Part shown: positions 1-64,000 of the stretch, piece after piece
Numbering within the stretch: position 1 is the stretch's first letter
How the letters are laid out: each line of letters starts with the position of its first letter
From: a virus
Direction: 5' to 3' (one strand)
IMG/VR virus record: IMGVR_UViG_3300045199_000074
Length of the DNA stretch: 64,000 nucleotides
Notes under the pieces: model-generated
Databases searched by the model: none
Seen by the model: the letters and a program-made list of their open reading frames with translations, nothing else
Told to the model about the DNA's origin: nothing
Made by a program: the position numbers and the translations under genes

Positions 1-3000
1 TTAGACAGCTTCCCCTACAGAAATTACACCATCTGTAGCTTTTAAGGCCGTTTCCACTGAAAGGTCTACAATATAACTCCCCTCAAGTAGAATATCTGAC
101 ATTTCGTTGTTAACGATGGAGGTTAGAATTACCTGAGTAGCATTTTCTTTTTCATCATCTCGGACGCGTTCGAGCATTTTGATTAAATTTGCCATCTTGC
201 GCTTCATACCATTATTTAGCATTTCAATAGTTGTATTTTTAACATCTGTTATAGATGCAGTTCCATTGGAATGTTTTTCTTTGATCTCACGAATTTTTTT
301 CTGTTCTTCCATAGAAGGAATGATGTTTTGGGCATCTATTTTGACGCGAATTTTCCCGCGCTCGCTAACTAGAATTTCGTCTGCGTCCAGAACGTCATTC
401 CCCCAAATGGCCATGTCGTCTCTATCTCCACCATCCGATTTGATGGAAAGATTTGCCACAATGATCACCGGACGACGGCTAACTTTCGCATTTTCGAGTG
501 TTAGCCGTATTCTTTCCAGATGATCAGAATCGTCATCATTCATGAAGAAACGAACATAGAAGTAATCGTTTTTCTCTGCTATTCGCGCTGTAATAAACGG
601 ATCACCATTTCTCGTTATTTTTCTTTCAATGATTTCCACAAGGCCAGCTAGGCGTTTGTTTTTTAGGGATGCTTTATTGTTTTCCTGCATCCATCGCGAC
701 AATGATGCTTTACGTTTTACCTTTACCTTCCTTAAGCGAGATTCATACGTATCGAGGGGGTGTTCGCCAAAATAGAAACCTACGGCATTGAACTCTCTAT
801 CGATACGATTCCCCCATTCGATGTTATCGTTAAGCTCCTTTGGAATAACGATTTCTAGTTTACCGCCGAAAAGGTCATTTTGAGCAGGGTTTACCTTCTT
901 CCCACCCTTGGACAGCCAAGCAAGTATTCTGGCTGCAGAAAAGCGGTTTTTGGCGAATTTATCACCATCAAAAGCTCCGGCTTCCACCAGACGTTCCAGC
1001 TGACCTTTATTGAATTGTGTTCCGGCTCTTGAATAAAAATCTGTCAGGTCTTTAAACGGGCCATTTTTTCTAGCCTTATCCAGTATCGACAAGTCGCTAG
1101 AGATTCCGTTGATCGCAGCAAGGCCAAATCTAATTCCAAAACCGTCTAAATACTTTTCAGGCTTGAACCGAGCCACTGACATGTCAATGTTTGGCATCAG
1201 CATTTTGATGCCAAATGCATCCATGTCTTCCTTAATCTTGGCCATTTTTTCAGGCTTGTCTTCGTAGGTCAGGAGTGCGGCCATGAACTGTGCGGGATAA
1301 TGCTTCTTCAACCAAGCCGTATGGTACGCAATCAGCGCATAAGCGGCTGCGTGTGACTTGTTGAAGCCGTAACCTGCGAATTTATCGATGGTGTCGAATA
1401 GGGCATTTGCTGTATCAGCTGGTGTACCCTTTGCCACTGCGCCATCGATGAATGTTTTGCGCTGGGCGTCCATTTCTTCCTGGACCTTTTTGCCCATAGC
1501 ACGACGAAGCATGTCAGCGCCGCCAAGCGAATAGCCTGCGACGACCTGCGCCACGAGCATGACCTGTTCCTGATAAACCATGATGCCGAAGGTCTCTTCA
1601 AGAAAGAGTTTGGTCTGATCTGCAGGTTCCGGATAATGCGGCGTAGCCTTACCGTTCTTGCAGTCGACGAAGTGTGGGATCATGTCCATTGGGCCAGGTC
1701 GGTACAGCGACACAAGAGCGATCAAGTCTTCAAAACGGCTCGGTTTTAGAGCGCGGAACCATTTTTTCATTCCATCGGATTCAAACTGGAAAACACCGTT
1801 GGTATAGCCTTCCGCTAGCATTGCGTAAGTCTGCTGGCAACCGAGATCAATTTGTTCCAGATCGATTTTTTCGCCAGTCGTGTTTTCTATATTTTCAAGA
1901 CATTCACGAATGACCGAGAGTGTCTTCAGACCAAGGAAGTCAAACTTCACAAGGCCTGACTTCTCGGCGTGCTTCATGTTAAACTGGCAAACAGGCATGC
2001 TTGACTGGCTATCCCAACCAACTGGGACCAGTGAGTCCATTGGACGACCAGTGATGATCACGCCAGCAGCGTGTGTTCCCTGAGTTCGAAGTAGACCTTC
2101 TACCTGCATGGATTTCTGAATTAGTAGCTTGTTTTTTTCCGAGCTATTAACAAGCATGCGGAATCCCTGATCATTCTCGTCCGCCATAGCTTCGGCAAGT
2201 GGCTTCGGTTCAGGCCCCTTCTTTGGGATGATTTTTGTTAACGCATCGACTTCTGGGTAGCTGTACGTGCCGTGTTCGTCTGAGTTGATAACTCGGCCAA
2301 CATCCTTGATTGCTGTTCTGGATTTAATTTCGCCAAAGGTGGCAATCATCGATACGTAGTCGTCACCGTATTTTTCACGAACATACTGGATTACTTCGCC
2401 TCGACGATCCTGACAGAAGTCGACGTCAAAATCTGGCATCGATACGCGCTCTGGATTAAGGAAACGTTCAAACAGGAGGCCCCATCTAAGCGGATCAAGA
2501 TCCGTAATCTTAAGGCTATATGCAACAAGAGAACCCGCACCTGATCCTCGACCAGGGCCTACAGGAATCCCGTTCGCCTTTGCCCATTTGATGAAGTCCG
2601 AAACGATAAGGAAGTATCCAGGGAACTCCATACCTTCGATGATGCCGAGTTCGTATTCAAGACGATCAAGATATTGTTGCTCAGTGTAGCCTTGAGCTAT
2701 CCCCACGGATGCCAGTCTTTGTTTGAGGCCTTCATGGGCCTGAACGCGCATTTCATCGCTTTCAGAGCGGCCGCCCTGCGTCTGAAATGGTGGCAAGATC
2801 GGTTTGCGTCCATCAGTTTTAAATGCGCAACGCTTAGCAATTGCACCCGCGTTCTCGAATGCTTCTGGAATGTCTGAGAAAAGCGCCTTCATTTCTTCAA
2901 CACTACGAATGTGATATCGTCGTTCACTACGGGCGGTTACTGCACCACCCTCAATATTTACAACGCTTTTCTTGGTAACGGCATTTAGAATTTCAAAAGC

Positions 3001-3672
3001 ATCGTGCCTGCTTTTGTCAGCGTACCAAACCTCGCTCGTTCCAATGAGTGGAACGGAATTTCTAATGACGCCGTCAGAACATTCAAATTCTGCTGCATCG
3101 TAGGCGAGACTGATCAGTTTTTCCTCAATCTCCACATCTTTTTCCGTCTCGTCGCCAAATCGCGTAATTTCGAGATAGATACGGTCACAAAATTCAAATC
3201 GAAGCCAATTCAATAGCTGCTCAGCGTCGTCATCACGGTTATTTTCCAAGAGGGTCTTGATGCACCCATCCACACCGCCCGTCAGCGCGATAATTCCTTC
3301 CGTATTACCAGAAATAACCTCCACAGGAATTATCGCCATTCCTCCCTCATTTCCTTCACGAGGGCGGTGTGACTGAGCCAAAATATGGCAGATGTTCTCA
3401 TAGCCCTTTTCGTTCTGAGCCAGAAGAATAATACTCCCCTTGGTATTTAATCCGTTATCAAACCAGAGTTTAACGCCGATAATTGGTTGAATTCCTTTGC
3501 CCACAGCCGCCATGGAGAATTCCATTGCACCATACATATTGCCCTCATCGACAATAGCGACAGCTGGAATATTTGCCGCCTTTGCGGCAGCTACAATCGA
3601 TTTGATTTTGCTAGCACCCTTGGCGAGGGTAAAATCAGAATGAACGTGTAAATGGGCAAAAATTTCTTTCAT
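1..3672 (-). CDS. dnaE: DNA polymerase III alpha subunit
   Basis: N-terminal PHP domain (HLHVHSDF), GRGSGAGS, SMPDFDVDF catalytic motif, KFDFLGL, YGFNKSH, clamp-binding-like QNDLF; stop codon at 1-3. Confidence 0.98.
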   Translation of the reverse strand: MKEIFAHLHVHSDFTLAKGASKIKSIVAAAKAANIPAVAIVDEGNMYGAMEFSMAAVGKGIQPIIGVKLWFDNGLNTKGSIILLAQNEKGYENICHILAQSHRPREGNEGGMAIIPVEVISGNTEGIIALTGGVDGCIKTLLENNRDDDAEQLLNWLRFEFCDRIYLEITRFGDETEKDVEIEEKLISLAYDAAEFECSDGVIRNSVPLIGTSEVWYADKSRHDAFEILNAVTKKSVVNIEGGAVTARSERRYHIRSVEEMKALFSDIPEAFENAGAIAKRCAFKTDGRKPILPPFQTQGGRSESDEMRVQAHEGLKQRLASVGIAQGYTEQQYLDRLEYELGIIEGMEFPGYFLIVSDFIKWAKANGIPVGPGRGSGAGSLVAYSLKITDLDPLRWGLLFERFLNPERVSMPDFDVDFCQDRRGEVIQYVREKYGDDYVSMIATFGEIKSRTAIKDVGRVINSDEHGTYSYPEVDALTKIIPKKGPEPKPLAEAMADENDQGFRMLVNSSEKNKLLIQKSMQVEGLLRTQGTHAAGVIITGRPMDSLVPVGWDSQSSMPVCQFNMKHAEKSGLVKFDFLGLKTLSVIRECLENIENTTGEKIDLEQIDLGCQQTYAMLAEGYTNGVFQFESDGMKKWFRALKPSRFEDLIALVSLYRPGPMDMIPHFVDCKNGKATPHYPEPADQTKLFLEETFGIMVYQEQVMLVAQVVAGYSLGGADMLRRAMGKKVQEEMDAQRKTFIDGAVAKGTPADTANALFDTIDKFAGYGFNKSHAAAYALIAYHTAWLKKHYPAQFMAALLTYEDKPEKMAKIKEDMDAFGIKMLMPNIDMSVARFKPEKYLDGFGIRFGLAAINGISSDLSILDKARKNGPFKDLTDFYSRAGTQFNKGQLERLVEAGAFDGDKFAKNRFSAARILAWLSKGGKKVNPAQNDLFGGKLEIVIPKELNDNIEWGNRIDREFNAVGFYFGEHPLDTYESRLRKVKVKRKASLSRWMQENNKASLKNKRLAGLVEIIERKITRNGDPFITARIAEKNDYFYVRFFMNDDDSDHLERIRLTLENAKVSRRPVIIVANLSIKSDGGDRDDMAIWGNDVLDADEILVSERGKIRVKIDAQNIIPSMEEQKKIREIKEKHSNGTASITDVKNTTIEMLNNGMKRKMANLIKMLERVRDDEKENATQVILTSIVNNEMSDILLEGSYIVDLSVETALKATDGVISVGEAV

Positions 3673-3795
3673 TATTTCCTCTTTAAACGGCTGGCGAATA
3701 AAGATACAAATTCTTTTAGCGTCAGTCGAGAACTCTTTATTCTTGACATAGTTATCCGATATTTGTCAACTAATTGGCGTTTGGAGAAAATAAAT

Positions 3796-5910
3796 ATGCA
3801 AGTCGACGATAGAATTATTGAAATTACCAGCATTCTTGATGTTGATCAGGCGGCGGCAGCCACCTCCCCTCAAGGAATTTCGCTTATTTCTGCTGGCGCA
3901 GGTACTGGTAAAACAACCACATTAACGGCCAGAATTTCTGTATTAATTGCGAGAGGCATTCCTGCTTCTGAAATTATGGCCGTTACATTTACTAAAAAAG
4001 CCGCCAAGGAATTAAAAGAACGTGTGGAAAAAAACGTCGGTTCCGCTGCTGTTGGACTTCGTATTGGGACCTTCCATAGCCTTTCTTCGCGAATTCTACG
4101 TAAATATGCAGAAATTGCTGGGCTTCAAAATAATAATTTTTTAATTGTCGACGAAGATGACGCCAAAGCATTAATGATTGAGGCAGCTGTTGTTGATGGC
4201 GCTTATGGTCCTTTTAGCCCTAATTCTGATGCGACCGATACAGAAATTAAAGCTTTGAAGAAAGACTATGATGCAGGGCTTCGTAATTTTTCGGAACGAG
4301 CATTGCGCCAAGTTTCTCTTTGGAAGGGGTGGGGTCTTTGCGACATTGCAGCATCAGATCCCAATCGTGAAGCCCGTAGTCCTGAAGATGAACAAATGGC
4401 TGTTGCATATAGTTCGTATCAGTACGAGCTAAGCAAGCGCAATATGGTGGACTTCGGCGACCTCATAATGAAGGTTGTAACCTTGTTTAGGACGAATCCT
4501 GACATTCTCAGGGCAGAAGCGTCTGCTATCATGCATATGCTCGTTGACGAAGCTCAAGATGCAAATCAAATCCAGGTTGAATGGGTTAGACTTTTGACCT
4601 CTTACAATGGTGGATTGACTGCTGTTGGAGATGAAGATCAAAACATCTTCGGGTTTCAGGGCGGATACACAGGAGCAATGAATGACATGGTTGGCCCTAC
4701 TGCCAGTCGATTTGTTCTCAAAACGAACCGTCGTTGCACTCAGGAGATTCTAGCTCCTGCAAATATCATTGTTGATTATAATCGTCGTTCTACACCTAAA
4801 ATTCTGATGTCAAACCGTTCCGGTAATGCTGTTCGATCTACGGGACATGTTACTGATCTCAGTGAAGCCGCATGGATTGCTGGACGTATCAAAGAGCTGA
4901 TCGACAGCGGTGTTGAACCACATGAAATAGCTGTTCTTTTTCGCTCTGCTTACGTTATACCGCCATATGAAGAGGCAATCTTGCGTAAAGGAGTGCCTAG
5001 TGTCGTAATGAGCGGCTCATCCCTGTTGGATCGTGAAGAAGTCAAAGACGTAATTTCTATGGTTCGAATGGCTGTGAATCCATTTGATGACCTGTCTTTT
5101 ATTCGAGTTGCCTCGCGTCCTTCGAGAGGCTTGGGGACATCAGCTATTGAGGCGATTTCTAATATTGTTTTTTCCCGGTCGATACCTTTTCACGAAGCTT
5201 GCATTATCGCATCTGATGTCAAGTCTGGCGTGGGTTTGCGAAAAGATGTTCGAGAAGGTGCAGCAGCCTTGGGTCATGCATTGGCAATTTTGGCCGATAA
5301 AGGGGAATGGTGTCATCATACACATGACATTATCACAATTGGCTTGGAGCAAACTGGCTATCACGCATGGGTTTCTGCACAGCCAGATGGCGATAAAAAA
5401 TTGAAAAATATTGAAGCTGTTCAGCGTCTCGCCGATAATTATGAAGATGCTATTTTGTTTCTGGAAGAGTTAAGCCTATTAACCGAAGTTGATAGAAGCA
5501 TGATAGATGTTATGGGGAAAGTTCGACTTTCAACTATGCATTCGGTTAAAGGTCTGGAATTCGACCATGTTTTTTGCCCAGCTTTCGATTTTGGTGTGAT
5601 GCCGAACGGTCGAGCTATGGAAGAAGGTCGACGTGGTAAGCCAGGTGACCTTTGGAACGGCCCTTCTGGCGGCGGTGTAGAGGAAGAAAGGCGTCTCGCG
5701 CATGTGGCTTTCACCCGCGCCAGACACGGTCTTGATGTGAGCTTTGCATGGCGTAGAGGTGGCTCTCATCAGAAGGTCAAAATTGGAGGACCTTCCAGTT
5801 TTATGGAAGAGTGTGAGTTTAAATGGCAGGAAATTGGTGTGGCTACAACAGCCGAACTTGGTAGAAAAAAAGCATCGAAGAGGGCTGGGCGTTCTGGTTT
5901 CGCCCGATAA
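3796..5910 (+). CDS. UvrD/PcrA/Rep family SF1 helicase
   Basis: AGAGTGKT, VTFTKKAA, DEAQD, VGDEDQNIFGF, TMHSVKGLEF, EERRLAHVAFTRA; start placed at ATG 3796 after GGAG. Confidence 0.95.
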   Translation: MQVDDRIIEITSILDVDQAAAATSPQGISLISAGAGTGKTTTLTARISVLIARGIPASEIMAVTFTKKAAKELKERVEKNVGSAAVGLRIGTFHSLSSRILRKYAEIAGLQNNNFLIVDEDDAKALMIEAAVVDGAYGPFSPNSDATDTEIKALKKDYDAGLRNFSERALRQVSLWKGWGLCDIAASDPNREARSPEDEQMAVAYSSYQYELSKRNMVDFGDLIMKVVTLFRTNPDILRAEASAIMHMLVDEAQDANQIQVEWVRLLTSYNGGLTAVGDEDQNIFGFQGGYTGAMNDMVGPTASRFVLKTNRRCTQEILAPANIIVDYNRRSTPKILMSNRSGNAVRSTGHVTDLSEAAWIAGRIKELIDSGVEPHEIAVLFRSAYVIPPYEEAILRKGVPSVVMSGSSLLDREEVKDVISMVRMAVNPFDDLSFIRVASRPSRGLGTSAIEAISNIVFSRSIPFHEACIIASDVKSGVGLRKDVREGAAALGHALAILADKGEWCHHTHDIITIGLEQTGYHAWVSAQPDGDKKLKNIEAVQRLADNYEDAILFLEELSLLTEVDRSMIDVMGKVRLSTMHSVKGLEFDHVFCPAFDFGVMPNGRAMEEGRRGKPGDLWNGPSGGGVEEERRLAHVAFTRARHGLDVSFAWRRGGSHQKVKIGGPSSFMEECEFKWQEIGVATTAELGRKKASKRAGRSGFAR

Positions 5911-5924
5911 ACATACGTATCTCC

Positions 5925-6521
5925 TCAGGGATTGGCTGGGGCGATACGTATGTGAACGCAAGGTTCGATACCACAACGCTTTTCGCGAATGCTTCTTACG
6001 ACAAGTTTGTCGTCTTCAAAAACAATGCCATTTAAAGCGTCTAGTACAGATTTTTCCAAGTTGTCGGCATCTCCATCTAATCTTGATGTCGGCCAGATAT
6101 TGTCTTCACCCTTCAGGACGAAGACTATGTTGGTTTCGACTGGACACTCAAACATTTTTTTGCCGATCATAGCAATTTTCGCGTTGTCGGCTACAATGCG
6201 TTCGTAGTCTAGGGTTGCCTGTGGTGTATAAGTACGACTAATTCTTTTTGAAACCATATCCATAAAGGCTGCAACATTTCCTTTTGAAGCAAGGAAACTG
6301 CCTCTGAGTACGTTTTTATCAACAACGGTGCGTGGACGCTCCTTTGGTTTTGGGTCTTGATCCAGCTTTACTATGAATTCTATAGGGGAAAGATCATAAA
6401 CTTTTTTCTCTGCTCTCGAACGCCCTTTCGTCTTCTTATTGTTCGCAGTTGAATTGGAGGTTGTGGCCTTCTTTTCAGGCTTTATCCCTAATTTTCTGGC
6501 TTGCGCTTCACTTATTCGCAC
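5925..6521 (-). CDS. rusA: RusA-family Holliday junction resolvase
   Basis: PKPKERPR near the N-terminus and DADNLEKSVLDALNGIVFEDD signature. Confidence 0.88.
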   Translation of the reverse strand: MRISEAQARKLGIKPEKKATTSNSTANNKKTKGRSRAEKKVYDLSPIEFIVKLDQDPKPKERPRTVVDKNVLRGSFLASKGNVAAFMDMVSKRISRTYTPQATLDYERIVADNAKIAMIGKKMFECPVETNIVFVLKGEDNIWPTSRLDGDADNLEKSVLDALNGIVFEDDKLVVRSIREKRCGIEPCVHIRIAPANP

Positions 6522-6535
6522 AAATAATTCCTTTC

Positions 6536-6922
6536 CTACAATTTTCGCGCAGAGATAGCTTCTCTTGCGAATTTTTTGACCCCATATGAAATGCCTGGCA
6601 CTGCACGATCAGGACAACCAGCATCATGCCATTTATCAATTGCCATTTGTTCTTTGTTCCGAAGATACCTAATTGTAGGTCTGTAAGACGCAAATTGCAC
6701 TTTAATTGATGCTTCAGCTAATTCAGCGGCTTTAATAATGCATCTCTTAGTGAGGTGGCTATTTTCGCCAATTAAAATTGCAATTTCGATTGCCTCCTTT
6801 GAATGTTCTCCGCCTGATAATGATGATCCTTTCCATGCTATTGAACATGCGAGAATCCATAATGACGCCCACATAACTCTTAAGGGGAGAATATCTTTTT
6901 TATGTTTTAAATTCGTTGACAA
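6536..6922 (-). CDS. hypothetical protein
   Basis: 128-aa ORF filling the gap, co-directional with rusA; start uncertain. Confidence 0.55.
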   Translation of the reverse strand: MSTNLKHKKDILPLRVMWASLWILACSIAWKGSSLSGGEHSKEAIEIAILIGENSHLTKRCIIKAAELAEASIKVQFASYRPTIRYLRNKEQMAIDKWHDAGCPDRAVPGISYGVKKFAREAISARKL

Positions 6923-6991
6923 GCAATCTTCCTGAAAGGTAATTTATTCCACGATATATTATAGGCATTATTTATTATCGGAAGGCAAATT

Positions 6992-7708
6992 ATGACACAA
7001 GGGTCTAAGCAGCGTTTTATTGCTCTCGATACTGAAACTACCGGGTTGCATTACCAAGATGGTGACCGTGTTATTGAAATTGGGGCGGTTGAAGTTATTG
7101 GCAATCTTGAAACAGGCCGTCATTATCATACATTTTTAAATCCATATCCGCGAGAGGTGCATCCTGAAGCGTTTGCTATTCATGGTATTACTACTGAACA
7201 GCTGATGGATGCACCTCGATTCCGTGATGTGTATCAGGATTTTTTCGAATTCATTGGCGATTCTCCTCTAGTCATTCACAACGCTGCTTTTGATATGGGC
7301 TTTTTAAATGAAGAGTGCGCTCGATTAACACTGAAGCCTATTCAGAATGAAATCATTGATTCTCTTCGTATCGCCCGAGAAAAAGATCCAGGCAAGAAGG
7401 CTAGTCTAGATCATCTATGCCTTCGCTATGGTGTTGATAATAGTGAACGCACGCTTCATGGGGCGTTAGTTGACGCCGCTATTCTCGCACGCGTTTACGT
7501 AAAGCTTATGGGTTTAGATACCTTCAATTTTGACAGTCTGGATGAAAGTGCTGAAATTGAAACTTTTTTATTGAAGGATGACCATAATCGTCTTTTTAGA
7601 CCATCTCGTGGAGTGATCCAACCGACCCCAAAGGAGTTGGCTTCTCATAATAAATTTATTTCCGAAATTAAAGACTCTGTTTGGGAAATTTTTGGCAAAA
7701 ATAGTTGA
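6992..7708 (+). CDS. dnaQ: DNA polymerase III epsilon subunit (DEDDh exonuclease)
   Basis: LDTETTGL, GDRVIEIGAVE, HNAAFDMGFL, SLDHLC, HGALVDA, C-terminal ELASH helix. Confidence 0.95.
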   Translation: MTQGSKQRFIALDTETTGLHYQDGDRVIEIGAVEVIGNLETGRHYHTFLNPYPREVHPEAFAIHGITTEQLMDAPRFRDVYQDFFEFIGDSPLVIHNAAFDMGFLNEECARLTLKPIQNEIIDSLRIAREKDPGKKASLDHLCLRYGVDNSERTLHGALVDAAILARVYVKLMGLDTFNFDSLDESAEIETFLLKDDHNRLFRPSRGVIQPTPKELASHNKFISEIKDSVWEIFGKNS

Positions 7709-7756
7709 CTTCATCCTGTTAATACGTGAGCATTAAAAGGTAAAAGGAATTATTCA

Positions 7757-8215
7757 ATGTCTCTCTCACCTTTAAACAAGCAGTCTGATGTTATGGAAAA
7801 AAAACCTGAACACAGTCATTTGGACCTCGCTAAAATTGCCATGGCAAAGTTGATCGATGGTCGTCGAGATTCAACAACTAAAATAACTTCTGCTCTTGGT
7901 GACGTTTCTGAGAAGATTCAATCGATCACGAATGAGCTTGATGGTGAGAGAAAGTTGCGTGCTTCTTTTGAATGTCAATCTCAGGATTTGTCAAACAAAC
8001 TTAACGAAATTCAACGTAAATATGCAGAACTCCATAAGGGTTTTGTGAAAGTGTTAACTTCAAAATTTCCAGGAGAAAGCCCTCTATCAATTGAAGCTCG
8101 TATGGAAGCCATCCTCCTTGCTTCAAATTCTGGTTCCGAATTGGGGATTAAACCCAAACTTGCTTCCCCGCAGGCGACCGCATTTCTTAATCTTATCGAA
8201 GACAGTCTTACTTAA
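7757..8215 (+). CDS. hypothetical coiled-coil protein
   Basis: SD AAGGA; heptad-rich sequence. Confidence 0.7.
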   Translation: MSLSPLNKQSDVMEKKPEHSHLDLAKIAMAKLIDGRRDSTTKITSALGDVSEKIQSITNELDGERKLRASFECQSQDLSNKLNEIQRKYAELHKGFVKVLTSKFPGESPLSIEARMEAILLASNSGSELGIKPKLASPQATAFLNLIEDSLT

Positions 8216-8224
8216 GGAGTTAAA

Positions 8225-8794
8225 ATGACCGTCAATAATAATACAAATCGTTTTGTCCAGACCCTGAACACCGTTCTTGAGAACGGTCGAGCAGAACGCG
8301 AAAAATTTCTTTCATATCTATCGGCAGCGGTAACCGAAATTACTAAGACACGAGAAGACCGTGATGCGGCAATTGCACAGGTTCGTGATTTGAATACGAA
8401 ATATAAGGGTGCGGTTGATAATATTCGACAACTGCAGCAGGTTAATAAGCGTCTTGAACATGATGTGCAGACTATGATGTCGGCACTAGAAGCTGCAACT
8501 CGTGAGTTTGCGCATTCTGATGCACAGATGGTTGATCGAGTTGTAGCTCTTGGAAATGAGTTCAATCTGCCAGGGCTGGTCGAACATGGTCGCACCCCCG
8601 CTGCTCCACGACCTCGCACGGTATCTTCAGCTCCACTTCAGACCCCGGCACCACAGCGTCGTGCTGTAGCTCGTGTAGCTCCTATGGCTGATAATAACGT
8701 TATGGATGATGATTACACCAAGACAATGCATGAGCTTGGCCGACTTCTTAATTCTTCGTCATCCTCGACTAAACCAACAATCCCACTGATTTAA
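8225..8794 (+). CDS. hypothetical coiled-coil protein
   Basis: SD AAGGAG; heptad-rich N-terminal half, Pro-rich tail. Confidence 0.75.
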   Translation: MTVNNNTNRFVQTLNTVLENGRAEREKFLSYLSAAVTEITKTREDRDAAIAQVRDLNTKYKGAVDNIRQLQQVNKRLEHDVQTMMSALEAATREFAHSDAQMVDRVVALGNEFNLPGLVEHGRTPAAPRPRTVSSAPLQTPAPQRRAVARVAPMADNNVMDDDYTKTMHELGRLLNSSSSSTKPTIPLI

Positions 8795-8801
8795 AATGAA
8801 T

Positions 8802-8840
8802 AAAAAAGGCGGCGCTTTTACAAACGCCGCCTTTTTTATT
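8802..8840. terminator. bidirectional intrinsic terminator
   Basis: aaaaaaggcggcg-N10-cgccgcctttttt between convergent genes. Confidence 0.85.
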
Positions 8841-8853
8841 CACTTGTTTATTT

Positions 8854-9414
8854 TTATTGCTCCAGCTCTGATTCCCAATATAAAAAATCAATCCAATCTT
8901 TCGGGGCAGGACTGCTTTTAATGAGTTTCTTGGCATTGCGAGCCAACTCGAACTGTGTTGGTTTCCGTGGTGTTGGGTCCGGAAACATCTTACTCTCTTT
9001 TGGCGTTCTATTTGCTTTGCGCAAATTGCACGGCGTACAAGAGCAGACAATATTTTCCCAACTCGTATCTCCACCACGAGATTTAGGCATGACATGGTCA
9101 AAGGTCAGCTCTGCAGTCGTTAATTGTTTTGAACAATAAACACACTTGCCATGATCTCTTAGCCAGATATTAGTTCGCGAGAAAGCAACGCAATGTGGCA
9201 CTTTTTTGTACTTTGTTAGAGCCACAACACTTGGTAGGCGAACAGCTTTATTTGGACTATTCACCTCTACGTCATATTCAGCAACACGAACAAGTTTGTT
9301 TAAAAACAGCCCTCTAACCGCTTCTTGCCATGTAAGCGTCTTCAATGGGAATATGCTTATTGGGCTAAAATCGGCATTCAGTAGTAGTGCAGGATAGCTA
9401 TTCTCGTAGATCAT
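8854..9414 (-). CDS. HNH endonuclease (McrA-like family)
   Basis: LLLNADFSP N-terminus, RDHGKCVYC, TFDHVMPKSRGG..WENIVCSCTPCNLRK. Confidence 0.93.
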   Translation of the reverse strand: MIYENSYPALLLNADFSPISIFPLKTLTWQEAVRGLFLNKLVRVAEYDVEVNSPNKAVRLPSVVALTKYKKVPHCVAFSRTNIWLRDHGKCVYCSKQLTTAELTFDHVMPKSRGGDTSWENIVCSCTPCNLRKANRTPKESKMFPDPTPRKPTQFELARNAKKLIKSSPAPKDWIDFLYWESELEQ

Positions 9415-9679
9415 GACATATTCCCCGTATCAAATTTAAAACCGGAGAAGAATACGAGATAAGTATTTTGTCCGGCTAATCGGCCGAACCGGACTTTGCC
9501 CATTCAACCAATAAGGTATTTTGTTGCAGAACGCGGATATTCTCCTGACAGAGGAAGCCACGCCCCTGCATTAATAATATCCCATGTTATCTGTAACGCG
9601 CTCATATTGATACCTTATTCCCCAACAATTGGGATGACTTATTCCTGCCTGAACACATTGATAATGTCAAACAGAAACT

Positions 9680-10663
9680 TCATCTTAATGAAGATGGTTT
9701 AAATGTTGTTACATGGTTGTCATTTAAACTGCCAATTTCCCCATTCACAATAATTGCTTTTATTTGTTCCTTATTAAGCTGATTTGGGATAACTGCGTCA
9801 ATATGTGGGCCATCAGTCCGGAGCGTTTGATGGATAATACCTACAAGTCGATCTCCAAGAATGCTTCTTGCAACCGGTCCCAGCTTATTTTCTGCCAAAT
9901 GTAGGATTGCTTGAACAGTGTCCGCAGCAGATGCGGCATGAATAGTCGCGAAAACTAGATGTCCGCTTGTAACTGCTTTTAGCAACTGTTCCGCAGCCTC
10001 TGATGACCTTACTTCTCCTATGAGGATGTATTCTGGGCGTCGACGCATAATTCCCCTTATGCTGGTTGCCCAATCTTCCTCATTTTTAATTTCTGTTTGA
10101 AGGCAATATCCTTTTTGAGCGATAGCACCTTGCATCTGATATTCTACAGGGTCTTCGCAGGTAATGGCCAAACCACCGAAAGTTTCTAAATAATATTTTA
10201 TGGCCGCAACTGACGTCGTTGTTTTTCCATCGCCTGTTCTGCCCCCAACAAGCACCAGTCCACGTTGCCTACCCCATCCGTAAATTTCCTTTAAAAGGCT
10301 CGTATTTATTCGAAGATCTTCCAAATCTGGCAAATCTAATGGTACAGCCCGAACTGCCGCCCATGCCATGTTCTCTGCAGCCATGAATCTGGAATAGCGA
10401 AGCCGCAATGCGCTATATTGGACAGTGCCATCGTCATCATCACGCTCCATTATCAATGCACGAATTTTTTCAATTGCAGGCATGTATTTTCTCGGAACTA
10501 TGTAATTCCCGGTTTCTTTAACTTTTGTTGGATCTGGTCGAAATCGCGTAGGCACATTCAGATGGTCCTCACTGATGGTCATATATAAATCAGTGAATGG
10601 TAGCTGCATGATATCGGCTTCAGGTAGAATCTGAGCGCTGGTATCGTTTCTATCATTGGACAT
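9680..10663 (-). CDS. DotB/TraJ-like (PilT family) secretion ATPase
   Basis: Walker A GRTGDGKTT, Asp box EDPVE, RRRPEYILIGEVR, His box GHLVFATIHA; DotA-like gene in the same window. Confidence 0.8.
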   Translation of the reverse strand: MSNDRNDTSAQILPEADIMQLPFTDLYMTISEDHLNVPTRFRPDPTKVKETGNYIVPRKYMPAIEKIRALIMERDDDDGTVQYSALRLRYSRFMAAENMAWAAVRAVPLDLPDLEDLRINTSLLKEIYGWGRQRGLVLVGGRTGDGKTTTSVAAIKYYLETFGGLAITCEDPVEYQMQGAIAQKGYCLQTEIKNEEDWATSIRGIMRRRPEYILIGEVRSSEAAEQLLKAVTSGHLVFATIHAASAADTVQAILHLAENKLGPVARSILGDRLVGIIHQTLRTDGPHIDAVIPNQLNKEQIKAIIVNGEIGSLNDNHVTTFKPSSLR

Positions 10664-10796
10664 CGTGGCTTTGCCTTTTTTGTTTCGGACTTAAACAAGG
10701 ATAGCTTGATAACTCTCATTGCCAAACGCCGGTGATTTTGCTTGATATCCATGCTGCAAAATGTAATAGAGATCTAAATAACAACAGGAGGCTTAT

Positions 10797-11450
10797 ATGG
10801 ATGGGCTTCAAATTAGCTCACTGAATTCTAAAAACACTAATCAGTATGTTTCTAAAGCCACTCTTAGATTGTTGAATGTCTATCAAGAACGCAATCATGT
10901 CTCAGATGTGTCCTTAAAAACATTGCTAGATGAGATTCTGTTAGAAACAGATGATGCATATAAACTTGCGGCCTCAAGTCTTAGGACGGATAAGCATACT
11001 CCAGATCACATAGAAGCTGAGTATAAACGCTTTCTGGCGGCACGCGGCCTGACTGCTACCAAGGTCAATATTGTATCATCTCGTTCAGTTTCTGCTCCAC
11101 AGTTGGAAACACGGCCTCCAGCTGAAATAATTGATATACCATTGCCAGTCCGTGGTCGCGGTCGTGCGCGTAAGCTTCGTCCTATGTTCAATGGGCATGA
11201 ACTTCCTAAGAAGGTCACGTCTATTGAAGAAACTATAACTGTAAAATGGATTATCTGCCTGGAAGACGGCAAGAAGGTGAAAGATTTGTCTCATCACCTA
11301 GTTTCATTTGGCTTGACCCCGAGCCAGTATCGTAAAAAATGGGGTCTTCCAGATAGTTATCCTATGCATGCGCCTCAGCTGATACTGCAACGAGGAGCTA
11401 CTTTCGAGGTGGATTACGTGACGGGGTTACGCCGTCGTGTTCGTAGTTGA
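10797..11450 (+). CDS. Ros/MucR-family regulator with N-terminal extension
   Basis: C-terminal IICLEDGKKVKDLSHHL..FGLTPSQYRKKWGLPDSYPMHAP; SD AGGAGG. Confidence 0.9.
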   Translation: MDGLQISSLNSKNTNQYVSKATLRLLNVYQERNHVSDVSLKTLLDEILLETDDAYKLAASSLRTDKHTPDHIEAEYKRFLAARGLTATKVNIVSSRSVSAPQLETRPPAEIIDIPLPVRGRGRARKLRPMFNGHELPKKVTSIEETITVKWIICLEDGKKVKDLSHHLVSFGLTPSQYRKKWGLPDSYPMHAPQLILQRGATFEVDYVTGLRRRVRS

Positions 11451-11467
11451 ATCCTTTCGACATTCTT

Positions 11468-11509
11468 ATTTACAGAAGGCGTGAAAAAATATTCACGCCT
11501 TCTGTAAAT
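11468..11509. terminator. 18-bp inverted repeat, probable terminator
   Basis: atttacagaaggcgtgaa-N6-ttcacgccttctgtaaat after the mucR-like gene. Confidence 0.7.
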
Positions 11510-11577
11510 TGTTAATAGATGTTTGTGTTTTTCATTTTTTGACCCCACCATTGTCTTTATATTGGTGGATTTTTATT

Positions 11578-12444
11578 ATGACACTGTCTTCAAATATACA
11601 TTCATTGTTGCGAGATATGCCTCGCGGGATATCATTTGCAGATCGCTTGAAGTGGCTAGAATGGCGTGAAACGTCTTCTCGTGGCGATGTTAAGGTGCAT
11701 TCTGAAGGTGTTGCGCGATTTGCTGTTAAACTGGCAAATGCTGTTGGGTTTGATACCGATTATATTGGAAAATTGAATACGGCAGCTCGTTGGCATGACA
11801 TCGGTAAATTAGCTACTCCGGACTCCGTTCTTAATAAGCCGGGTCGACTCGATGACTTGGAGTTGAAAGTCATGGAACTACACGCATCTGATGGTCATTC
11901 ATTACTCGGAAGTGATGCGCCACAGATGTGGCGTGATGTAGCGAAATATCATCATGAGCGCTACGATGGTTATGGGTATCATGGTCTAAAAGGCGAAAAT
12001 ATTCCTCTAGCAGCTCGATTAACTGCAATTGCCGATGTTTTTGACGCATTGACCCAGAAGCGCGTTTACAAAAATGGAATGACAGTTGAGGACGCATTAT
12101 GTCTAATGTCCAATAATGTCGATAGTCCAGGTTTTGGAAGACGAGCGTTTGATCCGATTTTTCTCCGTGTTTTTGTTGCCGATTGCCTTAATAAGGAAGG
12201 AATTAATTTCACAGATGAAGGACGAAAAATATTAGAGTCATACGCTATTTCTGATCCCATGAATGATATTGATGGAGATAAGTATCAAAATGAAGGCTGG
12301 CTTTTGAAGGTAAATGGGAAGCGATTGAAATATGTTCAGGCTGACAACGGTAATGATAGACTAGTTGAAGTATACAGCCCGACAGGTCAGTTGCTTTTTG
12401 ACGTGGGGCAACCTGAATTAATAAACGACCAAAAGCTTGCGTAG
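11578..12444 (+). CDS. HD-GYP domain phosphohydrolase (cyclic nucleotide phosphodiesterase-like)
   Basis: HS..V, HDIGK, LNKPGRL, HHERYDGYGY, ADVFDALTQKRVYK; start placed at ATG 11578. Confidence 0.9.
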   Translation: MTLSSNIHSLLRDMPRGISFADRLKWLEWRETSSRGDVKVHSEGVARFAVKLANAVGFDTDYIGKLNTAARWHDIGKLATPDSVLNKPGRLDDLELKVMELHASDGHSLLGSDAPQMWRDVAKYHHERYDGYGYHGLKGENIPLAARLTAIADVFDALTQKRVYKNGMTVEDALCLMSNNVDSPGFGRRAFDPIFLRVFVADCLNKEGINFTDEGRKILESYAISDPMNDIDGDKYQNEGWLLKVNGKRLKYVQADNGNDRLVEVYSPTGQLLFDVGQPELINDQKLA

Positions 12445-12474
12445 CAACGGCCAGCATTGTGCTGGCCTTATGTT

Positions 12475-12999
12475 TTACTTTCGGAATGAATTCGAAGAAT
12501 TTAGGAGGTCGTCCAGAGTTTCGGTGGGATCTCCTTCTCGTTGTTTGCGAACTCTTTGACTAATTGAATTTTTGGAGGTCGACATCCATGTGTCGCTACC
12601 GTCATTCCAATAGACCTCGTCGCCACTTTCTAGAACATAATGTTCATGGAAATTACCGAAATCCAATAATGGCTGTTTGGTTGGAATAACTTGTACAATT
12701 TTCTCCGCATATTCGCCGAATTCATCGTGTTTCATTATGACGACGTCGCCCACCACAAAAGATCCACCTTGATTTGGGAAATCATCGACGTTACCGATAA
12801 TCTGTCCTCTCGAATTGGCCAACTCTTTGACGTCTGAGTGTCTTTCGAAGAATTCTTTTAGTTTTTCCTCCCACTTTATACTGTCTTTTCCAATCATCCA
12901 CGGATGGCGTAGGCATGTATCGCCACTTGGATGGTGGGTAATCCGTACTTTGCGCGGATAATCAACCTCGAAATATGGCTTGCTTCTATCAATTCCCAT
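12475..12999 (-). CDS. hypothetical protein
   Basis: ATG 12999 preceded by AGGAGG. Confidence 0.7.
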   Translation of the reverse strand: MGIDRSKPYFEVDYPRKVRITHHPSGDTCLRHPWMIGKDSIKWEEKLKEFFERHSDVKELANSRGQIIGNVDDFPNQGGSFVVGDVVIMKHDEFGEYAEKIVQVIPTKQPLLDFGNFHEHYVLESGDEVYWNDGSDTWMSTSKNSISQRVRKQREGDPTETLDDLLNSSNSFRK

Positions 13000-13061
13000 G
13001 ACACCTCCTGTACACTTGTAGGGACCGGATTGCATATTCTCACGCGAATTACATCATCATC

Positions 13062-13096
13062 AAAAAAGAAGAAGGCGAGCATCGGGCTCGCCTTCT
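13062..13096 (-). terminator. intrinsic terminator closing the tRNA cluster 1 transcript
   Basis: minus strand AGAAGGCGAGC-CCGAT-GCTCGCCTTCT-TCTTTTTT. Confidence 0.85.
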
Positions 13097-13099
13097 GTG

Positions 13100-13262
13100 G
13101 TTTATGACCTTCGTTTGCCAGTTGGTCGATTGTAGAGTAATCGTATTTCACCAAACCGATATCAGGCCGATGAAACAGGAGAAAATCTCCGTCAACTCAG
13201 GCATCCAACGATGCCCTGCAGTCGTGACTGCGGATTAGGGTCATAATTTATGTTTCATCAAT
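13100..13262 (-). ncRNA. unclassified structured RNA with pseudoknot
   Basis: GATGAAACA/TGTTTCATC stem crossing a TTATGACC/GGTCATAA stem, plus four internal hairpins. Confidence 0.5.
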
Positions 13263-13292
13263 CAGAATTATTATGCAATGGAGTTTTTGCTG

Positions 13293-13367
13293 TGGTGCTG
13301 CAGGAGAGAATTGAACTCTCGACTTCCTCCTTACCAAGGAGGTACTCTACCACTGAGTTACTGCAGC
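13293..13367 (-). tRNA. tRNA-Thr(GGT)
   Basis: cloverleaf; CCTCC-TT-GGT-AA-GGAGG; encoded CCA. Confidence 0.97.
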
Positions 13368-13395
13368 AATACGATATTGATGGAAACGATGTTTT

Positions 13396-13471
13396 TGGTG
13401 GCAGTAGATAGGATTGAACTATCGACCTACGGCTTATGAGTCCGCCGCTCTCCCAACTGAGCTATACTGCC
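13396..13471 (-). tRNA. tRNA(CAT), elongator Met or Ile2
   Basis: cloverleaf with G1-C72 pair; CT-CAT-AA loop; CCA; Met versus lysidine-Ile not resolvable by eye. Confidence 0.9.
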
Positions 13472-13485
13472 AAAACTATGGTAAC

Positions 13486-13560
13486 TGGTGTCAATGGGAG
13501 GACTTGAACCTCCGACCACACGCTTATCAAGCGCGTGCTCTACCGCTGAGCTACACTGAC
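13486..13560 (-). tRNA. tRNA-Ile(GAT)
   Basis: CGCGC-TT-GAT-AA-GCGTG; CCA. Confidence 0.96.
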
Positions 13561-13568
13561 ATTTATTC

Positions 13569-13643
13569 TGGTGCGTGCAGGAAGGCTTGAACTTCCGACC
13601 TCTCCGTTATCAGCGGAGTGCTCTACCTCTGAGCTATACGCGC
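13569..13643 (-). tRNA. tRNA-Ile(GAT)
   Basis: CTCCG-CT-GAT-AA-CGGAG; CCA. Confidence 0.95.
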
Positions 13644-13667
13644 AAACTGTTAAACTATTAAATTGTT

Positions 13668-13742
13668 TGGTGGGTTCGGCAAGGATCGAACTTGCGGCCT
13701 TCGCCATGTCAAGGCGACGTTCTACCACTAAACTACGAACCC
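13668..13742 (-). tRNA. tRNA-Val(GAC)
   Basis: TCGCC-TT-GAC-AT-GGCGA; CCA. Confidence 0.97.
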
Positions 13743-13746
13743 GAAT

Positions 13747-13917
13747 TGGCCTGCCGAGCGGGATTTGCACCAAGAGCCACCACAGCTCCTTTTTCGCTAC
13801 CTTCCACCCAACTGACCATTTGATGATCTCGCTGCCCTTGGTTGAAGGGCTAGATTTCATCGGCCGAGTTCCTCACGGAATCCTCTGGTGGCTGCCCATC
13901 GATTGGGCCTTCGGCAG
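13747..13917 (-). ncRNA. 171-nt tRNA-like RNA with a large structured insert in place of the anticodon loop
   Basis: acceptor CTGCCGA/TCGGCAG + G + CCA; D-like arm GCCC-N7-GGGC; stem GCCACCA/TGGTGGC enclosing ~100 nt; T-like loop GG-TGCAAAT-CC with a weak stem. Confidence 0.6.
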
Positions 13918-13961
13918 TTACTGTTGCGAGATCGCCAATTCAGGCGCTTCATCGCGGAATT

Positions 13962-14037
<76 letters not shown>

Positions 14038-14049
14038 ATATGAGTTAAT

Positions 14050-14155
14050 GACTTTACCGCCGTGCAGGAATCGAACCTACCTTGGAACCGACAGGCCGCG
14101 CCCAGGTCCTCTTATGGATTCACACCACCCAGTTGGAGCATCCGGCAGTAAAGTC
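14050..14155 (-). ncRNA. tRNA-like element lacking CCA, extended closing stem (pseudo-tRNA or mimic)
   Basis: GACTTTACTGCCG/CGGCGGTAAAGTC closing stem; intact T arm GTAGG-TTCGATT-CCTGC; no canonical anticodon arm. Confidence 0.5.
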
Positions 14156-14202
14156 TCCGACGCATTCGCGCATCGGGATGATCGTTGACCGTGATGCCGA
14201 AG

Positions 14203-14279
14203 TGGTTGCGGGAGGAAGATTCGAACTTCCGGCCTTCAGGTTATGAACCTGACGAGCTACCTGGCTGCTCTATCCCGCG
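14203..14279 (-). tRNA. initiator-type tRNA-fMet(CAT) 1
   Basis: C1:A72 mismatch; TCAGG-TT-CAT-AA-CCTGA; ACCA. Confidence 0.93.
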
Positions 14280-14477
14280 AAAGGGGTCGAGGCCTGAATG
14301 ATCCCAGTACATCCGTGGTAATCTTTACGGGCCTCTACGCGGCAACGAATGCCGCAGTCTCATTGACGTCGCAATCATTGCGCCATCTTAATAATTGAGG
14401 GAAAACGCTTATCATTTCACACACTGCGGAAACGTTTCGAACCGCCGATGGGCTACTTTACTCGCGATTTCCCAAGC

Positions 14478-14555
14478 TGGTTGCGGAGGTCGGATTCGAA
14501 CCGACGACCTCAAGGTTATGAGCCTAGCGAGCTGACCTGGCTGCTCCACTCCGCG
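14478..14555 (-). tRNA. initiator-type tRNA-fMet(CAT) 2
   Basis: C1:A72 mismatch; CTAGG-CT-CAT-AA-CCTTG; ACCA. Confidence 0.92.
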
Positions 14556-14704
14556 TTAGCTTAGATGCCATATCTGGCAAATTCTGTTGGCGTTACTCTC
14601 CACGCCTGAAGTCTAGATCATTGCGATCACGGAAGCCCGATTAAAATACTTGGGCTACACGCATCCCTCTCGGGAGCGGAATATGCCGACACACGTTCGA
14701 CATC

Positions 14705-14779
14705 TGGTTGCGGAAGAGGGAATCGAACCTTCGACCTTCGGGACATGAACCCGATGAGCTGCCACTGCTCTATTCCGCG
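14705..14779 (-). tRNA. initiator-type tRNA-fMet(CAT) 3
   Basis: C1:A72 mismatch; three G-C pairs in TCGGG-TT-CAT-GT-CCCGA; ACCA. Confidence 0.92.
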
Positions 14780-14819
14780 TTTCTTATGACGTCCTTAAAC
14801 GTCAAATTTAGGTAATTAT

Positions 14820-14893
14820 TGGAGCGGATAGAGGGAATCGAACCCTCGTCTTCGACTTGGAAGGACGTTGCTCTACCATTGAGCTATACCCGC
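14820..14893 (-). tRNA. tRNA-Gly(TCC)
   Basis: GCGGGTA acceptor, U73, CT-TCC-AA loop; anticodon stem has two mismatches. Confidence 0.9.
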
Positions 14894-15015
14894 ATTTGTA
14901 ATTAGCCCCATCCTTGAAATAAGCTCCGACTGCTCTGAGCATATTTCTCGCTTAATTACATTGAGCCACCTTGAAATGTGTGCGGCTCCCCCTCTCCCAT
15001 TTTGGGATTAGAATT

Positions 15016-15091
15016 TGGTGGAGAATATCGGACTCGAACCGATCACCTACTGCGTGCAAAGCAGTCGCTCTCCCAGATGAGCTAATTCCCC
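15016..15091 (-). tRNA. tRNA-Ala(TGC)
   Basis: G3:U70; ACTGC-TT-TGC-AC-GCAGT; CCA. Confidence 0.97.
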
Positions 15092-15152
15092 ATAGTCCTG
15101 ATCATGGGTATTTAATTATTTATCGTCAAGGACTAATCCGATAAATAATTAT

Positions 15153-15227
15153 TGGAGCGGGCAAAGAGATTCGAACTCTCGACTTTCACCTTGGCAAGGT
15201 GACACTCTACCACTGAGTTATACCCGC
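15153..15227 (-). tRNA. tRNA-Gly(GCC)
   Basis: TCACC-TT-GCC-AA-GGTGA; U73; CCA. Confidence 0.97.
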
Positions 15228-15256
15228 AATTATTGACATCTAATGCTGTAATTAAT

Positions 15257-15268
15257 TGTCAAAGAAGA
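15257..15268 (-). promoter_or_regulatory. boxA-like antitermination site (internal)
   Basis: TCTTCTTTGACA, resembles rRNA boxA. Confidence 0.55.
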
Positions 15269-15428
15269 ACTTTTTAATAATGACACTCTCAGCACTAAAT
15301 GTATCTTCAAAATTCCTAACTGGCTGTTTTAGAACACTATATGGGCATGCACGAAAACTATTATCATCAGATTGTCGTTCTTCTGAGCTTCCATTTTTTC
15401 GCATACTGCACTCCTCTCAATTGCAATG

Positions 15429-15505
15429 TGGTACGTCCTGACGGGATCGAACCGCCGACATTCTCCGTGTAAAGGAGACGCTACTACCAGCTGAGCTAAG
15501 GACGC
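15429..15505 (-). tRNA. tRNA-Val(TAC)
   Basis: TCTCC-TT-TAC-AC-GGAGA; CCA. Confidence 0.95.
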
Positions 15506-15570
15506 TTATTTCATTCTGCTCGCCGCGATATTAATATCCGCGAGCTTTCAGGAAAATCCTGAAGTGAAAT

Positions 15571-15649
15571 TGGCTTGGGTGGCAGGACTCGAACCTGCGA
15601 CAAGACCCTGGTTAACAGCCAGGCGCTCTACCAACTGAGCTACACCCAA
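15571..15649 (-). tRNA. tRNA-Asn(GTT)
   Basis: CCTGG-CT-GTT-AA-CCAGG; G73; CCA; enlarged variable loop. Confidence 0.95.
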
Positions 15650-15747
15650 ATATGCGAATACCTGCTTTTAATATGTGAGAAGCAGCCAAGTTGGCGCTAA
15701 CACAAATCTCAAGAAAAGCATCCGCGAGACTTTATCGTTTCCATCAA

Positions 15748-15759
15748 TGTCAAAGAACA
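15748..15759 (-). promoter_or_regulatory. boxA-like antitermination site (leader)
   Basis: TGTTCTTTGACA, preceded by hairpins TGAACG-GCGA-CGTTCA and CTCTC-TACC-GAGAG. Confidence 0.7.
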
Positions 15760-15805
15760 TGCTCTCGGTAGAGAGTGATAGTGAACGTCGCCGTTCATGT
15801 TTATT

Positions 15806-15873
15806 AAGTTAAACGAGATAAAAACATAAGTCAACAATAAAAATATAAAAAATATAATTATTTCAATGACTTA
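15806..15873 (-). promoter_or_regulatory. internal sigma70-type promoter of tRNA cluster 1 with AT-rich tract and upstream motif
   Basis: TTGACT(15834-15829)-17 nt-TAACTT; TAA-N4-TTGAAA at 15873-15861. Confidence 0.7.
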
Positions 15874-16002
15874 TCTTAATGAATGCACCTTCCCCGTTCG
15901 CCTCTTTCGATGCGTTGGAAAGTTACTTCAGTGCTAGGTTGTTGCAGCTACTGATAGCCGCTCCGTTGCCGTCGTCGTCCATTGTTGTTTTTCCCAGAGG
16001 TC

Positions 16003-16038
16003 AAAAGAAAAGGCCCCTTCCGTTTCCAGAAGGGGCCT
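16003..16038 (-). terminator. attenuator terminator of tRNA cluster 1
   Basis: AGGCCCCTTCTG-GAAA-CGGAAGGGGCCT-TTTCTTTT. Confidence 0.9.
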
Positions 16039-16065
16039 CGGTTCTTCAGAACCTTTGGGATTTTG

Positions 16066-16188
16066 CTACCTCGCGTTAATCCCTACTTCGACACCCTTCT
16101 GTGCGGCATGCACGACAATACCACGTCCGCCCGCCATATTGGCGGTGACGTTGGTGGTATTAATCGCGATAGCTTGCACGAAACGCAT
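16066..16188 (-). CDS. putative attenuator leader peptide MRFVQAIAINTTNVTANMAGGRGIVVHAAQKGVEVGINAR
   Basis: 40-aa ORF with upstream AGGAG, between a promoter and the terminator; 31/40 residues are A/V/G/I/N/T/M. Confidence 0.8.
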   Translation of the reverse strand: MRFVQAIAINTTNVTANMAGGRGIVVHAAQKGVEVGINAR

Positions 16189-16233
16189 CTGAAAACCTTT
16201 TTCTCCTGAGCTTTAATAGCTCTATTTTTAATA

Positions 16234-16260
16234 ATTATACTGACGGCGAGATAATGTCAA
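16234..16260 (-). promoter_or_regulatory. sigma70-type promoter of leader 1
   Basis: TTGACA-15 nt-TATAAT (short spacer). Confidence 0.65.
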
Positions 16261-16408
16261 TTTATGAAATCTTCCATACTGCGTTTTTTTAAACCGCCAT
16301 AAAGGTGACTTATTAGAACCTCATTACTATTTTTTGAAGAATGCGACGTTCTACATCTTCGCTGGTTCCTATGAAATGTTACGTATCCGATAAAAATATG
16401 TCGCTTCA

Positions 16409-17395
16409 TTAAGACGTGACAGCTCTATTTAACAGGTTTAATACGATTCCCTGTACGTCTTCCGATGTCTTTTCTCGTGCAAACTTGTCCTTAATGTCTT
16501 CCAACAGGATTGAGCCGTCATCGCTTTTAGCCATTTCCATTGAGCTGTTGGCATTAAGAAGATTTACAAAGGCGCTGTCGAAGTCCTTATTCGTTTCAGA
16601 ACTCGGGGCTTCGCCAGGTGAGATTGCATCAATCAGCTTGCCAGTGAGATCAAAGATAATTTTCTCGTGAGGGATTGCAAATTTTTCGAGTCCCCCTTTT
16701 GCTGTTAACGCAAAAACGGCTGGTTCATGATCAATTGCATCCACGTGTTGCCGAGTGATATTGCCAGGGTTAAACCAAACAGTCGTATTCGCTTTCACAA
16801 CATTCTTGCGTAAATGCATGTGGCCATTCACGACTAACCTGCAGCCAATGATGGCTTGAGGCGCTACAGAGCCAGGGTAAGGATTTTCAAATGCCACGTC
16901 ATGATGTGTCAGCCAGATGATCTGGTCGACAGGACCAAAAAATGGTCTCGCGTCTGTTGGAAAGCTTTGACCATAGGGTGTTGCTCCTACTCCGACGATT
17001 TTGTCACCGATTTTAAACGTCTCTAAAGCGCCAGCCTTCGTGCAAACCTTAAGAACACCGCTCTCTGCAATAATCGCAAGTGTGTCCGAATCTGTAAGTG
17101 TGTCATTAATCTTGTCGTGATTGCCGACGTTGGAAATTGGTGTTGTCCAGCTCTGGCGTAAAATGCGGATAAGTTTCGTTTTGAGTGCTTCGTCTTTTTC
17201 AACGGCTTCATCGAACATGTCGCCTAGAAAACAAGGTACGAACTTTCGCTCATTGCAAAGGTTGATCACGTATTCAATTTTCTTGAGTACAGTCAGGCTG
17301 AAGTTTCTGTCCTTACGACGACCTGGCTTCTTAGAGCTGAGATGTGGATCTCCGATAAATAGCAGTCCATCTACTTCACGAATGGTTTCAGTCAT
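16409..17395 (-). CDS. SbcD/Mre11-like metallophosphoesterase nuclease
   Basis: IGDPHL, LGDMFD, VGNHD, LTHH, NGHMH, NPGN; overlaps the end of the SbcC-like gene. Confidence 0.85.
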   Translation of the reverse strand: MTETIREVDGLLFIGDPHLSSKKPGRRKDRNFSLTVLKKIEYVINLCNERKFVPCFLGDMFDEAVEKDEALKTKLIRILRQSWTTPISNVGNHDKINDTLTDSDTLAIIAESGVLKVCTKAGALETFKIGDKIVGVGATPYGQSFPTDARPFFGPVDQIIWLTHHDVAFENPYPGSVAPQAIIGCRLVVNGHMHLRKNVVKANTTVWFNPGNITRQHVDAIDHEPAVFALTAKGGLEKFAIPHEKIIFDLTGKLIDAISPGEAPSSETNKDFDSAFVNLLNANSSMEMAKSDDGSILLEDIKDKFAREKTSEDVQGIVLNLLNRAVTS

Positions 17396-19601
17396 GTGTA
17401 CAGTCTTCCGTATGGCTGTGTCGAAGCAGAGATGTGGCACTTTTAATCGTACCCTGACAAAGTGGGCATGTGTTTCCCATAGAGGCGACCACTGTATTCA
17501 GTTCGTTTTCCACATTTGTCATTTCGATTTCGGTTTGGGCTAAGTTTTGTTTCGTTTTATGAACTCGTAAGGCTGCATCCTTGATTGATACGATTAGTTC
17601 ATTAGGAGACTTGTTATCTACAAGATCCGGCATAATTGCTGGAAGAGAAGCAAGAACTGCGTCCCTTTCCTTGATCTTTCCCATATAAACACGTGTGTCA
17701 CGAATGGATTTCCCACATTTGATCGCATCATCATTTCTGATGATCTCTGGTGCAGATCGAGGCAGGTTCTGGAGAATGCTCAATGTCTCCGTATTTTTCT
17801 TGATCGTTTTCTCCACATCTATGATGGTCGAAAGCGTTACGTGTAATCGTTGAGTGTCATGAATTTCTGGTTCGACATCAGGCAACATTGTCAAAGCATT
17901 CACAACCTTCTTTTTATGGAAGATGTGCCTTGTATTGTCTTCAATGTTTTGCGCAATGTTCACAAGGCGCTCACTATTGATAAGAGAAGGCCCATTTGCT
18001 GGTAAGTTGGAAAGCGCTTCAATGATTTCTGTTTTTTGAGATACATTTTTAATGGAAGCTCTAATTTTATCCGCAATCTCAACAATTTTGGAATGTGTAG
18101 ATGCTTGAAGTTCCATGCTCTTGACATCATCAACATCAGGCAACTTACTTAACGCGTCTAGTTTTCCTGAAACCAAGGCCTTGTTCGCATCTGCTTTTTT
18201 AAGATTGTCGCAAACAATCTCCATTTTTGATGTTGCATCAGATGTTGCCTGAAATGCGTCAAGCATGCTTTTAGCTTTTTCAATTAAGCGAACGCATTCA
18301 GGTAGCTTGTCCATTTTCTCTAGGCGATCCAGCAATTTTCCCATTTCAGCTTCGCCTTCCTTTACCCTCGCACTATCCAAGGTGCATTGCTCCTTGTGAA
18401 GGGTCAGCATTTTGCGAATATGGCTTGCTTCTTGTCCAACAGAGAGAACCGCTGCGCGCTTTGATGCTGGCTGATTTAGCAGAAAAACAGGCTCTTTTTG
18501 TTTAATCGCGTGAATGTCCATTCCTTCAAGAGGTCCAATCTTGAATTCTGTCATGACCCATTCGGGAACGGCACGTCCACCAGTATTAAAATCTTCGCTT
18601 ACAAGCGAGCCATCAGCGTTTAGATAGCGCCATCGATTAATCGGGTTGCGCTTTACCTGTCTGTCCCATGAAAGGATACGACCACCAGCAAAACCGATTT
18701 CAACTGTACAGATGCGTTCACCCCAACGGATTAGACTATCCCTTGCCTCTCCGTAGAACACGGCACGGAAAGCACGCACAAACGAGCTTTTACCGATATT
18801 GTTCGCACCGACCAGTGCATTGACGCCTGGTGTTAAATGTAAAGTCTCGTCAATATATCCCTGAAAGTTTTTTAGACGAATCCATCGAATGCCCTGTTCT
18901 TCATTGGTCCAAACATGCGGTCTAGGATTGTTTTCAACCCGTACGCCCTCCGGGTGTTCGGGGTGGCCAGAAAGTTTAGCAATCGAAATGTCAGTGTCGA
19001 ATGTCGTCACATCATGATGTGAAACAGCCAGACATTGCACACCAATTTTGCGGGCAGCATCTTTCACAACACCGTAAAATGATGGAACTCGATCCGTCGC
19101 AACCCAGCAATCGCTTTCGTCAAGAAGCAGGAAGCGGCTCATGCCTGAGCGGACAACGCCGATCATACGAAGACCAAGAGATACGAGGTTGGTCAGCGCT
19201 CCACCCTGATCTTCGTAAATGTCTTCCGAGCGATCAACAGAACGTCGCGAAACAATATCGAGCGACGGCTGCCCTCTTTCAATTTGCAGATCGAGACCAA
19301 TTGGCGCTTCATTCTGGAGAACCTCTGTCACAAGGGCTGTAAGTAGCATCTCGTAATTTGAGACCAGACGAGCGTTAGTTTCAGATTGCAATTGTTCCAG
19401 AAAATCACTGACCTTCGCCTTATTTGCCAAGCGACCCTTTGCAACACCTACTTCATTGGTTAGTGTCTCGCGACGTCTGATCAATGACGTTTGTTCGCCG
19501 ACGAGTTCTGCAATTTTTCGTTCGGCAACAGATAAATTATTTCTATAAGACAGCAGGTCGGTAAAATTTACGTTCACTTTAAATGCCATCCTCGATAGCA
19601 T
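17388..19601 (-). CDS. SbcC/Rad50-like ABC ATPase, circularly permuted
   Basis: signature-like DQGGA, Walker B LLLDESD and H-loop VSHH come before RLKNFQ and Walker A GANNIGKSS; coiled coil; C-terminal CPLC hook; start uncertain (19601/19589/19577). Confidence 0.8.
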   Translation of the reverse strand: MLSRMAFKVNVNFTDLLSYRNNLSVAERKIAELVGEQTSLIRRRETLTNEVGVAKGRLANKAKVSDFLEQLQSETNARLVSNYEMLLTALVTEVLQNEAPIGLDLQIERGQPSLDIVSRRSVDRSEDIYEDQGGALTNLVSLGLRMIGVVRSGMSRFLLLDESDCWVATDRVPSFYGVVKDAARKIGVQCLAVSHHDVTTFDTDISIAKLSGHPEHPEGVRVENNPRPHVWTNEEQGIRWIRLKNFQGYIDETLHLTPGVNALVGANNIGKSSFVRAFRAVFYGEARDSLIRWGERICTVEIGFAGGRILSWDRQVKRNPINRWRYLNADGSLVSEDFNTGGRAVPEWVMTEFKIGPLEGMDIHAIKQKEPVFLLNQPASKRAAVLSVGQEASHIRKMLTLHKEQCTLDSARVKEGEAEMGKLLDRLEKMDKLPECVRLIEKAKSMLDAFQATSDATSKMEIVCDNLKKADANKALVSGKLDALSKLPDVDDVKSMELQASTHSKIVEIADKIRASIKNVSQKTEIIEALSNLPANGPSLINSERLVNIAQNIEDNTRHIFHKKKVVNALTMLPDVEPEIHDTQRLHVTLSTIIDVEKTIKKNTETLSILQNLPRSAPEIIRNDDAIKCGKSIRDTRVYMGKIKERDAVLASLPAIMPDLVDNKSPNELIVSIKDAALRVHKTKQNLAQTEIEMTNVENELNTVVASMGNTCPLCQGTIKSATSLLRHSHTEDCTHD

Positions 19602-19875
19602 TTAATTTTGACGTGATGTCATTTAAAATCGCCTCGAAATCATCAACGCGTTTTGTATTTTCTTGATAATTCTCTAGAATTTTTTGACGAATTTCGTCTT
19701 CATTGTCTGTCCCTGCAACAGCAATGGCCTGATCTCTCGCAGCCTTTAAATCGGCTTCAGCGCGTTCCAATTCAGCACTTGTTCGAATTTTTAGATCACG
19801 AAATTTTTCGTATTTCGGACGAAGTGAATCTAAACGCGCAATATTTTCAGAATCTTTCATTAAAATATACTCCAA
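19579..19875 (-). CDS. small coiled-coil protein in the sbcCD-like operon
   Basis: heptad-rich; overlaps the sbcC-like start. Confidence 0.7.
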   Translation of the reverse strand: MEYILMKDSENIARLDSLRPKYEKFRDLKIRTSAELERAEADLKAARDQAIAVAGTDNEDEIRQKILENYQENTKRVDDFEAILNDITSKLNAIEDGI

Positions 19876-19942
19876 TCTATTCGTTAATATCGACTGCTAG
19901 TATTAAATGTCAAAGGAAAAATGTTGATTAATTATTTATAAA

Positions 19943-20572
19943 TTGATTAATATAATGAAATCGAATTATGGAGGCTTAATAATGCTGAACCCCGAGATTA
20001 AAAAAGAGGACAAAGAGCAGATCAATATAAAAAATGAAGCTGACAAAGTCATATTTGATGATCTAATAGGGAGGAAGGAATGGAAAAATAGTAAGCTTGG
20101 CTATCTTAGTGGGGCCTCATTGATTGTTAATAATTTTAAAACAATAGGCAAGACAGCTTCAAATTCTAAATCAAACATAATAACTTTGTGGTCGTCACTG
20201 TTTTCCGATTCTGATATAAAAAGCCTGCCTGATGGAGGGGATGCATCCGAAAGATTCGTAAAATCAATGTCGCTGCACAAAGTAAATGCAAATGATTTAA
20301 TCAGGATTGCCGATAATACTTACAAGTCATTTTATCTTTACCTTTCTCTAACTTTGGTAGGCTTGTCGATTGGGTTTTATTCGTTATACATTTCTCCATC
20401 AAGCGATATAATTTCTTCTTTCAGCCGTTTTATTATTCTTTTTGTTTGTATTCCCTTGATGTTTAAACACTCTTACACAAATTGGATTGTCAGAAAACGA
20501 AAACTCGGAAAAGTCACTGAGTATTTAATGTCATTTGATTTCCTTCCCAAAAAAATAAAGGGCCCCAACTGA
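19943..20572 (+). CDS. IcmV/TraX-like inner-membrane protein (tentative)
   Basis: two C-terminal TM segments, ERF..SM..H.V...DL motif; upstream of the DotA-like gene. Confidence 0.5.
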   Translation: MINIMKSNYGGLIMLNPEIKKEDKEQINIKNEADKVIFDDLIGRKEWKNSKLGYLSGASLIVNNFKTIGKTASNSKSNIITLWSSLFSDSDIKSLPDGGDASERFVKSMSLHKVNANDLIRIADNTYKSFYLYLSLTLVGLSIGFYSLYISPSSDIISSFSRFIILFVCIPLMFKHSYTNWIVRKRKLGKVTEYLMSFDFLPKKIKGPN

Positions 20573-20588
20573 GTGGGCCCCTTTATTT
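20554..20588. terminator. bidirectional terminator
   Basis: aaataaagggccc..gggcccctttattt between convergent genes. Confidence 0.7.
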
Positions 20589-20610
20589 AAAATGTGAAAG
20601 ACTAGACATA

Positions 20611-20856
20611 TTATTCCTTCTTCATATTATCGCACCATGAAAATTTACTCATCGTAGTGTACTTTCGTATTATGTTAGCCTCAAAATATTTTGGGCAATC
20701 TCTGTCAAAGGCCTTCTTTTGTTCTGCCTTTATAGCTTCATTATAAGGTGCTTCGACACGGGCTCTAGCTTCGTCAGCCTTTATGAGATATGGTATTGCG
20801 CATGCAACAGCAACACCTATTATTCCTACGACAACGTAGCTTAATTTATTCGACAT
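20611..20856 (-). CDS. small N-terminally membrane-anchored protein
   Basis: SD AAGGA; hydrophobic N-terminus; paired Cys. Confidence 0.6.
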   Translation of the reverse strand: MSNKLSYVVVGIIGVAVACAIPYLIKADEARARVEAPYNEAIKAEQKKAFDRDCPKYFEANIIRKYTTMSKFSWCDNMKKE

Positions 20857-20992
20857 AGTGAAATCCTTTCTCCAATTTCTTTTACCCTTATATTTTACAA
20901 CATAATTCTTGTCAACATTATTTTCCAATTAATTTTGTTGCATGCAAAATTTAAAGTTAATATTATTATTAATTAATAATACGGAGCTTGAT

Positions 20993-23086
20993 ATGTTCGA
21001 TCTTCTAACGACACCGGGCACTACTGATATCGCCTATGATTGGATCGGAGTGCTGTTCCCAACCAATGAGAATAGCGCTTTTGGCGCAGCTTTCCAAACA
21101 TTTACGTCTATGCTTGGCATGCTTGGAGGTCTTTTTTTAGGTTGGCATGTGATAATAGGCATTGTGTCTTCTGCATATAGTGGAAAAGTTTTGGGGGATA
21201 GATTTCACCAAATTTGGGCTCCGTTACGTGTGGTCATCGGATTTGCAATGCTAATCCCATTGGGAAGCGGCTTCTCTTCGGTTCATTATATATTGAGGGA
21301 TGTTATCGGTAAAGCTGCTGTCAATATGGGGAATGCTCCTATCATAGCATACATCGATCACTTGGCCAAAAATGGTGGTGATGTTAATATGACCTCTATG
21401 GCTGGTACTTTTTTGATTAGAGAAATCATTGAACGAGAAGTCTGTGTTATAGTTCGTGATGCTATTGATAACGTATCGAAACCCCAGCTTCCTAATAGTG
21501 CTGGATTCACGGTTCCAGTGGTAGGTGGCGATTCTGATTCAGCTACTAGACATATTACTCGTTGGTCGTACGGTTCGTGTGGTTCATTCGGGTTTGAGAC
21601 CGTTTATGCCGATACGGGTGTTAAATCAGCGGACAATTCAGCTACAAGTAATCTTAATGTTGCCTACAAAGCTTTCCACGACAAGCGAGCAGTTGCCACC
21701 CAGGAAATGATAGACACACTCCGTTCTCGTGGCTTCACTCCTGAATTGCAAAAGGCACTCGGAGAGTATTTCAGTAAGAAGTCTTATAGTGAGTTAGCTT
21801 CTGCTGGAATTGCTAAGAGTTTGGAGCAAGGTGGGATCACAATTAATGCTGTTGGTATTTTAATGAATGATCTCGGTGCTACTTGGAACTCAAAGGTTCA
21901 ACAGGCAGCACGTGAAATATATAATGCTTCTGCAAGTGAGAGTAAGGACGCTTTGGCGAAGCGTATCGAGACTTATGGCTTCATGGTGGCTGGTACTTAT
22001 GAACGTGAACTATCGAAAATTTCTGGAAACACATCGCGCTTATCGAACGCTATGCCGTTCACTACTATTCCGAATCCTGGTACATCATATATTGATGCGT
22101 ATCGAGCAGCTGTTGACGCGATCTATCTCAATCGTAACCTAGATTCAGATGAGCTTCTCGCAAAAGGTGGTGCAGATATGTCTGATGGAGGTGATGCCTT
22201 AAGTTCATTGATGAATAAAATCATGCCATCAATGGATGTATTGCAAAGGAAATCTCATTTATCTAGTGACCCAGTCGGAGAGATGATATCATTTGGACAC
22301 ACACTTCTCGCATTTGCACAAGTTCTAATTCTGGGCGTATTAGCTGCTGTTTCACTATCTGAGGGAGGGGCTGGTAACGCTGTTGCGGCTTTCTTTGGTG
22401 CAAAGGGCGTCGCTGCTGGTCTGCAATATCTATCTCAATGGATATCATATTTTATTCTGATTCTGATCGTGGTGGGTGTATTACATGCATATATTTTGCC
22501 TATGATACCTATGATCATGGTTTTTGTTATGGGTATATCGTGGTTGGTTTTATTTTTGGAAGCGGCTATTGCTGGCGTTCTTTGGGCTTTTGCATTTATT
22601 CGAATGGATGGTCAAGAATTTTTTGATAGGCATCAAAGCAATGGTGTTAGCCTGCTATTCAATCTATTTTTGCGACCAGCAATTGGGATGTTAGCATTCA
22701 TTGGTGGCATTATTTTGCTCCCAACGATGCTGAGAGCGTTGGATCTGATTTGGAACGATGCATTTTATGCTCAAGCTGGTTCAGCATGGACATTTACAGG
22801 ATTATTCTGGTTGGCAACGAATCTTGTTATGTATTTTTGGTTACAATGGCACCTTACTCTCCGTCTATTCGGATTGGTTCCAACAATTGCTGATCGTGTA
22901 GGTCATTGGATGGGCTTCTCTGGTGGGCATGGTTATAACGATGGCCAAGAAACTACTGCAGCCGTTGGTGCCGCTGTCGCGGCAGGTACCGCAGTGTCGA
23001 AAGCGCCAATTAATCCTCAGGTTAATCTGGATGCGAAGAAAAAGAGAGAAAATGCCCCACCTCCTCCTCATGAAGAGGGGAAATAG
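20993..23086 (+). CDS. DotA/TraY family type IVB secretion membrane protein
   Basis: SAYSGKVLG..WAPLRVVIG..LIP, large periplasmic domain, AYILPMIP, LFLRPAIG, PTIADRVGHWMG; start placed at ATG 20993 after GGAG. Confidence 0.9.
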   Translation: MFDLLTTPGTTDIAYDWIGVLFPTNENSAFGAAFQTFTSMLGMLGGLFLGWHVIIGIVSSAYSGKVLGDRFHQIWAPLRVVIGFAMLIPLGSGFSSVHYILRDVIGKAAVNMGNAPIIAYIDHLAKNGGDVNMTSMAGTFLIREIIEREVCVIVRDAIDNVSKPQLPNSAGFTVPVVGGDSDSATRHITRWSYGSCGSFGFETVYADTGVKSADNSATSNLNVAYKAFHDKRAVATQEMIDTLRSRGFTPELQKALGEYFSKKSYSELASAGIAKSLEQGGITINAVGILMNDLGATWNSKVQQAAREIYNASASESKDALAKRIETYGFMVAGTYERELSKISGNTSRLSNAMPFTTIPNPGTSYIDAYRAAVDAIYLNRNLDSDELLAKGGADMSDGGDALSSLMNKIMPSMDVLQRKSHLSSDPVGEMISFGHTLLAFAQVLILGVLAAVSLSEGGAGNAVAAFFGAKGVAAGLQYLSQWISYFILILIVVGVLHAYILPMIPMIMVFVMGISWLVLFLEAAIAGVLWAFAFIRMDGQEFFDRHQSNGVSLLFNLFLRPAIGMLAFIGGIILLPTMLRALDLIWNDAFYAQAGSAWTFTGLFWLATNLVMYFWLQWHLTLRLFGLVPTIADRVGHWMGFSGGHGYNDGQETTAAVGAAVAAGTAVSKAPINPQVNLDAKKKRENAPPPPHEEGK

Positions 23087-23110
23087 GACTTTCAATAAGT
23101 TGTCTTGATC

Positions 23111-23135
23111 AAAAAAGGCCCTCCGGGGCCTTTTT
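23111..23135. terminator. bidirectional terminator (dotA-like gene / tRNA cluster 2)
   Basis: aaaaaaggccc-tccg-gggccttttt. Confidence 0.85.
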
Positions 23136-23210
23136 CTTATGTATGATTGTGAGGGGCATCTTTTTATGGCCACTTTGTTTAGTTAGTTTTTTAAAATAGA
23201 ATTTAGGTGA

Positions 23211-23285
23211 TGGTACCGCTGAGGAGAATCGAACTCCCATTTTCTGATTGAAAATCAGACGTCCTAACCATTAGACGACAGCGAC
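23211..23285 (-). tRNA. tRNA-Glu(TTC)
   Basis: D arm GTCTAATGGTTAGGAC; TCTGA-TT-TTC-AA-TCAGA; CCA. Confidence 0.96.
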
Positions 23286-23287
23286 AC

Positions 23288-23364
23288 TGGCGGCGATGAC
23301 GGGAATCGAACCCGTAACCTTCTGATCGACAGTCAGATGCTCTAACCAATTGAGCTACACCACC
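23288..23364 (-). tRNA. tRNA-Asp(GTC)
   Basis: TCTGA-CT-GTC-GA-TCAGA; G73; CCA. Confidence 0.96.
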
Positions 23365-23365
23365 G

Positions 23366-23437
23366 TACCGCCAACGGGGTTCGAACCCGTGTCACCGCCT
23401 TGAGAGGGCAGCATCCTAACCACTAGAAGATGGCGGC
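23366..23437 (-). tRNA. tRNA-Glu(CTC), CCA not encoded
   Basis: CTGCC-CT-CTC-AA-GGCGG; only one C separates the discriminator from tRNA-Asp. Confidence 0.93.
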
Positions 23438-23492
23438 TTATCAAGACAACTCGCCGAACCTTTCAGTCAGTTTGTTTGTTCTTGATGATCTA

Positions 23493-23560
23493 TTTATTGC
23501 ATATTAAAAAACTGTCGTCAATATATAAAATTCATTTTCTTTAATATTTTCAATAACTTA
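23493..23560 (-). promoter_or_regulatory. internal promoter of tRNA cluster 2 with upstream motif
   Basis: TTGACG(23521-23516)-17 nt-AATAAA (weak -10, TG extension); TAA-N4-TTGAAA at 23560-23548. Confidence 0.6.
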
Positions 23561-23613
23561 GGTTGATTTCAATAGAAATCCGCTCGCTGCCTTTGGCCTC
23601 GTTAAAACTGCTA

Positions 23614-23667
23614 TCATTTGGTTTTGTCACGTTCTCGTTCGTCGCTATCGTCGTCGCCTTCTGGCAT
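23614..23667 (-). CDS. acidic micro-ORF MPEGDDDSDERERDKTK
   Basis: strong SD AAGGAG; 8/17 residues D/E. Confidence 0.5.
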   Translation of the reverse strand: MPEGDDDSDERERDKTK

Positions 23668-23710
23668 TGACTTCTCCTTTCTTTCTCAATCATTTCGGGT
23701 TGTAACTTGG

Positions 23711-23740
23711 AAAATAAAAAAGGGCCGCAATTGCGACCCA
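23711..23740 (-). terminator. attenuator terminator of tRNA cluster 2
   Basis: GGGTCGC-AATT-GCGGCCC-TTTTTTATTTT. Confidence 0.85.
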
Positions 23741-23796
23741 AAAAAGAAATTACCTATCTTTTTAACGGCCGCGTGCTTGACGGCCGCCGATAACGG

Positions 23797-23862
23797 CTAC
23801 CGCCGGGTGATATCTTCTTCCCGACGTTCTTCAGTACGAATGATTAGTGATATGCCGTTCAT
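23797..23862 (-). CDS. putative attenuator leader peptide MNGISLIIRTEERREEDITRR
   Basis: SD GGAG; GAA GAA CGT CGG GAA GAA GAT block; lies between a promoter and the terminator. Confidence 0.8.
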   Translation of the reverse strand: MNGISLIIRTEERREEDITRR

Positions 23863-23884
23863 TTTTAACTCCAATGTTATGTAT

Positions 23885-23913
23885 GTTTTAAATGACCCTT
23901 TAGAAACAGTCAA
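23885..23913 (-). promoter_or_regulatory. sigma70-type promoter of leader 2
   Basis: TTGACT-17 nt-TAAAAC. Confidence 0.65.
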
Positions 23914-23983
23914 GTTTTTCCATTTTTCTATATGTTATTTCATAGTTTTCTATTACATTCGCCTTGAAAGATTTGAGGTGATC

Positions 23984-25150
23984 ATGAAAATCGACATTGC
24001 AGACCCTGGCATTCATGTAATTGGTGAACTTTTATCTAGCGGCGGGTATCAATCTCGTCTCGTTGGAGGTGCTGTTCGCGATATGCTAATGGGTATGAAA
24101 CCTAAAGATATGGATTTAGCGACCGATGCATTGCCAGAAATCGTAATGGAATTAGCATCTAGACAGGGTTATCGGGTGATACCAACAGGTCTTCAGCACG
24201 GCACTGTGACAATCGTTTATGATGACATCGGTTATGAAGTGACCACTCTTCGAAAAGATGTCGACACAGACGGCCGTCATGCAACTGTGGAGTATGTCAC
24301 CGATTTTGCCGAAGATGCTGCGCGTAGAGACTTCACCATTAACGCTATGTCAGCCTCTGTTGATGGCGAAGTTTATGATTATTTTGGTGGTTTGAAGGAC
24401 CTTGAGGAAGGTCGTGTCCGATTTGTAGGTGATGCACACCAGCGTATTGAAGAGGATTATCTGCGTATCCTGCGCTTCTTTCGTTTTCGAGCTCGGTTTG
24501 GAGGCGAAGAGACCGAACTCGATCTGAAGGCGATCAAAGATAATTCCCACGGCCTTTCCGGCATCTCAGTTGAGCGTGTCTGGAGTGAAATTGATAAAAT
24601 ATTACAATATTCAAATGGTACAGACCAGTTGGCGTTAATGGCCGATTTGGGTGTTGCCCAGGTTGTCGGCCTCCCGATTGACGAAGACAACATCACAATT
24701 GCGCGTGATGCAAGGGAGTTTGGCGCTCGTTCATCTGTGATGTTGGGCATTCTGGCAGGAAATGAAGATTATGCTGGAAGTCTTGCAACGCGCTGGAAGT
24801 TGTCCAATTCCGAGATGAAAGATGCAGTCTTGGCGTCTCAAATCATTGCTATTTCCGAATACGAACCCCATTACTGGATGACTCAGGCAGTAAACGGTCT
24901 TGATCCCACTGTTGCATGTCCTATTCTGTCTGCAATTGGTGCTCATGAAGCTGCAAAGGCTTTGTCTGGAGATATTCCCGTTTTCCCTCTTAAGGGGCGT
25001 GATCTCATTGGTTTAGTCGATAAAGGACCGACGATGGGAGCTGTTTTACGTGATGCCAACTCAAAGTGGATTGACTCCGGATTTAAGCTTACAAAAGAAG
25101 AGCTCATTGCCGATATTGTTAATGTTGGCCCAACTGTTGGTAGGCTGTAA
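23984..25150 (+). CDS. cca: CCA-adding tRNA nucleotidyltransferase (class II)
   Basis: VGGAVRD, KDMDLAT, EVTTLR.D, DAARRDFTINA, EDYLRILRFFRF; start ATG 23984 after GAGGTG. Confidence 0.93.
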   Translation: MKIDIADPGIHVIGELLSSGGYQSRLVGGAVRDMLMGMKPKDMDLATDALPEIVMELASRQGYRVIPTGLQHGTVTIVYDDIGYEVTTLRKDVDTDGRHATVEYVTDFAEDAARRDFTINAMSASVDGEVYDYFGGLKDLEEGRVRFVGDAHQRIEEDYLRILRFFRFRARFGGEETELDLKAIKDNSHGLSGISVERVWSEIDKILQYSNGTDQLALMADLGVAQVVGLPIDEDNITIARDAREFGARSSVMLGILAGNEDYAGSLATRWKLSNSEMKDAVLASQIIAISEYEPHYWMTQAVNGLDPTVACPILSAIGAHEAAKALSGDIPVFPLKGRDLIGLVDKGPTMGAVLRDANSKWIDSGFKLTKEELIADIVNVGPTVGRL

Positions 25151-25434
25151 TGGCGCTTAAACTTAAAAAGCCCAGTTCTAAGCCGAAAGACCAGGATGAT
25201 GAGCCTTCATTTAATCCACCGAATAATTCATGTGGTATAACTCCAGCAGTTAAATTGGGGGGTCGTAGGTTCCCGCCACCACCTCTAGGAAGTGGATTCT
25301 CTGAATTTTTAGACTGGTCTTCAGATGAGAGCCTTTGTCCAACTCCTGAACAGGAGATTTTAGCATTTAATTTATGGATCGGAATTGATATCGAAGATGT
25401 TAATCCTGATCCGACATCATCAATAAAAATGTAG
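25150..25434 (+). CDS. hypothetical protein
   Basis: start overlaps the cca stop (TAATG). Confidence 0.65.
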   Translation: MALKLKKPSSKPKDQDDEPSFNPPNNSCGITPAVKLGGRRFPPPPLGSGFSEFLDWSSDESLCPTPEQEILAFNLWIGIDIEDVNPDPTSSIKM

Positions 25435-25545
25435 ACGAGAGTGCGTTTTAAGCAGTTTTTATTTGCGATTTAAAATCTCATTATCTATTGTTGTTTTATA
25501 ATTAATAATTGCCCCTTTAATTTGGCTTGGGAGATAAAGCCTGGT

Positions 25546-26073
25546 ATGTCTATTTTAGATATATGGAAAAAATCCGCTTTAATAGATGTTGAAGCTAGCG
25601 GTTTAATGCAAGGTTCATTTCCTGTTGAAGTTGGCTGGCTTGTTGATGACGTTTTTGGTCACATGGTGATAGACCCATCGAAGCATTGGGATACATCAAA
25701 ATGGGACTCTGATGCGGAGACAATGCATGGTCTTTCTCTGCATTGGCTTTCAATGAAGGGTGTTCACCCAGTTCGTGTGGCCTCCCGATTGAACCTTTCT
25801 TTTAAAGGCAAAAAAGTATTTTCAGATTCTCCTGATGCTGATTTGAATTGGCTTAATGAACTTCATCGTGCCGCTAATGTGAAAAGAGAGTATGAAGTTG
25901 AAAGTATTGGTAAACTGCTCGGCTATTTAGGAGTTAAGGCTGAGAAAGCTTATGATATTTTTGACCAGGTTCAAGAAATAATGCCGTCAAGAGGTCGTGC
26001 TCTGGTGGGTGTCAGGTATCTAAAAACGGTAGTTGACTGTGCTATTCGTGAGGTTGGCGGGAATGAAGTATAA
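25546..26073 (+). CDS. DEDD-type 3'-5' exonuclease-like protein
   Basis: IDVEASGL..FPVEVGW, AETMHGL, SDSPDAD; last acidic/His motif appears degenerate. Confidence 0.7.
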   Translation: MSILDIWKKSALIDVEASGLMQGSFPVEVGWLVDDVFGHMVIDPSKHWDTSKWDSDAETMHGLSLHWLSMKGVHPVRVASRLNLSFKGKKVFSDSPDADLNWLNELHRAANVKREYEVESIGKLLGYLGVKAEKAYDIFDQVQEIMPSRGRALVGVRYLKTVVDCAIREVGGNEV

Positions 26074-26365
26074 TTTTGTGATAGTTCTGCTGCTTCTCAC
26101 GTCGTTTTCTTCGGTTAGCTTTGCTCAACATAAAATAACGATTACACGTGTAGAATCACTTCGCGCTGCTCCATCGGTTGGTGTTTCTCGCGATTCACTT
26201 GAAAACATCCCTGGGACTGTTCTTGCTCCAATAGATTCAAAGCCAATGCGTCCTATTCCTGAATATGTTTACTCATTCAGGTCTATTGGTAATATTCCGA
26301 TGCCGTCTCCAAATCCATTACGCGTCGAATTTTGCGAGGTTGATATCTATCCGTTTGAAGAATGA
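26063..26365 (+). CDS. hypothetical exported protein
   Basis: signal peptide ending SFA. Confidence 0.6.
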   Translation: MKYNFVIVLLLLTSFSSVSFAQHKITITRVESLRAAPSVGVSRDSLENIPGTVLAPIDSKPMRPIPEYVYSFRSIGNIPMPSPNPLRVEFCEVDIYPFEE

Positions 26366-26408
26366 TGTGCAGTTAAATACAAATTTTGAAAATTAGGATT
26401 AACCGTAA

Positions 26409-26756
26409 ATGTCGCTATCGTATGAAATAATTGGAAATGTTGTCGTAAAAAATAGAACTAGTGGGCGACAAGACTATGTTTGCCATCTAGGGGATAATAT
26501 TTCAGTTGGCATCGATCAATCTGATGGCCAGCTTATTGCCCATGGAGATATAACTAATGTTGCGAGAATTATTCAGACCGCTGAAAATTATGCTCAAAAC
26601 GCATCTTCTGATGCTGGTATCAGTGTTGATTTAACTATTGTAAGCTTTCCTGCAACAGAAGAAACTGTTCTCGCCCTGAACAATGCTGTTAATGGTGTTG
26701 AAAACATTGATGCTCTGTTTGATACGGCGTATCGGGACAGCTTAGCCTTCAGGTGA
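26409..26756 (+). CDS. hypothetical protein
   Basis: SD AGGA; 115-aa ORF. Confidence 0.7.
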   Translation: MSLSYEIIGNVVVKNRTSGRQDYVCHLGDNISVGIDQSDGQLIAHGDITNVARIIQTAENYAQNASSDAGISVDLTIVSFPATEETVLALNNAVNGVENIDALFDTAYRDSLAFR

Positions 26757-26862
26757 TGTGTAGTTATTATTGTAACTTCGCATTTTTATTAATTTAGTCC
26801 ACTTTTGTTGTTGATTATTTATTTATTATCGATATATTGGCCTCGAATAATAGGAGCCGATA

Positions 26863-28533
26863 TTGAGATTTTCGTCATCTAACAAGAAAGTCCCTTCATA
26901 CGTTTATGTAATGATGTTCATTACATTGGCATATCTTACTATTGAAGTCCCCTTTTCTGTTTACCTTGTAAAATTTATGGGCGGCAATCCTTCAGTATCT
27001 GATGTCGATTCAATTGAATTCTTTGGTCGCATTCTGACAGGTTGCGCTGTTGCAATTTTTGTCGTTGGCACCTGTGTTCTTCCTCGTTTAAATTTCAAGA
27101 AATCGTACATCTTGACGGTTTTCTGGATTAGTGTTTCGTCCTTTATCTCGGTTTTTGGAACATTTCATTCGCTAAACTATATTGCTGATTATCTTGGTAC
27201 ATCCAGTTCTCCGGAAGAGCGACGGATTGCCTTTCAGACAAACGTTGTTAAGCGTCAGATCTCTGCGCACGGCCTTGGTGGTATGGAAATATCTAATTCA
27301 AATGACTGGTTGGCTTTTGTTTCTGCAATCCCAACCCTGGGTGCAACTTCTGATGAATTGTTTGCGATGTCCAATGTTTCCAAAAGCGAAATGATTAATG
27401 ATGAATCTTACCGTGCTCTGGGTGATCTTGTAGCTGCTCGTAAATTCTTTTCTGTAGAACGCCTTTCGGCTACTCGAATAATATATGATGAGTATCAGAT
27501 AGCTGTTGGTCGTTATCATGAAGCTCTTAAGGATTTAGATCGTGAGGCAAATCGTGCTTATAATACGTTTGAAGATCAGGCTCGCGTGAAATCTAACGGT
27601 CTTTGGTACTGGTACAACAAGAAGAAGAAGGCTGAAGTCGCTCGTACTGAGTTGCGCAAGCATGGTCTGGTGTTTTCGAGCAGGGAAAACCCTTTGGATC
27701 GTGACGTTTTTGGATATGTATTTGGTAAAAAGTATAAGGGAAAGGTTCTTGATACTTTTAGTAAGGGTATGATCGAAGCATTTGGTTCTAATTTGTCTCC
27801 AGACCTTGCGTTTGATGAGTTTTCAAATCATCCAGCCGTTCATAAGAAGATACGCGCAGTTCTTCATCTGCCTAAATCTGATGTCTCATTGGATGGGGCA
27901 ATGTCTGACGTAGATTTTAATCGCTTGGTTTATATACCTCTTGCAAAGAAGAATGCAGAGTTATTTTCGCGCGCCTTTGATGCTCCCGCCTCCAAGTTTG
28001 CCAACGGTGAAGAATTTGAAAAACTTGGGACCAGCGCTGTAAAAATGATACGAGTTCCAGTTATGGCCATCTTGCTCTCGATAGCAGGCGCGATGTTGCA
28101 CATATATAAGTTCTCGACTTATCTCATACAGGTCTTGGCTGGCCGTGCGAAGCTTCATTTCATAAACACTGGCGTTCGTCATGCCTTTGGTTTCTCGATA
28201 ATGATGGTTGCCTTCATAGGCATGGGCCTATCTGGCAACGTCGTCACCTCGAATATCGCATTTGCTCAGATTAAGAGTGATGGTCCTGTTGCTCACCTGA
28301 TGCACGGCGCAATAGCAATACAGCCTGAATTTTCTAAGCTTGGTCGTGGTTTTGGTTCGATAGGACCGTGGAACCTTATAGTATCCCATTTGCCTGCCCC
28401 TGTCCTTTATAAGGACGCCAAGATTGCTAAGGGCGCAATCGCTCCTGTTTCAGAACTAGCTGTCTATGCTGAGGACGTAACACTAGAGAACATACCAGTT
28501 CCGACCCCGCGCCCAGAACGCGTGTCAAATTGA
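26863..28533 (+). CDS. hypothetical multi-pass membrane protein
   Basis: three N-terminal TMs, large soluble domain, further TMs, C-terminal PVPTPRP. Confidence 0.8.
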   Translation: MRFSSSNKKVPSYVYVMMFITLAYLTIEVPFSVYLVKFMGGNPSVSDVDSIEFFGRILTGCAVAIFVVGTCVLPRLNFKKSYILTVFWISVSSFISVFGTFHSLNYIADYLGTSSSPEERRIAFQTNVVKRQISAHGLGGMEISNSNDWLAFVSAIPTLGATSDELFAMSNVSKSEMINDESYRALGDLVAARKFFSVERLSATRIIYDEYQIAVGRYHEALKDLDREANRAYNTFEDQARVKSNGLWYWYNKKKKAEVARTELRKHGLVFSSRENPLDRDVFGYVFGKKYKGKVLDTFSKGMIEAFGSNLSPDLAFDEFSNHPAVHKKIRAVLHLPKSDVSLDGAMSDVDFNRLVYIPLAKKNAELFSRAFDAPASKFANGEEFEKLGTSAVKMIRVPVMAILLSIAGAMLHIYKFSTYLIQVLAGRAKLHFINTGVRHAFGFSIMMVAFIGMGLSGNVVTSNIAFAQIKSDGPVAHLMHGAIAIQPEFSKLGRGFGSIGPWNLIVSHLPAPVLYKDAKIAKGAIAPVSELAVYAEDVTLENIPVPTPRPERVSN

Positions 28534-28690
28534 TCGTCTAATCCCGAATTCTGGATAATCGACGATGACGTCATCTGCTACTTCAAGTCCGTTATCGATA
28601 GCGTGTTGTATCGCTATCTTGTGAGCTTTCGTTAGGTGTGCTCGACCCGCTCTTGTCTGAAATCAAGCTTTTTAGATAAATGAATTTTTA

Positions 28691-29158
28691 TCATGTTCCG
28701 AGTTTACGTGCATATGCGGAGTTTTGCATGTCCTCGTCTGTGTGAAATGAAAACGCTTCCGGTCTGGCCAAGTGCGGCATCATTCTGTGAAATAACGTAA
28801 CCAAGCGTTCCACCAGCGCCTCATCGCGATAGGCCAATTCAAGATCATGATCTTGAAACTTCCGGTATCCCACGCATTTCCACGGCGCTTCGAGGCAATT
28901 GAAGCGCGCGATAAATGCCGCAGGCGGCATCGGACCATCGTAATCCCAAAGTTTTCCATCCAGAAGGACGACAGCATGGCCAACTTCATCGTTCTCGTTT
29001 ACAAGACCGAATAATTCTCCGCCAATGACTGACTTTAGGGCCTGAGCAACGATAACGCAGCCACCATCGAATGGTCCACAATCAATGGTGGCCTGCAAAT
29101 CGGAGTGAAATTCTTCGTCGATCAGTTTACGCTGCATGTTCCAACTGCGAAAATTCAT
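28691..29158 (-). CDS. hypothetical protein with Cys-His-Asp triad-like motifs
   Basis: GGC..A.AL, GHAVV, WDYDG. Confidence 0.65.
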   Translation of the reverse strand: MNFRSWNMQRKLIDEEFHSDLQATIDCGPFDGGCVIVAQALKSVIGGELFGLVNENDEVGHAVVLLDGKLWDYDGPMPPAAFIARFNCLEAPWKCVGYRKFQDHDLELAYRDEALVERLVTLFHRMMPHLARPEAFSFHTDEDMQNSAYARKLGT

Positions 29159-29195
29159 CTGAACCTGCCTCTCAGTCTATCACCGTCGCTTTCAA

Positions 29196-31562
29196 TTAAA
29201 GTGAAGGGCCAGATCTGACCAAGTCATGATCCAAATGTGCTTCGTAAGCCTTACGAAGGGCAATAATATCGGCTTTCAAGGTGTCGTTGCTCTGCGTCAG
29301 ACACCAATCACGGAAGCTATGAGCAAGCTCGATCTCAGCGTCATCAGGTTGGCCTCCATCTGGTTTGCGTGTATGCGACCATGTGAATTCATTACCCTTT
29401 TCTCGTGATGCAACGATACGATCTTTCACGCTGCGCATCTGCTTCCAGAACGCATAAAATGGCAGCTTGACCTTGGTCATGTAGCCAACAGCATCTTCGA
29501 TCACCAAGCCTTCCACATGCTCACCGCCAACGCGGTAGTTCATGTCAGTAGTCGCCTTCTTGTGCCAGCCAGCGAACGAAGCAGCATTCTGGAATGTCAT
29601 CGCTAGCTTCTTCGTTTCGAGACCAAACTTTCGGCCAACAGCCTCGACCACGCTGAAACCTGCCTTCTCAAAACTTTCCGAACGACGAATAATATCGAGC
29701 AAAACTATTTTTGGTTTATCGTACTCGATCATGTGAGGGTCATTGAGCGGATCAATCACTTCCCACGTCATCGAAGATTCTGTATCACGAAGATAGCGAC
29801 GGATTTTCTCCAACTGAACGGCGCTCAGCTGGTTAATTGCAATATTCTTGAAAATATCAGCGAAATCACCATCTGGCGTGGATTTTGAAGCGATAAACAA
29901 GCTGTCTGTCTTTTCATCGTAACCCATATTTCCAAGGAAACCGTTATATTTCACGTAAAGTTTGATCGGGAATTGCATGTTTTTGGCAAGGTTTGCTATT
30001 TCAGTTTCTTCCCGTTCGCCCACATTGAAAAATTTATCGTATCCACGAGAAACTATTTTGCTCGTTTTCCGTTCAAGAAAAAGCCCGCGCGCCTTCACAA
30101 CAACATCATCCCAAGAACGGTCAAAAAACACCTTCTTGGTGAAATTAAGCGAATATACATGCGGGAATCGTTCGCTCGACTTTTCTCGAACGCCTTCATG
30201 TTCATGCATAGACTTCAGGAGACTTGAATCCATCTCTGTCGATTTTCCGTCAGGATTGATAATCCAATGGGGCAGCATTTTACGTTGAGCCTTTCTAACT
30301 TCTGTAATCCTGGTTTCGAGAGCCAGTCGCTCCTTGAGTGGTCGATAGACATGGTTCTTGAATGCTTTGGTGTTCCAACCATTGCCATCGAGAATGCAAA
30401 TTCGCAGATTGCCGCCGTGTTCGACTGAGTCTTCGAGATTGAACGAGTGTTCGGTGGCCGCAATATCAACATTGCCGTGATTGCGGTGTCCGTGAACCTG
30501 GAAACCTCGCTTGCTGTTGCGCTCGAACTGCTCATCAATCGGGTCTTCCCAGTGGCCTGTGCCATGGGAATATTGATTCAGAGAAATCAGGTGAGGCTTA
30601 TCGGGGAATGTGCTTAATCCTGCGTGGGTAACGAGAACCTCAGCGCCCTTGAAGCTGTACTGGAGAAATTCCTTAGCCTTCTGACATACGGCTTCAGCAT
30701 CAGCAGGAGTTATGCCTGCTTCGATAAGCTGCGGAAGCGTTCTGAGGGCGAACTCTCCACTTTTTGCATCTTCACCACGCGCCCAACGGTCGAGATGATC
30801 TTCATGATTGCCCCATAGAAGGGTGACGTTCTCCCTGTGAAGAGCATTGTCGACGAACCAGCGCATCACTTTGCCGTTTTCGATGCCTCGATCAAGCAGG
30901 TCTCCCACAAAGACGTACTTGTAGTCGTCATCAAAACCATTCGCGAGTGGCCCGCCTTCTCCCGCCAATACGGTGAAGCAACCTTGCAGGTCTCCAATGT
31001 GAATTACGCCCTTATAGCGGTCGCTAAAGTCATGAACGGGCTCACGTAGCCACGCATCCAGTTCACTTATGTGACTACCGTCTTCCTTGCCGTTAATAAT
31101 TGTAATGCCATCGACATCGTCTCTTATGCCAGCTTCGATGAGCTGTGCATGCATTTCTCTAACTCTGAACTCAGAAACCCGGTTAACTTCCTGGCGTTCA
31201 CTGTTTCGTTTCAACGCCAATTCTACTGGAATTGAAGACATATCAAGAACAGCGATTTCATACCGATGTGGTTTTGCCATATCAGCTAAACGCTTCAAGT
31301 TTGAACGTTCTATGAGCGTCGTGTCTATTGCTAGTGTCTCCCCTCTAGACATCCGCTCCGATGCGAATTGATTAAGCATCGCGAAAGCTCTCTCATTGAC
31401 ATCCTGATTAACGATCATTTGCCCTTCGCTTGTCAGGAATGGTGCCGCGATTGTCGATCTGATATTGTCGGCGGACAGCGTCCATTGCTCTATCCCTATT
31501 GCCTTGAGAGCGTGTGACTTTCCAGATCCAGGTTGGCCGCGCGTGATTATTAATTTTCTCAT
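29196..31562 (-). CDS. RNA repair enzyme: polynucleotide kinase + metallophosphoesterase + RNA ligase
   Basis: GQPGSGKS kinase; GDLQG/GDLLDRG/GNHE phosphoesterase; ARGLF, KFFN, KYNG (motif I), EGLVI, KVK ligase motifs. Confidence 0.9.
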   Translation of the reverse strand: MRKLIITRGQPGSGKSHALKAIGIEQWTLSADNIRSTIAAPFLTSEGQMIVNQDVNERAFAMLNQFASERMSRGETLAIDTTLIERSNLKRLADMAKPHRYEIAVLDMSSIPVELALKRNSERQEVNRVSEFRVREMHAQLIEAGIRDDVDGITIINGKEDGSHISELDAWLREPVHDFSDRYKGVIHIGDLQGCFTVLAGEGGPLANGFDDDYKYVFVGDLLDRGIENGKVMRWFVDNALHRENVTLLWGNHEDHLDRWARGEDAKSGEFALRTLPQLIEAGITPADAEAVCQKAKEFLQYSFKGAEVLVTHAGLSTFPDKPHLISLNQYSHGTGHWEDPIDEQFERNSKRGFQVHGHRNHGNVDIAATEHSFNLEDSVEHGGNLRICILDGNGWNTKAFKNHVYRPLKERLALETRITEVRKAQRKMLPHWIINPDGKSTEMDSSLLKSMHEHEGVREKSSERFPHVYSLNFTKKVFFDRSWDDVVVKARGLFLERKTSKIVSRGYDKFFNVGEREETEIANLAKNMQFPIKLYVKYNGFLGNMGYDEKTDSLFIASKSTPDGDFADIFKNIAINQLSAVQLEKIRRYLRDTESSMTWEVIDPLNDPHMIEYDKPKIVLLDIIRRSESFEKAGFSVVEAVGRKFGLETKKLAMTFQNAASFAGWHKKATTDMNYRVGGEHVEGLVIEDAVGYMTKVKLPFYAFWKQMRSVKDRIVASREKGNEFTWSHTRKPDGGQPDDAEIELAHSFRDWCLTQSNDTLKADIIALRKAYEAHLDHDLVRSGPSL

Positions 31563-31711
31563 TTTTCTTTTCTATATTTATTCCGTTTTCGTGATAATAA
31601 TTATAGATATCTTTGCAAGAGCCAAGCCCAAATAAGTTGACATTTTTATTTTTTAATAGAATTATTGCTTAATTAAAGCGAGCCTCGTTTTTCGTGTCGG
31701 GAGTTTATTGA

Positions 31712-32539
31712 ATGAGCAGAGTGGATGACGTCCTTGGTGATGAGATCAAGGCACATGAAAAATTGAATTCGGATCGTGCGGCAAATATCGGTGATCCTGT
31801 AGTGATACGTGTTGACGGCGCTTCATTTTCCAAGTTTACGCGCAATGCATCAAAACCATTTGATGAACGCATTTCTGCTGCAATGGTTCACGCAACAAAA
31901 TCTACTGTTGATGAATTTAATTGCCGTTTAGGCTATACGCAGTCTGATGAAATCAGTTTTTTGCTTTATAGCTCTGATCAGGAACTCCCTTTAAGTGGTC
32001 GTTATGAAAAATTGGCAAGCCGTTTTGCGGCACACGTAACTGCTCATTTCTTGAAAAAGGGTCTTGAGTTATTTCCTGAGCTAATTGGAGAAAGGCTTCC
32101 TTCTTTTGACGGCCGTGCAATGTCTTTTCCAACATTAGATTTGGCCGCCAAAGCAATCCTATGGCGTGAACTTGATGCTCGGAGAAATGCCGTCAGCATG
32201 GCTGCGCGTTCTGTCTTTTCGCCAAATGAACTTAGTGGGCGATCATCATGGGAACAGCGAAAAATGATGTCTGCACGCGGTCTGGAATTCGACGACTTTC
32301 CAGAAACTTTCAGGCGCGGCGCTTTTGTTCGGCGGGTGAAGGTAGTGAGAGAATTGACGGTAGAGGAGCTGTCTCGGATTCCTGAAAAACACCGACCAAA
32401 TGGGCCAGTTGAACGCTCAAGTATCGAGCAGGTTACTATGCCTAATTTGTCTCTTGTTGATAATCTTGCCGATGTCCTTGTTTTCAATGCTGATCCTATC
32501 GTCGCGGAACGCAAGTTTGCATTAGCCGTTACGGGGTAA
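31712..32539 (+). CDS. Thg1-like protein (tRNA-His guanylyltransferase / 3'-5' polymerase family)
   Basis: IRVDGASFSKFT, KPFD, GYTQSDEIS, FDGR, WRELDARRN. Confidence 0.92.
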   Translation: MSRVDDVLGDEIKAHEKLNSDRAANIGDPVVIRVDGASFSKFTRNASKPFDERISAAMVHATKSTVDEFNCRLGYTQSDEISFLLYSSDQELPLSGRYEKLASRFAAHVTAHFLKKGLELFPELIGERLPSFDGRAMSFPTLDLAAKAILWRELDARRNAVSMAARSVFSPNELSGRSSWEQRKMMSARGLEFDDFPETFRRGAFVRRVKVVRELTVEELSRIPEKHRPNGPVERSSIEQVTMPNLSLVDNLADVLVFNADPIVAERKFALAVTG

Positions 32540-32542
32540 ATT

Positions 32543-34510
32543 ATGAGTATTGAAAACATTCTGCAGGGACTTAACAGGGAACAACGACAGGCAGCAGAAG
32601 CCGTGGATGGGGCATATCTCGTTGTCGCTGGGGCTGGCTCTGGAAAGACAACCGTTTTGTCGCGACGCGTTGCAGCGCTTGTTGAGGCTGGTATTAATCC
32701 GTCTTCCATACTGCTTCTGACATTCACACGGTTTGCCGCAAAAAACATGCTGGATCGCGCGAAGCGAATTACTCCTGCAGCCGCAGATGTTGTTGGTGGT
32801 ACTTACCACTCGATTGCTCACAGACTTGTCCTTGAGAACCATCGTATGTTTCGTCTGCCAGAAAAACCGACATTTCTCGATCCTGATGATGTGACGTCTG
32901 CATTTAAGAAGATTGCACTTTCTCTTGGTGGCAAAGACGAAAACATGCCGAAGGGGTCTGCCCTCGCCAAAGCGCATTCGTTCTCGGTTAACACAAAACG
33001 TTCGCTTGAAGATGTTGTTCACGACCGCTTTCATGAATTTTCCTATGCTGTCGATTTTTTTCAGAAATGTGCGGAAGAGTACAAGACCTATAAACGCACG
33101 CGTGGACTGCTCGATTATGATGATTTGTTGGTTGCTTGGGACAACATGATGGATCACCCCGTAATAGGTGCGGCCGTTCGTGATCGTTTTAAGTATGTAT
33201 TGGTCGATGAAGATCAGGATTCAAATGCCATCCAATGTTCAATCGTAGCGAAGCTCGGTGGAGACAATCCTAACGTGATGGTTGTTGGTGACCCTGCGCA
33301 GTCTATCTATGCCTTTCGCGGCGCAGCTCCACGTACTATGTTCGAGTTTATAGAGCGATGGCCGCATGCAACGACAATTAAGTTAAATACAAATTATCGT
33401 TCAACAGAAGAAATCCTCACTATTGCTAATTCTGTCGACCGCGATATGCGTGAACGCTTTGATCGTGAATTGCTTCCAGCTCCTGGTTCTGTTGGTGAAA
33501 CACCCATTATGACACAGGTTGTCGATTATGAGGCAGAGGCCAAATATATAGCTGACAAAATCTTGGATCGTAAGGATGATGGCGTTGATCTCGAAGAGCA
33601 GGCCATTCTAGTCCGCTCAATGAATACGGCCAGACATATTGAGGCTGAGTTGGTTCGACGTCGTATTCCATATAAGGTCTCTGGCGGCATTAAGATTAAT
33701 GATGCGGCTCATATTAAAGACATGCTTTGCATGGCTCGTTGTGCAGCCAATCCATTGGACGAACCTGCCTGGCTTCGAGTGCTAACCATGGCCCGCACAG
33801 TCGGCGAGAAAAAGGCATCTCAGGTTTACACCAAGATCGCTGACGCAGTTTCGGAGTCGTTCCTTGGTGATCCGTGCGAAATCATTGTGGATATGTGTAA
33901 GAAAAGTCCTGATGCAGGCCCTATTTCGGATGCGTATCGAATTTTGGCAGCTGGAGGCCCGCCTGTCGAAATACTTGAACGCGCTATGACTGTCGTTGAA
34001 GATATTTTTAAGCGTCGTTATGACGACTGGAGCGCTCGCAAAAGTGACATCAGCGCTGTAATTGGCCTCGCCGAAGGTCAGGAGAGCCTCGATAGCTTCC
34101 TTTCGACAATGTCTCTTGATTATTCGATTGATAAAAAACGTGAAATTACAGGGGAGATGCAGGAAGAAAACCCTGTAACGATTTCCACTGTTCATTCCGC
34201 GAAGGGACTTGAGTGGGATGTTGTATATATTCCTTCTTTTATCCAGGGGCATCTTCCATCTGCATATGCTAATAGTTATGAGCAGATTGAGGAGGAAAAG
34301 CGGGTGCTATATGTCGCTGTAACGCGTCCGAGAAAATTCCTGGAAATCACGAAGCCAACTACTGGCTATAAAGGTGTGTTCCTTCAGCAATCGAATTTCG
34401 AATACATGATTGCGCCTTTTTGCGAGCATCAAAAAATTGGTGTGACTAATAGAAATTCTCAGTCGTTCGCTTTTGGTTTCGAAGACGATTATGTCGATAT
34501 TTTCGGGTGA
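32543..34510 (+). CDS. UvrD/Rep family SF1 helicase (second copy)
   Basis: AGAGSGKT, VDEDQD, VGDPAQSIYAFRGA, NYRST, TVHSAKGLEW, EEKRVLYVAVTR. Confidence 0.95.
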   Translation: MSIENILQGLNREQRQAAEAVDGAYLVVAGAGSGKTTVLSRRVAALVEAGINPSSILLLTFTRFAAKNMLDRAKRITPAAADVVGGTYHSIAHRLVLENHRMFRLPEKPTFLDPDDVTSAFKKIALSLGGKDENMPKGSALAKAHSFSVNTKRSLEDVVHDRFHEFSYAVDFFQKCAEEYKTYKRTRGLLDYDDLLVAWDNMMDHPVIGAAVRDRFKYVLVDEDQDSNAIQCSIVAKLGGDNPNVMVVGDPAQSIYAFRGAAPRTMFEFIERWPHATTIKLNTNYRSTEEILTIANSVDRDMRERFDRELLPAPGSVGETPIMTQVVDYEAEAKYIADKILDRKDDGVDLEEQAILVRSMNTARHIEAELVRRRIPYKVSGGIKINDAAHIKDMLCMARCAANPLDEPAWLRVLTMARTVGEKKASQVYTKIADAVSESFLGDPCEIIVDMCKKSPDAGPISDAYRILAAGGPPVEILERAMTVVEDIFKRRYDDWSARKSDISAVIGLAEGQESLDSFLSTMSLDYSIDKKREITGEMQEENPVTISTVHSAKGLEWDVVYIPSFIQGHLPSAYANSYEQIEEEKRVLYVAVTRPRKFLEITKPTTGYKGVFLQQSNFEYMIAPFCEHQKIGVTNRNSQSFAFGFEDDYVDIFG

Positions 34511-34513
34511 ACA

Positions 34514-35311
34514 ATGGATAACTATCTATACGATTATGTTGTTTCGTTTCTGATTTATGAGATGTCCGTCGATCAGAACGGACATCAGTTCACCATTACT
34601 GATCGCCTAATTGTTGATGCTGGCCGCGATGAGATGCTTCAGATGGGCGGTTTCGATGGTTATGTGCAATTAGCCGCAGAAGGACTTCGCAGCAGAATGA
34701 CCAAGCCTGGTATGAAGGCCGCAGTCGACATGGTCACGATCCGAGACCAGATGGTCTATCTGTCATCGAGTGATGAGCGTCATGGTTTCGTCATGCATTC
34801 ACAGATGAAGGAAATTCTTTCATCGCTTGCGAAGGCTTTTAGGGACGACGGTCATTTTGAAGTTGTTGGGAAAGAGATCCGGCGCACCGACCGCCCTGCT
34901 ATTGTGGAGCGTTATGAAAACCCTCCAACGGTTGCCGTCCTCCTTGTTGAAACCAAATCTGGATTGGTTGTTATTCGCAGAGGTCTTAAGGACGGATTCG
35001 GTAAACTGGCACTGCCTGGTGGATTTCATGTTAAGGGTGAAACGTGGCAGGAGGCTGCTGCGCGCGAGGTACTAGAAGAAACTGGTCTTGCGCTCAATCC
35101 TTCTAAGATTTCTATCCGTGATCTCGTCACGGTCGGCGGAGGCACCATTAATCTGGCTTTCGGGCAATACACTGAAATCGCAGACGATTTTGAACCAAAA
35201 TTCGATAGCGAGGTTCTTGACGTCAAATGGATAAACTCACCTGTTGAATCGGCATTCGCCACGCATACAGCGATGATCAAAGCTTTTTTCGACGAAAAAT
35301 TATCTAACTGA
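34514..35311 (+). CDS. NUDIX hydrolase with N-terminal extension
   Basis: Nudix box GGFHVKGETWQEAAAREVLEETGL. Confidence 0.9.
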   Translation: MDNYLYDYVVSFLIYEMSVDQNGHQFTITDRLIVDAGRDEMLQMGGFDGYVQLAAEGLRSRMTKPGMKAAVDMVTIRDQMVYLSSSDERHGFVMHSQMKEILSSLAKAFRDDGHFEVVGKEIRRTDRPAIVERYENPPTVAVLLVETKSGLVVIRRGLKDGFGKLALPGGFHVKGETWQEAAAREVLEETGLALNPSKISIRDLVTVGGGTINLAFGQYTEIADDFEPKFDSEVLDVKWINSPVESAFATHTAMIKAFFDEKLSN

Positions 35312-35322
35312 AAGAGTATCGA

Positions 35323-35538
35323 ATGAACAGACCTCAACATCCCCAAGACGTGCCATTGAATGAGTGGACAGATGGATGGTTGCAACTGAGTGTAGCTAAC
35401 CATTTTGGTGCACAATATTTGTTTTCCCATAACAACGAGAAAGCCAAAAATGGTTGGCCTGTTACGCATGATGAAATGGTTGCGTTTCTGATCGATAAGG
35501 GGGAAGTCCCGCAGGCGGGCACTGGATTGCCTGAATAA
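35323..35538 (+). CDS. hypothetical protein
   Basis: 71-aa ORF continuing the operon. Confidence 0.5.
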   Translation: MNRPQHPQDVPLNEWTDGWLQLSVANHFGAQYLFSHNNEKAKNGWPVTHDEMVAFLIDKGEVPQAGTGLPE

Positions 35539-35724
35539 ATTCGGAATAAGGTGTTGTGACAAGATATTAAAGCGATCACGACGCTTTTTTAAATTCATAA
35601 ATATCAATAATGATGCATTTTTTGCCTAATACGAATTATTCATAAACAAATCTGGCACCGGCGGTTGCCAATTCCATTTCTTTCTTTGATCCTAAATGCA
35701 TGTGTGTCGAATTAAGGATCATGT

Positions 35725-36156
35725 ATGTCCGACAATAGACAGCCATTTGATTGGTCTGAGGTTGCGATTGCGATGGATCGCAGCCTGCGTGTCTTTGCGG
35801 ATTTTTCTAAGCCTATTTTAGTTGCGCACTCGGCTGAAAATATGTCGATTTCTAATTTACTCTTTCTGGTTTCTGTTGGTGAGCATGAGGCGCGTGTAAA
35901 TGATCTGGTTAAACGTGGCCATTATATAGGTTCAAATGCTTCCTATGCCCTTAAATCATTGCAGAGTGGTGGTTTTATTGAGCGACGGCAGGATTTAAAC
36001 GATAAAAGAAATGCTATTATTGTTTGCACAGATCGCGGTCGTTCACTTGTTGGATCGATTAAAGAAGCTTGCGCCTCTAAGGGGGTATCCCCTCGTGATA
36101 TCATCAAATCCCTTAAAATGTTCGATGAACATTGTATGAAACTTCCTGTGATTTAA
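35725..36156 (+). CDS. MarR-family (LdtR-like) regulator
   Basis: RGHYIGSNASYALKSL..GFIERRQDLNDKR..T.RG winged helix. Confidence 0.8.
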   Translation: MSDNRQPFDWSEVAIAMDRSLRVFADFSKPILVAHSAENMSISNLLFLVSVGEHEARVNDLVKRGHYIGSNASYALKSLQSGGFIERRQDLNDKRNAIIVCTDRGRSLVGSIKEACASKGVSPRDIIKSLKMFDEHCMKLPVI

Positions 36157-37793
36157 TGAAAATAAGAGTTCTTCCCCCGCATATTTCATCTCAAATTGCA
36201 GCTGGTGAAGTTGTTGAAAGATCAGCATCAGTTGTTAAAGAGTTAGTTGATAATGCTTTGGATTCTGGTGCTTCGTTGGTGACAGTCACTGTTCGAGGAC
36301 CAGCGCTTGAACATATTAAGGTTGTCGACAACGGCAAGGGGATGGACGTTGATGATCTGGCTCTCTCCCTGCATCGGCATGCTACTTCAAAATTGACGAA
36401 TGATGACATCCTGAAGGTTTTAACATTAGGATATCGTGGAGAAGCGTTGCCTTCTATTGCGACTGTTGCAGATGTCTCAATTATCTCTCGTACTGCTGAG
36501 ATGGATTGTGCTTTTATGGTCAGGAGTTGTCATGGTGATCTACAAGCTCCGAGACCATCAGCAGGTCAGTATGGTACCATAGTGGAAGTCTTGGATCTTT
36601 TCGCGCGGCATCCAGCTCGACAGAAATTCCAGAAATCAGCAAAGACCGAGGCCGCCGCCATTCGTGAGGTCTTGGCTGCTATTGCGCTCTGTTTTCCGAG
36701 CGTCGACTTCCGTTTTTCTGTCAATGGAACCGAGGGCCGTTATCAGGCACGTGAGAGCATCAAGGATCGTTGCGCTGACGTTCTTGGCAAGGATTTCCAA
36801 GGTAATGGTATCGAAGTGGCTCATCAGATGGGCGATATTCGTATTGATGGCGTCACTTGCATCCCTACTGCTGCACGCTCTGACGCATCAGGCATTCGTC
36901 TTTCAGTGAATGGACGCCCTATTGCCGACAAGATGCTGAAGGCTGCTGTGCAGGCCGCTTATGCTTCTTTGATCGGTCCTGGAAGGCACCCGCAGGCCTA
37001 CATTGCAATCACCCTTCCCTCCAACCTTGTCGACATCAATGTTCATCCTCGGAAGGCTGAAGTTCGTTTCATGCGACCAAGTGATGTGGCGACGGCAGTG
37101 AGACAGGCCGTTGAACACGCGCTCGATCATTCGGGACTGCGTTCACCAATCTCGCTACCTGATCTAGCTCGTACGCTTGCGTCGGAAAACGAAATTGGCG
37201 TCGATGATCGCCGTCGTCTGCCGCTTGGTCAGTTTGTTGGCCAAACAAATGGCTCCTGGTTAATATCCGAGACCGCAGATGGTATCGTCATCATTGACCA
37301 GCATGCCGCACATGAGCGGGTCATTCTGGAGCGTTTGAAGCAGCATATGGACGGCGTGACAATCCCTGCGTTCGTCTATCCAGAGCCTGTTTCTATTGAT
37401 GTTTCATTCTCGGATGCGACCTGTGTTGATGAAGCGGCCGAGGTGTACGCTGATCTTGGCTTCAAGACGCGCGTCGCTGGAGAAGTTGTCCAACTTATTG
37501 CTGTTCCCAGTGTTCTGGCGGATGTGTCGCCTAAGTCACTTGTCACTCTGGTCGTCCGTTGTGCGGTTGACGGTGTTGGCGCGGGTGTCTTGAAGGAAGC
37601 GTTGTGGGAGAAGTTGGCAACGGCGGCCTGTAAGGCAGCGATCAAGGCTGGTGATGATCTGACACCAGAACGAGCTGACCTGTTGCTTCGTGAAATCGAG
37701 GCGACCCCTAATGCTTCTTATTGCAACCACGGAAGACCGACTGTTGCCTTTCTTAAGAACGAGGATATTGCCAAACTTTTTGCCCGAGGTTGA
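36156..37793 (+). CDS. mutL: DNA mismatch repair protein MutL
   Basis: QIAAGEVVER, DNGKGM, RHATSK, TLGYRGEAL, DINVHPRK, DQHAAHER, ACKAAIK, CNHGRP. Confidence 0.97.
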   Translation: MKIRVLPPHISSQIAAGEVVERSASVVKELVDNALDSGASLVTVTVRGPALEHIKVVDNGKGMDVDDLALSLHRHATSKLTNDDILKVLTLGYRGEALPSIATVADVSIISRTAEMDCAFMVRSCHGDLQAPRPSAGQYGTIVEVLDLFARHPARQKFQKSAKTEAAAIREVLAAIALCFPSVDFRFSVNGTEGRYQARESIKDRCADVLGKDFQGNGIEVAHQMGDIRIDGVTCIPTAARSDASGIRLSVNGRPIADKMLKAAVQAAYASLIGPGRHPQAYIAITLPSNLVDINVHPRKAEVRFMRPSDVATAVRQAVEHALDHSGLRSPISLPDLARTLASENEIGVDDRRRLPLGQFVGQTNGSWLISETADGIVIIDQHAAHERVILERLKQHMDGVTIPAFVYPEPVSIDVSFSDATCVDEAAEVYADLGFKTRVAGEVVQLIAVPSVLADVSPKSLVTLVVRCAVDGVGAGVLKEALWEKLATAACKAAIKAGDDLTPERADLLLREIEATPNASYCNHGRPTVAFLKNEDIAKLFARG

Positions 37794-37846
37794 TTTGTGG
37801 ATTGCGCTATTCGCGATCAATCTGGTTGGAATAGCGGAGGTATGAA

Positions 37847-38422
37847 ATGAGTAAATTTACTGAAGCGCAATTGCGCGCATATATCGAAAAGATTTCTGAC
37901 GATCACGGTCTTGGCATTACAATTTCGGACGCTCCTATTCGTTTGGAAGATCGCCATTTTAATTTCAAGGGCCGCATCAAGGGCACTCGTGGCGAAAAAG
38001 TAATTGCCGTCCCGTTTGAGAGTTTCCAGTACGGAGTTATTACGGCTCGTTCGGTGCTCTACGGTACTCATGAACGCGAAATAGCCTGGCTCGTGAACGG
38101 ACAGGCTTGCGGACGTCGAACTGGGGAGGCCGCATGTTTTGTTGGCAGAACTCTTCCCGTGTCTCTCCATATCTCTAAAGCACAGCTGAAAGAATGGACG
38201 CATGAAAATCTCGAACGCGCTCCAGAAGATAAGAAGGCTACGTGGCTGAAACACTTCGATCAGAACTACGAAGGCCTTCTGGAGAAGGGGTTGTATGCCG
38301 ACGAAGCAAGCTTTGGCCGCTATGTTGATAACGGTGGCGATTACCTGAATCTACAGTTGGAACCTATTTCGGTTGCGGCCAACGAGCCTGAGCCTGAAGC
38401 GGTCTCCACGCTGAAGATGTGA
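37847..38422 (+). CDS. hypothetical protein
   Basis: SD GGAGG; 191-aa ORF. Confidence 0.75.
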   Translation: MSKFTEAQLRAYIEKISDDHGLGITISDAPIRLEDRHFNFKGRIKGTRGEKVIAVPFESFQYGVITARSVLYGTHEREIAWLVNGQACGRRTGEAACFVGRTLPVSLHISKAQLKEWTHENLERAPEDKKATWLKHFDQNYEGLLEKGLYADEASFGRYVDNGGDYLNLQLEPISVAANEPEPEAVSTLKM

Positions 38423-38450
38423 CACGAAAAAGGGCGCTCATAGCGCCCTT

Positions 38451-38909
38451 TCACTTTAGTGCTGGTGTCGTGTTGAATTGATTGAGAAGCCCTTGAGCGA
38501 TGATTTTCGCATCCTCTAGTTCCATATCGGTGTAGGGCGCAAGCGGGCGGTCAAATTCCAAATCATTTTCATCGTCCACATAGATTTGGATTAATTCTGC
38601 AGCCGATGCCAATGTGTCCTCTGAATAGAATTGGATATGCAGCCAGCTTTCCATTTCGTTCTGGACATCTGCTAATGGTCGACGGCCTCGAATGTCCCAA
38701 GCCATTTCGTTATCATCGATACAAAATACGTGGCAGACCGAGGCAATGTAGTTGTCTTCGTCGTCTGGATCTATCCAATGTGGCTCGCCATCGTCGAGGA
38801 TGACGAGCATTTTCCAACCTGTTATCTCATGAATGGCAAGAGCGAGCACATGGCAAGAGCCAGTCGTATAGAGATCGATCTCGGTACTTGTTGCTTCGCT
38901 AAATTCCAT
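38451..38909 (-). CDS. hypothetical protein with Cys-His-Asp triad-like motifs
   Basis: GSCHVLALA, CHVFC, WDIRG. Confidence 0.7.
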   Translation of the reverse strand: MEFSEATSTEIDLYTTGSCHVLALAIHEITGWKMLVILDDGEPHWIDPDDEDNYIASVCHVFCIDDNEMAWDIRGRRPLADVQNEMESWLHIQFYSEDTLASAAELIQIYVDDENDLEFDRPLAPYTDMELEDAKIIAQGLLNQFNTTPALK

Positions 38910-38912
38910 GAG

Positions 38913-40112
38913 TTATCGCCTGCCAAATGTCATTCTTGGAGACGGGCGTTCGAAACTTTCATCGTCGTCAATGCCTCCAGACGAGTTACCATAATTTCTG
39001 CCTGCTGAAGTTGGGGTAGATGGTTCTGGATTTTCAAAACCTCTGCGATCAACACGTTCTGTGTTCATGCGTTTTACAGATTCATCATCAAATAGCTTCA
39101 AAATAGTAGTTGGAGTGTTGCCATAGCCACGTTTGTTAGTTGGTAATCGTTCAATGCTCACAGGATCACGTTTAAAAACAGGAGCCATTGATGAGATGAC
39201 AGGAATGATTTTACCCGTCTTGCCTCCGAATGCCCATTCTTCTTCCATTGAAATAACTACAAGTGAGGGTAGGAAACCAATCTGGTTGCCAATCGCGTAT
39301 TGCGAACTGAAGTTTCCGATTACTGATTTACCTGTTTCATTTCTTGGATTCACGTCTTTGATCACTTGCTCCTTACCCATTTGCAATGACCAGGCGGGTA
39401 TTATTTCAAGCAAGTAGTCCGAAGCAGGTGTAACTCCGGCATGATTTAGATCATCGATAAGATGATCAATAGTCTTTTCATGGGTATGGAAAAACGTTTC
39501 TGTCTGCCCGTGGCTATCACGAATAAAAAATCCTGGGTTCCCTCCAGGCCAACGTTCACTTTTGATACGATCAAAAGCTACACGAAGCCCTTCTTCAGAA
39601 TTAACAACCATCGCTTTAGCGCCATCTGTAATAATTCCGGACTGCAAAGCACCTTTTTTATTCACGTTAGCTTTAGTCGGCCGCGTCATCGCGGTCATTA
39701 CCTGTACTTCTCCAAGAAGTTTGTCGTGGACACGCGCAACCACAGCACCGACCATTACCTTATTATTTTCTACATAGCTGCGGTCAAATCCTATTACATC
39801 GCCTTTTATGGCAGAAGAAATCCATTCATTGCCAGCAATTGCTGTTTTTAGTGAATTACGATCTGAAATATGACCTGTTGCTTGTTTCAAAGCAATTTTT
39901 TGCCCTGCCTTAAGCCCGTATGCATCAACAAGAAGGTGGCCTTTTATTTCATCGCTGCCAATAACTTCATCTATGGTCACAAAAACTGGCAATCCAACAG
40001 CGAGTTTTTCCTTACTTTTTTCAACAGCCGAGTTAAATGCGGCTTCACCACTCGCTCGAAGGCTAAATCCATTAGGTCTTTTAGAATTTGATAAGACCAT
40101 AATATTCTCCAA
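38913..40112 (-). CDS. hypothetical protein
   Basis: 399-aa ORF; disordered C-terminal tail. Confidence 0.8.
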   Translation of the reverse strand: MENIMVLSNSKRPNGFSLRASGEAAFNSAVEKSKEKLAVGLPVFVTIDEVIGSDEIKGHLLVDAYGLKAGQKIALKQATGHISDRNSLKTAIAGNEWISSAIKGDVIGFDRSYVENNKVMVGAVVARVHDKLLGEVQVMTAMTRPTKANVNKKGALQSGIITDGAKAMVVNSEEGLRVAFDRIKSERWPGGNPGFFIRDSHGQTETFFHTHEKTIDHLIDDLNHAGVTPASDYLLEIIPAWSLQMGKEQVIKDVNPRNETGKSVIGNFSSQYAIGNQIGFLPSLVVISMEEEWAFGGKTGKIIPVISSMAPVFKRDPVSIERLPTNKRGYGNTPTTILKLFDDESVKRMNTERVDRRGFENPEPSTPTSAGRNYGNSSGGIDDDESFERPSPRMTFGRR

Positions 40113-40168
40113 ATATTAATTTGGGGAATTGTTTCATTTTTTAATGCATAAATCTAATCGGCGGAAGA

Positions 40169-40245
40169 TGGAAGACGCATTCGGGATTGAACCGAAGACC
40201 TGCGGTTTAAGAGACCGCCGCTCTAACCTGCTGAGCTATACGTCC
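40169..40245 (-). tRNA. tRNA-Lys(CTT)
   Basis: GCGGT-CT-CTT-AA-ACCGC; U73; CCA. Confidence 0.94.
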
Positions 40246-40259
40246 ATAGTGAGAACAAT

Positions 40260-40337
40260 TGGTGAACGCGGTGGGATTCGAACCCACGTAGACAGGGATT
40301 AAAAGTCCCTCGCTAAAACCTACTCAGCTACGCGTCC
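40260..40337 (-). tRNA. tRNA-Lys(TTT)
   Basis: AGGGA-CT-TTT-AA-TCCCT; CCA. Confidence 0.95.
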
Positions 40338-40350
40338 ATTTGATAATCTT

Positions 40351-40418
40351 AATATGACATATCTAAATATCGTCGTCAACATTAAAAATAAAGAATATGT
40401 AATTATTTCAATGTGTTA
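40351..40418 (-). promoter_or_regulatory. internal promoter of tRNA cluster 3 with upstream motif
   Basis: TTGACG(40379-40374)-17 nt-CATATT with TG extension; TAA-N4-TTGAAA at 40418-40406. Confidence 0.65.
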
Positions 40419-40503
40419 GAATTACAGGCAAGCAAAACTGTGGCGCTAAATACGGCGCTTATAACGAATAGTAATTAGGTTTTATTTCTTGGCACTGCGC
40501 AAT

Positions 40504-40530
40504 AAAAAGGCCGCGAGGACATCGCGGCTC
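40504..40530 (-). terminator. attenuator terminator of tRNA cluster 3
   Basis: GCCGCGA-TGTCC-TCGCGGC-CTTTTT. Confidence 0.8.
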
Positions 40531-40554
40531 ACAAAGAGTACGAATATCCTTCTG

Positions 40555-40608
40555 CTAGGATGCGCAGTGCTGTGGTTTTCGTTTAAGTGCAGTCATAAAA
40601 GTTGACAT
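40555..40608 (-). CDS. putative attenuator leader peptide MSTFMTALKRKPQHCAS
   Basis: SD AAGGA; AAA CGA AAA block; followed by alternative 1:2, 2:3 and 3:4 stems. Confidence 0.7.
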   Translation of the reverse strand: MSTFMTALKRKPQHCAS

Positions 40609-40784
40609 TGTAATTTCCTTGTATTTTCAGAATTACCCATACCCGATCTATTCGGGCTAAACAAGCGCATCTTATTCATTATTTCATGTAAAAATCTGAT
40701 CTAATTATTCTCTCCTTATTAAATTTCGTTGCGGAATACGATATGTCGAGCCATCATAAATTGAATTAATCAGGAGCAAAAGCA

Positions 40785-41363
40785 TTGGCCAAAACTCGAA
40801 TTGGTATGGGACAGGAGGCCTTGGCTGTTATTGCGCCAGAGTTGATAAACTTTATCCGCTCTGTATCTGCTATTGAGCGTTGTTCTGCACTTGCAGTTTC
40901 GAACGCTTTGCTTTTGAAGTCAGCTTCTCATTGGGGACGTGAAATCACTCATCAGCCTATGAAAATCAAACCAGAGAAAATCACTGCTGTTCTCGACGCT
41001 CTGCATGATCAGTATGTTCGGTTGGAAACGGCATTTGATAATACGGACGGCAGTAATATGAATGACGTTTATGTAATGGCCTGCAAATGGGAAATGATTG
41101 CGACCCAGGTGGTAATGGTGACTGTTGGCGCTAGTCTTTCTCGTGAATACGCAAATGTGGCAAATCAGGCTTGGAAACATTTGGCTAAATCGAGGCATGT
41201 TGCCCAACTCGCTGTAAATTCCCTTTTGGAATACGGAAAATTCTATCAGGACTCCCCTGTTCCTCTCCTGCCTGGTAAACAACCAACCAAAAATTATTTG
41301 TTCGCTTTGGCGACTAATTTACCTCCGATGTTTAGTGTAAAGAAGAAAGTTCAGCAAAAATGA
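40785..41363 (+). CDS. hypothetical protein
   Basis: SD AGGAG, TTG start; overlaps the PBP start. Confidence 0.75.
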   Translation: MAKTRIGMGQEALAVIAPELINFIRSVSAIERCSALAVSNALLLKSASHWGREITHQPMKIKPEKITAVLDALHDQYVRLETAFDNTDGSNMNDVYVMACKWEMIATQVVMVTVGASLSREYANVANQAWKHLAKSRHVAQLAVNSLLEYGKFYQDSPVPLLPGKQPTKNYLFALATNLPPMFSVKKKVQQK

Positions 41364-43615
41364 GTTTAGCAAGAACACTCATGTCGGGGATATCAGTCCT
41401 TGGCCTGACTGGTACTTTGATAATTGGTTCTGTTGGTCTGTCGTATATTAAGAATGTTGATGGAACTCTTCCTGATCATAAGGTTCTTAACTCATGGGTT
41501 CCTTCTGAAGGGACAACTATTATCTCCAGTGATGGTGTATTGCTTGGTGTTCATGCTAAAGAGCATCGTAAATTTGTTCCCTTGAAAGAAATTCCTAATG
41601 TTTTGATTTCTGCATTTATTTCGGCAGAGGACGGGAATTATTGGCACCATCACGGCATTGATGTAGTTTCAATTACACGTGCAGCTCTTTCTAATTTGAA
41701 ATCAGGGCCAGATACTCGACTTGAAGGTGGCTCAACGATAACACAACAGGTGGTCAAAAATATGCTTTTGACATCTGAACGTACTCTTGATCGAAAGATA
41801 AAGGAGGCAATTCTCGCTCTTAAATCTGATCGAGATATCGGTAAAAATAAAATTCTAGAGATATATCTTAATCAGATTTATTTTGGATCTGGCGCTTATG
41901 GTGTGTCGGTGGCGGCTGAGACATATTTTGGTAAAGATCTTTCAGAATTGAGTATTGCAGAAGCGGCCATGTTGGCTGGTCTCCCAAAGGCACCAAGTGC
42001 TGCTAATCCATACACAAATCCCGAACGTGCGCTTGATCGACGGAATTATGTTCTCCGTAGAATGTTGGAAAATGGATATATTTCAGAGCAAGAGCATAAA
42101 GTTGCCGTATCTATCCCTATGAACGCGAATAAAAATAGCGTCAACGTTGCTACTGGTGATCCTTCTATGTGGTATGCGCAGGAAGCTGTTCGAAGACAGA
42201 TACTCCAGTCCCATGGTGAAAAACAACTTTATGAAGGTGGAGGCGATGTTGTTTCAACGATCAATTCACGTATTCAAAAAATAGTTCATGCTGAATTACG
42301 TCGGCATCTTGTTCTTGAGGATCGAAAGTCTGGTTGGAGGGGTCCGCTTAAGACGGGTTATATCGGCAGTATTGACTGGACGTCTCCATTGCTTGCAAAG
42401 CCATCGGGTGCGGAAGATTGGTCTGTTGCAGTGGTTCTGTCTGCAAATCGCGATGCATTGCTCGAAACTGAGAATGGAGAAGTTTCCATCACAGGCGTTA
42501 GTCTTTCATGGGCAACACCTAAAAAACACGCTGCTTCCATTCTAAAGCCAGGTGATGTGGTTTTGCTTGCAGACCTGGGAAGTGGTTTAGAACTTGTTCA
42601 GTTGCCCGTTCTTCAGGGGGCAGTTGTCGTTATGAACCCCAATGACGGCTCAGTTCTTGGCCTTGCAGGTGGATTTAGCGGTGAAACCAGCGAGTTTGAT
42701 CGTGCTACGCAAGCAAAGAGACAGACAGGCTCTGTTTTCAAACCTTTTGTTTATATGGCTGCCATTGAAGCTGGCTACAATGCAACGTCTCCGGTTCTTG
42801 ATAGCCCGATTGCAATAGATCAAGGGACAGGGAAACGTGATTGGCGTCCTAGCGGCGGTTCGTCTGGTGGATTAGGAATGATTACATTTCGTAGATCACT
42901 AGAATTGTCTCGAAATTTATCTACTGTTCGACTTCTCTATGATCTCGGTATGGATCGTGTTGTTAATCTAGCTACGCGCGTCGGCTTTAAAATGCCAGCA
43001 AATGCATCATATGCCATGGCTCTGGGTGCGACTGAAGCAACACCTATGGAAGTCGCAAGCGCATATTCAGCATTTGCAAATGGCGGGTATCGTGTTCAGC
43101 CTAAACTTTTATCTGGCGACATCGAAGCTCAACAAAGAGTTTTCCAACCGATGGATGTTGCCAAGATTACGTCCATCTTGGAAGGTGTGGTTAAGGCTGG
43201 TACGGCGCAAAAAGCGTTTTCAAAGTTCAAGCATCCGCTTGCTGGCAAGACTGGAACAACCAACGAATCCCGCGATGCTTGGTTTGCAGCCTATGGGCCA
43301 GATATTGTGATCGTTGGTTGGTTGGGGCGTGATGATGATGCTCCGCTTTACAAAGGGGCTGCAGGTGGTTCAAGTGCGGCTCCTTTGGTCAGGGATATTC
43401 TAGACGATCTGGATGGATTGGTTCCACTTAATGATTTTCGTATTCCTGCTGAAGCTGAAACCGTTCTTGTAAACCGAAAAACAGGAGCTGTTGATCCTGA
43501 TGGTGATGTTCTGGAAGTGATGTCTACCGATGAAATTAGACAACTTACGCCATCAGAACCTGAGAAAAACGTGGAAGACTATGTCGATAGTGATCAGGAG
43601 TTTTTTGACGAATAG
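41360..43615 (+). CDS. class A penicillin-binding protein (PBP1A-like)
   Basis: transglycosylase motifs AED..Y.H.GID, GGSTITQQ, RKIKE; transpeptidase motifs SVFK, SRN, KTG. Confidence 0.95.
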   Translation: MSLARTLMSGISVLGLTGTLIIGSVGLSYIKNVDGTLPDHKVLNSWVPSEGTTIISSDGVLLGVHAKEHRKFVPLKEIPNVLISAFISAEDGNYWHHHGIDVVSITRAALSNLKSGPDTRLEGGSTITQQVVKNMLLTSERTLDRKIKEAILALKSDRDIGKNKILEIYLNQIYFGSGAYGVSVAAETYFGKDLSELSIAEAAMLAGLPKAPSAANPYTNPERALDRRNYVLRRMLENGYISEQEHKVAVSIPMNANKNSVNVATGDPSMWYAQEAVRRQILQSHGEKQLYEGGGDVVSTINSRIQKIVHAELRRHLVLEDRKSGWRGPLKTGYIGSIDWTSPLLAKPSGAEDWSVAVVLSANRDALLETENGEVSITGVSLSWATPKKHAASILKPGDVVLLADLGSGLELVQLPVLQGAVVVMNPNDGSVLGLAGGFSGETSEFDRATQAKRQTGSVFKPFVYMAAIEAGYNATSPVLDSPIAIDQGTGKRDWRPSGGSSGGLGMITFRRSLELSRNLSTVRLLYDLGMDRVVNLATRVGFKMPANASYAMALGATEATPMEVASAYSAFANGGYRVQPKLLSGDIEAQQRVFQPMDVAKITSILEGVVKAGTAQKAFSKFKHPLAGKTGTTNESRDAWFAAYGPDIVIVGWLGRDDDAPLYKGAAGGSSAAPLVRDILDDLDGLVPLNDFRIPAEAETVLVNRKTGAVDPDGDVLEVMSTDEIRQLTPSEPEKNVEDYVDSDQEFFDE

Positions 43616-43742
43616 TTTTAGAAATTTATCAAAGAATGATGAGAAAATGGCATTTCAGGCTGACATTACAATAAAATCATTGACTTTTATCTCGCCGACA
43701 CGATCCACTGAGATGGGTGGAAAAAGTTGAAGGGAGTGACTT

Positions 43743-44483
43743 TTGGTGCATTCACGGGATTCTGCCTTGGCAGAGCCTATGTTAAAACCTGATGAAGAGG
43801 CGAGGCTTATCAAGGATTGGCAACAGAATAAAAATGAGCGTGCGAAAGAGCGCATTATTAAATCTTATATGCGCTCTTGCTATTCTTTTGCCTCACGCTA
43901 CACTAAAAATGAGACTGACATGCGCGATCTCGCCCAAGAAGGCAGTCTTGGAATTTGTCGTGCTCTAGATAAATATGATTTTAGCTATAACGTAAAATTT
44001 TCAACATATTGCTTTTACTGGATTGAGAATTTTGTAGCTGATGCTGCATCAAGAACATTAAACGTAATCTATGTTCCATCACGCGCCTTTCTAGCTTCCC
44101 GAATGGGAAAATTAGATGGCGAGCGCGGCCGTTCGGCATTTAATGCTACCAATAATCTTATAGCGCTAGAAGCGCCTACAGATGAATCCGGGCAGACATT
44201 TAGCGAAAGAATTGCTGATAAACAGCCAAATCCAGAAGAAATAATGATCCAGGAAACGCTTCAGGAGGAATATAAGCGTTTAATTACCCGTGCCTTGTTT
44301 GGGTTAACGCCAAGGGAACAAAAAGTAATTGTCGAAAGAAAATTAACTGAGCCGCCTCGTACTTTGGAAGAGATATCTGTAGATTTAAAGCTAACGAGGG
44401 AGCGCGTAAGACAAATAGAAATTAATGCTATGAAAAAAATGGCCGCAACCTTATCTGACGTAGATGGTGCGGCTCATTTTTGA
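43743..44483 (+). CDS. sigma70-family (RpoH-like) sigma factor
   Basis: DLAQEG.LG..RA..KYD....KFSTY, region 4 TLEEI....TRERVRQIE. Confidence 0.88.
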   Translation: MVHSRDSALAEPMLKPDEEARLIKDWQQNKNERAKERIIKSYMRSCYSFASRYTKNETDMRDLAQEGSLGICRALDKYDFSYNVKFSTYCFYWIENFVADAASRTLNVIYVPSRAFLASRMGKLDGERGRSAFNATNNLIALEAPTDESGQTFSERIADKQPNPEEIMIQETLQEEYKRLITRALFGLTPREQKVIVERKLTEPPRTLEEISVDLKLTRERVRQIEINAMKKMAATLSDVDGAAHF

Positions 44484-44529
44484 AATTTGTATTAATTCGA
44501 CTATATCAGGTAGGGAACAAACCTTTGGA

Positions 44530-44991
44530 TTACTTTACGCCAGTTGATCCGTAACCACCCTCACCGCGTTTTGTGGCCGAAGTGAACTCTTTGACTTCAG
44601 AAAGCTCCGTTCGGACGATAGGCAGGAAAATCATTTGAATAAATCTATCTCCTGGTTCAATTACAAGATTTTCTCCCTTTTGTGAATCCCATTCCAGAAC
44701 AGCTGAGATTTCGCCTTGATAATCGGAATCAATCAATCCAACAGTATTTGCTAGCCGAAGGCCTTTTGATCCAAGACCTGATCGGGGCATTAAAATAGCC
44801 GCAATATTCGTATCTCCAATGTGAATTGCGAAACCAAGAGGAACTTTTACGCGTTGCCCTTGAACCAGTATTAGAGGCTCAGTTCCGATGTATCGGATGT
44901 CGTATCCTGCAGCACCATCTGTTCCCTTTGAGGGAATGGCGTTGATTTCCTTAATTCGTGGATTGATTATTTTTACTTCAACGTTATGCAT
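44530..44991 (-). CDS. dut: dUTPase
   Basis: AAGYDI, PRSGLG, GLIDSDYQGEI, GDRFIQ, RGEGGYGSTG. Confidence 0.97.
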   Translation of the reverse strand: MHNVEVKIINPRIKEINAIPSKGTDGAAGYDIRYIGTEPLILVQGQRVKVPLGFAIHIGDTNIAAILMPRSGLGSKGLRLANTVGLIDSDYQGEISAVLEWDSQKGENLVIEPGDRFIQMIFLPIVRTELSEVKEFTSATKRGEGGYGSTGVK

Positions 44992-45440
44992 TCGTTTTCC
45001 CAATATTCAATTCTTAGGTTTGGTGTTTTTTCAAGGCTTCTGATTAATTTCCAGCCATCCTTAGTTCGCAAGTCTGGCATAAATGTATCACAGTCGTAAA
45101 TCCCATTAATTCGACTTATCTCGGCGCAATTACAGAAATTCAATGCGCTCTCATAAATTTTCGCGCCGCCTGCAATTATTAATTCATCAATTTCCAATCG
45201 TTTAAAATGCGATATTGCTTCTTCAAGCGTTTTGAAGCCTCCATTTACAGATGATATCGAATGGATTCTTCTTCCTTCTAATGGCGGCAATGTCTCCATT
45301 GTTTTTCTGCCAACGATTAAATCTTTCCCCATTGTTCTGGATTTAAAATGTTTTAAATCGTCCTTATGTGTCCATGGGAGATGGCCATTTATGCCAATCC
45401 CCCAGTTGTTATCTACGGCTGAAATCAGGGAAATTTTCAT
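44973..45440 (-). CDS. folA: dihydrofolate reductase
   Basis: GIGINGHLPW..DLKHFK..T, VGRKT, PLEGR, AGGAKIY, CDTFMP. Confidence 0.95.
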   Translation of the reverse strand: MKISLISAVDNNWGIGINGHLPWTHKDDLKHFKSRTMGKDLIVGRKTMETLPPLEGRRIHSISSVNGGFKTLEEAISHFKRLEIDELIIAGGAKIYESALNFCNCAEISRINGIYDCDTFMPDLRTKDGWKLIRSLEKTPNLRIEYWENECITLK

Positions 45441-45441
45441 A

Positions 45442-46371
45442 TTAAACCGCCACAGGTGCTTCAATTGGTGGATGAGGATTATAGCCAGTGACCTCGAAGT
45501 CATCGATTGTATAATCGTCAATCGAATTTGGTTTTCTTAGTAAGCGGATTTTCGGGAATGGTCGAGGCTCGCGGCTAAGAAGCGTTTCAGCCATTTCGAT
45601 ATGGTTCAAATATAAATGTGTATCGCCTCCGTTCCAAACCAACTCTCCTGGCACCATGTCAACCTGTTGAGCTATCATGTGTAGAAGCGCCGCTTGCTGG
45701 GCGATGTTGAAGGGGTTTCCGAGCCCAATATCACAGGATCTCTGGCCAACGAGAAGAGAGATTTTGCTTTTCGCGCCCGTGTCTCCGGAGCTTTCAGGCA
45801 TCTCGCTCACGTAAAACTGGTAGGTCATATGGCAAGGGTGAAGCGCCATCTGATCTAGCTCACCAACATTCCACGCATGAAATATCATACGACGGCTGGC
45901 AGGGTTCTTCCTCAACGTCTCGATCACCTGAGCAATCTGGTCATGTTCGTTGCCGTTGGCATCTACCCAACGTCTCCACTGCTTTCCATAGACGGGTCCA
46001 AGATCACCCCACTTCATTGCAAAAGCGTCGTCAGCAAGAATCTTGGCCTCAAAATCCTCCTGAGAAATTTGATTGCCTGTAGCTTTGCGATAAGACGCCA
46101 ATGGCCAGTCGGTCCAGATGCGGACGTTTTCTCGTAGCAGCGACTGAATATTGGTCTGCCCGGTTAAAAACCAGAGCATCTCTCGTACGGCTGTTTTCCA
46201 GTAGACACGCTTTGTTGTATAGACAGGGAAGGTTCCGTCAGAAAGATCGAAACGCATAGAAGCACCAAACAGGGATAAAGTGCCTACTCCTGTGCGGTCG
46301 ATACGTCGATCACCTTTTTCAAGAATCTGTTTAATTAAGTCAAGATATTGATATTCAGGGTGTCTTGTCAT
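45442..46371 (-). CDS. thyA: thymidylate synthase
   Basis: DRTGVGT, EMLWFL, LGPVYGKQWR, ALHPCH, QRSCD.GLG.PFN, HLYLNH. Confidence 0.97.
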   Translation of the reverse strand: MTRHPEYQYLDLIKQILEKGDRRIDRTGVGTLSLFGASMRFDLSDGTFPVYTTKRVYWKTAVREMLWFLTGQTNIQSLLRENVRIWTDWPLASYRKATGNQISQEDFEAKILADDAFAMKWGDLGPVYGKQWRRWVDANGNEHDQIAQVIETLRKNPASRRMIFHAWNVGELDQMALHPCHMTYQFYVSEMPESSGDTGAKSKISLLVGQRSCDIGLGNPFNIAQQAALLHMIAQQVDMVPGELVWNGGDTHLYLNHIEMAETLLSREPRPFPKIRLLRKPNSIDDYTIDDFEVTGYNPHPPIEAPVAV

Positions 46372-46517
46372 TGTAGTCTCCGACTTGATAATACGCGAAA
46401 TATTTTGATGCATAATGAAGATTCCAACAAGCCAATTTGAGTGACTTGCCTACTCCATAACTTGCGACGATTATATATTAAATAACGTTGTCTAAATATG
46501 CTTTCGGGAGGCAGTAA

Positions 46518-46847
46518 TTGAAAAATTTAACTATGAATGGGTTTCAAAAGGCATTGCAGGCGGCATGTTCAGTCCTTGGCTTGCCGCCTGGTGCCGTTCA
46601 AATTAACGGGTCAGCACTGCTTATACCTTCGGAAAATATCGCAATAACTCCTGAATTATCGGGAAACACCAGAGTCTGGCTTGTAACAACGACTTTTACG
46701 GTCGGATCGATTGATGGGTTGACGGATCGAGAAATTACTAATGTTCTTTTTGAAGAACCACTTAATAATATATGGGCAGTCTCCAGGAGAGTTGCGTTGT
46801 ATTTAGCTGAACGGAATATCGATATCGCTATTGAAAACAGTCTCTAA
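46518..46847 (+). CDS. hypothetical protein
   Basis: SD GGAGG before a TTG start. Confidence 0.65.
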   Translation: MKNLTMNGFQKALQAACSVLGLPPGAVQINGSALLIPSENIAITPELSGNTRVWLVTTTFTVGSIDGLTDREITNVLFEEPLNNIWAVSRRVALYLAERNIDIAIENSL

Positions 46848-46923
46848 GCACCGGCATTAGTTCATTGCCTTTGCTATCGTCATAATGCTTCATAATTATT
46901 ACGAACTATGGAGGAGGTGATAT

Positions 46924-48231
46924 ATGGCAACATTGGCGATATCTCGACCACAAAATGCTTCTCTTTTAAAGAGAATTACCAATACGCTGTCTGATTTCAG
47001 CAAGAACTTAATGGGGACAACTTCATTAGTGTCTCCCTCCATGGCAACAAAAAAAATTGAAAATCCATTTGGCAATTTTGGTGTTTTAGCTTCAGCCGAC
47101 AAATTTAAAGCTCATTCGAAGCCTATGGTTAGGTCATCTATTCTTTTCACCATCGATGATGCGCGCAAGCGTATATCGGAATACGTCGAAAACAAGTTCA
47201 AACCTGATAGCATTGCTGAACTCAAAGAGTATCTTGCGGAAAAATTCTTGCGTCTTGAAACTTGGAAATTGGCTCCAGGTCCAATGAATATGCTTGTTGA
47301 TACGAAGACAAGCTCTGCCACGCCTGCTGCCGCAGTCGATAAGCGTCTTTCTTACTGGAATATGCTTGAAGAAAGATTGCGGGGTGATTTACGTCGTGAA
47401 ATCGGTACAACTGAACCTGCAAAAGCATTTGGAAGTTGGGAAGGCATGTCTATGTCGCTTTCTAACTCTCGCGGGAATATTGGTTACTCCATTTCAAAAG
47501 GACAGGCTTATATTGGCAAGGTTTTTGCAGACCAGAATGATCGTAGAAGCGTTTCTGAAATTGTGTCCGATGCTAAACAACAAGGTGTGGAGCTAGTTCT
47601 TCCTACGGATGACGGTACAATCAACGGGCGTAGATTTCCAGGTCTGCCATTCCTGAAGAAAATGGAAACTATGAAGGCTGAAGTTGTACATTCAGGTTTG
47701 AAACACGATCTGATGGCAAATGCGTTTGGTGGTGTCGGCTTGGTGGAAACTATTGAAAACAAGATCAATGCCAAAAATGTACGTGACGCTTCTCTTGGTG
47801 ACAATAATATGGATGCCGCTGAGGAATTCGATTTATCGCAATTCATCAGGAGTGAACAAGAACCATTTTCGACTATGGTTACAAACTCAAACGTTAGTTC
47901 ATTTAGCGATTTTGGTAACGAGCTAGAAGAAAATTATGAGACTACACGCAATTTAAGTATTCGTGCATATTCTAATAGTTCGAGCGAATTTATTGTTTAT
48001 GATCGCGACTTTGATGAGGCCACGCAGATTCATTTTACTGATATGCCAGCTGGTCGATACGAACGAGAAAATGTTGATGGTGTTGTAGAAGGCTACACTG
48101 ATATCTTGGATGATGGATCATTAAGGCATTTTGATCGCCGTGGAAATGTCGTAGAAATGGATAATGGTCTAGATAATGATGATCAACATGACTACGAAAA
48201 TGAAAATGGTCGCAATAAGTTCGCTAGGTAA
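46924..48231 (+). CDS. hypothetical protein
   Basis: SD GGAGGTG; acidic C-terminal region. Confidence 0.8.
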   Translation: MATLAISRPQNASLLKRITNTLSDFSKNLMGTTSLVSPSMATKKIENPFGNFGVLASADKFKAHSKPMVRSSILFTIDDARKRISEYVENKFKPDSIAELKEYLAEKFLRLETWKLAPGPMNMLVDTKTSSATPAAAVDKRLSYWNMLEERLRGDLRREIGTTEPAKAFGSWEGMSMSLSNSRGNIGYSISKGQAYIGKVFADQNDRRSVSEIVSDAKQQGVELVLPTDDGTINGRRFPGLPFLKKMETMKAEVVHSGLKHDLMANAFGGVGLVETIENKINAKNVRDASLGDNNMDAAEEFDLSQFIRSEQEPFSTMVTNSNVSSFSDFGNELEENYETTRNLSIRAYSNSSSEFIVYDRDFDEATQIHFTDMPAGRYERENVDGVVEGYTDILDDGSLRHFDRRGNVVEMDNGLDNDDQHDYENENGRNKFAR

Positions 48232-48361
48232 AATTAAATAATCAAAAAAGCACGGGCTAATTATGTGTAGATCGCGCTTTTTTGTTGCGATAATTATTTA
48301 AATGTGTCAACAATTTTAGCATTGAGTGTTCTGGTGAATATTCTATTTAACGGAGTTATTT

Positions 48362-49444
48362 ATGAGCAAGAAGCATAATTCTATCGGCAATAATGGTGAT
48401 GCAGACGCCCGCCGAAAAAGCCTAGAGAGCGCCTTGGCGCAGATCGAACGCGCCCATGGAAAGGGGTCTATCATGACCCTTGGCGCAAATTCGAAAGTCG
48501 AAACCGAAGTCGTTTCTACTGGTTCTTTGTCTTTGGATATTGCACTTGGTATCGGTGGTTTTCCACGCGGTCGTATTATCGAAATTTATGGGCCTGAAAG
48601 CTCTGGCAAAACAACTCTTGCTCTGCACACTGTTGCTGAAGTTCAAAAGGCTGGCGGTGTTGCTGCGTTCGTTGATGCTGAACATGCGCTTGATCCTGTT
48701 TATGCTCGCAAGCTTGGTGTTGATCTGGAAAATTTGCTAATTTCTCAGCCTGACACTGGTGAGCAGGCTTTGGAAATCACTGATACATTGGTTCGCTCTG
48801 GCGCTGTTGATGTTCTTGTTATCGATTCTGTCGCAGCTCTTGTTCCAAAGGCTGAAATTGAAGGTGAAATGGGAGATTCCCTGCCGGGTCTTCAGGCTCG
48901 ATTGATGAGCCAGGCTCTTCGTAAGCTAACGGCTACGATTTCTCGTTCGAATTGTATGGTCATCTTTATCAACCAGATTCGTATGAAAATCGGCGTCATG
49001 TTTGGTTCACCTGAAACTACGACTGGCGGCAACGCACTCAAGTTCTATGCTTCTGTACGGCTCGATATTCGTCGTATTGGTTCCATCAAGGATCGTGACG
49101 AAGTCGTTGGCAATCAGACTAAGGTTAAAGTGGTTAAGAACAAGCTTGCTGCTCCGTTTAAGCAGGTTGAATTCGATATTTTGTATGGACAGGGCGTTTC
49201 AAAGGTTGGTGAACTTATCGACCTCGGCTTGAAGGCAGGTTTTGTTGAAAAATCTGGAGCATGGTTCTCGTACAACTCGCAGCGTCTGGGTCAGGGTCGT
49301 GAAAACGCAAAGCAGTATCTTCGTGACAATCCAGAAGTTGCTGATGAAATCGAGGCCAGAATTCGCGGAGAGCAAGACGGTCTTTCCGAGTCGCTTTTGA
49401 TTGGCGATGTATCGACCGATGATAATGGCGGTTCGGATGAATAA
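48362..49444 (+). CDS. recA: recombinase RecA
   Basis: [35 protein letters not shown]; alphaproteobacterial-type [19 protein letters not shown]. Confidence 0.99.
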
Positions 49445-49898
49445 TGGCATATCTCAGTATCAGGTCTGGTCTGATGGTTCTTGTTTAGGGAACCCTGGAC
49501 CAGGCGGTTATGCTGCAATAGTTTTTGATGCCAACGGCAAGGAAGTTGCGGTGGTCTCTGGTCGCGAAAAGCGCTCTACAAATCAGAGAATGGAGATGAT
49601 TGCGGCAGCAGAAGGGCTGTCGCAACTTCCATTAGCCGTTGCTGTCACGGTGAATACCGATTCCAAATATGTTGTTGACGGTATGACATCCTGGATTTTT
49701 GGCTGGAAGCGTCGAGGCTGGAAAAAGGCAGACGGTACCCCAGTGAAAAATCTTGAGCTTTGGCAACGTCTTGACCGAGAAGTGTCCAATCGCAAGGTAA
49801 AATGGAACCATGTTCGTGGACATGTCGGGATCGAGCTTAACGAGCGTTGTGATCAATTGGCTAATGAACAGGCTCACTTCGCAAAATCTGGAGAATAA
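49437..49898 (+). CDS. rnhA: ribonuclease HI
   Basis: [41 protein letters not shown]. Confidence 0.97.
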
Positions 49899-49899
49899 T

Positions 49900-50508
49900 A
49901 TGAAGAATTTTATCGCATTGTTTTTTATTGCCTTCGCTGCCTTCACTTCGGTAGCAGTTGCCTCTGATGAGGCATGGAACCCCTACACCCCAATGCCACA
50001 TGATATTGTCATAGGAAAGTCTGACGCCCCAATTACGATTGTTGAGTACGCGTCTCTGACCTGTCCTCATTGTGGCCGCTTCCATCGTGAGACAATTCCT
50101 TCATTGAAGGAGCAGTTGATTGAGACAGGTCAAGCAAAACTTATTTATAGGCATATGCCACTTGATCAGTCAGCGTTGGCCGGGGCATTAGCGTCATCTT
50201 GTGCTCCTGAAGACATTCGGTTTGATGTTGTTTCAACCTTGTTTGAGGAAGTTTCAGTTTGGGCTCCTGACATTACGCAGATGGTTCCTGTTCTTCAGAA
50301 GAAGTTTGGTGATAAGCTTGATGCCGTAGAGATGCTTAAATGTGCATCGAGTTCGGAAATATCGAATGTCATTGTAAAAGGTATGACGAATGCCATAGAT
50401 AACGGTGTGGCGTCTACTCCTACATTTTTCATGAATGGTGAGAAATTTGAAGGATTTATTGCTCCAGAAAACTTCCTACCCCTGGCCAAGGGTAAGTCTG
50501 ATAATTAA
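49900..50508 (+). CDS. DsbA-family oxidoreductase
   Basis: signal peptide, EYASLTCPHC, STPTFF. Confidence 0.92.
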   Translation: MKNFIALFFIAFAAFTSVAVASDEAWNPYTPMPHDIVIGKSDAPITIVEYASLTCPHCGRFHRETIPSLKEQLIETGQAKLIYRHMPLDQSALAGALASSCAPEDIRFDVVSTLFEEVSVWAPDITQMVPVLQKKFGDKLDAVEMLKCASSSEISNVIVKGMTNAIDNGVASTPTFFMNGEKFEGFIAPENFLPLAKGKSDN

Positions 50509-50581
50509 TAATATTGATGCAACGAATAAGGTCCGCTAAATTTAATTTTAGCGGACCTATTTTTATTTCATGTTTTAGATT

Positions 50582-51058
50582 TTATTTACAGCTTCGATCA
50601 ATATCATTTTTGGCAGATGTAAATCCAGTTAGATCATACCTGTCGACAGCTGTTTTCCCATCTTTCGATGTCCAGATTACCTTCGCTTCTTTGCCACGTT
50701 GCATAGCCGCTGTCAGATCAGCTTCTGGTTTCCCCGTGCCTACAAAAGCGGCTTCGCGGTATGTGAGAGTGTTGAATTCCTTGTCATCTACCACGATCAC
50801 AGCCTTCATCTGGCTTGCATCCACGCCTCCGTTTGAAGCCGCTATAGAACCCTTAACTCCCTCTGACGGGTGGTTCTGGATGGATAGGTAGGGTATTGAA
50901 CGATTTTCAAATGAACTATCGCTGCTGCTTGGTGAGGAACTCGCCCAGCATGCTCCATCAGCTAAACTCACTTTCCAATTTGAAGAATTCTGTTGTGCGT
51001 TAGCCGAATATATCGTTCCCAGAATGACTGCTATCGATATGGTTGCAGTTTTAATCAT
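50582..51058 (-). CDS. IalB (invasion-associated locus B) family exported protein
   Basis: signal peptide, W...CWASS.P, AMQRG, D.YDLTGFT.A....C. Confidence 0.75.
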   Translation of the reverse strand: MIKTATISIAVILGTIYSANAQQNSSNWKVSLADGACWASSSPSSSDSSFENRSIPYLSIQNHPSEGVKGSIAASNGGVDASQMKAVIVVDDKEFNTLTYREAAFVGTGKPEADLTAAMQRGKEAKVIWTSKDGKTAVDRYDLTGFTSAKNDIDRSCK

Positions 51059-51226
51059 TTAATGATCCTCTTTTAAATATTTATTTATAATGAAACCATC
51101 ACATTGCCTGCGTCGCAATAGCTGTCTTTTAAAATCGAATTTTTAGATTGCCTGGTTGTGGTTTCTTGCAATAAAAAAGCCCACAATACAGGAAATACAG
51201 CATTTTTAATATTGGAGTTTGATGGC

Positions 51227-52138
51227 ATGCGATTACTTTTGGAGCTTAATTCTGTTGATAGAAGTGTCACTGGGAATGGTCGTACCCAAATCCGCCTGAC
51301 AGGTTTGGATAAGAATGGTCGCAATAGTCGTGCAATAGCTTATGGCTATACAGCTGATAACATATTGAAGAGCCTTTATAAAATTGTTTCGCCAACCGAT
51401 GATCTCAAAGATCATAGTGTTACTATCGATCTTCACGGTGGTTGGAAAAATGGCAAAGAATACGAGCGAGACGGCAAGAAGTTTACTTTTCGATATTTTG
51501 AAATTGAACAATTCCAGTTTCTCCTTGGTCCTGCTCTTGAACTTCAAAAAATTCGTCAGGATTCTCTAGCGGCGTTTCATCGTGCGGAAGCTGCCAGAGC
51601 GGAAGGTGATTTTCGAAGCGCATACCGAGAACTTCTCGAACAGACAGGTAAAACATGTAATATGATCGATGAGGTTTCTGAAATTCTGGAGAGTTTAAAT
51701 CAATATGAGGATCTCCCAGATGACATGGAACTCACGGCAATTGAAGAGCAGTTTTCCTCGCCTGAGGCTTTGGCATTAAAGAAGTTTTCGTCTATGAACG
51801 GTATTGAAGATGTCATGGAATTGGCAGCTAATTCTCCACAAGAGGAGATAGCCTCAGATGAAACCTCTGATCATGTTTCTGAGGATATGGTTGCAGATCA
51901 AGACGACGATTACGTCTTCGGTGAGATTGTTGATGAGACTTCTGATGAGAATAATCCAGCAGTAGAAGGTGATATTGAACAATCAGATGTGTTGGACGAC
52001 GAGCCAGCATCTGATGCTGAAAATAAGGCATCAGGTCCCGCTAAACCCGCACCTGCGTTTTCTTCCAAACCTTCTTCTGGATTTGGTCGTCCAAGTGGTG
52101 GCTTCGGAAGACCAAGCGGTTTCGGCCGTCCAGGCTGA
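51227..52138 (+). CDS. hypothetical protein with acidic linker and GFGRP-repeat tail
   Basis: beta-rich N-terminal domain; SD GGAG; tail GFGRPSGGFGRPSGFGRPG. Confidence 0.75.
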   Translation: MRLLLELNSVDRSVTGNGRTQIRLTGLDKNGRNSRAIAYGYTADNILKSLYKIVSPTDDLKDHSVTIDLHGGWKNGKEYERDGKKFTFRYFEIEQFQFLLGPALELQKIRQDSLAAFHRAEAARAEGDFRSAYRELLEQTGKTCNMIDEVSEILESLNQYEDLPDDMELTAIEEQFSSPEALALKKFSSMNGIEDVMELAANSPQEEIASDETSDHVSEDMVADQDDDYVFGEIVDETSDENNPAVEGDIEQSDVLDDEPASDAENKASGPAKPAPAFSSKPSSGFGRPSGGFGRPSGFGRPG

Positions 52139-52229
52139 AAGACATTCACGTCACCATGTGAACATCTTTTATCACCAGTGGTTCAGTTTATTTGCACCAC
52201 TGGTTTTTTAAGGGCCATAACCTAAATCG

Positions 52230-52988
52230 TCACGGCTCAATTTTAATTATGCTTTCGTTTAAGTTCTCTAGTGAAATTGTTTTGAAGCGATGGTTTCTTC
52301 CGCAATCATCAAAAGCTACGACTGACAGTACCCCTGATCCAAAACAACCGCTGTCCATTGCAATTCTGTTTTCGTATTCAGTTGGATTTTTCTTATCTGG
52401 AGAGTGTCCGTATACGACAACCTTTCCAAAGTTGTGGTTTGAACGGCTGAATTCTCCTCTGATCCACATCAGATCATGGAGTGATTGATCTTCAAGCATT
52501 ATTCCTGGCTTCATTCCTGCATGAACATAGATGTGTGTATCGGTTTCAGCAGACATTGGAAGCGAACGTAGAAACTCAGCATGCTCCCAAGGAACGAATT
52601 CCTGAAGTTCGTCTGGTATCGGATTATACAGAGGATTCCATCCGTAGCTTTGTAAGGTCTGTTGTCCACCATGTTCCCACCAAGCTGTTGCCATTTCGTG
52701 TGATGGGTTGAACCAAACCGATGAGAACATATCGTCATGATTACCCTTGATCGGGTGCCATGACATGTGTTCGTCTTCTGGTCCTGAAATTAAAAGATCA
52801 ATGACATCTTTTGCGCTTGGGCCGCGATCAACGTAGTCCCCGAGTAAGTGAACTCTTCCTTGGGTTCCGCTTTGCAGGGCGTCGGCCGCGCACCAATCGA
52901 GTGCGATCTTTAGCTGTTCTACACAGCCATGTACGTCGCCTATTGCGTAGTCAGTAATATGGTCTGAACTTTTGAATTTTTGATGCAT
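52230..52988 (-). CDS. PPP-family Ser/Thr phosphatase-like metallophosphoesterase
   Basis: GDVHG, GDYVDRG, GNHD, VHAG, GHSP, DSG. Confidence 0.92.
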   Translation of the reverse strand: MHQKFKSSDHITDYAIGDVHGCVEQLKIALDWCAADALQSGTQGRVHLLGDYVDRGPSAKDVIDLLISGPEDEHMSWHPIKGNHDDMFSSVWFNPSHEMATAWWEHGGQQTLQSYGWNPLYNPIPDELQEFVPWEHAEFLRSLPMSAETDTHIYVHAGMKPGIMLEDQSLHDLMWIRGEFSRSNHNFGKVVVYGHSPDKKNPTEYENRIAMDSGCFGSGVLSVVAFDDCGRNHRFKTISLENLNESIIKIEP

Positions 52989-53046
52989 ATGAAATGACCG
53001 ATCCTTTTGTCAATTATATTCAATATCGATGAATTTATCCAACGAT

Positions 53047-54180
53047 CTATGGCTTGAACGATGATTTCTCCTCAAGCTTTTCGAAAAGCTCCCTGCCCTT
53101 ATCTTCGTCGCAATCAACTCCGATATTTCTAGCAGACAGGAAAGCTTCATCCAGATCGGCATCCAAAAATTTGGCATACATAGCTGCAAGCGTTCCTACA
53201 AATATCGGTCCATGCGAAGCTTCTCGAACTTTTCGATCTAATTTCACTACATAATGCGCGAGTTCATGGATTATTGTGTTACTGGTCATCATGTGACTGG
53301 CGAGCACTATCCCTTTGCCCACATTGAAGTAGCTGTGATTTACTAAATTTGATGGACCTTCTTTGATCGGCACTTCTTTGACGCCCAACTTCTCGCAAAC
53401 TTGTTTGGCGTAGTCCCTGCATTCATCAATCGTATTGAAGCGGTCCTTTCTGTAATCAAACGTCCACTCCCACCGATAGACCAATTCACGCTGGTAATCG
53501 CGAATACGGTTCGACTTTCTCCTATCTGGAGGATTAAATCGTTTGGCTATCCTCTTGGCTTCTAATTCAGCCGCTTCCATGAAGTCGTGTTGACTTAAAA
53601 CTTTGATGTCTCGCGTGTGCCGGGTGTCTGGCCTCCATCCAACGAGAATTTTTTTGTCGTCCTCGAAGAGCACTATCTCGCCCCGATCATTGGCTGGTAT
53701 GGACATCTTTATGCCAAAGCGAATGTCGGCGTACTCTGGAGGGCTAATGGGGCTTGGTAAGTGCCGCGTGCGTTGACCAGGCTTGGGGTTGTCAACCAAG
53801 ATAACTGTGTTGGCAGCGAAACCTTTCGTGCTGGATGGCAGGTCTAGAAAGACACGTCCGTTGTCATGACGTTCATAGAATTCATAGATTTCGGTGAAGG
53901 GATGAGTGTCGAATTCGAAAGCAGATGCTGAGATTAGCGACATTCCATCGCCATGAACCAAGCCTTCGTACAGATCACGTGCGGTGAAAATCCTGTGCCG
54001 ATGAGTCGTGTAGAATTCTATCCAGTTTTTGGATGCTACTGATGAGCTGAATGGCCCCCATATGCGTCCGTCATCCGATGTAACAGAATGAATTATTTCG
54101 GGTACGAAAAGACTGTTTTTCGCGTCGATGTTTTCAAATTTATTGTTTGGCGCAATGGGCGCATCCAATAGATGAATCAT
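53047..54180 (-). CDS. protein with C-terminal HExxH metallohydrolase domain
   Basis: IIHELAH....HGPIF. Confidence 0.75.
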   Translation of the reverse strand: MIHLLDAPIAPNNKFENIDAKNSLFVPEIIHSVTSDDGRIWGPFSSSVASKNWIEFYTTHRHRIFTARDLYEGLVHGDGMSLISASAFEFDTHPFTEIYEFYERHDNGRVFLDLPSSTKGFAANTVILVDNPKPGQRTRHLPSPISPPEYADIRFGIKMSIPANDRGEIVLFEDDKKILVGWRPDTRHTRDIKVLSQHDFMEAAELEAKRIAKRFNPPDRRKSNRIRDYQRELVYRWEWTFDYRKDRFNTIDECRDYAKQVCEKLGVKEVPIKEGPSNLVNHSYFNVGKGIVLASHMMTSNTIIHELAHYVVKLDRKVREASHGPIFVGTLAAMYAKFLDADLDEAFLSARNIGVDCDEDKGRELFEKLEEKSSFKP

Positions 54181-54234
54181 GGCATCTTACCTGTCATTTT
54201 ATCTATAATAATGCGTCCATTTGCATTTTTGAAT

Positions 54235-56697
54235 TCAGTCTGTCAGCTGCCCTTCTTTTAGACGTGTAGACAAGCCTGTAAATCGTTCGTTGGCCTCGGT
54301 CGTTCTTACTGAGTGTAAGACAGCCTGATCGTGGCCAACGACAATACAGAGCTTCTTGGCGCGCGTCACGGCGGTGTAAATCAGGTTTCTTGTTAGCATA
54401 TGCTTATGCGCCCATGGACATACGAAAATTACGACAGGAAACTCGCAACCTTGACTCTTGTGAACGGTGGTAGCCCATGCCAGTTCAATGTCATTAATAT
54501 CATCCGGACTATATAATGCTTCAAATCCAGAATAATCAACGATGAGGTAGTTTTCTTCGTTGTTATCCTTATTGAACCGTTTGCCAACGCGAACAACTGT
54601 GCCTACCTCGCCATTGTATACCTTTTTCACATAATCATTTTTCAAGTGCATGACACGGTCGCCGATAGAAAATTCACGCTTTCTAATTTCAACAGTCTCT
54701 GCATTGCCAGAAGGGTTGAGGGCTTGCTTTAGCTTTTGATTTAAAGCGAGAATGCCTAAATCTCCAACTCGCATAGGTGAAAGAACCTGTACATCTGTGA
54801 TCGGATTAAACCCCATTTCCTTTACTTTTACAGACATGAAATCAACGACAGTGTTGGCAAAAGATTCAGGGTCACCCACGGATTTAGAATCCGAGAATAC
54901 CTCGAAACCATTCAAATCGTCTTTCCCGTCGAGCGGGTGTTTACCAGAATTGATATTCGCGGCTGCAACCACAATTCCGCTATCACCCGATTGGCGATGA
55001 ACAGTTTTCAGGCGAGCGACAGGAATAGAACCAGACGCAATGAGATCACGAAGTACTTGACCAGCACCAACAGATGGAAGCTGGTTTACGTCACCAACAA
55101 TGGTAACAGCTGCATGAATGCTTACGGCATCCATAAATGCTTGCCCCAATCGAAGGTCTACCATCGAAAATTCGTCAATGATAATGCGATCTTCAGGAAA
55201 AGGATTCGAGGCATCATATTCGAAGCCGCCTTTTTCAGATGAGAAGCTTAGGAGACGATGACAGGTACTTGCTACATGTCCTGAAGCTTCGAATAGACGC
55301 TTTGCTGCACGGCCCGTTGGAGCTGCTAGAATTGTTTCCTGTTCCAGTGCTTCGATAGCATGAACAATGACTTTTTGAGTTGTCGATTTTCCTGTACCAG
55401 GGCCGCCCGTGATAATCGAGATTGGATTCATCACAGCCATTACTGCGGCATTTACCTGACTTTCGTCCCTATTGACCTTCAATTCGACAACAGCGTTTTC
55501 AACGACAGTTCTAGCCAGTTCTTCTGGAATTCTGGGGCCACTCTCAATCATCTTAAGTAGGCGTTTGGCCAGATTGCTCTCGGCTTGAAAGAGACCATCT
55601 GTGTAGAATAATCCAGTGATCTTATCAGCAACAATTCCACCATCTCTGACAACGTTGGTGATGGCATCTTTGATAAGTTCTTCATCAACATTCAACAAGC
55701 GACGTGCTTCACCGACAAGCGCTTCCATAGGTAGTCCACAGTGTCCTTCTCGGCCTGTTTTCTGTTCTAGTGCATAACGAACACCCGAATTGAGGCGGGC
55801 AGGACTGTCCTTTGCATGTCCAGCGTCCATGGCAATTTCGTCTGCTGTTGAAAAGCCAATACCATCAATGGTTTCGGCTAATTCCCACGGCCTCGTCTGC
55901 ACGACTCTTCTGGCAGCTGCACCATACCGCTTAATAATCTTGGCAATAGTCATTTCACCAAGACCAAATCTTCCTAGAAATTCAATTAGCTCAGGTTGTG
56001 CTGCATTGCAGTTCCAGGCTTCTGCAATTGCTTCTGCTCTTTTCATCGGAATGCCAGATTTTACAAGCTTGTTATGGTCGGTAATTGCATCCAGGATGTC
56101 ATCACCGAAATATTTGGCGATCTTTTCAGCTGTTGATTTACCGACACCTGGAACAGATCCCATTTTCAACCAAGCTACTACACCTTTAGCTCCCTTAGCG
56201 ATTTCCATCATGAAAATGGCAGCCTTAAAGGTATCTTTTCCTTTGTACTGAGACCACTGTCCCTTAGCGATGATACGATCACCACGCTTAGCTTTCACAT
56301 TGCTAGTTGCTGCCACAGTCGTGGATTTTCCGCCGTCCACCTTTACGCTGTAAACAGCGTAGCCATCAGACGTTTCATAAATAACACGTTCGATACGACC
56401 AATCACTTCTTGTAAAGTGGGTTCATTCTTTACCACTAATTGTGGTGCAGTTTCTTTAACTTCAGAAGGTTGATGGAATACATCCTCATCCTGAGGCTCT
56501 GGTTGCACAACTTTTTTTAATCCAAATGTCGAAAAAGATTTTGGTCGGCCAAAACCATGCGGCTGTGGCTTCACAGGAGCGTTAAATAAATCACCCTGAT
56601 TTACATTGGAATTAATAGTTTGATCCGCTTTAGAAGTCGCGGCAGGAGCCTTATTTTTAAGGGATAATACTGCTGCAGGCGGCCGCTTAAAATGCAT
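54235..56697 (-). CDS. recD2: RecD2 (SF1B) helicase
   Basis: HhH motifs, GIGFSTAD, GGPGTGKST, APTGRAA, DEFSM, GDVNQLPSVGAG, TVHKSQG. Confidence 0.95.
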   Translation of the reverse strand: MHFKRPPAAVLSLKNKAPAATSKADQTINSNVNQGDLFNAPVKPQPHGFGRPKSFSTFGLKKVVQPEPQDEDVFHQPSEVKETAPQLVVKNEPTLQEVIGRIERVIYETSDGYAVYSVKVDGGKSTTVAATSNVKAKRGDRIIAKGQWSQYKGKDTFKAAIFMMEIAKGAKGVVAWLKMGSVPGVGKSTAEKIAKYFGDDILDAITDHNKLVKSGIPMKRAEAIAEAWNCNAAQPELIEFLGRFGLGEMTIAKIIKRYGAAARRVVQTRPWELAETIDGIGFSTADEIAMDAGHAKDSPARLNSGVRYALEQKTGREGHCGLPMEALVGEARRLLNVDEELIKDAITNVVRDGGIVADKITGLFYTDGLFQAESNLAKRLLKMIESGPRIPEELARTVVENAVVELKVNRDESQVNAAVMAVMNPISIITGGPGTGKSTTQKVIVHAIEALEQETILAAPTGRAAKRLFEASGHVASTCHRLLSFSSEKGGFEYDASNPFPEDRIIIDEFSMVDLRLGQAFMDAVSIHAAVTIVGDVNQLPSVGAGQVLRDLIASGSIPVARLKTVHRQSGDSGIVVAAANINSGKHPLDGKDDLNGFEVFSDSKSVGDPESFANTVVDFMSVKVKEMGFNPITDVQVLSPMRVGDLGILALNQKLKQALNPSGNAETVEIRKREFSIGDRVMHLKNDYVKKVYNGEVGTVVRVGKRFNKDNNEENYLIVDYSGFEALYSPDDINDIELAWATTVHKSQGCEFPVVIFVCPWAHKHMLTRNLIYTAVTRAKKLCIVVGHDQAVLHSVRTTEANERFTGLSTRLKEGQLTD

Positions 56698-56836
56698 TGG
56701 TAATCCTTCTCTTTAAACGCAAAAAATATTGCCCTTAAAACGTGTCTTGCGCAAGACGCAAAACGATATTCCAATGTAAATTAACGTAAATATGAATAAA
56801 TAAATTATCTCATCAATTTTAATGGGAGCCATTTAA

Positions 56837-57898
56837 ATGAAAAGTTCTCTCGCTTTAATAATTGCTATTTTCTCGGCATTGTTTTTTGTACCGTCAGCTC
56901 AGGCTATGTGTCAGCTAGATATTAATCGGATCGTATCCACAAACCCTTATTTCAACACGCGTATGGTGCGTTCTCCGGAGAAGGAGAAAGAAAATACTGC
57001 TGTTTTTAGTCATATTGATGATCCAAGAATGGTAATTAGTTTGTCGATGGGGAGAGCAGATCCTGTCGGGCATATTTCACGCAGTGCATACGTTGCCAAG
57101 ATTGACCAATTTGCGGGCTTCATGGTCGATAAAGCAAAATCTCAAGGACGTTGGGCTGAAAAATCTGTTCATCCTCATGATCCAGTAGCATCGGTTGTTG
57201 TCGAAGAAACAACTATTGATCAAGTGGGAGACGCGCTCGTTGGGCATATGGAGGCGCTTTTCACTCCGGAATGTATTCTGATTGCTGATTTTGTATCACC
57301 ATCATCTCAGAACCTTAGAACGAGATGGGTTCAATTGGCTCAAGAAATTACAACGCTTAGGACGTCGGCCGCATCATTGGTCGCGCCTATTGCGTGGGAA
57401 CGCGAAGATACATCGCCAACAGGTTGGAAAGCCGTATTAGCTGGATTTGGAACACCTATTGCGGTTATTGTCCTCATCAACGTGTTGCTGGGGCATGTTA
57501 AAGAGCTTGACCCTCCTAGCCGTTACACCAAAACAGTCGTAGGGGCCGCATCACTACTATCGTTTGGTGCTATTGTTTATCAGTATAGTGGATATTTCCC
57601 TTCTAGCCCTGTTGCATTCGATGAAATGAAATATCTGGATAGCTTACTTTTGCTATTGCTTGTCGGATTCTTATGTATTGTAGGCGCAGTATTTACGGAT
57701 AAGGCAACACGTTTGGGTTTGATATCAGCTTGTGTGGGTGGTTTTGGTATGCTTTCTTCTACTTATCTTGGATGGACACCTGACGCGATTATCAGCCTAG
57801 TCGTCGGACTCTCATTGCTGTTTATGGGAGGTCTTGCATATGCGGCTTGGAGTTTGGCATCTAAGCCTAAAAAGAAAATCCAAGCCCAAGTTAATTAA
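56837..57898 (+). CDS. hypothetical membrane protein
   Basis: signal peptide, soluble domain, ~5 C-terminal TMs. Confidence 0.8.
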   Translation: MKSSLALIIAIFSALFFVPSAQAMCQLDINRIVSTNPYFNTRMVRSPEKEKENTAVFSHIDDPRMVISLSMGRADPVGHISRSAYVAKIDQFAGFMVDKAKSQGRWAEKSVHPHDPVASVVVEETTIDQVGDALVGHMEALFTPECILIADFVSPSSQNLRTRWVQLAQEITTLRTSAASLVAPIAWEREDTSPTGWKAVLAGFGTPIAVIVLINVLLGHVKELDPPSRYTKTVVGAASLLSFGAIVYQYSGYFPSSPVAFDEMKYLDSLLLLLLVGFLCIVGAVFTDKATRLGLISACVGGFGMLSSTYLGWTPDAIISLVVGLSLLFMGGLAYAAWSLASKPKKKIQAQVN

Positions 57899-57931
57899 AG
57901 AATAGTTTAAACAGGGTTTTTAAAACCCTGT

Positions 57932-58645
57932 TTATTTAATTTTAGCGGCCTGTCTTAAAGCTTTTATCGCTTCCTGAACCATGGCTTCTGTAATATTACC
58001 ATTGAGTGCTTGGACTTTATCTCCTACTGCAATAACAATTGCAGGCTGAGACGCCAAACCAGTTTTCTTTGCTAGTTCATTGTTCGCTCTTATATTGTTT
58101 AAAGCAGTAGGGGTATCAAGTGAAAGTGGTTGCACTTTTATATCATTTAAGGCCTTCAAGCGAGTTTCGGGTTGAATTCCTTGATTGAGATATGTGGCTC
58201 TTAAATGTGTCCAATCCCCACCTATCGCATTAACCGCAATAATTTCGTTGGCAGCTTGAACGGCTAAAACACCACCTGATCTCGGCAGGTCATGATGAAC
58301 CACACCAACACCTTTATCATTGGATGCAATTTTATCGATAGTTCTAGACACTGCGTTGCATGGCTCACATCCGTAATCTGGAAATTCAAATATAGTGACA
58401 TCGCCCGATGGGTTTCCAGACATTGGTGTTGGAAACTTGGCTTCAACTACTGAAGATTGAGCCTTTTCTCTCCAATTCATTATTGCCTCCACCAATTCTG
58501 ATGGATTGTTCTTAAAATGATCAATAACTTCTTCGACAATAAGAGTTCTGTCTTCGTCAGAAAGCTTTGACATCTCAGTAGCATTGGTTGCACTTGCTGA
58601 AAAAAAGGCTAGCGAAATTGCGATGACAGATGTTAGAATTTTCAT
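57932..58645 (-). CDS. DsbA/Com1-like thioredoxin-fold exported protein
   Basis: signal peptide, GNPSGDVTIFEFPDYGCEPC. Confidence 0.85.
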   Translation of the reverse strand: MKILTSVIAISLAFFSASATNATEMSKLSDEDRTLIVEEVIDHFKNNPSELVEAIMNWREKAQSSVVEAKFPTPMSGNPSGDVTIFEFPDYGCEPCNAVSRTIDKIASNDKGVGVVHHDLPRSGGVLAVQAANEIIAVNAIGGDWTHLRATYLNQGIQPETRLKALNDIKVQPLSLDTPTALNNIRANNELAKKTGLASQPAIVIAVGDKVQALNGNITEAMVQEAIKALRQAAKIK

Positions 58646-58714
58646 AATTTAACTCCTTTAATTGACCTAATGCATACCTATATGACGTGTCGTCAATATT
58701 TTTTAAGGTGCGGA

Positions 58715-59659
58715 ATGAATTTTTATTATATACTAGGTTTAAATCCAGGCGCATCCAAGAAGGAAATTATCGCTGCATATCGTAAAAAAGCGAAAGAATA
58801 CCACCCCGATATAAACGGAAACGATCCCAGTTTAAAGCGTAAATTTACAGAACTCCATGAAGCATACAAGCATCTGCTGGATAATATCGACAACCCTCTT
58901 GGCCAGATCAGACCCACATTCTCTGAAAATTTGAAGGCAACCAGATTAAATTCTATTAAAGAAATAAAACTTACGCTCAACGAAGCAATAAATGGCATCC
59001 ATTATAAGATAGACGATGCCAATAGCATTTGTGACACCTGTAATGGTGATGGACATATACGCCTTAAAGAACCTGCAGCTTGTCCTTATTGTGGTGGTAC
59101 TGGAAACTCAGCCCATAAGAACAGAGGGGTGCTTAGCATCAACATAGTCTGCATCCATTGTGATGGAAGCGGTAAGACGATGCGTCGGAAATGTTTTGAA
59201 TGCCATGGCTTTGGCACAAAAGCAGGTGGTGGCTTGATAGTTGATCTTCCAGCAGGGTGCTTGGTTGGTGATAGCTTTGTGATTGAGAACGGCTTCTCCA
59301 ATCGGGAAAACAATGTAAAGGGAGACCTGGAACTCTTAATTGCAATAAAGTCTGAACCAGGGTTCCGGGTGTTGGGAAAGGACATCGAGATGCAGGTTTA
59401 CGTCGATGTCTGGGACGCCGTATTAGGAGGCAGTAAGGAGATTTATGGTCCAGGGGGGAATCTACATAAATTGTCTATACCAGCTGGAACTAGTCACGGT
59501 CGACGCATTCGACTGAAAAATATAGGTATGAGGCAGAAAACAGAAGATGCAGAGAAGGGTGACCTTATTATTGTTGTTTGTATTAAAATTCCGAATGTAG
59601 AAAACCCAAAAATTAAGGAGGCATTTACACGCCTCCGAAAAGAATTGAATAACAATTAG
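58715..59659 (+). CDS. DnaJ-family chaperone
   Basis: J domain with HPD, four CxxCxGxG repeats, C-terminal domain. Confidence 0.92.
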   Translation: MNFYYILGLNPGASKKEIIAAYRKKAKEYHPDINGNDPSLKRKFTELHEAYKHLLDNIDNPLGQIRPTFSENLKATRLNSIKEIKLTLNEAINGIHYKIDDANSICDTCNGDGHIRLKEPAACPYCGGTGNSAHKNRGVLSINIVCIHCDGSGKTMRRKCFECHGFGTKAGGGLIVDLPAGCLVGDSFVIENGFSNRENNVKGDLELLIAIKSEPGFRVLGKDIEMQVYVDVWDAVLGGSKEIYGPGGNLHKLSIPAGTSHGRRIRLKNIGMRQKTEDAEKGDLIIVVCIKIPNVENPKIKEAFTRLRKELNNN

Positions 59660-59670
59660 TCTTATTTGTA

Positions 59671-60378
59671 TTATCTGTTTCCTGTAAGATTTAAAATTGA
59701 CCTGAACAGGTTGATTATATTGAGATACAGATTGATAGCGAAAAGATATTTTAGCTTCTCTTTTTCGTCTGCAGGAAGATTTAGTCCGTAAGTAGCTTTC
59801 AGATCTTGTGTTTCCCAAGCAGTGAGACCCGTAAAAATTACGACAGCGATACAGGAAAGTGCAAAGTCGAGCGCAGATGAATGTAGAAAAATATTAACTA
59901 CAGATGCAGCGATGAGACCAATAAGGCCCATAACCATAAATGATCCCATGCTCGCCAGGCTTTTCTTTGTCGTGTATCCATATAGACTAGCTCCTAGGAA
60001 TGTAACAATGGTGGCAAGTGCGGCATTAATAACCGATGCTCCAGTGTAAATCATAGTTGTAACGGCCAAAGATGGCCCAAGCAGGATAACCAGGCTCCAA
60101 AAGACAGTTTTAGTCGATGCAAGAGATTTTCCAATCGCTCCGAACATGAACAGAAGCAGGATAGCTAATGGTGCAAATGACACCACGGTTCCTAAGCCTG
60201 TATATGCACCTTCTGGAGTGATAAATAAGCCCATTAAACTCGTGCTTGCCACGACACCTCCAGTAAGCGCCGTTGCTATCAGTCCCTGTGTAACGAGAGA
60301 ATAGGTTGAAATCATATGATTTCTAAGCCCTTCATCGTAAAAATACGCCTCAGCATACTGCTTTTCAGAATTCGCCAT
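59671..60378 (-). CDS. Bax inhibitor-1/YccA family membrane protein
   Basis: DEGLR, seven TMs, YGYTTKK, GLTAWETQ. Confidence 0.9.
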   Translation of the reverse strand: MANSEKQYAEAYFYDEGLRNHMISTYSLVTQGLIATALTGGVVASTSLMGLFITPEGAYTGLGTVVSFAPLAILLLFMFGAIGKSLASTKTVFWSLVILLGPSLAVTTMIYTGASVINAALATIVTFLGASLYGYTTKKSLASMGSFMVMGLIGLIAASVVNIFLHSSALDFALSCIAVVIFTGLTAWETQDLKATYGLNLPADEKEKLKYLFAINLYLNIINLFRSILNLTGNR

Positions 60379-60445
60379 ATTTGACCTCCAATTTATTTAA
60401 AAGAATAATGGACATTTAATATAACAAATTAAGGTAATCAAGTCC

Positions 60446-61090
60446 ATGAATCGATTTTTATATGCAGTAATGTTTTCACAATTTGCATTTATTTTCGCGG
60501 CAAACGCTTCTGAATGCTCCCCTGTCTCTCCGAAAGTGAACGTAGGTCAATTATATTCCGGTTATAAAATCGACAGGTCCTTAACTGGTAAGTCGCTAGA
60601 GAAACTTGGCAACAAAGATGTCGGCGTGAATGGAGAAATGATGGGCCTAACTGTAAGTGGTCTCGTCTATTCGTTGCAATTGTCGACATCAGTGATGAAC
60701 AAAGGAAATTCCTATTGCGGAACAGTAAATGTCGTTGATGTGAAATTTGGTGCTGACAAACCTGTTGATGTTTATATATCGTCAAATATTCCAGTAGGTT
60801 CATGCGATGATCGCGTTACTGTTCAACACGAATTGCAGCATGTCTCGTTTATTGAGCAAGCGATTATAAGTGGTAGTTCGAAAATTAAGACGTCTATTTA
60901 TGATTATATGAAGGGGCAAACCTTTTCTGGATCAAGCCAAAATAGTGTCGTTTCTCAGGCAAAACATATGCTGACAGCGATTATAGATCGCGAACTGGCA
61001 ATCGTAACAAAAGAGATGAATGCCAGGCATGCCTCTATTGATACACCAGAGGCCTATTTAAAGACCTCGTCAATTTGTCGTCGGCTATAA
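60446..61090 (+). CDS. exported protein with HExxH motif
   Basis: signal peptide; HELQH. Confidence 0.7.
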   Translation: MNRFLYAVMFSQFAFIFAANASECSPVSPKVNVGQLYSGYKIDRSLTGKSLEKLGNKDVGVNGEMMGLTVSGLVYSLQLSTSVMNKGNSYCGTVNVVDVKFGADKPVDVYISSNIPVGSCDDRVTVQHELQHVSFIEQAIISGSSKIKTSIYDYMKGQTFSGSSQNSVVSQAKHMLTAIIDRELAIVTKEMNARHASIDTPEAYLKTSSICRRL

Positions 61091-61122
61091 GACCTGTGTT
61101 ACAGGTCTTACTCGAATTTTCA

Positions 61123-61761
61123 TCAAGGCTTAGGGCCAGCGTCGTCTTCGTTTGTTCTAGCTTCCAGTTCCGCAACTTTGATGTCAGCGCCATTTGTTTT
61201 ATCCATGGAGCAAACATCACTAACAGTTGAATGATATTCAGGCCCCGATAGTGAGTAATGAGTTGGAAGCGTATTGATAAACGCCTCTTTTTTGGATGTG
61301 TAAGGCCCTAAATCGTCTTCTTCATTTCCATCTTGACGTACTTTATAACCAGATACAGTCCGATAAATACCATGGCCTGCGGAATTATAAAGGCCATCAT
61401 TTGGTTTCGCATCTTCTCTGGTTTTCGCCACTTTCGAAGGATTTTCAATCTCTAATTCGTCGAGATAGTCTTGCCAGGCTTCATTGATGCGGCTGAGAAT
61501 ATGATTCACTATATGAGGTTCCAAGTCGCCTAGCGCCAAGTCAACTTCTTCACCATCATCAACTCTGGTGCTTAAGGCTTCAACATCAATACCTTCTCCA
61601 GATTGCGAAAACCCTATCGGACTTGATGGATTCCCAGATAGTCCATAATAATCGCCGTCACTAAACACGATTGTGTACCGATCAATCGTTGCCCCGCCAT
61701 TATCGGTTATCCGGAATAGGTATTCACCTAAATCTTCTGGTTTCTCAAATAGTTTAGCCAT
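61123..61761 (-). CDS. hypothetical protein
   Basis: 212-aa acidic ORF. Confidence 0.75.
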   Translation of the reverse strand: MAKLFEKPEDLGEYLFRITDNGGATIDRYTIVFSDGDYYGLSGNPSSPIGFSQSGEGIDVEALSTRVDDGEEVDLALGDLEPHIVNHILSRINEAWQDYLDELEIENPSKVAKTREDAKPNDGLYNSAGHGIYRTVSGYKVRQDGNEEDDLGPYTSKKEAFINTLPTHYSLSGPEYHSTVSDVCSMDKTNGADIKVAELEARTNEDDAGPKP

Positions 61762-61813
61762 ATTTTATACTCTTGTATTGATAACATAAATCTATTCTAT
61801 TTGGATGCAAAAT

Positions 61814-62218
61814 TCAATTTGAGGCTTTTGTAAGCAATAAATGTATTCCTTGTTCAACTAGCCTCTCAATATTAATGCCCATTTCTCCTTTGAGGCGGGC
61901 CACCCTTTCTACATCTCTTTTTTCATACCAGCCAGCGAGCCTTATTTTCCCATTTCTTGATTTAGCAATTTTTTCTGAATCACTTGCTTTCGCAACTGAC
62001 CTTTTTCGATTGATGATACGTACTCGCGATACTTTTAATAGCGGAGGCCTGCCATAAAAATCAGCCGACGCATTTATAGCTTCGGCAATGAATTCCTGGA
62101 GCGTGATGTTCATTAGCTTTCTTAATCGTTGAGCTTTTTCTGCAAGTTCCTCATCGATAAATGCTATTATTTGCATTTTATTTACCCTGCTCGGTGGGCG
62201 CGTCATTGGGGCTAGCAT
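61814..62218 (-). CDS. ribbon-helix-helix-like protein (tentative)
   Basis: IIAFIDEELAEK....TLQEFIAEAIN pattern. Confidence 0.5.
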   Translation of the reverse strand: MLAPMTRPPSRVNKMQIIAFIDEELAEKAQRLRKLMNITLQEFIAEAINASADFYGRPPLLKVSRVRIINRKRSVAKASDSEKIAKSRNGKIRLAGWYEKRDVERVARLKGEMGINIERLVEQGIHLLLTKASN

Positions 62219-62343
62219 GTAAACACCTTTTTAAAAGCAGGATATTTCCCATATTTAAAATGGTCAATCGGTTAATAATTTTCCGAATTATTATAGACAT
62301 TAGTGCCGATTAATGACCTCCTAGATATATTAATGGAGGTTTT

Positions 62344-63843
62344 ATGTTTTATTCAGATTTTTATGCTGGCGGTGGAGGCTGGTCTCTTGGATTAACTTTG
62401 GCAGGTTTAAATCAAGTTATGTCTGCTGAGATATGGCCAATTGCAAATCGAACCAGAGAATGGAATTTTGGAACCAGTGAGGCTGAGATTGATATACGTA
62501 GATTATCTCCAGCTTCTGTTCCTGATTGTGATTTAATCGTTGGCAGTCCACCATGCACGCAGTTTTCATACGCGAATAAAGGTGGGAACGGGGATCTCTC
62601 GGATGGTATGGTTGATGTTCGTTCATTCCTTCAAATCATTCGAGAAAAACAACCCAGATATTGGGTTATGGAGAATGTTCCGAGACTTGCAGAAATTTTG
62701 ATTTCCGAGTTGAAAGTTGGCGGATCTCTAGCTGAATTTGCTGATTTGTTCTCATCAATTGATGTTTTTGATATGTCTGATTGGGGAGTACCCCAACGTC
62801 GAAAGCGTTGTATAGCTGGTCGATATCCTCGTGAAGAGCTATTGGCTTTACGTGGTAGGCGGTCTCCAACCCTTGCAGAGGTAGTTGCGGGGTGTTCTGA
62901 CGGTTATGATACCGTATGGGGCCATCATTACGTAGACGTTACAGATAACAGCCCTGGTCTTTCTCTTTCTTGGGAAGAGGAACGCATCAATCGTGAGAAA
63001 AAACAGAACCATCCAATCTACAATGATATGGCGTTCCCTGATAACCCTGATAAAACTGCTCGTACGATCACTGCAACATGTACAAAAGTGTCGCGCGAAA
63101 GTATTGTCGTTCCAGATGGCTCAGGTGGATACCGTCTTTTGACGGCTAGAGAAATGGCAGCTGTACAATCTTTCCCTTTATCATATCAGTTTCCGGCAAA
63201 AGGGCAGAATGATCGAGTCAAAATGGCTGGCAATGCCATTCCACCGCTGTTTACATATATGGTCGGTTTAGCGGTGCGTGGATTGAAATTGCCAGACCAA
63301 CTACCCAAGTTCACTCCACTAAACGGGAAGGCTTCTTTTGCGTCGTCTGTCCGTCCGATCTCTAAAAATATGAGGAGTGACAGGTCTTTTCGAGCTTCAA
63401 TAGCTGAACTGCGTTTTAAAAGTGGTATGTCCTTCGAGATTAATAATTCAGAAGGTCAATGGAAGATGGTCTTTAATCAAGGCGGTCCTGGGCGAATTCT
63501 ATCTCTTTCTGTTTTGGAAATTTCAACCATAGTCGGTTACTTGTCCGATGAATATATGGATGTAATTCCATCATTTACATCAGAAAACATTCAAAATGCA
63601 TGGGATAACTCATTGGCTGAGAGCTGTCATCCATATATGGTTATAGACGCAATTAGCAGTCTAATTTCAGGGATGGCTCTTAATCAATCTCAAAGCATTG
63701 AACTTGTTCATCAAGCTTATGCAATAAAAGGTATTTCAACCCCGAACAAAGCCATCTTGAATTATAACTTGATTGCATCAGGATTGATCTTGGCTGATGC
63801 ATTCAATCGCAAAATTAGAAATACCACATCAAAATCAAATTAG
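62344..63843 (+). CDS. C5-cytosine DNA methyltransferase
   Basis: DFYAGGGG, GSPPC, ENV, PQRRKR, QSFP, GNAIPP. Confidence 0.93.
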   Translation: MFYSDFYAGGGGWSLGLTLAGLNQVMSAEIWPIANRTREWNFGTSEAEIDIRRLSPASVPDCDLIVGSPPCTQFSYANKGGNGDLSDGMVDVRSFLQIIREKQPRYWVMENVPRLAEILISELKVGGSLAEFADLFSSIDVFDMSDWGVPQRRKRCIAGRYPREELLALRGRRSPTLAEVVAGCSDGYDTVWGHHYVDVTDNSPGLSLSWEEERINREKKQNHPIYNDMAFPDNPDKTARTITATCTKVSRESIVVPDGSGGYRLLTAREMAAVQSFPLSYQFPAKGQNDRVKMAGNAIPPLFTYMVGLAVRGLKLPDQLPKFTPLNGKASFASSVRPISKNMRSDRSFRASIAELRFKSGMSFEINNSEGQWKMVFNQGGPGRILSLSVLEISTIVGYLSDEYMDVIPSFTSENIQNAWDNSLAESCHPYMVIDAISSLISGMALNQSQSIELVHQAYAIKGISTPNKAILNYNLIASGLILADAFNRKIRNTTSKSN

Positions 63844-63853
63844 ATGTGGTATT

Positions 63854-64000
63854 TCAAGCTTTATTACTCACCCATACCCTTAATGTATTTATGCTCTGGC
63901 TTCCGATTTTGGTGTCGATAATGTCACCGTCAACAGTCAACATTAGTGTTGGTATCGATTTAATCCCAAAACGAACAGCGAGTTCCTGATTTTGATCGAT
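63854..64000 (-). CDS. thioredoxin, C-terminal part (runs off the window end)
   Basis: IDQNQELAVRFGIKSIPTLML..DG; not in the ORF track. Confidence 0.8.
   Translation of the reverse strand: MDQNQELAVRFGIKSIPTLMLTVDGDIIDTKIGSQSINTLRVWVSNKA

Follow-up and report, generated by a model that had tools for sequence, protein, structure and literature searches.

A predicted seven-amino-acid leader-peptide attenuator of a 14-tRNA operon, with matched leaders ahead of tRNA clusters on related plasmids

Results

Gene content of the window and of the tRNA operon

The analyzed sequence, referred to here as the window, is the whole 64,000-nt stretch of the IMG/VR virus record IMGVR_UViG_3300045199_000074. 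It has a G+C content of 44% and encodes the DNA polymerase III alpha subunit, RecA, MutL, UvrD, a sigma factor and ThyA, as well as a Ros/MucR protein and a DotA/TraY protein. The gene adjacent to the leader described below has relatives on the megaplasmids of R. leguminosarum, M. extorquens AM1 and Bosea, and shares 89% identity with a relative on a 1.19-Mb contig of Mesorhizobium sp. SP-1A. We infer that the window represents a large conjugative plasmid of Alphaproteobacteria; further clusters of its family were examined in relatives. A CCA-adding-type enzyme (23618-25150), a kinase/phosphoesterase/T4-type RNA ligase fusion (29196-31562) and Thg1 (31712-32539) lie near the tRNA clusters and together form a set for tRNA maturation and repair.

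The 14-tRNA operon (Table 1) specifies exactly the seven amino acids that form the leader set. Three of its four CAT tRNAs have the unpaired C1/A72 of the initiator type. The fourth resembles, by identity rules, what we take to be an elongator Met tRNA, in which case the cluster has no reader of AUA codons; the absence of ATA among the 26 Ile codons of 13 homologous leaders fits such a cluster. The three initiator-type tRNAs (14779-14203, minus strand) differ in their anticodon stems and loops, and three G-C pairs are found in one of them only; speculatively, these tRNAs are possibly cleavage-resistant variants. Long GC-rich spacers separate some of the tRNA genes (14190-14060 and 13960-13745, minus strand), and one of them ends in a T-loop-like word that could mark a degenerate tRNA or a structured RNA missed by ARAGORN and Rfam.

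Table 1. Annotated and predicted features of the attenuator locus and of two sister leaders in the window
Feature	Position	Strand	Basis or remark
Promoter P1, sigma-70 type, predicted (TTGACA, 17 nt, TAATTA)	16232..16260	minus	Top-scoring site and conservation
Candidate ribosome-binding sites (AGGAG 14 nt and AAGG 7 nt upstream of ATG)	16196..16207	minus	Sequence
Leader ORF, 40 codons	16188-16066	minus	ORF list and composition count
Control-codon run, residues 6-21, exclusively Ala/Ile/Asn/Thr/Val/Met/Gly	16126..16173	minus	Composition
Conserved hairpin inside the coding region	16110..16167	minus	RNAalifold consensus
Antiterminator 5' strand, predicted, codons 30-33	16090..16101	minus	Folds and swap test
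Hairpin holding the leader stop codon, enclosed by the antiterminator	16057..16083	minus	Folds
Small hairpin enclosed by the antiterminator	16040..16053	minus	Folds
Intrinsic terminator, core -22.4 kcal/mol	16003..16039	minus	Hairpin 16039-16010 and U tract
ORF2, 19 aa, conserved acidic start	15923..15982	minus	
Conserved motif about 39 nt upstream of P2	15862..15873	minus	
Promoter P2, predicted (TTGACT, 17 nt, TAACTT), 3' of the terminator	15806..15834	minus	
boxA-like antitermination motif	15748..15758	minus	Second copy near 15265
14-tRNA operon (Asn, Val x2, Gly x2, Ala x2, Ile x2, Thr, CAT x4)	13293..15649	minus	
Operon-end terminator, likely	13070..13096	minus	
Sister leader, Glu/Asp tRNA cluster (5/20 residues Glu/Asp)	23797..23862	minus	Terminator 23739-23722
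Sister leader, Lys tRNA cluster (Lys-Arg-Lys)	40555..40608	minus	Weak terminator 40528-40504

Composition of the leader peptide

The leader contains seven Ala, six Val, five Gly, four Ile, four Asn, three Thr and two Met residues, so that 31 of its 40 residues belong to the amino acid set of the tRNA operon, and it contains no Leu, Ser, Pro, Asp, Cys, Tyr or Trp. The residue counts, the run of 16 consecutive in-set codons and the missing residues given in the first-pass annotation were all borne out by the sequence. Against a background taken from the window's own genes, in which 41% of residues are in the set, the probability of 30 or more in-set residues among 39 is 6.9e-6. None of the 16,208 windows of 40 residues taken from the long ORFs of the 64-kb window reached 31 in-set residues. 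The codon choice proposed earlier was likewise confirmed, with ACC for all three Thr codons and ATC (once) or ATT (three times) for all Ile codons. The accompanying statement that Thr-GGT is the only Thr tRNA holds within the window; in relatives, Thr-CGT/TGT occurs in another leader-headed cluster.

No Pfam or NCBIfam family was matched by the leader peptide and no Rfam family by the leader element. The Rfam Thr_leader model (RF00506) reached 21 bits with an E-value of 0.21, below its gathering threshold of 55 bits, and the T-box covariance model found nothing in the window either at gathering threshold or up to an E-value of 5.

Conservation among homologous leaders

We compared 13 leaders of the 14-tRNA cluster type, comprising the window, six named genomes or plasmids and six metagenome contigs. 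The metagenome motif scan returned 43 loci, with the tRNA cluster at seven and a lone unrelated tRNA at two; two loci were dropped, L044 because it nearly duplicates the Mesorhizobium locus and L066 because its leader is cut off. The neighbouring nuclease gene was found at 34 genome loci, two of which have the tRNA cluster within 10 kb. In viral contigs, the protein scan gave 73 candidate stretches of which none was confirmed, and the motif scan gave no matches. The terminator pattern was found in none of five further genomes, a result that does not prove its absence there. Contig depth is flat over genes, leader and tRNAs (three of 18 RNA-labelled runs and one of unrecorded kind) and does not represent a transcript signal.

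All 13 homologues have a TTGAC or TTGAT promoter word at the position of P1 and a GC-rich terminator; their open frame spans 26-40 codons, and a purine-rich strand lies close to its stop codon. A GGA(G) box at a long Shine-Dalgarno spacing precedes most of the leaders and is weak in the Thalassospira homologue. Promoter and in-frame short leader ORF, upstream elements of an attenuator, are found at all 13 loci, as is the terminator between the leader and the downstream genes, which in the window begins 28 nt after the end of the leader ORF. These downstream genes are tRNAs, so the locus departs from the classical definition, in which biosynthetic enzymes or synthetases are regulated.

Within residues 6-21, 199 of 208 residues of the 13 related, and hence not independent, homologues are in the set at a mean pairwise peptide identity of 47%, and among residue pairs that differ, 519 of 554 remain in the set. 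What is conserved is the composition and not the peptide sequence. Conservation of the RNA without its reading frame, the pattern named in the first-pass annotation as evidence against an attenuator, was not seen, since a matched open frame is present in all 13 homologues. A double-glycine-type peptide role considered for the conserved MAGG residues was rejected because their codons build the inner hairpin and because the residues are missing from the Bosea leaders.

The region between the terminator and the first tRNA

Three features located between the terminator and the first tRNA, namely ORF2, a second promoter and a boxA-like site, were absent from the first-pass annotation. The first six residues of ORF2 are identical at ten of the 13 loci with third-position variation in the Gly and Asn codons, although seven of these ten loci had been retrieved with a pattern that fixes the first codons. 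In the 14-tRNA cluster type ORF2 opens with three Asp residues, and the second ORFs of the Phe/Arg and Glu/Asp clusters are rich in the amino acids of their own cluster. A GAC/CGA repeat is common to the second ORFs (15982-15923, minus strand, in the window; L085, L099, L106, L003 and L114) and is read as Asp in the 14-tRNA cluster type and as Arg in the Phe/Arg clusters.

The TTGAC of P2 lies 166-205 nt past the terminator in all 13 homologues (176-181 nt in nine of them), and the region upstream of it is AT-rich. P2 likely gives basal tRNA transcription that bypasses the switch, so at the 14-tRNA cluster the attenuator may control a supplement only. The motif at 15862..15873, present in 11 of the 13 homologues and also ahead of the Glu/Asp cluster at 23560, resembles the IHF consensus and is a putative site for this protein. 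A Ros/MucR-domain protein is encoded at 10797-11450 on the plus strand, 1.8 kb past the operon end; as a speculation, it could bind the AT-rich stretch before P2.

Among the matches listed, the boxA-like motif accompanies 16 of 17 clusters with at least nine tRNAs versus one of 25 shorter clusters. It also occurs approximately 250-320 nt before the 16S rRNA in two host genomes, in both of the retrieved regions that contain a 16S 5' end together with its leader. In rRNA leaders, boxA confers NusB/NusE-dependent resistance to Rho, according to the available text of PMC12360218.

Predicted RNA switch

In folds of the nascent RNA, the 5' arm of the terminator is paired with the leader segment CAGAAGGG(U)GUC (16101-16090), and this duplex encloses two hairpins, one of which holds the leader stop codon. 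The antiterminator proposed in the first-pass annotation was recovered in this respect, with both enclosed hairpins; the strength of its duplex, by comparison, is borderline against shuffled versions of the window's own sequence: equally good pairing arises in 29 of 500 synonymous recodings and in 13 of 500 base shuffles. In none of the 13 homologues does the duplex beat 95% of synonymous recodings. The proposal that the matched codons lie mainly upstream of the antiterminator agrees with our count of 24 out of 31.

Ribosome stalling was modelled at each codon by keeping a 28-nt footprint unpaired. With the ribosome stalled on the window's leader, the predicted antiterminator fraction is 18-95% at codons 1-20, 0-65% at codons 21-26, no more than 9% from codon 27 onward and 2% at the stop codon; its loss beneath the footprint is in part built into the model. 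Stalls at codons 21-24 yield little antiterminator, and the Gly codons 20, 21 and 23 fall at the border of the predicted sensitive zone. Every one of the 13 homologues reaches at least 82% antiterminator for some stall in the first half of the leader and 0-34% at the stop codon. An antiterminator that is exclusive with the terminator and decided by ribosome position is accordingly a property of the model in 13 of 13 homologues.

Without a ribosome, the predicted antiterminator amounts to 0-21% in seven homologues and 50-99% in six, including 70% in the window, and the behaviour of the untranslated RNA is therefore not conserved. At equilibrium the complete terminator prevails for every ribosome position, so the switch would have to be kinetic.

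The hairpin in the coding region excludes the antiterminator strand and possibly acts as a pause or 1:2-like hairpin. Five of its eight outer pairs are changed on both sides, and for this hairpin and the terminator together the nine both-side changed pairs exceed the values of all 500 shuffles; both counts refer to a structure derived from the same alignment. The antiterminator helix is 90% paired in the unedited MAFFT alignment with no both-side changes, and all 500 shuffles score as high. The covariation suggested earlier as a check was missing from the unedited alignment. A one-base register shift reveals two G-C to A-U swaps in the window and Mesorhizobium, a single lineage, and in a strand-and-arm swap the window strand pairs with its own arm at -18.9 kcal/mol versus -11.2 kcal/mol with the majority arm. 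More generally, a leader end paired with its own terminator arm beats the ends of same-type homologues in 25 of 39 comparisons (Wilcoxon p = 0.0065), and across all cluster types the own leader-arm pairing beats other-type pairing in 33 of 40.

Leader-headed tRNA clusters on related plasmids

tRNA clusters were mapped on four plasmid records and four genomes, for which our listings give at least the clusters described here. Leaders were sought by a composition-blind rule that requires a hairpin with a U tract and an ORF ending just upstream. Among the matches listed, this rule found a leader with a Shine-Dalgarno-like word at 42 of 51 clusters of at least two tRNAs, versus four picks, none of them with such a word, at 20 host chromosomal tRNA loci. 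The nine misses are the window's Lys cluster, Bosea Trp/Cys, Rhizobium Gln/Gln, AM1 Ala/Val/Ala and five Salipiger clusters. By eye, short ORFs are visible at the Bosea Trp/Cys, Rhizobium Gln/Gln and M. extorquens AM1 three-tRNA clusters; they were left uncounted. The start or the frame was wrong in five picks; four of these were fixed by eye, and the fifth, Bosea ANAM02 Ser/Leu, was excluded from the counts.

Seven cluster types were distinguished: Ala/Gly/Ile/Met/Asn/Thr/Val, Asp/Glu, Lys, Trp/Thr/Cys/Arg, Ser/Gln, Leu/Pro/His/Tyr and Phe/Arg. Together they cover all 20 amino acids on the replicons of Mesorhizobium, Pararhizobium, Rhizobium and Thalassospira. When the seven leaders are assigned to the seven clusters in every possible way, with background frequencies estimated by us, the true assignment ranks first of 5040 in Rhizobium, Pararhizobium and Mesorhizobium and third of 5040 in Thalassospira. 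Single leaders score best on their own cluster for four of seven in Pararhizobium, three of seven in Rhizobium, four of seven in Mesorhizobium and six of seven in Thalassospira, the mis-rankings arising mostly because Arg and Thr occur in several clusters. In the curated set, in which three tRNA lists end at locus ends, 40 of 41 leaders hold every amino acid of their own cluster among the matches listed.

The codon class in the leaders follows the isoacceptors of the cluster. Among the Thr codons, ACY accounts for 24 of 27 in leaders of Thr-GGT-type clusters and ACR for 15 of 20 in those with Thr-CGT/TGT (Fisher p = 1e-5, a value that overstates significance because the sequences are related). 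Similarly, Arg codons are AGR in 11 of 14 cases with Arg-TCT and CGN in 22 of 25 with Arg-ACG/CCG. The leaders also change with the gene content of their clusters. In Bosea RAC05, where Ser tRNAs join those for Leu, Pro, His, Tyr and Val, the leader core contains all six amino acids; the counterpart cluster of Bosea ANAM02 has no His, Pro or Val tRNAs, and its leader core likewise has none of these residues. The four-tRNA cluster of Bosea (Ala, Asn, Ile and Met) lacks a tRNA for Gly, and Gly is likewise missing from residues 6-21 of its leaders; the leaders do retain Thr and Val, so that the match is imperfect. At the Ser/Gln and Trp/Thr/Cys/Arg clusters, 12-39 nt separate the terminator from the first tRNA and there is no P2 in between; the leader route appears to be the sole route to these tRNAs.

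Two further clusters of this kind lie in the window. The Glu/Asp cluster (23862-23614, minus strand) is headed by its own leader and terminator and also has a second ORF, acidic in composition, as well as a second promoter, an arrangement conserved in four relatives. The leader of the Lys cluster (40608-40504, minus strand), found by eye, contains a motif that recurs in four relatives.

Salipiger mucosus (L120-L121, G004:C9) carries approximately 35 tRNAs in mixed clusters for which the blind rule gave no matched leaders: five of six clusters had no pick and one had an unmatched pick. This is a tRNA array organized differently from those of the other plasmids. The contig differs from that of the marker gene, and these clusters may belong to another element. 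Solitary CAT tRNAs without a matched leader, distant from the clusters, were noted at L087:704-779, L103:4157-4232, L107, L109 and L118, and possibly encode an AUA-reading Ile tRNA.

Alternative explanations

An origin of the leader composition in chance, or as a by-product of a purine-first (RNY) codon bias or of hairpin constraints, is very improbable. Codons of all seven amino acids do begin with a purine, as do 201 of 208 core codons, and the coding region forms a conserved hairpin. The RNY core codons, however, are in the set in 133 of 133 cases compared to 76% in the window's genes, and such a bias would also yield Asp and Ser, whereas the core has no Asp, Ser or Glu. Clusters with pyrimidine-first codons (Ser/Gln and Leu/Pro/His/Tyr) have matched leaders of their own. 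This explanation is largely refuted by the cross-match of leaders and clusters together with the chromosomal control, and the other reading frames score only 0.18-0.29.

The two remaining alternatives are both unlikely, the second marginally less so. Leader and terminator might constitute a stand-alone small gene or small RNA, with the tRNAs transcribed from P2 only, as the presence of P2 in all 13 homologues with its AT-rich upstream region and boxA-like site would allow, along with a strong terminator that prevails at equilibrium. This reading sits poorly with a peptide of 47% identity whose composition is nevertheless held and which matches no protein family; the leaders, moreover, are distinct for each cluster and fit its own tRNAs, and the Ser/Gln and Trp/Thr/Cys/Arg clusters leave no space for P2. 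Alternatively, the switch may be real and follow another logic, either with stalling that promotes termination or with a second step at ORF2, such as Rho access or pausing over P2. Amino acid starvation is not cured by more tRNA, and the other logic gains further from the conservation of ORF2, from its enrichment in cluster amino acids at the Phe/Arg and Glu/Asp clusters, from the near-constant distance between terminator and P2 and from the low antiterminator yield of window stalls at codons 21-24. Against it stands the trp-type geometry of all 13 homologues, with control codons upstream and the antiterminator strand at the 3' end of the ORF; a second step, in addition, would supplement the attenuator reading rather than replace it.

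Proposed mechanism

The unit at the 14-tRNA operon probably works as a trp-type transcription attenuator in which the ribosome is the sensor and which would increase the supply of tRNA. The multivalent attenuator put forward in the first-pass annotation is supported by the matched frames in 13 of 13 homologues and by the strand-and-arm swap. That reading is incomplete, as the unit is one of seven matched attenuators per plasmid and a second promoter lies 3' of its terminator.

RNA polymerase would initiate at P1, as its consensus and conservation indicate, and a ribosome would translate the leader, in keeping with the conserved frame and the ribosome-binding site. An unpaused ribosome would cover codons 30-33 or the stop hairpin; no antiterminator is then predicted, and a transcript of about 220 nt would end at the U tract. 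When usable tRNA for Ala, Ile, Asn, Thr (ACC), Val, Met or Gly is lacking, the ribosome would pause within codons 1-20, and the strand 16101-16090 is predicted to seize the 5' arm of the terminator before the 3' arm is synthesized. The polymerase would then transcribe ORF2 and pass P2 and the boxA-like site before reaching the 14 tRNAs, and this read-through would supplement the basal supply presumably provided by P2. The role of the unit is probably to recover decoding separately for each group of codons whenever host tRNAs run short, stay uncharged or are cut; the tRNA maturation and repair enzymes are encoded in the window as well.

Because matched leaders head most tRNA clusters of the related rhizobial megaplasmids, extra tRNA is likely made upon slow decoding. 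On balance, we lean towards a broader interpretation in which these plasmids carry a modular feedback on tRNA supply: seven operons, each preceded by a test track on which a ribosome reads the operon's own codons and each retuned as tRNA genes move, would sense missing or cut host tRNAs and replace those only, with repair enzymes encoded alongside.

Discussion

In bacteria, control of tRNA transcription is generally portrayed as global and exerted at the promoter. Ribosome-dependent leader-peptide attenuators include thrL and ilvL of E. coli, and the pheST leader attenuator senses charged tRNA for a single amino acid and controls a synthetase. The pheST leader thus shares with the present system the sensing of charged tRNA to control the translation machinery and differs in its synthetase target and its single amino acid. 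Further ribosome-dependent examples are trpL-trpE(G) of S. meliloti (PMC6614838) and hisL (PMC12360218), and ilvL of C. glutamicum is a multivalent leader attenuator (PMC11857589), as described in the available parts of these papers.

As far as those sources describe them, the trpL, hisL and ilvL systems resemble the present one in having a short ORF with control codons, an antiterminator overlapping the ORF end and an intrinsic terminator, with a pause favouring read-through. Compared with these systems and thrL, the target here is a set of tRNAs instead of biosynthetic enzymes, and seven amino acids are represented instead of one to three. The codon class follows the isoacceptors, and a plasmid-borne set of seven covers all 20 amino acids. 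A second ORF and a promoter lie past the terminator, and termination of the untranslated RNA is not conserved.

The T-box riboswitches similarly read tRNA-specific charging through a terminator and antiterminator (PMC2494555). They bind tRNA directly without translation, whereas here the ribosome would be the sensor and no T-box match was found; term look-ups in PMC2494555 and PMC7583486 returned no tRNA genes as T-box targets. The trn operon of Anabaena likewise consists of accessory tRNAs on a megaplasmid and is induced under translational stress (available text of PMC8421152 and PMC10272220). It is controlled as one block by the repressor TrcR according to the accessible portion of PMC8421152, in contrast to the codon-group-specific RNA control predicted here, and the words 'attenuat' and 'leader' are absent from the main text of that paper. 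Another parallel is found in phages, whose tRNAs and repair enzymes counteract the cleavage of host tRNA, again with tRNAs and an RNA ligase on a mobile element (passages of PMC10264068); it is plausible that the plasmid system serves the same purpose. Those passages describe no regulation of the phage tRNAs.

In a search mainly at abstract level, with thin coverage of subscription journals, we found no published account of leader-peptide attenuation of tRNA genes. The same search gave no paper on the tRNA clusters of these plasmids, which may be listed in the tRNA-array tables of PMC8421152 and PMC4758250. The attenuation mechanism itself is textbook; the tRNA target, the valency and the set of seven operons lie outside the textbook cases.

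A feedback that couples tRNA transcription to decoding speed in a codon-specific way would be a novel application of attenuation. The seven-amino-acid leader probes how many signals a single attenuator can integrate, and the leaders are ready-made reporters of scarce tRNAs. Cultured carriers are R. leguminosarum TP16 (pRlX5), Bosea RAC05 and Mesorhizobium SP-1A. Such a feedback would bear on why plasmids and phages carry tRNA arrays and when they use them, and would make this question directly testable.

Follow-up and report, generated by a model that had tools for sequence, protein, structure and literature searches.

A conserved leader and terminator ahead of a Glu/Asp tRNA array on a megaplasmid-type replicon, likely a transcription attenuator of the his type

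Introduction

Multivalent leaders such as thrL and ilvL read several amino acids each, and pheM leads the pheST synthetase operon, which is attenuated. The cryptic tRNA operon of Anabaena is induced by stress via a protein repressor, and protective phage tRNAs have reportedly been treated in published work. The purpose of the tRNA arrays on phages and giant plasmids, codon supply or defence evasion, has long been an open question. The hisL attenuator comprises six RNA segments that terminate transcription when paired as AB, CD and EF and allow read-through when paired as BC and DE; it has clustered control codons and a U-tailed terminator, and the dosage of tRNA-His alters his attenuation (PMC10989985). 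Megaplasmid tRNA arrays have been described on pMPPla107 and pBASL58 (PMC6482414) and on the pMEGA plasmids, in which the tRNAs are blocked by amino acid (10.1101/2025.09.30.679422). For phage tRNAs, one study proposes that anticodon-loop changes give nuclease resistance (PMC10264068).

The window, i.e. the whole stretch of 64,000 nucleotides analysed here, carries on its minus strand a leader and terminator in front of three tRNA genes for Glu, Asp and Glu, referred to as the Glu/Asp unit. This element is real and conserved; its likely mechanism is a known one, and its target, tRNA genes, was not found in print. Like hisL of enterobacteria, the unit has a short leader, clustered control codons, six-segment logic and a U-tailed terminator (PMC10989985). 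Unlike hisL, it would control tRNA genes in place of enzymes of biosynthesis and respond to two or three amino acids; it is plasmid-borne, has a likely second leader and a putative second promoter downstream, and has no sequence match to Rfam leader families. It shares with thrL, ilvL and pheM-pheST the reading of several amino acids per leader and the use of attenuation to govern the translation machinery. Here, unlike in those systems, the output is tRNA, which would close a feedback loop, and the leader set of one replicon indexes most anticodons. T-box riboswitches are also tRNA-sensing terminator/antiterminator switches, whereas they bind uncharged tRNA directly without translation (10.1101/2020.06.17.157016), and by this reasoning destruction of a tRNA would not fire a T-box. 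No T-box match was obtained with Rfam at the locus, where the control codons sit in a translated frame. At gathering threshold the Rfam search of the window gave no family besides tRNA, and the 12 Rfam matches at E<=10 in 23430-23990 include no leader family; the 40-codon leader of another array in the window has a weak, non-significant match to Thr_leader (E=3.1).

The unit also resembles phage and megaplasmid arrays that have been proposed to act against tRNA depletion or nucleases, in that it has loop variants (PMC10264068) and an adjacent tRNA ligase and CCA enzyme. The main texts of PMC6482414 and 10.1101/2025.09.30.679422 make no mention of 'attenuat' or 'leader', and PMC10264068 makes no mention of 'attenuat'. 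How tRNA arrays are switched on is not described in the available text of these three sources, and pMPPla107 itself carries leaders. Attenuation of tRNA genes was not found in a full-text literature search that covered chiefly papers outside subscription journals, so an earlier mention is possible.

Elements of the Glu/Asp unit

All coordinates in this section are on the minus strand. The putative promoter P1 (23885..23913) consists of a -35 box TTGACT (23913-23908), a 17-nt spacer and a -10 box TAAAAC (23890-23885). P1 is absent from the list that a consensus promoter scan produced for the window, yet it occupies the same position in 11/11 homologous loci, seven of them with TTGAC and four with a one- or two-base variant. 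These loci are the window, L004, L005 and eight metagenome contigs, that is, the arrays with sufficient upstream DNA; the leaders of L004 and L031 are identical, so these two are not independent. A Shine-Dalgarno sequence GGAG (23869..23872), seen as a Shine-Dalgarno-like purine run ahead of all 11 leaders, precedes leader ORF 1 (23797..23862), which has 21 codons between an ATG at 23862 and a TAG ending at 23797 and encodes MNGISLIIRTEERREEDITRR. Its control codons 11-17 (23812..23832) are GAA GAA CGT CGG GAA GAA GAT, i.e. Glu Glu Arg Arg Glu Glu Asp. An alternative 38-codon version of the leader, starting with TTG at 23913, was rejected, having no Shine-Dalgarno sequence, an overlap with the -35 box and no conservation.

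In the leader RNA, GCGGY segments alternate with GYCGY segments, six in all. An intra-leader hairpin (23799..23826) pairs codons 13-15 with codons 19-21, the latter forming segment A, and a small post-stop hairpin (23786..23797) lies within the A:C anti-protector helix. The protector hairpin C:D (23764..23788; arms 23788-23780 and 23772-23764) is present in the minimum-energy fold. A predicted antiterminator D:E (23733..23772) would combine segment D, the 5' arm of the terminator and an inner helix between A-rich and U-rich arms that are evident in the sequence (23763-23757 and 23747-23741). The intrinsic terminator E:F (23716..23739), found in the sequence and by a terminator scan, has its stem at 23739-23722 followed by U6. 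The fold of the leader RNA has z=-2.8, with 1/200 shuffles equally stable.

The initial annotation had described a promoter, Shine-Dalgarno sequence, leader codons, protector, inner arms and terminator, all of which are found in the sequence on the minus strand. It did not include the upstream segment pair with the stop codon, mini-ORF 2 (23667-23614) or the second promoter (23521-23493). The overall composition of the leader shows no enrichment, with Glu and Asp at 5/20 residues (p=0.11); five Glu/Asp codons within seven consecutive codons occur in 0.5% of 400,000 simulated 20-codon ORFs. Contigs from four of the six RNA runs listed, compared over 22900-24400, have one flat depth each and may include DNA.

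Conservation across homologous loci

The leader is 21 codons long in 11/11 loci, and its start and Shine-Dalgarno sequence are present in all of them. The stops (TAG in seven, TGA in three, TAA in one) all fall at one position, and codons 2-10 vary without a stop ever occurring among them. Fixed length, stop-free variable codons and three stop types together indicate that the leader is translated. Codon 15 is Glu, codon 16 is Glu or Asp and codon 17 is Asp in every locus. Non-conservation of the ORF had been named beforehand as one outcome that would speak against an attenuator, and the opposite is found.

The stems are conserved as well. The intra-leader hairpin has an energy of -11.5 to -18.8 kcal/mol in 11/11 loci, and both of its arms are altered together in L042 and L047. 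The first pair of the post-stop hairpin is G-C with a TAG stop and A-U with TGA or TAA (four loci), and L035 has another A-U in place of G-C. The terminator lies 75-89 nt past the leader stop in all loci, with G-C/A-U exchanges. Changes on both sides are thus seen in the stop hairpin, the intra-leader hairpin and the terminator. Because a pattern was used to locate core segments C, D and E, the 11/11 count for their pairing is partly circular.

Thirteen of the 26 metagenome loci have no tRNA. In a search of 401 genomes, 17 have matches to DotA/TraY, the conjugation protein encoded next to the array, and tRNAs lie inside the 1.5-kb flanks only in G001. The viral collection has no DotA/TraY relative and no match to the leader pattern, and a search of plasmid DNA gave matches to tRNA bodies only, among the matches listed (best 30 of 108). 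A 'tRNA-Arg(UCG)' called in L038 was discarded as an Asp tRNA gene missing two anticodon-loop bases.

Modelled switching by the leader ribosome

In the model of the switch, the ribosome prevents pairing and the RNA stops short of the last terminator arm. Across the 11 loci the modelled antiterminator D:E has a mean probability of 0.92-0.99 with the A-site at codons 10-17, which falls to 0.81, 0.56, 0.36, 0.22 and 0.28 at codons 18, 19, 20, 21 and 22. The protector C:D rises as D:E falls and is favoured in the model with the ribosome at codons 20-22, and the modelled turn comes directly after the last Asp codon (codon 17). Switching is clear in 9/11 loci, partial in L032 and absent in L004, at equilibrium and by folding only.

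When the spacer was shuffled, the switch observed in the window was reached by 3/200 shuffles on a looser measure and that of five other loci by 0-2 of 60 shuffles, so that the control is clear in 6/11 loci overall; the other five are not clearly above chance (10/60, 40/60, 23/60, 6/60 and 7/60). Full-length equilibrium folding, in the run covering loci before L005, does not discriminate, the terminator winning at most ribosome positions. For the ribosome-free RNA of the window, the finished form is predicted to adopt the intra-leader hairpin, protector and terminator, and the nascent form to antiterminate.

These results can be read with the six-segment logic of hisL. A ribosome held at codons 10-17 would leave segment A free to trap C, upon which D would pair with E and the terminator would be blocked. 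A ribosome reaching codons 20-22 would break A:C, C would take D, and E:F would terminate. It is likely that the Glu/Asp unit is a his-type transcription attenuator in which ribosome stalls on the Glu/Asp codons let more RNA polymerase reach the tRNA genes. The initial proposal of an attenuator reading Glu and Asp codons thus gains support from the conservation of the leader, the modelled switch point and the matched leaders found on other arrays.

Arginine codons in the leader

A caveat raised from the start was that the leader has five Arg codons with no matching tRNA, and this is borne out, as tRNA-Arg is absent from the Glu/Asp array of the window. Among homologous clusters, which had been suggested as a place to look, tRNA-Arg is present in 1/11 alphaproteobacterial arrays with the leader, namely as tRNA-Arg(CCG) in L047, and in three distant megaplasmids. 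The arrays of a Variovorax plasmid, pMPPla107 and pPL1 combine Glu, Asp and Arg(CGN), and their leaders contain Asp/Glu/Arg runs. In the Variovorax plasmid (L100) the Arg tRNA is called with anticodon GCG, and the Glu/Asp/Arg leader has no clear Shine-Dalgarno sequence and no U-tailed terminator.

The switch might be real and still respond mainly to Arg, or to any slowing of ribosomes by antibiotics or stress, with the Glu/Asp match secondary. Besides the number of Arg codons, this reading can draw on the presence of Arg at codon 13 or 14 in 11/11 leaders, on the occurrence of Arg(CGA) inside all three Lys leaders, and on the model, in which any stall up to codon 17, including one at Arg 13-14, is predicted to open the switch. 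It is nevertheless considered unlikely, given how the individual codons behave. Arg 20 and 21 fall where the modelled ribosome favours termination; Arg 13 and 14 form a hairpin arm, and where codon 14 is Leu (L042 and L047) the other arm has changed to match; Arg 9 is kept in only 3/11 leaders. Furthermore, Arg is cognate in the Glu/Asp/Arg arrays of Variovorax and Pseudomonas, and a general sensor would not need separate leaders per array with matching at the level of anticodons. Four of the five Arg codons, the terminal ones included, can be explained as arms of the intra-leader hairpin, and this structural role together with the Glu/Asp/Arg arrays of Variovorax and Pseudomonas largely answers the caveat.

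Preference is therefore kept for a leader that reads Glu and Asp. Glu/Asp/Arg appears to be a recurring array type, and in the lineage of the window the Arg(CGN) tRNAs probably belong to another array, of the Phe/Arg type, which has a leader of its own. The central Arg codons may be left from a Glu/Asp/Arg array.

Genes and promoter downstream of the terminator

Downstream of the terminator, on the minus strand, lies mini-ORF 2 with its Shine-Dalgarno sequence (23614..23679; ORF 23667-23614), which encodes MPEGDDDSDERERDKTK; an acidic product, an MP start and a Shine-Dalgarno sequence are common to 11/11 loci. Next comes a region (23493..23560) with an AT-rich upstream tract and a putative promoter P2, TTGAC-N18-AATAAA (23521-23493). 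TTGAC-N18-NATA follows the terminator in all 11 loci, and a motif upstream of P2 is conserved in the alignment. We take the upstream tract to contain an IHF-like site and P2 itself to be an alphaproteobacterial sigma-70 promoter. The tRNA genes follow on the same strand: tRNA-Glu(CUC) (23365..23437), in which CCA is not encoded and which abuts the next gene with no spacer; tRNA-Asp(GUC) (23288..23364), whose anticodon loop is unlike that of the chromosomal copy in a related host at positions 37/38; and tRNA-Glu(UUC) (23211..23285), whose loop is unlike the corresponding copy at 32/38. A hairpin between A and T runs (23112..23135), found by the terminator scan and in the sequence, is likely a two-way terminator between the array and the DotA/TraY gene.

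Since P2 lies beyond the terminator and would bypass the switch in the Glu/Asp array, the switch probably adds to tRNA expression rather than gating it, with a basal supply that is independent of the leader; in this array it would likely top up the P2 level. An extreme form of this would be that P2 supplies the tRNAs and the attenuator is irrelevant to their output, read-through only making mini-ORF 2 or the attenuator being vestigial. The occurrence of P2 in 11/11 loci agrees with such a view, as do the strong Shine-Dalgarno sequence and conserved acidic start of ORF 2 and the loss of GAG from the leader of the window, which has no GAG codon though the array encodes Glu(CUC) (the other 10 leaders have GAG at codon 15). 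Several observations make it rather improbable, somewhat more so than a response to Arg. There is no intrinsic terminator between the attenuator or ORF 2 and the tRNAs in the 11 loci, only a weak 6-pair hairpin. The length of ORF 2 varies between 17 and about 50 codons, and the residues it encodes track the array type (poly-Arg ahead of Phe/Arg arrays), as those of a second leader would. Two tandem leader+terminator units precede the Glu/Asp/Arg arrays of Pseudomonas plasmids pMPPla107 (L110:2353) and pPL1 (L113:2234). Some sister arrays lack the space for a second promoter: the terminator of the Ser/Gln and Trp/Thr/Cys/Arg arrays lies 12-25 nt before the first tRNA, which makes the tRNAs the sole possible target. 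Because its residues follow the array type and because tandem units occur in both Pseudomonas arrays, ORF 2 is itself likely a second leader, and control of the tRNA genes by the attenuator remains the preferred reading.

Separately, three array types have a second mini-ORF past the terminator that begins with a (GAC)n or (CGA)n repeat, translated as Asp or Arg. Such cases are window 23667-23614 (-) and 15982-15923 (-) and the Phe/Arg arrays of L008, L017 and L002, and a weak conserved hairpin comes next.

Leaders of other tRNA arrays

Two further arrays of the window have leaders, both on the minus strand. A 40-codon leader (16188-16066) with a terminator (together 16012..16188) precedes a 14-tRNA Asn/Val/Gly/Ala/Met/Ile/Thr array (15649-13293); 30/39 of its residues are cognate to the seven amino acids of the array (p=1.7e-5), 10/10 anticodons are covered, and the modelled switch comes after Val23. 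A 17-codon Lys-Arg-Lys leader (40608-40555) with a terminator (together 40510..40608) precedes two Lys tRNAs (40337-40169). The Lys unit is conserved in Mesorhizobium and Rhizobium plasmids; its match is weak, with 2/16 cognate residues (p=0.23), no AAG codon and no modelled switch. Four tRNAs with a CAU anticodon and three loop types lie at window 13396-14779, and ATA is missing from the codons of the matching leader. Within 13293-15649, the spacer 14060-14175 (-) and others are structured and are called by neither ARAGORN nor Rfam; one combines a T-loop-like motif with a long closing stem, and these may be degenerate tRNAs or other RNAs. BoxA-like sequences head long arrays (window 15740-15760 (-), L009, L016, L001 and L002) and suggest rrn-type antitermination.

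Leaders were also picked on related replicons by a rule blind to composition, in which a 300-nt gap criterion splits long arrays. The rule gave a leader for 7/7 multi-tRNA arrays of the Mesorhizobium replicon and for 7/8 on pRlX5, where it returned a non-matching ORF for the Gln-Gln pair. On both replicons the true assignment of leaders to arrays ranks first among 5040, by residue and by anticodon. The leaders cover 37/38 and 40/40 anticodons on the two replicons, against 0.40-0.42 for wrong pairings. By residue score the own array is best for only 4/7 and 3/7 individual leaders, and individual Arg-rich or Thr-rich leaders often obtain a higher score with the Trp/Thr/Cys/Arg set. In an anticodon table that leaves out L033, the first array of L034, L018, L027 and L001, 30/33 leaders cover every anticodon of their own array; the blind rule chose the wrong ORF in L033, L034 (first array) and L110.

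Matching extends in part to isoacceptors. The leaders of Thr(GGU) arrays have 10 ACC codons, and of the 11 Thr codons in leaders of Thr(CGU/UGU) arrays nine are ACA or ACG, these being related sequences that are not independent. Of the three Lys leaders, the one with Arg(CCU) in its array contains AGG, and the two without Arg(CCU) in theirs do not. AGA occurs in all three leaders of Arg(UCU) arrays and also in two leaders of arrays without Arg(UCU). A modelled switch follows the matched codon run in 7/9 other leaders, and the Lys leader of the window and the Trp/Thr leader show no clean switch. In two Bosea plasmids (L001 and L002), Val, His and Pro codons occur in the Ser/Leu/Tyr leader only where the array has those tRNAs. 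Short matching ORFs without a terminator by the rule lie upstream of L018:2847 (Gln-Gln; the ORF is Gln-rich) and L002:16988 (Trp-Cys; the ORF contains Trp and Cys).

On five more distant plasmids a matched pick at p<0.05 was obtained in 8/47 clusters, and a Vibrio leader has 40/40 cognate residues. Matching leaders were not found on an Acidiphilium plasmid (10 clusters), in a large Variovorax array (11 clusters) or for the Ala/Val/Ala array of M. extorquens. In the chromosomal controls (G001), which are mostly single tRNAs and therefore have low power, an ORF with a terminator was obtained at 14/42 tRNA loci, with a lowest p of 0.046. Such control loci, and the unremarkable composition of the Glu/Asp leader, are what would be expected if a short ORF and GC-rich repeats stood ahead of a terminator by chance. 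Chance is scarcely credible, however, against the fixed length and position in 11 loci, the compensatory changes and the best-of-5040 pairing obtained twice, and conservation largely refutes it.

Proposed role of the attenuators

The controlled genes encode the tRNAs that would relieve the stall, so that a negative feedback loop on the working tRNA supply would result. With matched leaders on its tRNA blocks, the plasmid likely raises its output of a tRNA when ribosomes lack it. The trigger may be tRNA that is cut or blocked by host defences, or tRNA diluted by the plasmid's own translation load.

The attenuator could instead be a classical sensor of glutamate or aspartate starvation, raising tRNA to compete for the scarce amino acid. 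Stalls caused by uncharged tRNA would work the switch equally, and the architecture is that of attenuators of amino-acid operons (PMC10989985). Such a purpose is nonetheless very unlikely. Extra tRNA would be no cure for a missing amino acid, as a matter of reasoning; the leaders sample each anticodon of their array, with Thr and Arg codons split by isoacceptor; and in 13 alphaproteobacterial loci the anticodon loops of 32/42 Glu/Asp tRNAs differ from the chromosomal type, in varied ways. Compared with the chromosome of the related host, the anticodon loop is different in 3/3 Glu/Asp tRNAs and in 10/36 other plasmid tRNAs (p=0.03; one of the 10 is a mis-set call). Matching at the anticodon level favours, as we infer, the sensing of tRNA loss rather than of amino acid.

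As a purpose for such sensing of tRNA loss, the leaders may tentatively be regarded as a distributed surveillance panel, in which the leader of each array samples all of its anticodons and gives an inducible, target-specific counter-defence; this falls somewhat short of even odds. A host anticodon nuclease or tRNA-blocking toxin would cause a stall on the matching leader, and only the array with the loop-altered, resistant replacement would be turned on. The plasmid's ligase, Thg1 and CCA enzymes would support the replacement tRNAs. A purely defensive purpose is at odds with the 26/39 plasmid tRNA loops that are host-like, and easing the translation load of the plasmid is as good a candidate (cf. 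PMC6482414).

Were the arrays under feedback control, each leader would serve as a ready-made reporter, and the condition that opens it would show the purpose of the tRNAs. Attenuation would then extend from amino-acid and synthetase operons to tRNA genes, and the sorting of arrays by amino acid would be explained. Help in assigning ambiguous tRNAs and codon-specific biosensors of tRNA loss could also follow, and if the surveillance panel holds, the leaders are a list of the tRNAs that hosts attack. Cultured strains carry the system on their plasmids (R. leguminosarum TP16 pRlX5, Mesorhizobium sp. SP-1A, pMPPla107, pPL1 and Bosea), which makes it testable now.

Replicon and neighbouring genes

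Divergent from P1 is a gene for a CCA-adding-type tRNA nucleotidyltransferase (23984..25150, plus strand; Pfam PF01743/PF12627, with NCBIfam PRK13299 best and below cut-off). On the other side of the array lies the DotA/TraY conjugation protein (20942..23086, plus strand; TIGR04346 above cut-off), a plasmid-type replicon marker with its best plasmid match on pRlX5. A kinase-phosphatase-RNA ligase (minus strand) and Thg1 (plus strand) are encoded at 29196..32539 (Pfam PF09511, PF13671, PF00149 and PF04446; PHROG 8238 and 4717), 5-9 kb from the Glu/Asp unit.

The DNA of the window occurs in ant-metagenome runs. Among named sequences, its closest relatives are a Mesorhizobium sp. SP-1A contig of 1.19 Mb (88% on one protein) and R. 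leguminosarum plasmid pRlX5, both syntenic with the window. An SbcC-like protein also links the window to Bosea, Variovorax, Vibrio and Pseudomonas megaplasmids, and DotA/TraY, an SbcCD-like pair and tRNA arrays are held in common with pMPPla107-like, Dot-Icm conjugative megaplasmids. The GC content is 44% in the window, and 50% in the Mesorhizobium plasmid loci compared with 63% in the other contigs of that strain. No capsid or portal family was detected among the 21 window proteins scanned, and phage records gave three weak partial matches to the SbcC-like protein. From these sequence features, the replicon is probably a conjugative megaplasmid of a Rhizobiales host. The stretches 1-12400 and 29000-64000 of the window also carry chromosome-like genes: two UvrD, RecD2, MutL, PBP1A and an RpoH-like sigma factor, together with a C5 methylase, a Bax inhibitor-1 family protein, a RusA-like resolvase and a DnaE-like protein, the last recognised by sequence only.
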